Positions 1-64,000 of a DNA stretch of 64,000 bases are shown piece after piece. Positions within the stretch are counted from its first letter, which is position 1. Every line of letters starts with the position of its first letter. The position numbers and the translations under genes are program-made. Source of the stretch: Alphaproteobacteria bacterium (GTDB lineage Bacteria; Pseudomonadota; Alphaproteobacteria; UBA828); the NCBI GenBank assembly GCA_965237415.1, contig CBDEFM010000002.1:3776001-3840000 (forward strand), in the 5' to 3' direction. The notes beneath the pieces were generated by a model. That model was given only the letters and a program-made list of their open reading frames with translations. It searched no databases and was not told where the DNA came from.

Positions 1-1
1 T

Positions 2-694
2 CACGTTCTGCATCAGCGCGCCGTCGGCGACGCTCCGGGTCATGGGCCCGTAGTGCAACAGCGATTCCCTGGGGTACGCGCGGTCGATCGGGTTGCGGCC
101 GAAGGGCGGCTTGTAGCCGAAATGCCCGCAGCAGGCCGCCGGCATGCGGATCGAGCCGCCGCCGTCGGTGCCGTCCGCAAGCGTGGTCATGCCGGCCGCC
201 ACCGCCGCCGCAGCCCCGCCCGACGAGCCGCCGGGGCCGAAGTCCAGGTTCCACGGGTTGCGCGTGTTGCCCCACAGATCGCTGCGGCAATGCGGCGCGT
301 GGGCCATCTCCGGCGTGGTCGTCCGCGCATGCATGATCGCGCCCGCCTCCAGCAGCCGCGCCACGGTCGGCACCGAGCGATCTGGGACATGGTTTTCGAA
401 CATGCGCGAGCCGAAGGTCGTGATCTCTCCTTCCACCGGGTGAAAGTCCTTGATGACGATGGGAACGCCTTCGAGGGGGCGCGTCTCGGCGCCGGACGCA
501 TAGAGCGCCTCGGCCTCCTTCGCCTGCTCCAGCGCGCGCTCGTAGAAGGTATAGGTGTAGGCGTTGACCGCGGGATTGACCGCCTCCGAGCGGGCGATCA
601 CGGCGGACATGAGCTCGACCGGCGAGAGCTCGCCCGACCTGAACTTGGCGAGGGCCTCTGTTGCGGTGGTGTAGCAGAGATCGTCCGACGCCAT
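2..694 (-). CDS. Amidase signature family protein (3' end runs off the window)
   Basis: Not in the ORF track. Reverse-strand translation from ATG 694 (RBS GGAGG upstream) gives ...TRNPWNLDFGPGGSSGGAAAAVAAG...GTDGGGSIRMPAACCG, the amidase signature. Confidence 0.9.
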   Translation of the reverse strand, partial: MASDDLCYTTATEALAKFRSGELSPVELMSAVIARSEAVNPAVNAYTYTFYERALEQAKEAEALYASGAETRPLEGVPIVIKDFHPVEGEITTFGSRMFENHVPDRSVPTVARLLEAGAIMHARTTTPEMAHAPHCRSDLWGNTRNPWNLDFGPGGSSGGAAAAVAAGMTTLADGTDGGGSIRMPAACCGHFGYKPPFGRNPIDRAYPRESLLHYGPMTRSVADGALMQNV

Positions 695-1011
695 GATATC
701 CTCCCCCGATTGCCTTTTGCGTTAGACGAACAGGAATTCCAGCGAAGGACAATGGCCGAAATGGAGTGGGCCCCTTGGGTCGGACAGGTGGCAGACACGT
801 GACCGGCAGCGCGGGCCTGCTACCGTCGCGGCAGGCCGCGTGAGAAAGAGTGGACGGCTGCTTGTGCGGGAAGGAGTCGTCACTGAGCGGCGCGTGCGAT
901 AGTTCCGGCCACCACACGAGCAGCGAATTGCTGACGCTGAAGCGATCGATTGACAACCCCGCCCTGCGGGGCGACTGATCCATCGGACCGCACGACAGAG
1001 AAGATCCCCAC

Positions 1012-1878
1012 ATGCCTGCACCCAGCATTCGCCCCCGCCGGTCGTTCATCTTCACACCGGGCTTGCGGCCCGAGATGTTTCCGAAAGCCCTGGCGACCGG
1101 GGCGGATATCGTCTGTGTCGAGCTCGAGGACGGGATCGCGCCCAAGGACAAGGCGGCGGCGCGGGCCAATGCGATGAAGCTCTTCGAGAGCCCGCAGGCC
1201 GATGACGGGGTCGAGCGGATCGTCCGCATCAACTCGCTGCGTGAAGGCTTCGGCATTGCGGATGTGCAGGCGGTCCTGACCGCCGACACACCCCCGCCCG
1301 CGCTGATGATGCCCAAGGTGCGCACGCCGGACGAGGTGGTGATCCTCGACAACCTGCTGACGGAGTGTGGCCACGACACCCGCCTCCATGTGATCATCGA
1401 GACCAATGCGGGGCTCGAGGCTGCCCATGACATCGCCCGTTGCAGCCCGCGCATCGACGCGATGTTCTTCGGCGGCGTCGACATGGCCGCCGAGCTGCGC
1501 TGCCGGAACGAATGGGAGCCGCTGCTCTATGCCCGCTCGCGCGTGGTCCACGCCGCGGCCAGCGCCGGGCTGGACGTGATCGACGTGCCTTACCTCGATC
1601 TCGAGGACCTGGACGGCATGAAGCGCGCCGCGATCCAGGCGCGCGATCTGGGCTTTTCCGGGAAGGGCGCGGTGCACCCCAAACAAATCGAAGCACTCAA
1701 TGCGGTGTTCACACCTTCGGCCGACCGGATTGCCCGAGCGCGGCGCATCATCGCCGAATTCGAGGCAGCCGATACCGGGCTGGTGGTCATCGACGGCAAG
1801 CTCATCGAGAAACCGGTTCTACGCGAGATGCACCGGATCGTGGCCATCGCCGCCCGCATCGGCGCCGAGCACGCGTGA
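1012..1878 (+). CDS. CitE/HpcH-HpaI family CoA-ester lyase (citramalyl/malyl-CoA lyase-like)
   Basis: RRSFIFTPG, ELEDG, VRIN, IIET, FGGVD and GKGAVHPKQI motifs. Confidence 0.85.
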   Translation: MPAPSIRPRRSFIFTPGLRPEMFPKALATGADIVCVELEDGIAPKDKAAARANAMKLFESPQADDGVERIVRINSLREGFGIADVQAVLTADTPPPALMMPKVRTPDEVVILDNLLTECGHDTRLHVIIETNAGLEAAHDIARCSPRIDAMFFGGVDMAAELRCRNEWEPLLYARSRVVHAAASAGLDVIDVPYLDLEDLDGMKRAAIQARDLGFSGKGAVHPKQIEALNAVFTPSADRIARARRIIAEFEAADTGLVVIDGKLIEKPVLREMHRIVAIAARIGAEHA

Positions 1879-2127
1879 GTGCAAACAACGGATTGGACGT
1901 GGAACTTGCCTGAGATCGAGGCGAGGCGGAGCCGAAGCCCGGCCTGTATTCCAGGCGCATCTGACCGGCTATAACGAGGTGCACCGCGTAAGGGGCGATG
2001 CGGCCCCCGACTGGGGCGGTGACGCCGCCGAGCCGCCCTCCGGCTGCCGCTCCCATCCGCGCTGCCTGCGGGCAGAGGCGATCTGCCGCACGGAGAAGCC
2101 GGCCTTTCGCGCTCGCGCCCGGCCACC

Positions 2128-2590
2128 TAGAGCATGTTCCGCTCCGACACGGTCGTATCCTGCAGCGGCGAAGTAGTTTTGGCACTCGGCCGGGCTGAAG
2201 ATGTCTATGGCGTGGCCGATGGCCTCCCAGAGTTCGGTGACGGTGCGGGCGGCGCGGCGCTTGAGATCGGCCTTGAACTTTGAGAAGGCCATCTCGATTG
2301 GGTTGAGATCGGGGCTGTCGGGCGGCGGGAAGCGCAGCTCGGCCCCGGCCCGGTGAATGGCCTCGCAGACGGCGGCGCTGCGGTGGGCGGGAAGGTTGTC
2401 CATTACCACGATGTCGCCGAGCTTGAGCGTTGGCACCTGCACCTTGTCTACGTAGGCGAGGAAGGCGGCTCCATGCATGGCGCCATCGAGCACCATGGGG
2501 GCGGTCGCTCCGCTCAACCTCAGTGCGCCGAGGAAGGTGGTGGTCTTCCGGTGTCCATAGGGCACAGGCGCGTGTCTGTGATGGCCGTGC
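2128..2590 (-). mobile_element. IS630-family 3' fragment (5'-truncated, stop codon lost)
   Basis: Near-identical to the 3' halves of the copies at 36674 and 43446. End reads CTAGAGCATGTTCC; VMDNLPAH and PDLNPIE motifs. Confidence 0.85.
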
Positions 2591-2716
2591 AGAGCCGGCT
2601 TCGCGGCCACGTGCGCGTCTGTGATATCCTGCGTTCAGACCGTGGGGAGTCCACGCGGGAATCGCCGTCTGGGCCGGCCGCGGCAAACTCGAACCTAGGC
2701 AAGGGAGGCTTTGGCG

Positions 2717-3922
2717 ATGCGGACGAGCAAACATCTTTATCTCCACCTTTCGCGGCGCAACTTCATAAAGTGCGCTGCCGCGGGGACGGCTATCGTCGGC
2801 GCGCCCGCCATTCTCAAAGGGCTCACCCGCCGCGCGAAGGCCGCGGACGACGACACAATCCGGCTCCTCATCACCGGCCCCACCCTCATCCCCGGCGATT
2901 GGAGCGCGTTCGAGCGGGAAACCGGATTCAAGATGGAAGACACCGTGATCAAGGACGATCCCGGCATATTCCTTACCGAGATCCTGGTGAACGACGGCGG
3001 TGACCGGTTCGACATCATCGCCGCGCTCACGGGCGCCGAGCAGGAGTTGATCGACGGCGACGCGATCAAAGCGATTGAGACCGCGAACGTCTCGAACTGG
3101 GCCGACATTCCCGAAAGCATCACTCAAATGCCGTATCTCCAGCGCGATCTCGCGCCGGAAGGAGGTCGCGTGTGGGGCGTTCCGCTGGCGATGAACGCCG
3201 ACAGCTTCGGCTATCTGCCGGAGAAGTTGAACGAGCCGCGCCCGCCGGAGGAAGCCTCCTGGTCGCTGGTTTACGAGAGCGAGAAGACCCTGGGCCGCTC
3301 GTCCACCGGCGACAACTACATCTACCTCTGGGAAGCGCTCGCTTATCTCAAGAATTCCGGCCAGCTCGAGGTCAAGGACATCCTCGACCCGTCGCCGGAG
3401 GAATCTGCGGCGACCGCGGACTTCCTGATCGAGCGTAAGCAGGCCGGTCAGTTCCGCAACTTCTGGAAGATCTTCGACGACCAGGTCTCCGACATGAAGA
3501 ACGGCGAGGTCGACGCCATTCGCTGCTGGGAGCCGGCGGTTCGCGAGGCTAACAAGGCGGGCGGCGACTGGGTCTACGCCACCGCCAAGGAGTTCTATAC
3601 CAAGTGGATGCATGCCTGCTACATCCCGACCCAGGTTCACGACCGCGGTAATCTCGAGCAGGTTCACACGGCGCTCAATTGGATCCTGAGCGGCAGCTAC
3701 GCTGCGGGGATCACGCCGTTGCGCGGCTACGTCACGGGTCGGCCCGACCTCGCCAAGGACTACGCGGCCGAGCATGGGCTCGGGGACAATGTCGGGGTTG
3801 CGATCGACGAGGCCCTGGCCAAGGTCAGGCTCAAGTTCGCCAAGGAGGATTTCTGGTTTAGCGCCGTGCCGTCGAACCTGCAGGAGATGCAGGCGCAAAT
3901 GGACCGCGTGCTCAACGCATAG
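2717..3922 (+). CDS. Tat-exported extracellular solute-binding protein (PotD/PotF-like), paralog 1
   Basis: SRRNFIK twin-arginine signal; VWGVPLAMNADSFGY; close paralog at 42065. Confidence 0.8.
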   Translation: MRTSKHLYLHLSRRNFIKCAAAGTAIVGAPAILKGLTRRAKAADDDTIRLLITGPTLIPGDWSAFERETGFKMEDTVIKDDPGIFLTEILVNDGGDRFDIIAALTGAEQELIDGDAIKAIETANVSNWADIPESITQMPYLQRDLAPEGGRVWGVPLAMNADSFGYLPEKLNEPRPPEEASWSLVYESEKTLGRSSTGDNYIYLWEALAYLKNSGQLEVKDILDPSPEESAATADFLIERKQAGQFRNFWKIFDDQVSDMKNGEVDAIRCWEPAVREANKAGGDWVYATAKEFYTKWMHACYIPTQVHDRGNLEQVHTALNWILSGSYAAGITPLRGYVTGRPDLAKDYAAEHGLGDNVGVAIDEALAKVRLKFAKEDFWFSAVPSNLQEMQAQMDRVLNA

Positions 3923-4065
3923 CGCTCCCGGCCGAATTTCAAGGGCGCTGCTCTCGTATTGCTGGCGTAGAGCGGCGTCCTTCGGCCGCGGGCATTGGCT
4001 GATCTATTCGAGCGAACGCAGTTGTTGTCCACCGCATTTGAAGGGACCCGTATGGGGGATCCCGG

Positions 4066-4836
4066 ATGAGATTGGCTGGCAAGAGCGCCCTCATAACCGG
4101 CGCCGCCTCGGGCATCGGCCGCGAGACCGCGCAACGCTTCGCCGAAGAGGGGGCAGCGGTCGTTTGCGTCGACCTCGACGGCGCGGGCGCCGCGCGCGTT
4201 GCCCACGCGATCGGCGGGAAAGGCGGCACGGCGCTCTCGGTGCCCGCAGACCTCACCGACGCGGACGAGGTCCGGGGGATGGCCGACGAGGCGTTGTCGG
4301 CACGGGGTGCGATCGACATCCTCGTGAACAACGCCGGCGTCTCCATCTTGGGCGGCGTCGCGGAGCTCACCGAGGCCGATTGGCAGCACGAGATCGACAC
4401 CAACCTAGCCAGCGTGTATCGGGTCTCCAAAGCGCTCTGGCCGCATTTCGTTGCGGCCGGCGGCGGCGCCATTCTGAGCACGGCGTCGATCGCCGGCGCG
4501 ACCGCGGTAACGCAGGGAGCCGCCTATGTCGCCTCGAAGGCGGGGCTGATCATGTTGACCCGGTGCATGGCGCTCGACGGGGCGGATTCGGGCATCCGCG
4601 CGAATTGCATCTGCCCGGGCTGGGTCGACACCCCACTGTTCGACGGCTTCCTGGCCCAGCAGCCGGAGCCCGAGACCGCCCGCGAGCGCGCCGCACGCCG
4701 CACCCCGCTCGGCCGTATCGGGACGCCGCGCGACATCGCCGACGGCTTCGTTTACCTCGCTTCCGACGAGGCCTCGTGGATTACCGGCACCGCGCTGGTA
4801 ATCGACGGCGGTCTCACCGCCGGCCTCGCGCCCTAG
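4066..4836 (+). CDS. SDR family oxidoreductase
   Basis: TGAASGIG, NNAG and YVASK motifs. Confidence 0.92.
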   Translation: MRLAGKSALITGAASGIGRETAQRFAEEGAAVVCVDLDGAGAARVAHAIGGKGGTALSVPADLTDADEVRGMADEALSARGAIDILVNNAGVSILGGVAELTEADWQHEIDTNLASVYRVSKALWPHFVAAGGGAILSTASIAGATAVTQGAAYVASKAGLIMLTRCMALDGADSGIRANCICPGWVDTPLFDGFLAQQPEPETARERAARRTPLGRIGTPRDIADGFVYLASDEASWITGTALVIDGGLTAGLAP

Positions 4837-4935
4837 TGGTGCGCGGCCGATCGCCATGATCCGACCGTCGACACAGCACCAGCGCGGGGGGACCGATACC
4901 ATGTGGGTTGATCGTAACCTGTGGGAGGTGGGGCG

Positions 4936-6753
4936 GTGAACGCACCTGGCACCGCGGCTCGGGTGCGTGACCCGTTCGGCTTCGAGCTGTTCAAGAACGC
5001 AGTCTTCGCGATTGCCGACGAGATGGCGCTGACGGTCTGCCGCACGACCTATTCGGCCGTGCTGCGCGACAACATGGACTTCTCGACTGCGTTGACCGAC
5101 GGCGAGGGCAGGCTAATCGCCCAGGGGCTCACTCTGCCCGCCCATCTCGGCTCGATTCCAACGGCGATCCTTTCGGTTCTGCGCCATTTCGGCGACGACA
5201 TGCACCCCGGCGACGTCTTCATTATGAACGATCCGTTCGATGGCGGCATGCACCTGCCGGACATCTTCGTGTTCAAGCCCCTCTTTCACGAGAGCAGCCG
5301 CATCGCCTTCGCCGCCACGGTCTGCCATCACGCCGATGTCGGTGGTCGTGTTCCCGGGTCCAACGCGTCTGACTCGACCGAGATTTATCAGGAGGGGGTC
5401 CGGATCCCGCCACTTCGGATGTATGAAAGAGGAAAGCGGAATGAAACGCTATTCGCGTTACTAGAAAAGAATGTACGCCTTCCCGTTAAACTGTTCGGCG
5501 ACCTGCGCGCTCAGCTCGCCGCCTGCCACATTGCGGAGCGACAGTTTCTGGAGTTGGTCGACCGGCATGGCGCCACAAGTGCACGAGAATATCTCCATGA
5601 GATTATAGATTACGCCGAGCGCCTTACGAGAGCCGCGCTACTCGACCTACCCGACGGCGAGGCGAGCTTCGAGGACTGGATCGACGACGACGGCGTCGAG
5701 CGCGACAAGCCGATCCGGCTCTTCGTGACCCTGCGCAAGACGGGCGACAGTCTTCACGCCGACTGGACGGGCAGCGCCCAACAGGTAAAGGGAGCAATCA
5801 ACAGCACCCTTTCCTGGACGAAGGCAGCAACCTACACCGCTATTCGTTCGGTGCTGCCACCGGGGATTCCGAATAACGAGGGCGTCTTCCGCGCCATCAC
5901 CGTCTCGGCGCCCGCCGGCACCATCACCAACGCGGTGCTGCCCGCGGCCTGCGCGGCGCGCGGCCTGACCGGATTTCGCATGGTTGACTGCGCTTTCGGC
6001 GCGCTCGCGATGATGCTGCCGGACAAGGTGTTCGCTGCCTCCGACGGTGGCGTCACCGGGATCACCTACGGCGGATACGACAATGCCCGCAATCCGTTCA
6101 TCTATGTCGACTTCACCGGCGGCACCTGGGGCGCGCGGCCCTGGGCCGACGGCCTCGAAGGTAACTCCAACATCTTCGCGAACTTAGCCTCGCAATCGGT
6201 CGAGGCCACTGAGGCCGAATACCCCTTGCAGATCCTTTCCTACGAGTTCGTGGCCGACCGCGCCGGCGCCGGAACCTACCGCGGCGGCGCGCCGTTCCGA
6301 CGCGAATACCGCTTCCTCGAGGAGGAGGGCCTGCTTCAGGTGCGCTCGGACCGGCGTACATTCCGGCCCTATGGGCTCTATGGGGGGAAGCCCGGCCAGC
6401 CGTCGCGCAACGTGATGAACCCGGGCCCAGACGAGCGCCCCCTGCCGAGCAAGCTGACCGAGACGATCAAGCGCGGCGAGGTGTTCCGCCACGAGCTCGC
6501 CGGCGCGGGCGGCTGGGGCGATCCGCTGGAGCGCGACCCGGAAGCCGTGCTCCGCGACCTACGCAACGAGCTTATCGGCGGGGATGCCGCGCGGGACGAC
6601 TATGGGGTGGTGATCGATACCGCATGTTGGCGGGTCGATCACGCTGCGACCAAGGAACGTCGGGCCGCACTCAGAGCGGCACGCGGCTGGGCAGAGACTC
6701 CGGTGGTGTTGTTCGACGACCAACCGGACACAACGGCCAAGGCCCGGCCATGA
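4936..6753 (+). CDS. Hydantoinase B/oxoprolinase family protein
   Basis: NDPFDGGMHLPD, HHADVGG, EIYQEG and GAGGWGDP motifs. Confidence 0.9.
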   Translation: MNAPGTAARVRDPFGFELFKNAVFAIADEMALTVCRTTYSAVLRDNMDFSTALTDGEGRLIAQGLTLPAHLGSIPTAILSVLRHFGDDMHPGDVFIMNDPFDGGMHLPDIFVFKPLFHESSRIAFAATVCHHADVGGRVPGSNASDSTEIYQEGVRIPPLRMYERGKRNETLFALLEKNVRLPVKLFGDLRAQLAACHIAERQFLELVDRHGATSAREYLHEIIDYAERLTRAALLDLPDGEASFEDWIDDDGVERDKPIRLFVTLRKTGDSLHADWTGSAQQVKGAINSTLSWTKAATYTAIRSVLPPGIPNNEGVFRAITVSAPAGTITNAVLPAACAARGLTGFRMVDCAFGALAMMLPDKVFAASDGGVTGITYGGYDNARNPFIYVDFTGGTWGARPWADGLEGNSNIFANLASQSVEATEAEYPLQILSYEFVADRAGAGTYRGGAPFRREYRFLEEEGLLQVRSDRRTFRPYGLYGGKPGQPSRNVMNPGPDERPLPSKLTETIKRGEVFRHELAGAGGWGDPLERDPEAVLRDLRNELIGGDAARDDYGVVIDTACWRVDHAATKERRAALRAARGWAETPVVLFDDQPDTTAKARP

Positions 6754-6860
6754 CCGCCTGTCCCGTTGGCGTCGATATTGGCGGGACGTTCGCCGACATC
6801 GTGCTGCTCGCCGGCGACGGCACGCTCATCACCAGGAAGGTCTAGTCCAGCGTCGATATG
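6750..6860 (+). pseudogene. Hydantoinase A N-terminal stub
   Basis: ATGA overlap with the hydantoinase B gene; reads MTACPVGVDIGGTFADIV...RKV*SSVD and then homology is lost. Confidence 0.8.
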
Positions 6861-6967
6861 CCGTTGAGCCATAGGGGTGCGATTTACTCTCCTTGCAACC
6901 CCTCAAATTCAGCCGAAATTTCGGCCTCATTCGGCCCGGCGCAAGAGGCCGGCGCGGCTCTATGCCG

Positions 6968-7876
6968 CTACTCGGCGGCCAAACCTATGGGGCGAACGGT
7001 CTCGACTTCGCCCGGTGACGCGAGCTTCGCGCCCTGCGGCAGAACGGGCGGCTCGGCCGTCAGCGGCGCGTACAGATCAGGGCGCCGTTCGCGGAACATC
7101 AGCCACTGGCGCCTGAGCAGAAGGGCCTCGGCGATATCGACGGTGCCGACAATAAAATCCTCCTCGTCGAACTTCGCCTCATCCGTCACCATGCCGGATG
7201 CGTTGACGATCTTCGATCCGCCGAAGAACGAAAAATCCTTCTGTGTGCCCACTACGTTGCAGTAGACCGAGGGGAACAGGTTCTCCAGCGAGCGCGCCTG
7301 CAGAATGATCTTCCAGGTGTCCTTGGCGACGCTGGGGCCCGCCGAGATCACGAGATTGACCAGCGAGCCCATCACCGCATAGGTGCGCGTGAGCTCCGGG
7401 AAGCACGCGTCGTAGCAAATTTGCAGGCTGACCCGGCCGAACCGGGTGTCGAAGACCGGCGTGCGCTGCCCCGGCGCAAAATAGACGCCCTCGGTGTAGG
7501 GATGGAACGTGCCCAGGTGGATCTTGTCGTAGTACTCGACCATCCCTTCCGGACCGATGAAACAGAGCGAATTGTAGACGAGGTGGGGGTAGTCCTCTTC
7601 GAGGCGCGCCATGCCCATCACGATGTAGATGTCGTGCTTGCGCGCTTCGGCTAGCAGGCGTTCGGTGGCAGGACCTGGGATCGGCTCAGCGGTCGTCGCG
7701 TTCAACTCGTCGGCACGGTAGCCCTGAAGGTAAAGTTCGGGGAACATGACGAGGTCGGCGCCCTGCCCGGCGGCCTCGGCGATATAGGGCATCGCCCGCT
7801 CCAGATTGGCACTGGAATCACCGAGTACGGAATTGAGCTGGGCCAGTCCCACCTTGAAGCGATCCACGCGGCTCAT
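6968..7876 (-). CDS. Carbon-nitrogen hydrolase (nitrilase superfamily)
   Basis: E-K-C triad contexts FPEL, YDKIHL and ICYDACFPE. Confidence 0.92.
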   Translation of the reverse strand: MSRVDRFKVGLAQLNSVLGDSSANLERAMPYIAEAAGQGADLVMFPELYLQGYRADELNATTAEPIPGPATERLLAEARKHDIYIVMGMARLEEDYPHLVYNSLCFIGPEGMVEYYDKIHLGTFHPYTEGVYFAPGQRTPVFDTRFGRVSLQICYDACFPELTRTYAVMGSLVNLVISAGPSVAKDTWKIILQARSLENLFPSVYCNVVGTQKDFSFFGGSKIVNASGMVTDEAKFDEEDFIVGTVDIAEALLLRRQWLMFRERRPDLYAPLTAEPPVLPQGAKLASPGEVETVRPIGLAAE

Positions 7877-7923
7877 GACGCGTACTCCTGTCTGGACGGC
7901 ATCCTATCGTAACGAGTCGTCGT

Positions 7924-8925
7924 TCAGCTGGTCAAACCGGCCTCTCTTTGCGGATCGAGCAGGTGACAGCCCGCCTTTCCTGCGGCTGGAGTCGGATACT
8001 CCGGCGGCTGTTCGTCGTCGCAAATTGGCCCGATCCTTACCGGGCAGCGGGTGTGGAAGCGACAGCCCGCCGGGGGGTTGAGCGGGCTCGGGATTTCGCC
8101 TCTCAGCGGGATGCGACGGCGCTCGAGCGTCGGATCGGGAAGGGGCACCGCCGAAACCAGCGCTTGCGTATAGGGGTGGCTCGGCGTTTGCATCAGCGTC
8201 CGGCCGGGGCCGATCTCGACGATCCGGCCCAAATACATGACGGCGATACGATCGCAGAAATAGCTGACGACGCTGACATCATGGGCGATCAGAAAGAAGG
8301 TGATGCTGAGCTCGCGTTGCAGCCGCTTCATCAGGTTGAGGATCTGCGCCTGAATCGAGACGTCGAGGGCCGAGACCGGCTCGTCGGCGATGATGAATTT
8401 CGGTCTTAGTGCGAGCGCGCGGGCAATGCCGACGCGCTGTCGCTGTCCGCCCGAGAGCTGGTGGGGAAAGCGGTCGATGTGGCGCTCGTCGAGACCGACC
8501 TGGTGCAGGAGGCCGAGGATCGCAGCGCGGTCGCGATCGAGGCCGTGGGTGATCAGCGGCTCGGCGATGATGTTCCGCACCCGCAGCCGCGGATTGAGCG
8601 AGGACTTGGTGTCCTGAAAGATCATCTGCATGTCGCGCCGTACCGGACGGAGGTCCCGCTCCGAGGCGCGCGCGAGGTCGATTCCAGAGAAGACGGCCGT
8701 ACCGGCGGTGGGCTTGTGAAGCCGCATCAGCGTGCGGGCCAGCGTCGACTTGCCGCTGCCGCTCTCGCCCACCAGGCCGAACGCTTCGCCGCGGGCGACA
8801 GTGAACGAGACGCCGTCGACGGCCCGCACCACGCCGCCACCAGCACGCCATAGCGCGCCCTTGACCGGGAAGTGCGTCGCCAGATTGTCGACGCTCAGCA
8901 ATGGGTCCTGGGCGCCGGCGCTCAT
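7924..8925 (-). CDS. Peptide ABC transporter ATPase (DppF/OppF-like)
   Basis: GESGSGKS, LSGGQRQR, ADEPVSALD, C-terminal GCRFHTRC; start MSAGAQ overlaps the upstream stop. Confidence 0.92.
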   Translation of the reverse strand: MSAGAQDPLLSVDNLATHFPVKGALWRAGGGVVRAVDGVSFTVARGEAFGLVGESGSGKSTLARTLMRLHKPTAGTAVFSGIDLARASERDLRPVRRDMQMIFQDTKSSLNPRLRVRNIIAEPLITHGLDRDRAAILGLLHQVGLDERHIDRFPHQLSGGQRQRVGIARALALRPKFIIADEPVSALDVSIQAQILNLMKRLQRELSITFFLIAHDVSVVSYFCDRIAVMYLGRIVEIGPGRTLMQTPSHPYTQALVSAVPLPDPTLERRRIPLRGEIPSPLNPPAGCRFHTRCPVRIGPICDDEQPPEYPTPAAGKAGCHLLDPQREAGLTS

Positions 8926-9947
8926 GGCGCAGGCTCCGAGGCGGGGAGGAGCTGGCCGGTGGCCCGCGCCGGCTGCGGAAACGTCAATTCGCCTGCCAGA
9001 TGGCACGCAGCATGACGGCGTTCGGCGACGGCGCGAAGCTCCGGATGCTCCGTCCGGCAGCGCGACGCGGCATGGGGGCAGCGATCGGCGAACGCGCAAT
9101 GGTCTTGGGGACCGATCATGTCGGGCACGATTCCTTCGATGCTCTCGAGCTCCCGGTCCCGATCCGCCAGCGCCGGCGTGCAGCGCAGGAGGGCGTCGGA
9201 ATAGGGGTGGAGCGAGGAGGCGAAGAGATCGCGCACCGGCGCGTGCTCGACGATCTTGCCGGCATACATGACGTAGACGCGCCGGCACATCTCGGCGATG
9301 ACGCCGAGGTCATGGGTGATGAGCAGCAGCGCGATGCTGTCTTCTTCCACGAGCTGGCGCAGCAGGTCGAGGATCTGCGCCTGGATCGTCGTGTCGAGCG
9401 CCGTCGTCGGCTCGTCGGCGATCACGAGACGGGGCCGGCAGGCGATGGCCATGGCGATTAGCACACGCTGCCGCATGCCGCCGCTGAGCTGAAACGGGTA
9501 GGTCCTGGCCACATGGCGGGGGTCGGGAATGCCAACATGGGCGAGCAGCTCGTGGATGCGTGCGCGCGCAGCACGCGGTGAGAGCCGCTGATGCTGGAGC
9601 AGCACATCGCGGAGCTGCGTGCCCACGGGGAACAGTGGATTGAGCGCCGTCAGCGGCTCCTGGAACACCATCGACATGGCCGAGCCGCGCAACCGGCGCA
9701 GCTGTTCGGGGCTCTTGCTGCGCAGGTCTTCGCCCTGGAACAGGATCTGGCCGTCCGCGATCCTCGCCGGGCGCGGCACCAGCCCGAGGATGGAGTAGGC
9801 GGCCATCGTCTTGCCGCAGCCGCTCTCGCCCACCAGGCCGACGATCTCGCCGGCATCAATGCTGAGGTCGATTCCATCGACCGCGCGCAAGACCCCGCGG
9901 CGCGTCGGGATATGGGTGCGGAGACCACGGATCGCGAGCAGCGCCAT
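8922..9947 (-). CDS. Peptide ABC transporter ATPase (DppD/OppD-like)
   Basis: [16 protein letters not shown] and ADEPTTALD motifs. Confidence 0.92.
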
Positions 9948-9954
9948 GCCGGCC

Positions 9955-10791
9955 TCAGAGCCTGTGCTGGTAGGGATCGATCGCGTCGCGCAATCCGTCG
10001 GCGATGACGAGCAGCGCAAGCACGACGATGACGATCGAAACACCCGCCAGGGTGGAAATCCACCACGCCTGGGCGATGTAGTCGCGGCCCGCGGCGATGA
10101 TGTTGCCGAACGAGGCGTCGGGCGGCGGTATCCCGAGGCCGACGAAGCTGAGACTGGCCTCGGCCAGCACCGCAAAGGCGAAGGTCAGCGCTCCCTGAAC
10201 CAGCACCGGTCCCATCACGTTGGGCACGACGTGGCGCACGGCGATGCGCGCCGGCCCTACGCCCATGATCCGCGCGGCATCGACATAGGCCTCCTGGCGG
10301 ATCTGGAGAACGCAACCGCGCACGATGCGGACGTAGATCGGGGCGAAAGCGGCCGTCAGCGCGATGATCGTGCTGCCGAGCCCGGCGCCGAGCGCGGCGA
10401 TGAGGCCGAGGGCGAGGACCAGAAAGGGAAACGCCATCATGACGTCCGACGAGCGCATGATGAGGTCGTCGAGGAAGCCGCCCCGGTAGCCGGAGAGAAT
10501 GCCAAACACCATGCCGATGAGCGCCGAGCACGCCACCACGGCGGCGCCCACGATCATCGACGATCGCGTGCCGTAGATGAGACGACTCAGCAAGTCTCTC
10601 CCGTACTCATCGGCTCCCAGCAGGTTGAGAGAGGTCGGCGGCGCGAGCGTCGCCCGCAAGTTCTGGATGTTCGGGTCATAGGGCGCGAGGACGGGCGCAG
10701 CAGCGCCGACGAAGATGTAGATGCCGAACATGATGAGCGACGCCACAAGGAGCGGGTTCTGGCGCATTTCCTGAGCGAGGGAGTCGAGCAC
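9955..10791 (-). CDS. Peptide ABC permease (DppC-like)
   Basis: LGADEYGRD, EAYVDAAR, RHVVPN and EASLSFVGLG motifs. Confidence 0.92.
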   Translation of the reverse strand: MLDSLAQEMRQNPLLVASLIMFGIYIFVGAAAPVLAPYDPNIQNLRATLAPPTSLNLLGADEYGRDLLSRLIYGTRSSMIVGAAVVACSALIGMVFGILSGYRGGFLDDLIMRSSDVMMAFPFLVLALGLIAALGAGLGSTIIALTAAFAPIYVRIVRGCVLQIRQEAYVDAARIMGVGPARIAVRHVVPNVMGPVLVQGALTFAFAVLAEASLSFVGLGIPPPDASFGNIIAAGRDYIAQAWWISTLAGVSIVIVVLALLVIADGLRDAIDPYQHRL

Positions 10792-10804
10792 GCGTCGGAT
10801 CCCC

Positions 10805-11812
10805 TCAGGTGCGCCGGCCGAGCCGGACGCGCGGGTCGATCACGGTATAAAGCATGTCGACGGTGAGGTTGGCGACGACGAAGATCAACACCGTGACCAG
10901 CATGCATCCCTGCACCAGCGGGTAATCGCGGGAGAGCACCGCGTTCACCAGCAGCCGCCCCATGCCCGGGATGGCGAACACGGCCTCGACCACGAGCGCG
11001 CCGCTCATGAGATAACCGATCTGAATACCGATCACCGTGATCGTCGGTATCAGCGCGTTCCGCATTGCGTACTTCATCAGTACGCGGCGCTCTCGCAGCC
11101 CGCCGGCCCGGGCGGTGCGGATGTAGTCCTGCTCCAGAATCTCGATCAGGCTCGAGCGGTTCATCTCCATGATGAGCGCGGAGTAGGCAGCGCCCAGCGC
11201 AATTGCCGGCAGCACGATGTGGCGCAGGTGCTGGATAAAATCCTCGCCCGGCGCGACGTAGCCGAAGACCGGCAGGACGCGGAGATTGACTCCGAAGAGC
11301 AGTATCAGCATGAGGCCCAGCCAGAAGCCCGGCATCGCGAGGCCGACGAGGGCAATGAAGCGTCCGGTATAGTCGGCGAGCGTGTTGCGCCGCGTCGCCG
11401 AAATGATGCTCACCGGGATCGCGATCAGGATGGCGAAGACCAGGGCATAGCCGCTGAGGATGAGCGTGACCTGAAGGCGCTCGCCGATCAGGCTGGCGAC
11501 GCTCTGACTGAGCAGGATCGAGCGGCCGAGGTCGCCCGACAGCGCCCGCGTGATCCACAGGTAGTACTGGTGCACCAGGGGCTGATCGAGGCCGAGATCG
11601 CGCCGTAGTGTCTCGATCGCATCGGGCGTGCCTAGGGGCCCAAGCATCGCCCGCGCCGGATCGCCCGGCACCACATGCAGGATGAAGAAGATGACGAGGC
11701 TCGCCCCGACGAGAACGAAGATCGTCCAGACGAGCCTCGTAACCAGGAACCGCAGGTGCAACGGGCTAATGGTCAGATTCCGAAGCGCTCCCGAGCGTCG
11801 GACCCGAACCAT
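10805..11812 (-). CDS. Peptide ABC permease (DppB-like); start uncertain (ATG 11812 or TTG 11761)
   Basis: PGDPA, GLDQPL, DYIRTARAGG, EAVFAIPGMG and RDYPLVQG motifs. Confidence 0.88.
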   Translation of the reverse strand: MVRVRRSGALRNLTISPLHLRFLVTRLVWTIFVLVGASLVIFFILHVVPGDPARAMLGPLGTPDAIETLRRDLGLDQPLVHQYYLWITRALSGDLGRSILLSQSVASLIGERLQVTLILSGYALVFAILIAIPVSIISATRRNTLADYTGRFIALVGLAMPGFWLGLMLILLFGVNLRVLPVFGYVAPGEDFIQHLRHIVLPAIALGAAYSALIMEMNRSSLIEILEQDYIRTARAGGLRERRVLMKYAMRNALIPTITVIGIQIGYLMSGALVVEAVFAIPGMGRLLVNAVLSRDYPLVQGCMLVTVLIFVVANLTVDMLYTVIDPRVRLGRRT

Positions 11813-11861
11813 CAAACCCGGCAACCATCGACGGTAGAACGAGCGCCCCTCCCCCGCGCGC

Positions 11862-13463
11862 TCAGCGATCCAGCCAGCACTCGTCCATCGGTCCCGCAAA
11901 CTCGTCGCGGAACCGGTAGCCGATCACGTCCTTGCGCATGCCCTCCACAAGGTTGGGGAAGACGAGAAACGCGACCGGGCATTCCTCCATGCAGATGCGG
12001 TTCGCCTGGTTGTAGAGATCGGCACGTGTCGGAATGTCGATCTCGCTGCGGGCCCGCTGGAGGAGGTCGTCGACCTCAGCGTTCGAGTAGTTGCCGACAT
12101 TATAGATTTCGTCAGTCACGAGCTGCTTGTACATCAAGGCGTCGGGGTCTACCCCGCCTCCCGTCCAGGAGGAATTGCCGATCCAGTAGTCCTTCGTGCC
12201 GTAGAAGTAGGCGGCAAAGGTGTTGAAGTCCGGCTTGACGATTTCGAGCTTGATGCCGATGGCGGTGAGCTGCGCGGCACAGGCATCGCCGACAAGGCCC
12301 CACGGGCGTTCGGTGAAGGTGTCGAAGCGGATGGTCTGGTCGAAGTCGAACCCGGCCTCCTCCAGCAGCAACCTGGCACGGTCGGGATCGTAGTACTGGT
12401 ACGGAATGTCGGCGTTCTCGCGATGGTAAGCCCCGAAGGCAGGCGAGAGCGCGTGATGGGCCGCCACCGCGAGGCCCTTGTAGATCCCGTGTGCGATGCC
12501 CTCGCGGTCGAAGGCCATGGAGAAGGCCTGCCGCACGCGCTTGTCGGTGAAGGGCTCGCGCTCGACGTTGTAGGCGACGTAATCCCAGATCGGCGAGGGC
12601 GTCGTCAGCAGCTTGAGGTCCGGGTTCGATCTGATCTGGTCGGCGAATTCCGGATTGGTCTGCATCATGTAGTCGAGGCCGCCGGTCTGCAGCGCCGCCA
12701 GCGCCGTCGATTGCTCGGGGATGATATGAACCTCGATCCCGTCGAGGTAAGCCGGCCCACCCCAATAGTCGTCGTTGCGCTCGAGCACCACCTTGTCGCC
12801 GCGCGTGTAGGAAACGAACTTAAACGGGCCCGTGCCGATGGAGCCCTTGAGCGGATCGGTCGCCATGTGCTTCTCGATCGCAGTCGGCGAGATGATGGGG
12901 AAAATCGAGCGCCGGAAGTTGGCGAGCTGAGGTGAGAACGGCCGCTTCATGCGCATCCGCACCTGATGCGAAGACAGGACATCCACCGCCTCGATCTCCT
13001 GGAAGTCCGCCACGTAGGGAGACGCCGTGTCCGGATTGAGGATGCGCTCGACCGTGAACTTGACGTCATCGGCGGTGAAGTCGGTGCCATCGTGGAACTT
13101 CACGCCCGTTCGCAGGTTGAAGATGTAAGTCTGCGCGTCGGGCTGTTCCCACGACTCGGCCAGGTCGGGCACGACATTGCGGTTGCTGTCGATGTTCACC
13201 AGGCCGTTATAGGCCAGGTAGCCGATTCGCAGTGTCAGCAGCGAGATAATGCGATGAACGTCGAAGGCGGGTGCGAACGGCTCCTCTGAAGTAGAGAGGC
13301 GCAGCACGCCGCCGCGTTTGGGTTCCGATGCCTGTGCCGTTCGGGAGCCTTGCAACGAGATCAGGCTGCCGCCGGCACCGACGACGAGCGCTCCGGCGCC
13401 AGTTTGGAGAACCCTGCGCCGGTCGATACCGGCTCTTCCAGTCTCTTTCTTCTTGTCCACCAT
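11862..13463 (-). CDS. Family 5 peptide ABC substrate-binding protein, Tat signal
   Basis: DRRRVLQ signal; PDLAESW, VKFHDG and GTGPF motifs; RBS GGAGG before ATG 13463. Confidence 0.92.
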   Translation of the reverse strand: MVDKKKETGRAGIDRRRVLQTGAGALVVGAGGSLISLQGSRTAQASEPKRGGVLRLSTSEEPFAPAFDVHRIISLLTLRIGYLAYNGLVNIDSNRNVVPDLAESWEQPDAQTYIFNLRTGVKFHDGTDFTADDVKFTVERILNPDTASPYVADFQEIEAVDVLSSHQVRMRMKRPFSPQLANFRRSIFPIISPTAIEKHMATDPLKGSIGTGPFKFVSYTRGDKVVLERNDDYWGGPAYLDGIEVHIIPEQSTALAALQTGGLDYMMQTNPEFADQIRSNPDLKLLTTPSPIWDYVAYNVEREPFTDKRVRQAFSMAFDREGIAHGIYKGLAVAAHHALSPAFGAYHRENADIPYQYYDPDRARLLLEEAGFDFDQTIRFDTFTERPWGLVGDACAAQLTAIGIKLEIVKPDFNTFAAYFYGTKDYWIGNSSWTGGGVDPDALMYKQLVTDEIYNVGNYSNAEVDDLLQRARSEIDIPTRADLYNQANRICMEECPVAFLVFPNLVEGMRKDVIGYRFRDEFAGPMDECWLDR

Positions 13464-13510
13464 TGAGTGCTGCCTCCCCTTGTCGCTTTTTTGCGTTGGA
13501 CCGTGCGTCC

Positions 13511-14521
13511 CTATTCGCCCCACACCTCCCTGAAGACCCTGACCCAGTTGCCACCGAGAATCTTCTTGGTTGTCTGTTCGCTATAGCCGCGCTCCAACAA
13601 ACGCCTGGTCAGGTTGCGAAGGCCGCGCGGCGTGGCGATGCCGTCGGGGTAGTGGTAGGGCGGCGGCGGATAGGACTCGGGCTGCCACGTGCCGCCCGCG
13701 ACGTGCTCCTCGTAGAGGCGCATGGCCTCTTCGTCGTCGGCGATCGGCGCCTGACCCCAGTAGTAGTCGAGGCCGAGGCCGACGTGATCGTCGCCGACGA
13801 GGTTCACGACATAGTCGATGTGGTCGATGAAGTCATCGAGAGTGGGCCGGGGCGAAGCGCTGACGAACGCCGGAAAGCCGACCATGCCGATCAGGCCGCC
13901 GGTCGCCGCAGCGCCCTTGATCTGCTCGTCGGTGATGTTGCGCCGCGAGTCCTTCACCGCCTTCGGATTCGAGTGCGAGAACACGACGGGTCGCGAGGAC
14001 GCCTCGATCGCATCCATCGTCGTGCGATAGCCGGTGTGGGTGCAATCGACGACGACGCGGGCCTCGTTGAGGCGCTCGATTACCCTGAGGCCGAAGTTGC
14101 TGAGCCCGGCGTCCGTTCGTTCTTCGCAGCCATCGCCGACACTGTTCTTGATGTTGTAGGCAAGCTGGATCATGCCGACGCCGAGGGCCTTGTACGCATC
14201 GATCAGGTTGATGTCGTCCTCGATCGGCTCGGTTCCCTGGAAATGGAAGAGCACACCGAACTTGCCGTCCGCCTTGGCGGAAGCGATGTCGGCGGCGCGC
14301 TTGATGAGGACAAGCCTCGGGTCCGAGTCGATGGCGCGGATCCATTCGCCCAGAACGCGAAGCGTAGGCCCGGCGCGCTCGAAGGCGCCGACGGTGGGGC
14401 CGGCCGCGGTGGCGCCGCCCTCGATCCACCAGTCTATGTATTGGCGGCGCAACATAAGCGGGCATACCGCATCGATCACGATGGCCTCGTCGTGGATGCG
14501 GTCGTGATCGAGCTTGGCCAC
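13511..14521 (-). CDS. Membrane dipeptidase (peptidase M19) family protein 1
   Basis: DAGLSNFG, VDCTH, FSHSN, RNITD, HVGLGLD and ILGGNW motifs. Confidence 0.88.
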   Translation of the reverse strand: MAKLDHDRIHDEAIVIDAVCPLMLRRQYIDWWIEGGATAAGPTVGAFERAGPTLRVLGEWIRAIDSDPRLVLIKRAADIASAKADGKFGVLFHFQGTEPIEDDINLIDAYKALGVGMIQLAYNIKNSVGDGCEERTDAGLSNFGLRVIERLNEARVVVDCTHTGYRTTMDAIEASSRPVVFSHSNPKAVKDSRRNITDEQIKGAAATGGLIGMVGFPAFVSASPRPTLDDFIDHIDYVVNLVGDDHVGLGLDYYWGQAPIADDEEAMRLYEEHVAGGTWQPESYPPPPYHYPDGIATPRGLRNLTRRLLERGYSEQTTKKILGGNWVRVFREVWGE

Positions 14522-14572
14522 GCTTGGGGTCTCCCCGTCGGTGCGCCTATCAGGAAGCCGCGATCAGGCTCC

Positions 14573-15604
14573 TCACGTCCATACCTGTCTCGCCACCCGC
14601 GCGAAATTCTCGCCTAGAATGCCGCGCACATCCGCCTCCGAGTAACCTCGCGCGAGCAGGATGTCGGTGATCTCGAGCAACTGCTCGGGCTGCACGAACG
14701 CTGTCTCACCGAATGGCACGCCCTTGTTGGGCGGCCACATGTCCGTATTGGACAGCGTCCAGACCCCGACACTCTTGCTATCCCGGCAATAGTCGAGACC
14801 GATGCCGACGTGCTCCGGGCCGACGAGGTTCGCGATGTGGTCGATATGGCGCACGACGGTCTCGCTCGACGCCGTTTCGTCGCCGAGGAAGAAGGCAACG
14901 CCGTTAAAGCCGATGACACCTCCGCTCTTGGCGCAGGCCTTTATCTGATCGTCGCGAATATTGCGGTAGTGTTCGTGCACTGCATCCGCAAGGCTGTGCG
15001 AGAAGATGAACGGCGCCGTCGCCACCTCCATCGCCTCCATGGTCGTGCGATAGCCAGTGTGGCTGCCGTCGACCAGCATGCCGACGCGGTTCATTTCCTG
15101 CACGACGCGCACGCCGAAGCGGCTCAGGCCGGCATCGGTTCGCTCGGAGCAGCCGTCGCCCACCAGGTTCTTCTGGTTGTAGGCGAGCAGCATGTGACGC
15201 ACACCCAAATCGTAATAGGTCTGAACGAAATTGACTTCGCCTTCGAGCGGGTTGGTCTCTTGAAGATTGAAGGCGAGTGCGAATTTCCCCTCCCTCTTGG
15301 CCTGAAGAATGTCGTCGACCGACTTCACCAGCGCCAAAGTGTCGGAGCGCTCCTGGATATGCCGGGTCACCTCTGCGATTCGCCGCACGGAGCCCCCCAG
15401 CGAACCCGGAAAGTCGTTCACGGTGAGGGACGCGAAATCGACGCCGGCGCTCCGAAATCGCGGCAGAGTGACGTCCTTGTCTGCGTAGGAGGCGAGCCAA
15501 GGCAGCGTCATGTCCCAGACGAGCGCATCCTCGAACAATGCGATTGTCCGTTCGCTCACCCGTTCTCGAATGTCGGGGCGCAGATCAGCCGCTGTTTGGG
15601 TCAT
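14573..15604 (-). CDS. Membrane dipeptidase (peptidase M19) family protein 2
   Basis: DAGLSRFG, VDGSH, FSHS, RNIRD, HVGIGLD and ILGENF motifs. Confidence 0.88.
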   Translation of the reverse strand: MTQTAADLRPDIRERVSERTIALFEDALVWDMTLPWLASYADKDVTLPRFRSAGVDFASLTVNDFPGSLGGSVRRIAEVTRHIQERSDTLALVKSVDDILQAKREGKFALAFNLQETNPLEGEVNFVQTYYDLGVRHMLLAYNQKNLVGDGCSERTDAGLSRFGVRVVQEMNRVGMLVDGSHTGYRTTMEAMEVATAPFIFSHSLADAVHEHYRNIRDDQIKACAKSGGVIGFNGVAFFLGDETASSETVVRHIDHIANLVGPEHVGIGLDYCRDSKSVGVWTLSNTDMWPPNKGVPFGETAFVQPEQLLEITDILLARGYSEADVRGILGENFARVARQVWT

Positions 15605-16568
15605 CTAACCACCTCCATCCTCGCGGAGGCGCGCCGCTCCGGCGACGCGTTCTTGATCGCCAAAAAAGACTACTTGGCCCACCCATGGCCGTCAAATGTG
15701 GGCGCTGGTCTGGAACCCCCGGATTCATGCATCACACAACCCCATCTGAAGAAAGAGATGGACAAGCGCTTTCCTCAGTCTCTCGGCATGACATCAAATG
15801 CGCGATCGACCGCGTGGCGAAGAGAGGTGCAACGACTGAATGCATCGCCGCACAGCCTCCACGCGCCACCTCAGATGACGCGCGGGGGTGGGAATCGAGC
15901 TTTGCAGCAACCCATTGCATTTGTTTGATTTTTCGGCCCGCAATTTACCCAGCCCCACAGTCTGCCCAACGCGAACGGTCGGAACATGGCGTACTTCTCA
16001 CGCTGTTTCCGCAACCTACCACGATGGCGCCCCGGAAGGAGCTACCCACTCCCGCACAAGTAGATCGCATCTGCCCCCGCCCACTGCGTCGGGCCGGCTT
16101 CGCTGGATGCTGCTTATGTGTCGCGCCCGCAAGCTGCCCATCGCCCCGTAGCTGTTCTCCGGGACCGGTCTTGTGCAGAGGGCCGCAGGCTTCGCCTGAC
16201 GCCAAATTGCGACAGGCCGTACCTGGTGGTTTCACCGTGCACCAAGTTCCCCATGCGCCACCGGCCGCACCGCCAACTACTCGTCCAAATCGGCCACCCT
16301 CCATCCGCAACCGGCCGCGAGCAGGAGAGCGCAGAGGCCTGATTCGAGTAGTCCCATGGCTTTTCAGGTGCTCCGCTTGCCATTCGATGGATCCCGCTTC
16401 CTGCGGCGTCAGCTCCCGGCCATCCCGCCGGGCCCGGGCGCCGATGCGCACGGCGCCCATCGGAGACGAGAAGCAGGCTCTCAGGCGTCCGTTTCGAAAA
16501 CCGCGACGCCTGACTATCATACGGCTGATGAATCGGATCGGACTATCGTGGGGCCTGGGGAGGGCGTG

Positions 16569-17528
16569 ATGGACATCGGAATGACCATTCCCAATTACGG
16601 GCCGCTCGCTCGACGCGACGCCATCATCGCGATCGCGGGCCAGTCCGAGGCCCTTGGTTTCAGCATCATGGCGATTGCCGATCACATCGTCATTCCGAAG
16701 ACTTGGAACTCCTTCTATCCCTATTCGCCGACCGGGCGGGTCGACACTTTCGATGGCGGCGACTGCCTGGAACCGTTGGCGCTGATGGCGGCGCTCGCAC
16801 TCGCGACCGAAAAGGCGCAGCTGCTCACCGCCGTACTGGTGGTGCCCTATCGCCCGCCCATCTTGACGGCCAAGCAGCTCGCGACGATCGACGTCCTCTC
16901 CGAGGGGCGGGTCACCGTCGGCTGCGGGACGGGCTGGATGCGCGAGGAGTTCGAGGCGATCGGTGCCCCGCCCTATGAGGCGCGCGGCCAAGTAACGGAC
17001 GAGTATATCGAGGCCTTCCGGGCGATGTGGACGAGCGACGAGCCGACCTATGAGGGGGAGTACGCCCGCGTCGCGGACATCTATTTCCGTCCCCAGCCGG
17101 TCCGCAAGCCGCACCCGCCGATCTGGATCGGCGGTGACAGCATGCTGGCACTGCGCCGGACGGCGCGCCTCGGCGACGGCTGGCTGCCAGTCGGCCTCGC
17201 GCCGAAACGCCCGCTCAACACGATCGCTAGATATCGGGACGCAGCGGAGACCCTCGCCGACCTCGCGCGCGATGCCGGTCGCGACCCGGCTGAGATCGCG
17301 CTTACCTATTGGGCCATCTGGTATGACGAGACCAAGCGCGTCACCCTCGACGACGGCAGCCGCCACATCTTCACCGGCGAGGCTGCGGAGATCGCTGCCG
17401 ACATCAACGCGCTGGCCGAAATCGGCGTCAGCGCTGTCCTCTTCAGCTTCGTCCGAAGCACCCTCGACGAGACGCTCGCGAGCACCGAGCGCTTCGCGCG
17501 CGAAGTGATGCCGTTGGTTGGCAGTTAA
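16569..17528 (+). CDS. LLM-class (luciferase-like) oxidoreductase, F420-dependent-type subfamily
   Basis: ADHIVIP, TAKQLATIDVLSEGR, GTGWMREEF, PPIWIGG and GDGW motifs. Confidence 0.85.
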   Translation: MDIGMTIPNYGPLARRDAIIAIAGQSEALGFSIMAIADHIVIPKTWNSFYPYSPTGRVDTFDGGDCLEPLALMAALALATEKAQLLTAVLVVPYRPPILTAKQLATIDVLSEGRVTVGCGTGWMREEFEAIGAPPYEARGQVTDEYIEAFRAMWTSDEPTYEGEYARVADIYFRPQPVRKPHPPIWIGGDSMLALRRTARLGDGWLPVGLAPKRPLNTIARYRDAAETLADLARDAGRDPAEIALTYWAIWYDETKRVTLDDGSRHIFTGEAAEIAADINALAEIGVSAVLFSFVRSTLDETLASTERFAREVMPLVGS

Positions 17529-17786
17529 AAGTTGACGACTTTCGTGAGCTGGAGATGCTCATTGTCAGTCGGTGCGCGGGTCTTGCGCCGATCGACATGT
17601 CAACACAATGATTTCGCTGAATTCAGAGGGGTCAAGCGCCGACGCCGAACAACACCGTAGCGGCAAACGGGAGGTAAACGCATTGAACCGCACAGGCAGA
17701 ACAATGAGCCCGCGGGGCAACGGCTCAAAGGGTGTCGGGAACCGGTGGCAGGAAACCGCACAATCACGCGCCGGAGCAGACCAATA

Positions 17787-18040
17787 TGGCTCATTCCGCC
17801 GTCCGCGACGTCCCCAAACTTACGGTCTCAACACGACTACGCAAGCCGACGCCGACGCATGATCCCGGCAAGGAGTACCAGTTTCGGTACCGGGCAAAGA
17901 AGCAGAGCTCGCCACCACGCGTCGTTAAGTTTTCTGGAGGACGCTCCAGCAGCATGCTGTTGTTCGCACTTGTTAACGGCGGAGGAATAATGCTCCACGC
18001 GAGGCGACCGGGCGGTCCGGTCGCGGCGGCGCAAAAGTGA
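17787..18040 (+). pseudogene. Fragment with a PP-loop motif (PAPS-reductase-like/adenine nucleotide alpha hydrolase N-terminus)
   Basis: VVKFSGGRSSSMLL, and the ORF ends soon after. Confidence 0.4.
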
Positions 18041-18316
18041 TGGGGTGGGATTCAGGCTCTGCCACAACCCATTGTATTCAGCCAACTTTTCGACCTGCTG
18101 ACTTGCCAGCCTCACGCTCCGCCCAACCCAATCGGCCGGAACACAGCGAAGTTCGCAGACCGTCGCCGCAGCGAATCGCGATGGCGCCGCGGAATGAGCC
18201 CGCCACGTCTGTGCCCGAGGAGAGATAGACGGGCTGGACGTCATACAGCGCTGCCGTGCCGCACGCGTCTGCGCCCAATATCGAAGTGATCTGCCGGCTT
18301 GAATGGATAGACGACT

Positions 18317-18871
18317 TCAATCCCGCTTGCAGCGGTTTCCGTTGTACGGGCGCCGGCCCAGCCGCTCTTGATAGTCGTGCGATTGCCAATTCGCGCGGAA
18401 CAGCCACTGCTTTTCCGTCTGCCGTTCGGCGAGCGCCGGGTCGATTTCCACTTCGTCGAAGCCGCTTCGCCGGGCCATGGCGTATTGATCTGCGAGGATG
18501 TGGCCTGACGCGCGGAGCCGGCCCCGGTAACCCAGCAGCCGCAACTGGCGAGCAAGCGAGAATCCCCGGCCGTCCATGTGCGACGGGAATACAATGCGAA
18601 TGAGGGCGATCCGCCCGAAGGCGGGCACGATTTCCTCGGCTAGTGCGGCGTTCTCGACATCCAGCGCGGCCCGGTCCGGCAGCGCGGGACAGTCGTTCTC
18701 TCCGCTCCACCGGGTGAATTCGCCGGACCAGCCATCTTCCTGGAACCCGTTGTCGCGGACAAGAATCCTGCGGTTCTGGTATCCGTTGCCCGAATTCGCG
18801 CACTCTTGGGCGGAGGTTGCCTGAGAGGGCAAGTCGCGTTGCGCCTCGGGGTTCGCTTCGCCGCGTGCCAC
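18317..18871 (-). CDS. DUF934 family sulfite-reductase-associated protein (N-terminus uncertain)
   Basis: FPSHMDGRGFSLARQLR..GYRGRLRASGHILADQY...RSGFD; lies downstream of cysI. Confidence 0.85.
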   Translation of the reverse strand: MARGEANPEAQRDLPSQATSAQECANSGNGYQNRRILVRDNGFQEDGWSGEFTRWSGENDCPALPDRAALDVENAALAEEIVPAFGRIALIRIVFPSHMDGRGFSLARQLRLLGYRGRLRASGHILADQYAMARRSGFDEVEIDPALAERQTEKQWLFRANWQSHDYQERLGRRPYNGNRCKRD

Positions 18872-18874
18872 GGT

Positions 18875-20672
18875 CTAGCTTCCTCTGGCAGGGGCGGCGT
18901 CGGGATAGAGCGCCGCCTGGAAGGGCTGCATGCCGACGCGCCGGTATGTCGCGAGAAAGGCTTCGTCCTCATCCGACCGGAGTTTGAGGTAGGTATCGAT
19001 CAGCCGGTCCACAGCAGGGACGACGTCATCTGCGGGAAAGCCCGGTCCCGTGCGGTCGCCGAGTGCAGCGGTTTCCGTTCCGTCACCGCCGAGAGTGATC
19101 TAGTCACCTGAATCTGAAGTTCGCCACATAAAGCTAACTATGTTGAACGACTAAATTCTTCGACAATAGAGCGACTTAGTGTGGCAGCACTGCTAATCTA
19201 TAATGATCTCAACTTCAGTGCCAGATGACTAGTAGTTCTCCACACCGGCACGATCGAGGCCGAGAATGCCGATGTGCCCGACATGGTGGTGCCCGCACGC
19301 ATTGACGCAGCCGGAAATCTTGATCTTGAGATCGCCGACCTGACGTTCGTCCCCGCGTTCCTTCATCCGGGTGGTAATACCCTGGGCGATCGGGATGGAA
19401 CGGGCGGTCGCCAGATTGCAGTAATCCATCCCGGGGCAGGCGATAATGTCCGATGCCAGACCGACATTGGCGGTCGCGAGGTCCGCCTCCCGCAGCGCCG
19501 CATGAACCGCCGGCACATCGCGCCTGTGCACGTGGCAGAATGCAGTTTTGCTCGTGGCTGATCCGGATCTCGTAATGCCCGTACCGCTCCGCCAGATCGG
19601 CGATGGTGCGCATCTGGTCTGCGCTGGCATCGCCCGGCGTTGCGCCATGGGCCTTGAGCGAGATGGTGACGATTGCGTAATCGGGATTCCGGTGCGGGTG
19701 CACGTTTGTGTCCACGAATGCCCGGAACACCGGATCTCTCGCCAGAGCCGCCTCGAAGGGTCCGGTGGGCGCCTGAATGTATGCCGACGCCGCGAACATC
19801 GCGCGTATGTCCTTGAGGAGCTCCTGGTCTGCGCCTCCGAATGCCTTCCGCTGAATCCGGAAGCGTTCCTCGACGCGGTCCCGAAAGGCCTCGATCCCGT
19901 GCTCGCGCACCGTGATCTTGATGCGCGCCTTGAACTTGTTATCGCGCCGCCCGATAGCGTTGTAGACCTGCAGGATGGACTCGACGTAGGGGAGCAGGTC
20001 CGCCTCGGGCAGGAAGTCACGGATGACCGATCCGATCACCGGCGTGCGCCCGAGCCCGCCGCCAACGGAGATTTCGTATCCGATCTCACCGGCCGCATTG
20101 AGGATCATGCGGATGCCGATATCGTGTGCGCGGGTCACGGCGCGGTCGACCGGGGAGCCGCTTACCGCGATCTTGAACTTCCTCGGCAGGAACGCGAATT
20201 CCGGGTGATCCGTCGACCACTGCCGGAGCAGCTCGGCGGTCGGGCGGGGATCGCTGATTTCGTCCGCGGCCGCGCCGGCGAAATGGTCGGCGGTGACGTT
20301 CCGGACGCAATTCCCGGATGTCTGGATCGCGTGCATCTCCACATCCGCGAGAGCGTCGAGGATGTCCGGCACGTCCTTCAGTTTGGGCCAGTTGAACTGG
20401 ACGTTTTGCCGTGTGGTGAAGTGGCCGTAGCCCTTGTCCCAGCGCTCCGCGATATGGGCCAGTCGCCGCATCTGGCGGCTGTCGAGCGTTCCATAGGGGA
20501 TGGCCACACGAAGCATGTAGGCGTGCAGCTGCAGGTAGAGTCCATTCATCAGCCGCAGCGGCTTGAACTCCTCCTCGGTCAGGGAGCCGTCGATCCGGCG
20601 CTCCACCTGCTGGCGGAACTGCGCGACCCGATTGCGCACGAATTCCCGGTCGAAGGTGTCGTATCGGTACAC
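18875..20672 (-). pseudogene. cysI: Sulfite reductase hemoprotein, frameshifted, with a nonsense codon and a MITE insertion
   Basis: TTRQN, SGNCVRN, PRKFKI, ACPGMDYC and SGCVNACGHH motifs. Frameshift near 19536; the C-terminus ITLGGDG... resumes after the 19103-19229 insert. Confidence 0.92.
19103..19229. mobile_element. 127-bp MITE (family A), copy 1
   Basis: Imperfect TIRs GTCACCTGAATCTGAAGTT / AACTTCAGTGCCAGATGAC, TA on both flanks, second copy at 36545. Confidence 0.9.
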
Positions 20673-20675
20673 CCT

Positions 20676-20978
20676 TCAGCCCCCTGCTTGCTTGCCGTGG
20701 TGGTAGTTGGAGGGCCCGGTGGCGCGGAACGCCTCCCGGAAGTGGACCGGCTCGGGCCCCTGATGTCCTCCGGGCGCGGCGTCCGCCAGATAGGGGCCGA
20801 TGACGGCGTCCTCCTGCGCTCCGGCTTCCGCGAGGCAGCGGTTTGCCTCCGCCTCGTCCTCGAAGAGGCGCGCGGCACTCAGGCGGCGCGTCCAAGCGCC
20901 ATCCGGATCGAGGTAGACCACATCGCCATCGAAGAGGTCGTTCGCGGTCAGAACGCAGGGCCTGAAGGCGCGGGCCAT
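20676..20978 (-). CDS. DUF2849 family protein
   Basis: VLTANDLFDGDVVYL, VIGPYL, HFREAFRATGPS; sits between cysG and cysI. Confidence 0.88.
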   Translation of the reverse strand: MARAFRPCVLTANDLFDGDVVYLDPDGAWTRRLSAARLFEDEAEANRCLAEAGAQEDAVIGPYLADAAPGGHQGPEPVHFREAFRATGPSNYHHGKQAGG

Positions 20979-22390
20979 CAGACAGCCTCCTGCCCGACCT
21001 CGAAGCCCACTTCTGCCTTCCGCATGGCGTCGCGCGGTAGGATGCCGAGCATCAGCACCACCGCCCCCGGAAAGTGCGCTTCGTCCAGCGCTTCGGGCAG
21101 CCGGAGCAGCGTCGTTGCAACGACCCGTTTGTCCGGGCGGGAGGCGTTCTCGACGATCGTGACCGGCGTCGATGGCACGGCCCCGCGCATCAGCAGGCGT
21201 CCCCGCAGGAAGGCGGCCGCCCGTTTGCCCATGTAGATCGCGGCGACGGATCCGGGGCGGGCCAGGGCAGCCCAATCCTGCTCGGCGAACCCATCAACGT
21301 CGCTGCCGGTGAGGATCCGAAGCTCCGAGTTCCGCCCGCGGCGTGTCAGCGAGACCCCCATGTCCGCGGCAGCACCGGCGGCGGCCGTGATTCCCGGAAC
21401 AACCTCCCAAGGGATGCCTTCGGCCTCCAGCGCCTCGATCTCTTCGTCCAGCCTACCGAACACCGCCGGATCGCCGGACTTGAGGCGGACCACATGGCGA
21501 CCCGCGCGGGCCTGGCGAACCATCAGCGCGTTGATGGATCCCTGCTGCCATGCAGGGCCGAAGCCCTTCTTGCCCGCGCAGATCCGCACTGCCTCGCGCC
21601 GCACGAGCTCAAGGACTTGCGGGGAGACAAGCCGGTCATGCACCACGATGTCCGCCTCGTGCAGACGGTTGCGGGCCTTGAGTGTCAGCAGCTCCGGGTC
21701 CCCCGGCCCGGCGCCGACAAGGGAGACCCAGCCGGCGGGGCGACCGCCCTCGGTAGTCTCGTCGAGAAGGGCGCTCAGGCAATCGCGCGCGCCCTTCTCG
21801 CCGTTTCGCGCAAAGGCGCAGGGGCCCTGCCGGGAGAAATACTCGGACCAGAAGGCGTGCTGCATCCGGGCCGGAAGGAGGCGCTCGGCCTGCGGCCGAA
21901 ATGCCTGTGCGATCCGGGCCAACGCCCCGAGTGAGCCCGGCAGCTGGGCCTCGAATACTGCCTTGAGGTTCCGCGCCAGCACCGGCGCCGTCCCTTCGGT
22001 TCCGATGGCCACGGTGAGCGGATCGCGGTCCACGATAGCCGGCGTGATGAAGTCGCTGTCTTCGAGATTATCGACGACGTTGACGGGGATTCTGCGCCGC
22101 CGGGCCAGCGCGGCGGCACGAGCATCCTCCTCGGGATCGTCGCTCGCGCAATAGAGGAGCGCCGCACCCTCCAGGTCCGTGCCCTCTACGCGGCGTTCGT
22201 CGTGGCGCAACGCGCCTTCGCGGTGCCACGACAGGATGTCCGGGTCCGGGTCGGGGCCGAATACGGTGATCTGCGCGTCGGTCTTCAGGAGCAGGCGCAG
22301 CTTGGCCGTCGCAGCGCGCCCCGCGCCGGAAACGACGACACGCCTGCCCGAGAGACGGAGGAAGATGGGGAAATGCTGCACGGCGGCCAC
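20978..22390 (-). CDS. cysG: Siroheme synthase
   Basis: N-terminal dehydrogenase (NVVD..DFITPAIVDR) plus SUMT domain (VGAGPGDPELLT, RLKSGDP, VPGITAA). Confidence 0.95.
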   Translation of the reverse strand: MAAVQHFPIFLRLSGRRVVVSGAGRAATAKLRLLLKTDAQITVFGPDPDPDILSWHREGALRHDERRVEGTDLEGAALLYCASDDPEEDARAAALARRRRIPVNVVDNLEDSDFITPAIVDRDPLTVAIGTEGTAPVLARNLKAVFEAQLPGSLGALARIAQAFRPQAERLLPARMQHAFWSEYFSRQGPCAFARNGEKGARDCLSALLDETTEGGRPAGWVSLVGAGPGDPELLTLKARNRLHEADIVVHDRLVSPQVLELVRREAVRICAGKKGFGPAWQQGSINALMVRQARAGRHVVRLKSGDPAVFGRLDEEIEALEAEGIPWEVVPGITAAAGAAADMGVSLTRRGRNSELRILTGSDVDGFAEQDWAALARPGSVAAIYMGKRAAAFLRGRLLMRGAVPSTPVTIVENASRPDKRVVATTLLRLPEALDEAHFPGAVVLMLGILPRDAMRKAEVGFEVGQEAV

Positions 22391-22420
22391 CTGTTGCCGA
22401 TTGCGCTTGGCGTAGGCGGA

Positions 22421-22508
22421 TAGTACATATTTTCTAATAACTTGACAATACGCTTATAAAATAAGGATAAAGTCTATATAATACTACGAATATTAGTACA
22501 TTTTTCTA
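22421..22508. promoter_or_regulatory. AT-rich divergent promoter region with two putative Lrp-family boxes
   Basis: TAGTACATATTTTCTA (22421-22436) and TAGTACATTTTTCTA (22494-22508); TTGACA at 22442. Confidence 0.55.
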
Positions 22509-22511
22509 CTT

Positions 22512-22988
22512 ATGGCGGAGGTGGAGATGGCTGTCCAGCTCGATGGCGTCGATCGGAAAATCCTTGCAGCGATGCAGGAGGACGCCTCGCGCTCCCTGGA
22601 CGACATCGCAGAGAGAGCCGGCGCCTCACGCACGCCCGTTTGGCATCGCATTCGCAAGCTCCGGGCTGCGGGGATCATCCGACAGAACACGGTTCTTCTC
22701 GACCCCGACAAGCTGGGGCTGGAGGCGTGCTTCTTTGTGCTCATTCGGACATCCGAACATCAGAAGGAGTGGCAGGACCGGTTCCTGGAGACTCTGAAGG
22801 GACGCCCGGAGGTGATGGAGGCTCACCGTCTGGCGGGTGACGTCGATTACATCCTGAAAGTCCGCGTGAGGAACGCCAGGGCCTATGACGAATTCTACCA
22901 GGCGCTCATTTCGCAGGTGAAGATCTTCAACATCACCGCGCTGCTTTCCATGGAGGAGATCAAGTCGACGACCGTGTTGCCTCTCTGA
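22512..22988 (+). CDS. Lrp/AsnC family regulator (DecR/YbaO-like)
   Basis: LDGVDRKIL..MQED, HTH with TPVWHRI, HRLAGDVDY; divergent from cysG. Confidence 0.92.
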   Translation: MAEVEMAVQLDGVDRKILAAMQEDASRSLDDIAERAGASRTPVWHRIRKLRAAGIIRQNTVLLDPDKLGLEACFFVLIRTSEHQKEWQDRFLETLKGRPEVMEAHRLAGDVDYILKVRVRNARAYDEFYQALISQVKIFNITALLSMEEIKSTTVLPL

Positions 22989-23258
22989 GCGCAAGATGCC
23001 TGCGCAAACCTGCAGACTTGGACCGCCGATATTGAGATTGATCTCGTCGCGGCGGAACGCCAGGCCGTCTATCCTGTGGCGCCGCCCGCCGTGGCGACGA
23101 TCCTGCCGGATCCGCCCCCATCCCATCGATGCGGTCTCATCCTGACACTGTCTCATCCCGACTCTTGACGGGCCGACCGACAATCGCGAACCGAGCGGCC
23201 GGCGAAAGACCGCTGTGCCGCGCGGTACGCCGCGCTCGAAACTGCCGCGGCCCGGCGC

Positions 23259-24620
<1,362 letters not shown>

Positions 24621-24671
24621 TCCCCGGCCGATCCCGGACCCTATCAAGACCGCGCCCGGGACGCGCGGCGC

Positions 24672-25880
24672 CTACTGGGAGCGCACCAGGACGAGCGGTC
24701 CGTTCGGCATGTCGGGATTGAGCGATATTCGGTGCGCCGGATCGCGAAGCACATGCGCTCTCGCGAACCATCCCATGCGGAAGGTCCTCGGGTTGGGGTG
24801 CGGCGCGGTACACATTGCCTCTGCGCCGGATTCCAGATGGCTCTCGATCAAGCGTTCATACGCGGTGCGGAATTTTTCTGCGATGAAGGGCGCGATCGTG
24901 TGCGAGCCGCTCAGTCCTTCGAAATATCGGCCGGATTCGAAGACCGTCGCGATCGCCTCGGAGAACTCCTTCATTTGGGACGCGGCAACATCGACCATGA
25001 GCCCGCCATGTCCCGGACGCGCTGCGTGGCAGAATGCTGTGTCGGCAATATCGCGTACCGCGCGCTCAAGCTCATCGCCCGCGTCGACATGCCAGTGGGT
25101 GACGTTCCGCAGATGACGATGCACGGGAATTCCGTTGCGTCCGGGTGAGAGCGCGACCATGGCGGCTGTTTCCCGGCTCCCCTGAAAATCTAGCCGCTTC
25201 AAATCGGGTTGGCGCGCCAACGCCATTCCGGCGTCGGAGCCGCTGCCCTGAATCAGATTGAATACACCGCCCGGAGCGCCGGCGCGGTTCAGCGCATCGG
25301 CAAGAAACACAGGCGAGAGCGGCGCCTGGATCGAGGGATGAACGACCGCCGTGTTGCCCGCCGCCAAATCCAAGGCCAGGGTCCGGATGCAGAGCGTGAG
25401 CGGGCTGCTCCAGGACAGGATATGCCCGATTACACCTGGCGCGGTGTCGTCCGACGTCCCGGAAACACCCGTCAATTGCGCCCGGGTCTCGCGGATCGCC
25501 GACAGGGTGTCGTCCCTCGCTGCCTGCTGGGGCAGTCCGGTGTCACGGCAGATGACCGCCGCGACCTGCTCGATCCGGCTGGCAACGTCTTCCAGCGCAC
25601 CGTCGACAATCTCTGCGCGTCGGGGGTCCGAAAGCGGTGCCCAGCGGTCGATGGCGGTGCGGGCCGCTGACATCGCCGCGGCAATATCGCGGTGGGTGGA
25701 GAGCGGGACGGCGGCAATGACGGAGCTGTCGGAAGGATCGTAGATGTCGAACGAATAGCCTTCGCGCGTAAACCTCCAATTGCCGCCGATAAAGTTGCGT
25801 TCGGACTGTTCGTACCAGGGAAGTCCGGCGCCGGCGCTTTCGGTCGAAGCGAACGTGAACGCGCAGCCCGCCGGGGCCAC
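24672..25880 (-). CDS. Aldehyde dehydrogenase-like protein with degenerate catalytic motifs (aldH2 position)
   Basis: [20 protein letters not shown] and FQGS are present; PWN reads SWS, and no ELGGK or GQxC motif is seen. Confidence 0.65.
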
Positions 25881-26081
25881 CGCTGTGCCCCGGCCGTCCC
25901 CTTACGATATCACTGATCATCCCCGACGAGGCTGGCGGGAGCACTCTTCCCGTTCAACATGTCGTCGCCGACGAGACCCTGCCGGCGGCGCAGCGCTCAC
26001 GGTGGGGGTCGTAGGAACGGCGAAGGGAGAGGGTATGCGGCGGGCCGGCAACCGCGCGGGGCGCGGCTGCCGGGAGCGCCC

Positions 26082-27104
26082 TCAGGCATCGCCGCTCAGG
26101 CCCGCCTGCCACTTCAGTTCGGCCCAGCGCGCCAAGACGTCGTCGGCAATATTCTGGGCCGAAAGACCGTCGACGTTCGCTGCGATCATGTCCGATCCGG
26201 ATGTGATGATCGCCTCCGCATGGCCGTTCCATTTGGCGGCAAAATCGCGCAGGACATCCCGGTTCGCGGCATCCTCGGCGACGATGAGATTCATGGCCGC
26301 GACGGTCCAACGGTCATGTCGCTCGCAATCTTGATAGAGGTTCTCCAGCAGCAGGCCATCGAGCTCGTCGCCGGCCAGGCGCGCTGCGCGCGATAGCTGG
26401 TTGACGAAAAGATTGTCGCAGACCGGCCGGATAATCAGATTGAACGCGACCAGCGCTTCGTCCCACTCATAGACGAGGAGCAGCTTCTCCATGGCCTCGC
26501 GGACGGGCTGCCACGATGGCGCCTCTTCCCAGGTCGCTCGTTCGCCGCTGCCGAAGCCGTGCGACGGATGCTCCGTGCCGAGCTGCCGCGTCCGATAGGC
26601 GATGCGCTGGACGCGGCGAAGCTGATCGGCAACCTGAAACGACGCGCAATCAGCGACATAGGAAGACGCGGCAATCTGTTGGATGTAGGCCGACAGCATC
26701 TGCTGCACGTGCGTCAAATAGCGACAAGGCGTCATTGCCGTGAGCAGGAGCTGCAGGCACTCGTTCGTGAGGCGCCCGTCGCTCGTGTCTTCCTGGGTAA
26801 ATGAGGCAAGAAGCTTGTCGATATAGGCTTCCTGCGTGTCCTGCATCTTGACGTAGCTGTGGTAGGTGACCCGGTCCGGATCGCGGAAGGCATCCCAGTT
26901 CCCGACCTTGATCAAGATATCGTCCCGATATTTTTTGAGCCACACGTTGCCGTGGACGTCCGGCCCCATTTCCAGGGGCGTTTCGCCGGTCGTGTGGTTC
27001 AAGTTGTGGGTGACGATCTCGCAATCGCTGGGCTTGCCGGTCACATCGCCCAACGTGCTCCAGGTCTTCTTCCGCGGGCGCCGGCGTGCTGTTGTTTCGG
27101 CCAT
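26082..27104 (-). CDS. isoE: Alkene/isoprene monooxygenase hydroxylase beta subunit
   Basis: KKTWS...KPS, WDAFRDPD, DQLRRVQRIAYRT, WDEAL; operon position. Confidence 0.88.
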   Translation of the reverse strand: MAETTARRRPRKKTWSTLGDVTGKPSDCEIVTHNLNHTTGETPLEMGPDVHGNVWLKKYRDDILIKVGNWDAFRDPDRVTYHSYVKMQDTQEAYIDKLLASFTQEDTSDGRLTNECLQLLLTAMTPCRYLTHVQQMLSAYIQQIAASSYVADCASFQVADQLRRVQRIAYRTRQLGTEHPSHGFGSGERATWEEAPSWQPVREAMEKLLLVYEWDEALVAFNLIIRPVCDNLFVNQLSRAARLAGDELDGLLLENLYQDCERHDRWTVAAMNLIVAEDAANRDVLRDFAAKWNGHAEAIITSGSDMIAANVDGLSAQNIADDVLARWAELKWQAGLSGDA

Positions 27105-27139
27105 GATTTCCCCCAGTGTCTCTCTCGCTGCTGGAACCG

Positions 27140-27445
27140 TCAGTTGACGTAGTACCAGCGCATCTGCTCCGTGCTCGATTGCATCCGGCCCTTGAAGGAC
27201 GGCATCTCAACCTCAAGCATCGCGAGGTCGAAGGCACGGCCCAGGTGCTTTTCGATCGACGCCTTGGTCAGGACGCAATCGCGCTCTGTATGGATGCGGA
27301 CGTAGTCCTCGCGTTCGAAGACCATCACTTCGCGATCCGGATTGTCGTCGATCACGGCGTCGATCACCGCGTCGGCGAGATCGCCCGTCCGAATGATCGG
27401 GCCGACCAGATTTTCGTCCATATTCGCGAATTCGTCGGAGCTCAT
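27140..27445 (-). CDS. isoD: Monooxygenase coupling/effector protein (MmoB/DmpM family)
   Basis: VGPIIR...DNPD...YVRI...MPSFKGR. Confidence 0.9.
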   Translation of the reverse strand: MSSDEFANMDENLVGPIIRTGDLADAVIDAVIDDNPDREVMVFEREDYVRIHTERDCVLTKASIEKHLGRAFDLAMLEVEMPSFKGRMQSSTEQMRWYYVN

Positions 27446-27469
27446 CGTCCTCGTTCCTTTCTCGCGCTA

Positions 27470-27832
27470 TCAGGCGTCGGGCTCGGAGCCTATGAAGACG
27501 CGACCGCCTTCCACCTTCACGGGAAACGTCTTCAGGCATTCGGTTGCCGGGTTCACCCCTTGGCCGCCGTCGGCACGAAATTCCCAGAGATGGGCGCGGC
27601 AGATGATGACACCGTCTTCGGTCAACTCTCCGTCTGCCAGCGGCGTGCTCTGATGCGGGCAAATGGCGTCGTAGGCGAAATACCGCCCGCCGTATCGAAC
27701 GAGCAGCACTTCGTGCTCCCCGACATCGAATGCGTCCATGTCGCCATCCCAGAGCTCGTCCTCGGCACAGAGATCGACGTATTCGATGTCGTCGGCCGCC
27801 GCCGCCGTTGCGGTCGCCGCTACTCCTTCCAT
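27470..27832 (-). CDS. isoC: Rieske ferredoxin of the monooxygenase
   Basis: CPHQ...CRAHLWEF Rieske ligands. Confidence 0.9.
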   Translation of the reverse strand: MEGVAATATAAAADDIEYVDLCAEDELWDGDMDAFDVGEHEVLLVRYGGRYFAYDAICPHQSTPLADGELTEDGVIICRAHLWEFRADGGQGVNPATECLKTFPVKVEGGRVFIGSEPDA

Positions 27833-28086
27833 CGCACGTCGAACCATTGAAGCGGCAGGATGTCCGTCGTCGCCATAAGCTCTTCGAGGCGCTGATCGCC
27901 CGGCAGGACCTCGCCGTTGAACAGGACCTCGTAGCCCTCGGCTTCCGGGTTTCCTGGCAGGCGCCGGCCCACGCTGTGCACTGCCACCTTTTCCGCGATC
28001 TGGTCGAAGGTGTCCTCGGTATCGACCGCCGCGAGGTGCGGAATGTGGTCGCCGACAAAGCGGCCGGTGATCGGGAAGAGAGCCAT
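27820..28086 (-). CDS. isoB: Hydroxylase gamma subunit (TmoB/XamoB-like)
   Basis: MALFPITGRFVGD...VDTEDT..QIAEKVAVHSVGRR...PLQWFDVR; RBS GGAGG. Confidence 0.9.
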   Translation of the reverse strand: MALFPITGRFVGDHIPHLAAVDTEDTFDQIAEKVAVHSVGRRLPGNPEAEGYEVLFNGEVLPGDQRLEELMATTDILPLQWFDVRWKE

Positions 28087-28133
28087 GTCATTACCTCCGC
28101 GCTGGAATTGCGGGTGGACTGGTGCCCTGCCGG

Positions 28134-29627
28134 CTATTCGGCAGCGGCCGGCATGTCCTTGTAGTCCTCGGCCCAGGCGTAGCCGTACACATCGTCGCCC
28201 ATGACGTCGGGCGTGATGCTCATCCACTCCAGCCCGCCCGCGAGGTTCATCGGCTGGATCATGCCGGCGATGAAGCGGTCGACGACGTTCATGTGGCCGG
28301 CGTAACGCTCCGGCTCGAGCTCGAAGATCCACTTCGAAATCTCGCTGTCGAATTGATAGACGCGGCCCTTGTAGATGACCTGGTGGCAGCCGAGATGATG
28401 GCGGTCTATACCGGAGCCGAGAGGCAGCTGCGTGATGTTGCAGAGCGACGGCAGGGTCTCGGGAAAGGTCTTCTCCATATTGCCGTCATTGACGTTCCTG
28501 ATGATCTCGTCCCAAAGATAGCCCCAGCTGTCTTCCCAGGTCGAATACTTCTCGTTGAGCCACTTGCGTTCGGCCTTCGAGACGCCGGCATTGGGCTTCC
28601 AGAAGAGCGTCGGCCGCCAGAACCAGGTGCCGATGTGCATGGAATGGTGCCCGTGATCCAGGGCTACCTGGAACTGCGGCCAGTACCAGGGCTTCTCCAG
28701 CCCATAGTCGCGCAGGATCCGCTCATGGTGTTTGACGATCCATTCGAGCATGAATTCCTTGAACGACATCTTCCGCTTGGCGAGCGGCGTGTAGTAGTCC
28801 ATCGACGTACCGGTCAGCGTCTGGAACAGGCGGAAGGTGCGCCAGAACGAAACGTCCAGGACTTGCTGGGCGCGCTTCGGATCGTGCTTGATGACGACGT
28901 CCAGCGTCGGGAATCCGATCTGGGCATGGCGTGCTTCATCCGTCTGAATGCTTGAGAGCATGTTCGAGAAGTTGACATCGCCCGCCTCCATGGCGTCCGA
29001 CGCCATGGCGATGAACTGGATGTTGGTGAAGCCGTGCTCGACCGTCAGTGAGGTCGCGAGCGACGCCTCCACGCAATCCGCGTTCAGCATCACGTCGTCG
29101 AAGAAATTGCGCACAGCCAGGACGCCCCACTCGTTGGTGTGAAACGCCTTCTGGCACCAGTCGAAGCGCGGATCCTCGTTCAGCAGATCGTGGCTGAAGC
29201 GCATATCCAACTGGGCGTGCCGAATTTCGTCGAGCATTCCGAACGCACAGAGACTGCGCCAGCGGGGGCTCGGCGCGAAGCGGCTGAAGCGGCTCTGCAT
29301 GGTCACCGCCATCTGCTCGACCATGCACGTCGTCCCCATGTGCAGATGGGAGGAGGCCTGGTGCCCTGCGTCGAGCTTGTCGTAGAGCTTGGCCCGCAGC
29401 ATGGCTTCGCGTATGGCGCTGACGCCGGCTTCCTTCTCGCGCTGCACCATCACATATTCGCGGTAGGAAACGCGGTACGGCTCGTCCCAGTCTTCCCAGG
29501 CGTCCAGCGGGATGCCTTTCGCACCGACCCATTCCTCGGGGAAGGCGTCCTCGCGGTCGACGTAACTCAACGTCCAGTCGAGGTCGCGAGAGATGTCGTA
29601 CCAGTCATCGCGATTCAGTAACGCCAT
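28134..29627 (-). CDS. isoA: Group-1 SDIMO hydroxylase alpha subunit (IsoA/XamoA-like)
   Basis: Diiron motifs DEIRH and DEARH; 497 aa; closely resembles remembered Xanthobacter Py2 XamoA (MALLNRDDWYDI...). Confidence 0.92.
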   Translation of the reverse strand: MALLNRDDWYDISRDLDWTLSYVDREDAFPEEWVGAKGIPLDAWEDWDEPYRVSYREYVMVQREKEAGVSAIREAMLRAKLYDKLDAGHQASSHLHMGTTCMVEQMAVTMQSRFSRFAPSPRWRSLCAFGMLDEIRHAQLDMRFSHDLLNEDPRFDWCQKAFHTNEWGVLAVRNFFDDVMLNADCVEASLATSLTVEHGFTNIQFIAMASDAMEAGDVNFSNMLSSIQTDEARHAQIGFPTLDVVIKHDPKRAQQVLDVSFWRTFRLFQTLTGTSMDYYTPLAKRKMSFKEFMLEWIVKHHERILRDYGLEKPWYWPQFQVALDHGHHSMHIGTWFWRPTLFWKPNAGVSKAERKWLNEKYSTWEDSWGYLWDEIIRNVNDGNMEKTFPETLPSLCNITQLPLGSGIDRHHLGCHQVIYKGRVYQFDSEISKWIFELEPERYAGHMNVVDRFIAGMIQPMNLAGGLEWMSITPDVMGDDVYGYAWAEDYKDMPAAAE

Positions 29628-29724
29628 CGTTGATTTCCTCCCATACGTGTCGGCCGGTCCGGTCGCTGCATTCCCCGATACGATGCGTGGACCCGATCGC
29701 TCCGGTCCGCGCAGGGCACAGCAG

Positions 29725-30438
29725 TTACACGTCGAAACGCGCCTTCATCCGGTCCAGGTAGCCCGTCAGGTTCGGCTTGCCCGCCGCATAGTCCTTGGTG
29801 TCGAAGTCGAACGGCGTGTCGATGATGTGGCGCAGGCTCGAGGCAACCGCCGCGTCGATCGAGCGGGGCTCGGCGCCCATCAGGAATCCGTCGCCGCCGA
29901 TCCGCGTATCGATCGCGTCGATGTCTTCGCGGGCTCGCCCGTAGATCACGTCGCCCGACATGCGGCCAAAACCGCTGTGCATTAACTGCGTGACGATGCG
30001 GTGGCGGAAATCGTCGGCGAAGGCGCGGAGCGGAGGCGGAATTTCATCGGTGCCGGCGATGAGCCGCAGATAGATTTCAAAGTTCGGAGTCTCGCACCAG
30101 CGCGGCTGGATGACGGTGGTCCAGTAGAGATGCTCGTCGATCAGACGGTTCCAGGCGTGCATGTCCGCCTTCTCGGCAGCGGAGGCGCCTCCGTCCAGCG
30201 AATCGCCGTACTTGCCCTTCTAGTAGTTGATGATGGCCGTGGAATCCGCGACCGACTCATCGCCATCCTCGATCATCGGCAGCTTGCCGTGCGGCGTATC
30301 CTGGTCGAGCCTCGTCAGGTCCTGGTTGACGAACTCGTGCTCGATCCCCGCCATCTTCATGTAGTAGATGACCTTGGTGACATACGGGCTGATGCACGGC
30401 ACCGTCCAGCCTGGCAGATACCCATAGACCTTGATCAT
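29725..30438 (-). pseudogene. isoI: Isoprene-epoxide glutathione S-transferase with an in-frame TAG at 30220-30222
   Basis: MIKVYGY.P.W..P.ISPYVTKV, QDL..LDQD.PHGKLP and EHLYW match remembered Rhodococcus IsoI; both halves are in one frame, 237 codons. Confidence 0.88.
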
Positions 30439-30502
30439 GGTTGTTCCTCCGCTCTGCGCTTTCGCTCGTCAGGCATTCCAGGCGATGCCATAGTTATAGC
30501 CG

Positions 30503-31183
30503 TCACCACGCCAATTCTTCGCCGTTGGCATGCCAAAACCGGCCCGATGTCTCGAGGCTGAGGGCATCCATCCGCCGGATCAGCCCCTCCGCCGCCTCAT
30601 CCGGCGTGATGTATTCGAAGTCTCCCGGAATATCCTTGGTGAGGTCGGTCGCCACCATACCGGGATGCAGCGCCGCCACGGCGATGCCGCGCGCCGACAA
30701 GTCATGGTGGAGATTGAGGGTCACCATGTTGGCGCCCGCCTTCGAGGCGCGATAGGCGTACATCTGCCCGGAGCCGTTATCGGAAAGCGAGCCGACGCGG
30801 CTGGTAATCACGCCCACCTTGGCGTTCGCTGCCAGATAGGGGAGCGACGCCTCGATGGCCCGCAGGGGGCCGATGGTGTTGATCTCGATCTGCCGGCGCA
30901 GGTCGTCATAGTCGATCTTGCCCAGCTCATCGAGGCCGAGCACGCCGGCGACGTGGACGAGACAATCGATCTTGTCGTCGCGGCTGGCCAGCGCCTCCGC
31001 CATGTTCACCACCGCGGCTGCGGAGGTCACGTCGACGTTGGGGATCACGTCGATGCCGGCGCCGTTATAAGCCTCTCCCGGACCCAGGCAGACCGACACC
31101 ACCGTCTCCCCCCGCGCGGCCAATTGCCGGCAAATGGAAAGGCCGATCCCGCGATCAGCACCGATGATCAGATAAGTTGCCAT
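30503..31183 (-). CDS. isoH: SDR dehydrogenase, IsoH-like
   Basis: GADRGIG, HVAGV..LDE, RRQIEINT.GPLR, YRASK, HPGMVATDLTKD; 226 aa like remembered IsoH. Confidence 0.88.
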   Translation of the reverse strand: MATYLIIGADRGIGLSICRQLAARGETVVSVCLGPGEAYNGAGIDVIPNVDVTSAAAVVNMAEALASRDDKIDCLVHVAGVLGLDELGKIDYDDLRRQIEINTIGPLRAIEASLPYLAANAKVGVITSRVGSLSDNGSGQMYAYRASKAGANMVTLNLHHDLSARGIAVAALHPGMVATDLTKDIPGDFEYITPDEAAEGLIRRMDALSLETSGRFWHANGEELAW

Positions 31184-31233
31184 TCAGCCGCTCACCCCTG
31201 CTTCGGCCGATACCGGATCTCGCTTTACCCTAG

Positions 31234-31342
31234 GAGCCTGCGCCGCAGAACGCTTTTGGGCACCTTCAGACACCATAGGTAGTGGTGACGAATGATCTGA
31301 TACTACTACATATAGTAGTCAATTTTCCTACGGCGCAGGCTC
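31234..31342. mobile_element. 109-bp MITE (family B) with IS1182-like ends
   Basis: TIR GAGCCTGCGCCG at both ends; flanked by CTAG at 31230-31233 and 31343-31346. Confidence 0.88.
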
Positions 31343-31346
31343 CTAG

Positions 31347-32992
31347 GAGCGTGCGCCGTAGAAGTTTTGATGCTGGGCGATTGGCGCGGGGCCGCCGGAG
31401 AGGTGGGATTTTGGCCCGAGTGTGGACATCTGGCCCGCCCGGTCTGGGATGGAAATCCCTGACCGGAAGGCCGGAACGGAAGAGATTCGCGTTTCATACG
31501 CGGTCGATGGGCACTGCGCGCCCCGGAGCAAGTGCGTTGGCAGGCCAGCACCTGCCTCAGCACGTTGCCACCGTCCCCATCCGCTCGATGTTCAACGCCA
31601 AGCACACGAGGTCCCACTCGCCGCGCACCTTCGCCAAGCCTCGCAGGCTGAATCGTCGGAACCCGAGCACCTTCTCGATCCACCCGTTCGGCGCCTCCGA
31701 GAGCCACTTGCGTTGCGCGTACCGGGCTTTGCCCGCGGGGCTCGCCAGTTTCTCACCCATGCGGTGCGTGGCAGGGAGCCGGGCCGGGTCGACCGCCACC
31801 TGGGACTTGCCTTCACGCCCCAGCGCTACGTGCGCGTCGATGCCGCGGTCTTCCAGCTCCAACAGATCCGGCTCGTTGCAGTAGCCCGCATCGGCCAGTA
31901 CCACCGCAGGCTCGACCCCAAACGTCTCGTTGATCTCGTCGAGCATCCCCACCAGCTGACCCTGGTCGCTGGCCTGTGGCCCCACCTGAGCCGCGACGAT
32001 GATCCGGTGCTCCCCATCGACCGCCATCTGCGCGTTGTAGCACTGCTGGAATCCCTCGCTGCTGGTCTTCATGATCTGGCTCTCGGGATCGGTGAAATTG
32101 CTCTGCGCCTTCGGCTCGGGCTCGCCGTAGGCCCGCTTGTAGGGCCGCCCGCCCCGGGGATTGCGGTCCTGCCCAGGCTCGCGCCCGCGCTCATCGTCGC
32201 GCCCGCGTTGCGCCGCCTCCAAACGCGCTTTGGCTGCCTGGATCGCCGCCAGGCGCTTCTCCCTGCGTTGCAACTCCTCGGGCAACTCGTCGCCCCGGAA
32301 ATCCTCGCCCCAACGCTCGTCTTCTTCGGCGTCCACCATCCCCGCCCTCGTCAGCAGCGCCTCGATCTCCGCCTGCAAGCGAGCCGCCTCTTTGCCCATC
32401 CGCTCATAGCTCATCGCCTTGCGCTTGCTCGCGTTCGCTCGCACCTTCGTCCCGTCGACCGAGAGCTTGCCGAACCGCGCCAGTCCCATCTCGCGCGCCA
32501 CCTGCACCACCCCCACAAACAGCTCGCTGAACGCCGCCAGATGTCGGCGTCGGAACTCACATACCGTGCGATGTTGCGGGAAGTTGCCCGCCGCGAGCAT
32601 CCGAAACGCTACATCCTCCTCCAGCTTCCTCGCCACCGCGCGCGAGGAGAATGTGCCCGTCGCGTAGGCATAGATCAGCACCTTGACCATCATCGACGGC
32701 TCGTAGGGGGCGTTGCGTCGACCGTCCCCCTCGTAGGGCGCATAGAACGCCGTCAAGTCCAGTGCATCGACCACATCGCTGACGTGATGAGCCAGGTGCC
32801 CTGGGGGAACCCACTCCTGCAAGTCCGGCGGCAAAAGCAAGGGTTGGGCCGGCTGGTAAGCACGAAACGTGGTCGGCATCGGGAGTTCCTACACGCAACT
32901 GGCGTATCGGATCATACTTCCCCCTGCGCAAATCCACCCACAACCCGTCCGCCATCAACTTTGCCGCGCGGACCTTTCCGCGGCGCACGCTC
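31347..32992 (-). mobile_element. IS1182-family element (transposase 31557..32879)
   Basis: TIR GAGCGTGCGCCG, CTAG duplication; YAYATGTFSSR, VDGTKVRANASK and ADAGY motifs. Confidence 0.93.
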
Positions 32993-33035
32993 CTAGGCAG
33001 CGCCGGATATCACCGCATAGCAACTTCCCAATTTG

Positions 33036-33058
33036 ATTGTTCCGCTGAGCCGAACAAT
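33036..33058. promoter_or_regulatory. Putative LysR operator 1
   Basis: ATTGTTC-N9-GAACAAT dyad overlapping the LysR ATG. Confidence 0.65.
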
Positions 33059-33965
33059 GGACCTGAAACATCTCTGTCGGATCAACGTGTTTCAGAAGAT
33101 CGTCGAGACCGGCAACTTCACGCGTGCGGCCCAGGCGCTCAATCTCAGCAAGTCCGTGGTCAGCCAGCACGTCAGCGACCTCGAACGCGAACTGAACGTG
33201 CGCCTGCTGAACCGTTCGACCCGCTCGGTCGCGATCACCCACGAGGGCCATACACTCGCCGAAGCGGCCGAACGGATGATCGACATTGTCGGGACCGCGG
33301 TGGAACGGCTGGAAAGGCAGCAGGACCTGCCGTCGGGCATCATCCGGATGACGGCGTCCCAGAACCTCGCCGTGGTCTATCTCGCCGGCGCGGTCAAACG
33401 CTTCCGCGAGCGGCACCCCAAGGTCGATATCGAGCTCGATGTCCAGGACAGCATCACCAACATCATCGAGGGCGGCTACGATATCGCCTTCTGCATCGGC
33501 TGGCTGAAATCGACCGAGCTCCACGCCGTCAAGATCTGCGATTTCGAAATGATTCCCTGCGCGTCGCCGGCCTATGTCAAGAAGTTCGGGCCGATCGGCT
33601 CGCCGCTGGATCTGACCCACAAGCCGTGGATCACGCTCACCGTCATGCCGGACTTCGACCGGTTGACGCTGACCAACGCCGATCACGACGATGCCAGTGT
33701 CAAGGTCGATCCCTCGATCCGGACGAACTCGGGCATGACGGCCAAGCAGTTCGTTCTGGACGAGGCGGGCGCCGCGCTCCTGCCGGACTACGCGATCCGC
33801 GGCGAAATCGAAAGCGGGCGGATCGTTCGCTTGCTGCCCGGCTGGCGGCACCGGCCCGGTGCCATCGCTGCAACCTACGTGCACCGGCGCCATATGCCGC
33901 CGAGGCTGCGTGCCTTCCTCGATTTCCTCAAGGAAGACGCGAAATCCACCTTCAATCCGCGTTAA
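33057..33965 (+). CDS. LysR regulator (CrgA/DmlR-like)
   Basis: GNFTRAAQAL.LSKS.VS HTH, LLNRSTR, IIEGGYDIA. Confidence 0.93.
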   Translation: MDLKHLCRINVFQKIVETGNFTRAAQALNLSKSVVSQHVSDLERELNVRLLNRSTRSVAITHEGHTLAEAAERMIDIVGTAVERLERQQDLPSGIIRMTASQNLAVVYLAGAVKRFRERHPKVDIELDVQDSITNIIEGGYDIAFCIGWLKSTELHAVKICDFEMIPCASPAYVKKFGPIGSPLDLTHKPWITLTVMPDFDRLTLTNADHDDASVKVDPSIRTNSGMTAKQFVLDEAGAALLPDYAIRGEIESGRIVRLLPGWRHRPGAIAATYVHRRHMPPRLRAFLDFLKEDAKSTFNPR

Positions 33966-33992
33966 GCAGAGTTCGCCGGGCGTCGCCTCGCC

Positions 33993-35222
33993 CTATTCGG
34001 CCGCAGCCGAGTAGGCCCTCAATGCCGGGTCGGTTTCGCCGCCGATCGTGCCGTTCTTGTTCAGCTCGACGATTTCCGCTTCGCTCAGGCCAATTTCGGA
34101 CAGGATTTCCGAGCAATGTTCGCCGAGTTGCGGAGCGCCGGCTCGATGGGTCGCCGGCGAGCCCTCGAACCGGGCGGCATTGCGCGTCTGGCGGAGCCTC
34201 CCGGCGGCCGGATGGTCGGTTTCGACCAGGACTTGGTTTGCGACGACCTGCGGATGGTCGATCACGCCGTTCCGGTTGAGCGCCGGCGCACAGGGCACGC
34301 CGCAGGCTTCGAGGATCGCCATCCATTCGTCAGTGGTGCGCTCCAGCAGCACCTGCTGGGTCAATTCGAGCCGCTCGTCCACATGCGCGTCGCGCGCCGC
34401 AGGCGTCGTGAAACGGTCGTCCTCGAACCATTCCTCCCGTTCCAACGCCTTGCAGAGGCCCTGCCATTCCCTGTCGGACATGATGGCGACCGTCATGTAG
34501 CCGTCCTTCATCCGGTAGATCAGGTCGATGAAGCTGGCCGCCGCCTGATCGGAGACGTCTGCGTCGGGATAGGTCTGAGCGCCGAAGTCCGAGGCCCAGA
34601 GGAACTGCAGGATCGCGTCCAGCATGGACAGGCGGACATGCTGGCCCTGGCCCGTGCGTTCGCGCCGAAACAGGGCAGCGCCGATGGCCTGCGAGGCGGC
34701 CATGGCGGAAAACTTGTCGGGCAGGACGGTGCGCACCAGGCGCGGGCGTTCGTCGTCGGAGCCGGCCTGGATCGTGGTCAGGCCGGAAAGCGCCTGGATC
34801 ACGGGGTCGTAGACGGGCTTGTGGACCCACGGCCCCTTTTCGCCGAAGCCGGACAGCGACATGTAGACGATCCGCGGATTGACCTTCGCGACATCCTCGT
34901 AGCCGACGCCCAGTCTGTCGACCACGCCGGGGCGGAAATTCTGGACGAAGACATCGGCCGTCTCCGCGATCCTGAGCAGGAGATCGCGGCCTTGCGCCTT
35001 CTTGAGGTCCAGCGTGATCGAGCGCTTGCTCCGGTTGATGTTCAGGAACATCGACGACATTCCGCCGCGGCGGTTGCCGAGCGAGCGCACGTGATCGCCC
35101 TTGCCCGGCACCTCGACCTTGATGACGTCAGCGCCCTGGTCGCCCAGGATCGAGGTCGCCCAGGGGCCGGAAAGCATGCTGGTCAGGTCGACGACTTTTA
35201 CGCCTTCGAACGGTCCGCTCAT
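33993..35222 (-). CDS. isoG: Family III CoA-transferase (CaiB/BaiF), IsoG-like by context
   Basis: GADVIKVE, NRSKRSITLDLK, QNFRPG and YDPVIQA motifs; next to the iso genes. Confidence 0.75.
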   Translation of the reverse strand: MSGPFEGVKVVDLTSMLSGPWATSILGDQGADVIKVEVPGKGDHVRSLGNRRGGMSSMFLNINRSKRSITLDLKKAQGRDLLLRIAETADVFVQNFRPGVVDRLGVGYEDVAKVNPRIVYMSLSGFGEKGPWVHKPVYDPVIQALSGLTTIQAGSDDERPRLVRTVLPDKFSAMAASQAIGAALFRRERTGQGQHVRLSMLDAILQFLWASDFGAQTYPDADVSDQAAASFIDLIYRMKDGYMTVAIMSDREWQGLCKALEREEWFEDDRFTTPAARDAHVDERLELTQQVLLERTTDEWMAILEACGVPCAPALNRNGVIDHPQVVANQVLVETDHPAAGRLRQTRNAARFEGSPATHRAGAPQLGEHCSEILSEIGLSEAEIVELNKNGTIGGETDPALRAYSAAAE

Positions 35223-35301
35223 CGGAATCCTCCCGCCAGGTTCATGCGGAAACGACGATAGATTCTCGTTCTGCACCCGCATACTGCCGTTTCCCGAACC
35301 G

Positions 35302-35324
35302 ATTGTCTGGATATTTCGAACAAT
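35302..35324. promoter_or_regulatory. Putative LysR operator 2
   Basis: ATTGTCTGGATATTTCGAACAAT: same 23-bp length and same right half as operator 1. Confidence 0.6.
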
Positions 35325-35433
35325 AGCGGCGGGCGATCCGGCGGGGGCGGCGACGCCGTGTGCTTACAATTGCCACACCTTGGGGCTACGTTCGCCGGAT
35401 GGCGCGGACGCCGCTACCGGAGGATACCGGCCC

Positions 35434-36147
35434 ATGATCGACGCCTATTACTGGCCGACGCCGAATGGATGGAAGATCTCCATCGCCCTGGAGGAAATGG
35501 ATCTCGACTACCGGATCGTCCCCGTCAACATCTATCGGGGCGAACAGTACGAACCCGGCTTCCTCGCCATCAGCCCGAACAATCGGATGCCTGCGATCGT
35601 CGATCATGATCCGTCGGACGGCGGCGGGGCGCTCGCGGTGTTCGAATCCGGCGCCATCCTGATCTACCTGACCGAAAAGACCGGCCGCTTCCTGCCGACG
35701 GATTTGCGCGGGCGCAAGACCGTGCTCGAATGGCTCTCTTGACAGCTGGGGGGCCTCGGCCCGATGATCGGCCAGGCCGGCCATTTCAAGCTCTATGCGC
35801 CGGAGCCCATTCCCTACGCCATCGAGCGCTATCGCAGCGAAATGCTGCGCCTGTACGGCGTGCTCGACCGAAGGCTCGAGGGCCGCGACTATATCGCCGA
35901 CGAGTATTCCATCGCCGACATGGCCTGCTGGCCCTGGGTCATCACCTACAAGGGGCAGAAGGTCGACCTCGACGCGTTCCCCAACGTGAAGCGCTGGTAC
36001 AAGGCGCTGCAGCAGCGGCCGGCGCTGCGGCGCGGCTATGACGCCGGCAAGGAACTCGGCAAGCTGAAGATGGAGTGGGACGAGGAAACCAAGCGGAACC
36101 TTCTGCCCGGCTACCGGCCGGAGGGGGCGCCGGGAAGCGCCGCCTGA
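35434..36147 (+). pseudogene. isoJ: YfcG/IsoJ-like glutathione S-transferase with an in-frame TGA at 35740-35742
   Basis: TPNGWK, SPNNRMPAI, FESGAIL, then EWLS*QLGG where Trp is expected, and YSIADMA. Confidence 0.72.
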
Positions 36148-36212
36148 ATCCCGTTATCCGAGCCGCCGCGATTGCCGGTCATATCGCCGGAGTGTTCGCC
36201 ACGGAGGTCGCG

Positions 36213-36461
36213 ATGTCGCTAGCCCCGCCCACTGCCGAGCGCTATTCCATCCTCACTTGCCCGACCTGCGGGCATGAGGCGCGAGAGGAAATGCCAACCG
36301 ACTCGTGCCTGTTCTTCCATGAGTGCGCGGGCTGCGGCGTGCGGCTGAAGCCGCTTCCGGGCGATTGCTGCGTATTTTGCTCTTACGGTTCGGTGCCGTG
36401 CCCGCCGAAGCAGGCGGCCGGTCGTTCAGCGCCGAATATTGACCACAGCCACTCGGAATAG
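36213..36461 (+). CDS. GDCCVxC domain small Cys-rich protein
   Basis: TCPTCG...MPTDSC..FHEC..CG..LKP..GDCCVFCSYG. Confidence 0.88.
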   Translation: MSLAPPTAERYSILTCPTCGHEAREEMPTDSCLFFHECAGCGVRLKPLPGDCCVFCSYGSVPCPPKQAAGRSAPNIDHSHSE

Positions 36462-36544
36462 ATTGAGTTTATGGCACGCCGATCGGCGTCCGACACAGGC
36501 GTACGATTGCGCTGCTGACCGCCCTGCGGCGACTGCTTGCGCTA

Positions 36545-36671
36545 GTCACCTGAATCTGAAGTTCGCCACATAAAGACAACTATATTGCACGACCACATTC
36601 TTCGACAATAGAGCGACTTAGTGTGACGACACTGCCAATTGAAAATGATCTCAACTTCAGTGTCAGGTGAC
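36545..36671. mobile_element. 127-bp MITE (family A), copy 2
   Basis: Same length and TIRs as the 19103 copy; shares its right TA with IS630. Confidence 0.9.
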
Positions 36672-36673
36672 TA

Positions 36674-37726
36674 GAGCATATTCCGCTCACACACGGTCAT
36701 ATTCTGTAGCAACGAAGTGGTTTTCGCACTCGGCCGGGGTGAAGATGTCTGTGGCGTGGCCGATGGCCTCCCAGAGTTCTGTGACGGTGCGGGCGGCGCG
36801 GCGTTTGAGGTCGGCCTTGAACTTGGAGAAGGCCGTCTCCATCGGGTTGAAGTCGGGGCTGTAGGGCGGCAGGAAGCGCAGCTCGGCCCCGACCCGGTGA
36901 ATGTCCTCGCGGACGGCGGCGCTGCGGTGGGCGGCGAGATTATCCATCGCCACGATGTCGCCGGGCTCAAGCGTCGGCACCAGCACCTTCTCGACATAGG
37001 CGAGGAAGGCGGCGCCGTGCATGGCGCCGTCGAGCACCATGGGGGCGGTCATTCCGCTCAGTCTCAGTGCGCCGACGAAGGTCGTGGTCTTCCAGTAGCC
37101 GTGGGGGACCGGCGCCCGGCACCGATGTCCGCGCAGAGCCCGGCCGCAGCGCGTCGTGCCATCTTGGTGGAGGCGCCGGTCTCATCGACGAAGACGAGCC
37201 TGTCAGGGTCGAGAGCGGGCTGGGCTTCGAACCAGGCTCGCCGGCGCCGCAGCACATCAGGTCGCTGCTGCTCGCTGGCGTGCGTCGTTTTTTTGAAGGT
37301 GATCCCCCGGCGGTGGAAGAAGCGCCACACGGTGCTTTGGGAGACCCGCAGCCCGTGCCCGCTCTCCAGATGGGCCGCGATCTCCGCCAGGGTCATGTCC
37401 GGGGTCTCTTCGACCAGCGCCAGAACCACCTCGGCTCGTGCCTCGATCCGCTGCGAGCGCCTGTCTCCGCCTTGCGCTCTGGGCCGATAGCTGCCCGTCA
37501 GACGCCAGGCCCGAACCCACTTGATCGCCGTTGAGAGGGCGATCCCGAAGCGCTTGGCCGCTCCCCGCCGTGACATCCCACCATCCACCGCCGTCACCAC
37601 CCGGCGGCGCAGATCATCCGAAAGAGGTCGTGTCATGCAGGCTGGCCTCCTTCACCAGCCTGCATCTTGAATCACATCTCCAAGCGATTGAAAATTCTAA
37701 AGATTCTCTCAGCTCGAAAAATGCTC
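36674..37726 (-). mobile_element. IS630-family element, frameshifted transposase
   Basis: GAGCAT...ATGCTC ends with TA flanks; 2-bp insertion near 37150 relative to the intact copy. Confidence 0.92.
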
Positions 37727-37729
37727 TAG

Positions 37730-37980
37730 CCGAGAATTTTCTCACTATCCGTGGTCCAGCTTCCGGGAAGCAGGTCAGGATTGTTGGCCAAGCTGGGTGG
37801 CCGGCGGAACGCAGCGGAGCCGGGCGACCAGCTTGGCGGGACGATCGTCTCGGGAGCCGGCGGCCGGTATCCCAGGCTGCTGTAGTGGCGCCGCCAGGCT
37901 TCGATGAGAGCCTGCGCTTCCCTGAGGGTGTAGAAGATCTCGCCGTTGAGCAACTCGTCCCTAAGTTGCCGTTGACAGTC
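37730..37980 (-). mobile_element. IS3-family transposase C-terminal remnant
   Basis: LNGEIFYTLREAQALIEAWRRHY-SSLGYRPPAPE, with the usual N..RPH segment missing. Confidence 0.8.
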
Positions 37981-38072
37981 TGACCTCCGCTCTTGGAGTC
38001 GCTGATGCGTGGCTTGGTCAGGAGCGGGTTCTTGACTGACCGGCCCTCGATCGATGGCCGAGAGGCCGGACG

Positions 38073-41000
38073 CTACCCGGAGCGGCGTAGTGCGTCTGTC
38101 GCGGCCATGTCGAGTTCACCGTCCGCGCTGACGACGACCTTGTAGATCTCACGCGCAGCTTCGACGGAAGCCCACCCCTCGCGCACGTCCTTCGCCACCT
38201 TCTGGGGCGGGCGCTCGAGCGGCGAACCGTACCCGCCACCGCCGCAGGAATAGGACACGATGGTGTGGTCCGGGGGGATGATCGCCTGGGAGCAGGGATC
38301 TAGCTGGTGGAGATCGCCATTGGGAGCACGGCGGAACTGATTAGAGCGCGCGCCCGGCCCGCCGCCTCGGGCCCCTTCCGGAGCCGATATATTGCCATCG
38401 CTCACAAAGCCGACCTCGATGTCCGCTTCGGTGGGCCCGAACTCCGAATACATGCTTTCACCGCCTCGGGTGCGCCCGTAACCACCGCTGTCCGTCAAAT
38501 AGTGTCGGCCGACCACGAACAACGGAAAGCGCATCTCGTCGAGCTCCACGCTATCCTGATGGCAAGCGCCGCCATTGCCCATATGGCCGATGGAGATCCA
38601 AGCGTCGCAATGCGGTGCCGCCGCACCGCCGCCCCAGCCGAGAAAGATTTGGTTCACATACGGTCCGCGCGTTTTCTTGCTTACACCCGAAATGACGCCG
38701 AGCGAGGGTGGCTGGAGCGAGCCCGTGCTCGCCATGCCGAAGCCGTCGCCGAGCTTGGCGATCGCGCGCGATACGGCGTTGCCGACGCGGTCGGCGACAT
38801 TGGTCGTCGCCACCGAGCAGCTCGTCGGATGGACCGCGATGCCGGCGACGCAGCCCTCGCGCAAGTGCACTTTGATACGGCGGAACGAGCCCTCGTTGCA
38901 CGGCACTTGGTCCGGAATGCCGTTGAAGACGGCGAGCAGAGCGTTGCTCTCTGAGCACGCCCGACTCAGATTGAGCCCGCACGGATAGCTATCCGGGTTG
39001 TCGCGCAAATCCACCTCGATGATGCCGTCCTTGGTCCGCGTCTCGACCACGGCTTGCACCGGAATGCCCTCCTCGGCGTTGGGGAAGGGGTCGTGCCGGC
39101 TTTCGCAAGTCGCACGGCCCTCCGGCATCTTCCCAATCGCCTCGGCCATGAGCTGCTCGGAATAGTCCATCCACTGCGCCGAGAAGCTCTCAAGCGTGTC
39201 CCAGCCGACTTCCTTGCCGAGCGCCAGCATCTCGCGCTCGCCGATGCGGGCGGCGCCCAACATGGCGAGATAGTCGCCCCACCACTGGTTGGGCACGCGG
39301 ATGCGCAGCCGGCACATGCGGATGATGTCGTCGATGTCCTTGTAGTCGCGCTGAATTTGGACCGCAGGAAAGATCAGCGCTCCCTCTTGATACACATCGC
39401 GCGCGCTACCGTGATAGGTCGTCGGAATCGAGTTGCCGCAATCGGCCTGATGCGCCTTGGCTACCATGGTGAAGCGGTGGATGCCGTCGTCGTCGATCAC
39501 GGGGACCAGGATCGTGTGGTCGGCGGGGTGTGTGTTGCCGTGATAGGGCGAGTTGTGCAGGAATGCGTCGCCGCGTGTGACCTCGGGGTGGAACTCCTTC
39601 ATGGAAGCGCACATTAGGTCGGCGCCGCGCAGCACATGAACGGGCAGACTTTCCGAGGCGCAGAGCAGCTGGTGCTCAGCCGTCACGATACAGCACGAGA
39701 AATCGCGCGCGCTGTTCAGCACGCCGGATCGTCCGGTGCGCAGCAGCGTGTTGGCCATCTTGGCCGAAATGGCCTCCAGGCGTTTGTTGAGTATGGCCAA
39801 TTGCACGCCATCGAGGCTTCCCGGCGTCGAGGCCTCCTTGGCAGCCGGGGCGGGGGGCGTGATCATCAGGCTGCCCGAAGCGCGCCTCTCCACCGCAGCG
39901 CCCGGCTCGACCACCACGGTGGTGAAGGACGATTCGATGATCGCCGGTCCCTCTACTATGAGGCCCCGGTCGATCGCCTCGAGGCGGACAACCTTCGCCT
40001 CGACCATGCCGACATCCGGCAAATAGACCGTCCTGCGCGCGGATGAGTGGAAGTCGCCGGTGTCTTCGACCAGCCGCCTGTCCGTGCCCTCGCGGAGTGT
40101 GCAGCGCACATTCGCGCGCCAGCCGACAATCTCGATCTCCGAATCCGTGTCTGCGATGGCGAAGATGTCTTCGTGGACCTTGTGGAAATCGGCGCGCAGG
40201 GCCGCCACGTCGGCGTCCGATGTAAATCGATTGGAACGGAGCGGTACTTCTACCTCCCAAATCTGGCTCGGATAGCGTGCTTCGGCTGTGAACTCCACAA
40301 CCTGTTCCAATGACCCTGCGCCCGGGCCCGCGATGAACGTACGGCACTGGTCCTCGATCTGGGCGAGGACGTCGTTGACACCTTCGAAGTCGAACGCGCC
40401 AGTGTCGGTATAGAGTGTCAGGCTGAACTCGGCGCGCAAATCCGAGATCAGCGCGCCGACCGCGCTCAGCGCCGCCGCAACATCGGGCAGCACGACCTGG
40501 CGACAGCCAAGCCGCTGGGCGATTTGCACGATGTTGAGGCCGGCCGCGCCACCCCCGCCGATCAGGGTGGCGCTCCGTGGGTCGATGCCCTGATTAACCG
40601 TGATGTCCTCAATGGCGCGCACCATGTTCTCGGTCGCAATGTTCATAATCGCCGAGGCGGCAGTGTGGAGGTCGAGCCCCAGCTTGTCGCCCACATCATC
40701 CGCGATGGCGCGCGCCGCCGCCTCGACATCGAGCTTCATCGCGCCGCCCAAGAAGTAGTCAGGGTCGATCCAGCCGAGCACGACGGCGGCGTCTGTCACG
40801 GTGGGCTCGTTTCCACCCTTGCCGTAGCAAACCGGCCCCGGCACGGCGCCCGCACTCCGCGGTCCAACGTGCAAGAGCCCCCCTTGATCGACCCAAGCGA
40901 TGCTGCCGCCGCCCGCACCGATACTCTTGACGTCGACTGCGGGAAAGCCGGTCATGTGGCCGAGCAGTCTCGGCCCGATCCAAGTCTCGCGAGTCCAGGG

Positions 41001-41912
41001 AATTCGTCCGCCACGCACGAGGCTCACGTCAAACGTTGTTCCGCCCGTGTCCGCGACGATTACCATATCCGTGCCGGCATCGGCTCGGGCGTAGGCACGG
41101 CCCGCGATGGGCGCCATAGCCGGTCCGGAATTGATCGAATGGATCGGAGCGTCTGCCATGTCCTTGGCATCTAAGGCGCCGCCCTGGGTGGTCACGACCA
41201 GCACGCGGCCCCGGAAGCCCGACTCGCGCAGACGCTCGTCGAGGCTGCCGAGGTATCTTCCCATCAGCGGCTTGAGCGAGGCGTCGATGCAGGTCGAGGA
41301 TGCTCGGCGGTACTCTCGCAGCGACGGGTTGAGGCGATGGGACAGCGTGTAGGGGATACCCGGAAGATGCGTGTCCAGAAGCTCCCCGACACGAACCTCG
41401 TGGATCGGATTGACGATTGACCAGAGCAAGCAGACGCCGATCGCCTCGATGCTCTTCTCCTTGAGCTTCGCGATGGTGTCGAGCAGCGCTCCTTCGTCGA
41501 GCGGCTCACGAATCGATCCGTCATCAGTGATCCGCCCGGTGACCTCGAAAGTGAGCGAGCGCGGCACGTAAGGCTCGGGATAGGGCTTGAAGTTGAAGAA
41601 GTCGGTGCGGCTGCCCTCGCGAATCACCAGAATATCGGGATGGCCCTTGGTGGTCAGGAACGCCGTCTTGGCAGTCCTGCCGGTGATAATCGCGTTGATC
41701 GCGTGCGTGGTACCATGAATTAGCATTTCCCCGCGTGCGAGCAACTCGTTGCGCGTCAGGCCGGCATCCCGGGCCGCCAAGTCGAAGGCTGCGAGCACCC
41801 CGCCGATCGGATCATCCGGAGTGGTCGCAGCCTTGTACATGCGAAGCGTGCCGGAGCTGTCCTCCGTGACGAGGTCGGTGAAGGTGCCCCCGGTATCCAC
41901 AGCGAATCGCAT
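38073..41912 (-). CDS. Fused hydantoinase A+B / 5-oxoprolinase-like ATP-dependent lactamase
   Basis: VDTGGTFTD, SGPA, DTGGTTFD and GAGGGS, then HNSPYHGNTHPAD, HQADCG and GGGGYG. Confidence 0.92.
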   Translation of the reverse strand: MRFAVDTGGTFTDLVTEDSSGTLRMYKAATTPDDPIGGVLAAFDLAARDAGLTRNELLARGEMLIHGTTHAINAIITGRTAKTAFLTTKGHPDILVIREGSRTDFFNFKPYPEPYVPRSLTFEVTGRITDDGSIREPLDEGALLDTIAKLKEKSIEAIGVCLLWSIVNPIHEVRVGELLDTHLPGIPYTLSHRLNPSLREYRRASSTCIDASLKPLMGRYLGSLDERLRESGFRGRVLVVTTQGGALDAKDMADAPIHSINSGPAMAPIAGRAYARADAGTDMVIVADTGGTTFDVSLVRGGRIPWTRETWIGPRLLGHMTGFPAVDVKSIGAGGGSIAWVDQGGLLHVGPRSAGAVPGPVCYGKGGNEPTVTDAAVVLGWIDPDYFLGGAMKLDVEAAARAIADDVGDKLGLDLHTAASAIMNIATENMVRAIEDITVNQGIDPRSATLIGGGGAAGLNIVQIAQRLGCRQVVLPDVAAALSAVGALISDLRAEFSLTLYTDTGAFDFEGVNDVLAQIEDQCRTFIAGPGAGSLEQVVEFTAEARYPSQIWEVEVPLRSNRFTSDADVAALRADFHKVHEDIFAIADTDSEIEIVGWRANVRCTLREGTDRRLVEDTGDFHSSARRTVYLPDVGMVEAKVVRLEAIDRGLIVEGPAIIESSFTTVVVEPGAAVERRASGSLMITPPAPAAKEASTPGSLDGVQLAILNKRLEAISAKMANTLLRTGRSGVLNSARDFSCCIVTAEHQLLCASESLPVHVLRGADLMCASMKEFHPEVTRGDAFLHNSPYHGNTHPADHTILVPVIDDDGIHRFTMVAKAHQADCGNSIPTTYHGSARDVYQEGALIFPAVQIQRDYKDIDDIIRMCRLRIRVPNQWWGDYLAMLGAARIGEREMLALGKEVGWDTLESFSAQWMDYSEQLMAEAIGKMPEGRATCESRHDPFPNAEEGIPVQAVVETRTKDGIIEVDLRDNPDSYPCGLNLSRACSESNALLAVFNGIPDQVPCNEGSFRRIKVHLREGCVAGIAVHPTSCSVATTNVADRVGNAVSRAIAKLGDGFGMASTGSLQPPSLGVISGVSKKTRGPYVNQIFLGWGGGAAAPHCDAWISIGHMGNGGACHQDSVELDEMRFPLFVVGRHYLTDSGGYGRTRGGESMYSEFGPTEADIEVGFVSDGNISAPEGARGGGPGARSNQFRRAPNGDLHQLDPCSQAIIPPDHTIVSYSCGGGGYGSPLERPPQKVAKDVREGWASVEAAREIYKVVVSADGELDMAATDALRRSG

Positions 41913-42064
41913 GCTTCCTCCCCTCCCTTGCTTCTACCCAGGACGGCGCGCCGTCCTGAAGCTCGGCGCGGCTGTGTCGGCCTCGGCCCTGCCGTCGGCA
42001 TGTGTCAAGGCGAACAGACACCAATCCCGTGGTACCATATCTGGATGGGACAAGGGAGGTCATC

Positions 42065-43273
42065 ATGAAAAATGGCAAGCATCACTATTTCCATCTTTCG
42101 CGCCGCAATTTCATCAAGTGCGCGGCGAGCGGCGCGGTCATCGCGGGCGCGCCGCCGGTCCTCGCGGGGCTGACCCGAATCCGCAGGGCCGAGGCCCGAG
42201 ACGACACGATCCGGCTTCTCATCACCGCCCCCACCATCATCCCCGGCGACTGGACAATCTTCGAGAAGGAAACCGGGTTCAAATTGGAATACACGATCAT
42301 CAAAGACGTTCCCGCCATTTTTGTGACCGAAGTCATGGTGAACGATGCCGGTGACCGGTTCGACATCATGTGCGCGCCGTCCGGCGTCGAGAAGGCCTTG
42401 ATCGACGGCGAAGCGCTCGCGCAGATCGACACCAGCCTGATCCCGAACTGGGGCGGCATGACGGACGGGCTCAAGGAAGCTCCCTTACTGGTGCGCGACC
42501 TGAAGCCCGAAGCCGGCAGGGTATGGGGCGTGCCGCTGATAATGAACGCCGACAGCTTCGGCTACTTTCCGGAAAAGCTGAACGAGCCGCGCCCGCCGGA
42601 GGAGGTCTCCTGGTCGCTGGTCTTCGACAGCGAGAAGACCATGGGCAAGTCGTCGATTGGCGACAACTACCTCTATCTCCAGGAGGCGGTCGCCTACCTC
42701 GCAACCACCGGACAGCTCGACGTGAAGGACATCGGGAATCCCTCGCCGAAGGAGGCGGAGGCGGCCGCGGACTTCCTGATCGAGCGCAAGAAGGCTGGCC
42801 AGTTCCGCAACTTTTGGAGTTCCTTCGACGACCAACTGGCGGATGTCGTGAACGGCGAGGTTCTCGCGTTATCGTGCTGGGAACCGGTCGTGAAGGAGGC
42901 GCAAAGGGCTGGGCTCGATTTCGAGTACGCCAACGGCAAGGAGTTCCTGCTGAAGTGGATGCAGGCTTGCTACATCCCGACGCAGGTGGCAGACCGCGGC
43001 AATCTCGAGCAGGTGAACAAGGCGCTCAACTGGATCCTGAGTGGCAGCTATTCCGCCGGCATCACGCCGCTCCGGGGCTACGTGTCGGCCCGACCCGATC
43101 TCGGCATGGAATATGCCGCTGAGCATAATCTTGGCGATTCGGTGACTCAGGCGATCGGCGTGGCGCAGGACAAGATCAACTTCAAGTTCAACAAGGAACA
43201 TTATTGGCTCAATTCGGTGACTGACCACGTAGAGGAGATGCAGGCGCAGATGGGCCGCGTGCTCAACGCTTGA
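42065..43273 (+). CDS. Tat-exported solute-binding protein, paralog 2
   Basis: SRRNFIK signal; colinear with the 2717 protein. Confidence 0.8.
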   Translation: MKNGKHHYFHLSRRNFIKCAASGAVIAGAPPVLAGLTRIRRAEARDDTIRLLITAPTIIPGDWTIFEKETGFKLEYTIIKDVPAIFVTEVMVNDAGDRFDIMCAPSGVEKALIDGEALAQIDTSLIPNWGGMTDGLKEAPLLVRDLKPEAGRVWGVPLIMNADSFGYFPEKLNEPRPPEEVSWSLVFDSEKTMGKSSIGDNYLYLQEAVAYLATTGQLDVKDIGNPSPKEAEAAADFLIERKKAGQFRNFWSSFDDQLADVVNGEVLALSCWEPVVKEAQRAGLDFEYANGKEFLLKWMQACYIPTQVADRGNLEQVNKALNWILSGSYSAGITPLRGYVSARPDLGMEYAAEHNLGDSVTQAIGVAQDKINFKFNKEHYWLNSVTDHVEEMQAQMGRVLNA

Positions 43274-43445
43274 ATTGTTTAACGACGGAGCAATAGTGCT
43301 CCGCGCGAAGCGGCCGAGTGATACGGTCGCGACGGCGAAAAGATACGCCGTCCATAGCCGCTTGTCGGGTTTGGCGAGGGACGGGGATGTACGGCGTGGA
43401 GCTCTGGGCAGTGGTACGGCTGACGGTCGTCCTATTGAGTGGTTA

Positions 43446-64000: not shown

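Follow-up and report, generated by a model that had tools for sequence, protein, structure and literature searches.

Characterised isoprene degraders combine an alkene monooxygenase with a set of glutathione-dependent enzymes, and the locus studied here raises the question of what a similar gene set does when its genes are rearranged, its reductase gene is missing and one of its central genes carries a stop codon. The cluster spans positions 24672-36147 of the window, by which the whole analysed stretch of 64,000 nucleotides of alphaproteobacterial DNA is meant. An initial annotation, made from the letters of the DNA, had described it as an XamoA-like oxygenase wired to the glutathione route in an unusual architecture. 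The reading favoured here, with reasonable confidence, is that of an iso-type cluster that oxidises isoprene or a similar alkene and handles the epoxide with glutathione. It would belong to an undescribed alphaproteobacterial lineage, and this genome has probably lost the use of the pathway or is in the course of losing it.

Gene content and conserved layout of the cluster

Every gene named in the initial annotation matched its family, with Pfam E-values between 1e-19 and 1e-112, and the reported gene order was confirmed. The minus strand carries isoH, isoI, isoABCDE and a short aldH-like gene, and these are followed by a LysR gene, an IsoG-type CoA-transferase gene and a gene for a YfcG-type glutathione S-transferase (GST). 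The cluster is a rearranged, reductase-less variant of the known gene set for isoprene-type alkene oxidation and glutathione conjugation. Its architecture (isoG, LysR and isoHI-ABCDE-aldH-like without isoF) is indeed unusual and unlike that of every characterised degrader. Neither this arrangement nor the host lineage was found described in the literature that could be searched, which agrees with the earlier supposition of a new lineage.

The host of the window is uncultured, and the same layout recurs in the genomes of five other species (L003-L007), a small group of uncultured Alphaproteobacteria in which L003 and L004 are congeners of the window genome. In these five genomes each of the 10 genes was detected as one uninterrupted match, the exception being the LysR gene of L007, which has one stop. 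Comparison of the window with its two congeners yielded dN/dS values of 0.06-0.34 for all 11 genes compared.

The aldH-like gene (24672-25880, minus strand) encodes a short protein of 402 aa that matched PF00171 (9.8e-51) over profile positions 7-375 of 461. It is 50.1% identical over 377 aa to Xaut_4863 (387 aa), its counterpart after xamoF in Xanthobacter autotrophicus Py2, and the alignment shows that it has neither the ELGG Glu motif nor a conserved catalytic Cys. The gene borders on a degraded metH (23259-24680, plus strand), recognised by its Pfam domains and by megablast matches to rhizobial metH. Here the B12 cap and B12 domains come straight after the Hcy domain, the pterin-binding domain being missing, three-frame translation placed the activation domain in another frame, and the reading ends at the aldH-like gene. 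A second metH copy was sought in the genome and was absent. IS630 copies that are split, along with several insertion sequences, lie in the window as well. The initial annotation had spoken of a decaying genome, and this has local support, the evidence being that of the window.

The oxygenase belongs to the IsoA/XamoA clade

All five oxygenase genes lie on the minus strand. The isoA gene (28134-29627) is intact and encodes a di-iron hydroxylase alpha subunit of 497 aa (PF02332, 1.7e-66, and a YHS domain). It is followed by isoB (27820-28086), an open reading frame for an 88-aa hydroxylase gamma subunit (68.2% identity to XamoB over 88 aa), and isoC (27470-27847), which encodes a Rieske ferredoxin of 125 aa with a CPH...CRAH ligand motif (PF00355, 1.6e-19; 70.5% to XamoC). 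The isoD gene (27140-27445) specifies an MmoB/DmpM-type coupling protein of 101 aa (PF02406, 1.2e-25; 70.7% to XamoD) and isoE (26082-27104) the hydroxylase beta subunit of 340 aa (PF02332, 6.8e-59; 52.5% to XamoE and 87% to L003/L004). All six di-iron ligands of the window IsoA aligned with those of ToMO TouA (1t0q), presumably E104, E134, H137, E197, E231 and H234 in TouA ligand numbers, and T201 aligned as well.

The IsoA protein is 76.2% identical to XamoA of Xanthobacter Py2, 73-76% identical to IsoA of proven isoprene degraders and 72.3% identical to the 'isoA' product of Mycobacterium sp. ELW1. In a tree of 61 rows the IsoA/XamoA clade, comprising 50 rows and including the window, was split from 11 toluene-type rows with a support of 100, and a more careful tree of 32 rows recovered the same split at 100/100. 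An identity as a toluene monooxygenase (TmoA/TouA) was therefore rejected, and grouping with toluene or phenol enzymes, which would have contradicted the initial annotation, was not observed. The two other SDIMO alpha subunits of the same genome (48% and 44% identical to XamoA) fall on the toluene side of this split. In the 32-row tree the window IsoA belongs to a 9-row alphaproteobacterial subclade that includes XamoA of Py2 (100/99), so that the description as XamoA-like was appropriate. XamoA is the sister of six reductase-less rows (97/94); that it is nested among the glutathione-linked rows is unproven, as an AU test gave p = 0.08 for the alternative.

The glutathione genes and the question of the substrate

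Two curated equivalog models were available for the glutathione route: NF049951 for IsoH (1-hydroxy-2-glutathionyl-2-methyl-3-butene dehydrogenase, cut-off 350 bits) and NF049950 for IsoI (isoprene-epoxide GST, cut-off 300 bits). The isoH gene (30503-31183, minus strand) is intact and encodes a short-chain dehydrogenase of 226 aa that matched NF049951 over its full length (1-226) with 350.4 bits. This score is marginal with respect to the cut-off, and a six-frame search of the genome returned 349.7 bits; L003 (347.8) and L005 (346.8) lie just below the threshold and Variovorax reaches 366. IsoH is 90% and 89% identical to its counterparts in L003 and L004, 65% to Variovorax and 60% to Rhodococcus. 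The glutathione S-transferase gene isoI (29725-30438, minus strand, 237 codons) is interrupted by an in-frame TAG. With the stop read as X, the full-length protein scored 332.6 bits on NF049950, while the 145-aa open reading frame alone scored 178.4. Translated searches (tblastn) with IsoI of L003 and L004 gave 92% and 89% identity in a single frame with one stop. The isoG gene (33993-35282, minus strand) encodes a family III CoA-transferase (PF02515, 1.4e-112) in an open reading frame of 429 aa, although the start probably lies 10-20 codons inside the annotated frame. Its product is 88% identical to IsoG of L003/L004, 64% to that of Variovorax WS11 and 63% to that of Rhodococcus WS4. It shares the sub-threshold NCBIfam pattern of canonical IsoG proteins, and no curated IsoG model matched either.

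The fourth gene of this group, in the position of an IsoJ role, encodes a YfcG-type (Nu-class) GST (35434-36147, plus strand). Its best solved structure is E. coli YfcG (3gx0, 251.8 bits), and it scored 255.3 bits on the YfcG model PRK13972 (cut-off 332), compared to 186-209 bits for canonical IsoJ proteins, to which it is 43-48% identical. It is divergent from isoG, whereas canonical IsoJ genes are co-oriented after isoI. An intact duplicate is located at C2:1457684-1458763 (93.3% identical over 1081 bp), and of the 6 genomes that share this layout, 2 have the GST gene linked to the cluster. The initial annotation was thus right about a YfcG-type enzyme divergent from the CoA-transferase, but the higher YfcG score, the duplicate and the patchy linkage speak against a specific assignment as IsoJ.

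The genome further encodes gshB (401 bits) and a plant-type gshA (648 bits). No match to ComA (PF02679) was detected in the genome, which is 96% complete, and the search for close XecA and XecC proteins returned only identities of 24-32%, the best hits (31.5% for XecA and 24-26% for XecC) both lying away from the cluster. A coenzyme M pathway of the Xanthobacter type was therefore rejected, and the proposed wiring to the glutathione route is supported by IsoH, the read-through IsoI and IsoG, none of which turned out to be unrelated to iso clusters.

The assignment of a substrate is drawn entirely from the equivalog models and the neighbouring genes. It is conceivable, and we consider it a real though minority possibility, that the same machine has a natural substrate other than isoprene (propene, ethene, butadiene, a haloalkene or a terpene-like olefin) and that the glutathione genes handle the corresponding epoxide. 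The nearest characterised oxygenase, in the same clade, is that of propene-grown Py2, and both IsoH and IsoI lie at the low end of their models. The 'isoA' of Mycobacterium sp. ELW1 occurs without isoGHI, with an alpha/beta hydrolase and dehydrogenases nearby instead, and 12 of the 50 IsoA-clade rows have no isoGHI in the flank examined, which suggests that this type of oxygenase pairs with several downstream routes. Nonetheless, IsoI and IsoH do reach the curated isoprene cut-offs, and in a quick tree IsoI of the window clade formed the sister group of IsoI from Variovorax WS11 and Ramlibacter WS9, both proven isoprene degraders, with a support of 100. Isoprene or a similar alkene remains the preferred substrate.

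Damage to the window copy

The initial annotation had overlooked two lesions, the stop codon in isoI and an insertion upstream of isoH. Codon 73 of isoI is TAG (30220-30222), where relatives have a leucine codon (CTG or CTC), and it falls into the N-terminal, glutathione-binding half of the protein. As TAG is two base changes away from the codons of the relatives, it is not what a sequencing error typically produces. A search of the genome at E<=1e-5 brought up no further IsoI-type gene, and the sole match carries the TAG. The TAG region reads identically in contigs of two public sequencing runs, X1 (depth 26) and X3 (depth 2.9), each of which has a single difference from the assembly, at 30096, away from the TAG. 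Since X1 or X3 may be the source sample, these do not amount to two fully independent confirmations. The assembly also contains an in-frame TGA in the GST gene (35740-35742), which none of 4 runs reproduced; in contigs of X1, X3 and X13 the window-type copy has TGG at this place, as does the intact duplicate. Together with the mismatch at 30096, this makes single-base calls of the assembly provisional pending raw reads.

The second lesion is an insert of 1.76 kb (about 31234-32992) that parts the LysR gene from isoH. It contains an IS1182-family element (31343-33000, minus strand; transposase at 31557-32879, NF033551, 3.4e-108) and a repeat of about 118 bp (31229-31347), of which blastn detected seven further copies in the genome (92-97% identical). 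Another copy of the IS1182-family element is present at C2:3855827-3857483 (99.6% identical over 1658 bp). Borders were derived from the uninterrupted spacer of L003/L004 (88 bp); they put the insertion some 45 bases upstream of isoH, at a CCTAGG that is present in duplicate. A contig of run X1 (record 2) reaches 22 bases into the insert. With its sole isoI gene stopped at codon 73 and its operon severed from the native upstream region, the pathway in this genome is probably disabled or being lost.

A pathway that still works here appears unlikely. It would require that the isoI TAG is a minority allele or is tolerated, through read-through, another GST or an intact allele in the population, while the insert may drive the operon from an outward promoter, which the element could supply. 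The other nine genes are intact, isoI itself displays a dN/dS of 0.14-0.18 without relaxation, the genome holds several other GST genes and the second supposed nonsense codon, in the GST gene, was not reproduced. The run data are, moreover, contigs, which drop rare variants and might hide an intact isoI allele. Against this stand the location of the TAG and its distance of two base changes from the leucine codons, its presence in the contigs of two runs and the lack of a second IsoI-type gene. Loss or disablement of the pathway therefore remains our preferred reading.

Regulation

The LysR-type regulator (33033-33965, plus strand, 310 aa; PF00126 and PF03466) is 94% identical to its counterparts in L003/L004. 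It is divergent from isoH and tail-to-tail with isoG, a position that is kept in L003-L007. The initial annotation had envisaged two LysR-controlled divergons; only one LysR gene is present, and it lies tail-to-tail with the CoA-transferase gene. It probably controls the operon from isoH to the aldH-like gene, and control of the isoG/GST pair is putative. A pattern search identified a dyad of the type GATTGT-N13-ACAATC (35301-35325, minus strand) in the divergent spacer of isoG and the GST gene, upstream of isoG. It occurs once in the window with 1 mismatch, matched in none of 100 shuffles and is found at the same relative place in L003, L004 and L005 (3 of the 85 loci compared).

An unlinked reductase

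No isoF was detected between isoE and the aldH-like gene, and a 500-base search for a remnant returned no significant match (best E-value 0.035). As isoF helps to define the isoABCDEF set, its absence counts against the favoured reading. The only IsoF-type gene of the genome, with Fer2, FAD_binding_6 and NAD_binding_1 domains, is located about 1.57 Mb from the cluster at C2:2229926-2230882 and is duplicated at the end of C1. Outside the genus, it is most closely related to the IsoF proteins encoded within the clusters of the uncultured Alphaproteobacteria L008 and L009 (51-52%), followed by Variovorax IsoF and XamoF (47%). Orthologues with 84-87% identity exist in both congeneric genomes, likewise unlinked to the cluster, and the gene adjoins an alpha/beta hydrolase gene in all three congeners. 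Three of the six genomes with the layout, including that of the window, thus encode an IsoF-type reductase elsewhere. For L005, L006 and L007 a threshold as permissive as E<=1e-5 still brought up nothing IsoF-like in the genome, which leaves the electron route unexplained for half of the clade. In one study, the foreign reductase T4moF reduced IsoC in vitro and reductases are described as exchangeable among four-component enzymes (PMC9004368). It is scarcely credible that the reductase-less clusters are relics that have ceased to oxidise anything in all six genomes. In favour of this, none of the six clusters includes isoF and three genomes have no recognisable IsoF-like gene at all. Against it, the cluster genes are intact in five genomes (apart from the LysR stop in L007), dN/dS values stay far below 1 in the three compared, the three congeners retain the reductase next to the hydrolase, and reductases can be exchanged between enzymes of this kind.

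Proposed pathway

By homology, the IsoABE di-iron hydroxylase would epoxidise the alkene, assisted by IsoC as its Rieske ferredoxin and IsoD as its effector, with electrons that may come from the distant IsoF-type NADH reductase. IsoI would then add glutathione to the epoxide, IsoH would oxidise the conjugate, and the IsoG CoA-transferase and the YfcG-type GST may act at later steps. Expression of the operon from isoH to the aldH-like gene would be under the divergent LysR. The pathway chemistry of IsoI and IsoH has been established in Rhodococcus AD45 (PMC9004368).

A wider proposal can be put forward tentatively, as a conjecture that we consider doubtful. Uncultured, possibly sponge-associated marine Alphaproteobacteria may oxidise isoprene or small alkenes via a glutathione-linked enzyme without a dedicated reductase, taking electrons from an unlinked or generic one, and the coenzyme M-linked monooxygenase of Py2 may have arisen within this lineage by a swap of the thiol module. 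Isoprene removal has been measured in sponges and no gene has been assigned to it so far (PMC12756903). If the proposal is true, these bacteria would provide the genetic basis for this removal.

Comparison with known systems

Toluene-type enzymes share the six-gene enzyme family and the fold, and ToMO (1t0q, 575 bits) and T4MO (3dhg, 541 bits) are the best solved structures, with every di-iron ligand in register. They differ in being only 44-50% identical and in forming a separate clade (support 100), and the toluene-type plasmid loci L065 and L066 have no glutathione genes in their 3-kb flanks. The closest characterised oxygenase is XamoABCDEF of Py2 (A 76%, B 68%, C 70%, D 71%, E 52%), and in Py2, too, the oxygenase genes have the short aldH-like gene behind them (Xaut_4863, 50%). 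Unlike the window, Py2 retains xamoF, has xecA/C/D/E and coenzyme M biosynthesis genes adjoining and lacks isoGHI.

Rhodococcus clusters of the AD45 type, compared via Rhodococcus sp. WS4 (L029), share isoGHIJ and isoABCDE (IsoA 73%, IsoG 63%, IsoH 60%, IsoI 47%) and, after the monooxygenase genes, an aldH-like gene that belongs to the same divergent family. They differ in that isoF is part of the operon, all genes are co-oriented and no LysR gene is present in the flank examined. Actinobacterial iso clusters are reported to be accompanied by gshA, gshB and marR (PMC12917321). Variovorax sp. WS11 (pVarWS11_iso) and Ramlibacter sp. WS9 resemble the window in their proteins (IsoA 76%, IsoG 64%, IsoH 65%, IsoI 58-61%) and in a LysR gene divergent from the glutathione genes, although their IsoA belongs to a different subclade. 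Their order is LysR (minus strand), isoG-H-I-J, a full-length aldH and isoABCDEF. In the window clade isoG is split off upstream of LysR and the GST gene is inverted or absent; the window has no full-length aldH between GST and isoA and no isoF, and the short aldH-like gene follows isoE.

The uncultured L008 and L009 form a sister group in the same IsoA subclade (81% and 79%) and carry LysR, isoG, isoH, isoI, isoABCDE and the short aldH-like gene. They differ by keeping isoF in the operon and the canonical order of LysR (minus strand) followed by isoG-H-I, and in the IsoI tree their proteins are placed on the other main branch (48% identity to IsoI of the window clade). Judged by gene content and phylogeny, this kind of system appears to be already known, and the novelty would lie in the layout without isoF and in the alphaproteobacterial lineage that carries it.

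Gene content and layout of the iso cluster

The region at 24672-36147 encodes an iso-type alkene monooxygenase and glutathione gene cluster, and all genes listed for it in the initial annotation are present. The minus strand carries a short aldH-like gene, isoE (beta subunit), isoD (MmoB-type effector), isoC (Rieske ferredoxin), isoB (gamma subunit, 88 aa), isoA (alpha subunit, 497 aa), a GST gene identified as isoI and an SDR gene identified as isoH. These are followed by a LysR gene on the plus strand, a family III CoA-transferase gene (isoG) on the minus strand and a YfcG-type GST gene on the plus strand. The SDR scored 350.4 bits on the NCBI IsoH equivalog (cut-off 350), and isoI, aligned to its relatives, forms a single frame of 237 codons scoring 332.6 bits with X at its stop (cut-off 300). 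The CoA-transferase shares 64% identity with IsoG of Variovorax WS11 and 63% with the Rhodococcus WS4 protein. Alignment to ToMO TouA showed that E104, E134, H137, E197, E231, H234 and T201 are kept in IsoA; the di-iron ligand numbers follow the ToMO/T4MO literature. The earlier description of two LysR-controlled divergons is not supported: the single LysR gene lies tail-to-tail with isoG and is transcribed divergently from isoH. The second divergent spacer lies between isoG and the YfcG-type GST gene and contains a conserved dyad that is also present in L003, L004 and L005.

Five genomes of other species (loci L003-L007) share one order with the window: isoG, a reversed LysR gene, isoH-isoI-isoABCDE and a short aldH-like gene, without isoF. 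A single stop-free match per gene was obtained in L003-L007 and in L008 and L009, two sister loci of uncultured Alphaproteobacteria, the exception being one stop in the LysR gene of L007. Comparison of the window, L003 and L004 yielded dN/dS values of 0.06-0.34 for all 11 genes. Since it is conserved in relatives, the layout is not an accident of this genome but a conserved variant of the iso cluster in which the reductase gene is unlinked or absent.

Phylogeny of the oxygenase

Plasmid records searched by tblastn placed IsoA closest to XamoA of Xanthobacter Py2 (76.2% identity) and to 'isoA' of Mycobacterium sp. ELW1 (72.3%), while the remaining 71 of the 73 matching records fell below 60%. 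Scanning a single genome for each prokaryotic species identified 62 related loci. In a tree of 61 rows, from which nine partial rows were excluded, 50 IsoA/XamoA rows separated from 11 toluene-type rows with support of 100, and the two other SDIMO alpha subunits of the window's genome fell on the toluene-type side. A more careful tree of 32 rows recovered an alphaproteobacterial clade of nine rows (support 100/99) with the shape (L008, L009) outside (XamoA, (L005, (L006, L007), (window, (L003, L004)))), XamoA and the six reductase-less rows being joined at 97/94. Strict nesting of XamoA among glutathione-linked rows was put to an AU test; the alternative, in which the eight glutathione-linked rows were held together without XamoA, was not rejected (delta lnL 9.2, p = 0.0805). 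XamoA is thus a member of this alphaproteobacterial subclade, and its strict nesting is not proven. The central idea of the initial annotation, a new lineage with a XamoA-like enzyme wired to glutathione, holds. By the quick method used for IsoI, the six IsoI proteins of the window's group were sister to betaproteobacterial IsoI (support 100) and those of L008 and L009 fell on the other main branch. This tree is incongruent with that of IsoA, and the thiol and oxygenase modules therefore have different histories.

IsoA of this type occurs in three of 49 genomes of the window's order, the other nine matches being SDIMOs of 44-49% identity. L003 and L004 are from the same genus as the window, and their coordinates match those of the hits in genomes G025 and G024; because only these three order genomes have this IsoA, L005-L009 lie outside the order. 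Their position and the flanking genes, which differ in every genome, fit horizontal spread of the cluster. A genus-wide iso cluster, as IsoH-like genes might imply, was ruled out. An IsoH-like SDR (255-276 bits on NF049951, 49-51% identical) is found in 17 of 20 other genomes of the genus, and in all six loci examined (L076-L081, from G020, G023, G009, G016, G021 and G013) it adjoins a different SDIMO with an alpha subunit of 40-41% identity. This pair of SDR and SDIMO is absent from the window's genome.

Glutathione route and accessory genes

The window's genome encodes gshB (401 bits) and a plant-type gshA (648 bits), ComA was not found in it, and the XecA and XecC queries from Py2 returned only matches of 24-32% identity; these results support the glutathione route. 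On the YfcG model of E. coli, the GST that occupies the IsoJ position scored 255 bits, compared with 186-209 for canonical IsoJ, and among solved structures it matches YfcG 3gx0 best. Its identity to the IsoJ proteins of Variovorax WS11, Rhodococcus WS4 and locus L040 is 43-48%. Elsewhere the genome contains an intact duplicate (C2:1457684-1458763; 93.3% identity across 1081 bp). The L003 genome has its sole GST copy away from the cluster and in the L004 genome the gene is linked, as in the window. In view of these scores, the duplicate and the variable linkage, the gene is called a YfcG-type GST and not IsoJ; it may nevertheless serve as IsoJ. A more distant YfcG-like match (41-43%) contains one in-frame TGA in all three congeneric genomes (G000, the window's own, C2:1372895-1373287; G001 C4:811688-812077; G002 C222:5279-5674), which could be explained by two genes sharing a frame, by a pseudogene common to the three genomes or by recoding of the codon. 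The L004 locus encodes a gamma-glutamyltranspeptidase (16876-18594) 2 kb downstream of its iso-type cluster, which could bear on the processing of glutathione conjugates.

The aldH-like protein (24672-25880) is 50% identical to Xaut_4863, whose gene follows xamoF in Py2 (L001 16596-17759), and it groups with the product of the post-isoF gene in actinobacterial clusters (L024, L029 and others). The aldH-like proteins in the alignment lack the ELGG general-base motif and a conserved catalytic Cys, and the proteobacterial ones, including that of the window, end about 90 residues earlier than ordinary ALDHs. The protein is unlikely to function as an aldehyde dehydrogenase and could be a conserved partner with no catalytic role.

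The reductase gene

An isoF remnant after isoE was ruled out, as the interval between isoE and the aldH-like gene gave no significant match, only non-colinear ones with E values of at least 0.035. The genome contains a single IsoF-type gene (Fer2, FAD_binding_6 and NAD_binding_1 domains) at C2:2229926-2230882, which is repeated in the 13.5-kb end of contig C1, 99.98% identical to the C2 region. These last 13.5 kb (C1:699888-713356) correspond to internal C2:2224311-2237779 and represent a large repeat or an assembly overlap. The unlinked IsoF is 51-52% identical to the in-cluster IsoF of L008 and L009, 47% to Variovorax IsoF and to XamoF, and 41% to Rhodococcus IsoF. Because this ranking parallels that of IsoE, the gene is read as the cognate reductase gene, relocated. 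The two congeners carry unlinked orthologues (84-87%), and in the three congeneric genomes a gene for the same alpha/beta-fold hydrolase, 90-92% identical, always lies beside the unlinked IsoF gene (L067 8921-10838, corresponding to G000 C2:2229921-2231838; L070; L071). No IsoF-like match was detected in the genomes of L005, L006 and L007 even at E<=1e-5; two of these three records are titled chromosomes.

The window's genome has two more SDIMO alpha-subunit genes, whose products share 48% and 44% identity with XamoA, and an isolated beta-subunit gene; the loci are C2:3737298-3740402, which precedes the window by about 36 kb, C2:1312872-1315371 and C2:1665074-1666018. No IsoF-like reductase gene was found near these loci, so that the single unlinked reductase may serve several oxygenases. 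The reductases of four-component enzymes are interchangeable, as T4moF reduced IsoC in vitro (PMC9004368).

Damage in the window copy

While the gene order given in the initial annotation stands, stops in isoI and the YfcG-type GST gene, an insert and the presence of only a single LysR gene had been missed. In the only IsoI-type gene of the genome, codon 73 (30220-30222) is an in-frame TAG; the corresponding codon is CTG or CTC in four relatives. Contigs of four public sequencing runs (X1, X3, X8 and X13) were aligned to 29700-36200; the source sample may be among these runs, and rare alleles do not show up in contigs. The isoI region (29700-30409) is spanned by a single contig each in X1 (depth 26) and X3 (depth 2.9), and both differ from the window only at 30096, changing Cys115 to Arg as in relatives, and therefore contain the TAG. 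The YfcG-type GST gene has an in-frame TGA in the assembly (35740-35742). Base 35742 is G in all four runs, giving TGG (Trp), and diagnostic bases 35739 and 35745 identify the X1, X3 and X13 contigs as the window copy and not the paralogue. The TGA is therefore unconfirmed and may reflect strain variation or an error in the assembly. Recoding was rejected, given two different stop codons, Leu or Trp in relatives and a TGA that was not reproduced.

A 1.76-kb insert, composed of an IS1182-family element (1658 bp) and a 118-bp repeat, separates LysR from isoH. Comparison with L003 and L004, in which this spacer is an uninterrupted 88 bp, places the insert at a duplicated CCTAGG, about 45 bases upstream of the start of isoH. 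A second copy of the element, 99.6% identical, lies at C2:3855827-3857483, and the repeat has seven further copies. An X1 contig enters the insert by 22 bases from the isoH side; no contig joining across an empty site was seen in the run contigs, where absence proves nothing. The element itself (31343-33000) reaches contig depths of 1300-5400 in X1, compared with 14-26 for unique flanks, and is abundant in X3, X8 and X13 although the window's genome has only two copies, indicating that it is very common in the surrounding community. RNA-library run X8 contained short contigs on isoI and isoG at depths of 3-6, which do not show transcription. The window copy is without an intact isoI and its native upstream region, and is therefore probably non-functional. 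Substrate, electron route and regulation are inferred.

Neighbourhood and habitat

The suggestion of a decaying genome found local support, as the window contains several insertion sequences and partial-profile genes. The insertion sequences include three of IS630 type, of which two are truncated or split, and a pair of IS21 genes (1969-2610, 36687-37636, 43459-44406 and 60649-63109), and the luciferase-like monooxygenase and M19 peptidase genes match only part of their Pfam profiles. A degraded metH (23259-24680, plus strand) stops at the iso cluster; its Hcy domain directly abuts the B12 cap with loss of the pterin domain, and the activation domain lies in a different frame. A second metH was not found in the genome, which gave only two B12-domain matches (34-39%), and a MetE-like gene lies at 57966-59108. 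A search for near-identical DNA in plasmids returned only metH and GST fragments at 74-80%. Three consecutive RTX-repeat (HemolysinCabind) genes follow an NnrS gene at 49992-54325.

Among the 23 runs listed, three bear the label 'sponge metagenome', each with a small share. In run X13, one of these, IS sequence predominated, alongside 519 bases of the window-type GST copy (11 differences) and 151 bases of isoG (depth 2), too little for a habitat to be named. Full-text searches returned nothing relevant on the habitat of the L004 and L007 hosts, and literature searches gave no genetic study linking isoprene monooxygenase or degradation with sponges. Sponges were measured to remove isoprene in a report whose available text names no genes and has no occurrence of 'isoA' or 'metagenom-' (PMC12756903). 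If the hosts are sponge-associated, the cluster would give candidate genes for the uptake described in that text (PMC12756903).

Comparison with known isoprene degraders

The cluster adds a lineage with a different layout in uncultured Alphaproteobacteria. Isoprene emission is comparable in scale to that of methane, and proven degraders number about a dozen isolates. A 2026 comparison lists isoA-F together with isoG-J in all 11 proven degraders analysed, Sphingopyxis OPL5 being the sole alphaproteobacterium among them (PMC12917321). The window's lineage demonstrates that the reductase gene of an iso cluster can be unlinked or apparently absent. A 2025 review puts the identity of XamoA to IsoA at 70% and interprets it as horizontal transfer (PMC11825192). 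Here the coenzyme-M-linked Xanthobacter enzyme is placed among glutathione-linked relatives, which makes thiol-module exchange in alkene catabolism testable. As the window copy is probably not functional, the intact relatives L003-L007 are better subjects for the study of this biology. Variovorax WS11, Ramlibacter WS9, Gordonia OPL2 and Rhodococcus WS4 have isoG-H-I-J, usually a full-length aldH and then isoABCDEF, and the clusters of Gram-negative degraders also have a divergent LysR gene upstream. Unlike the window, the sister loci L008 and L009 keep isoF and the canonical order of LysR and isoG.
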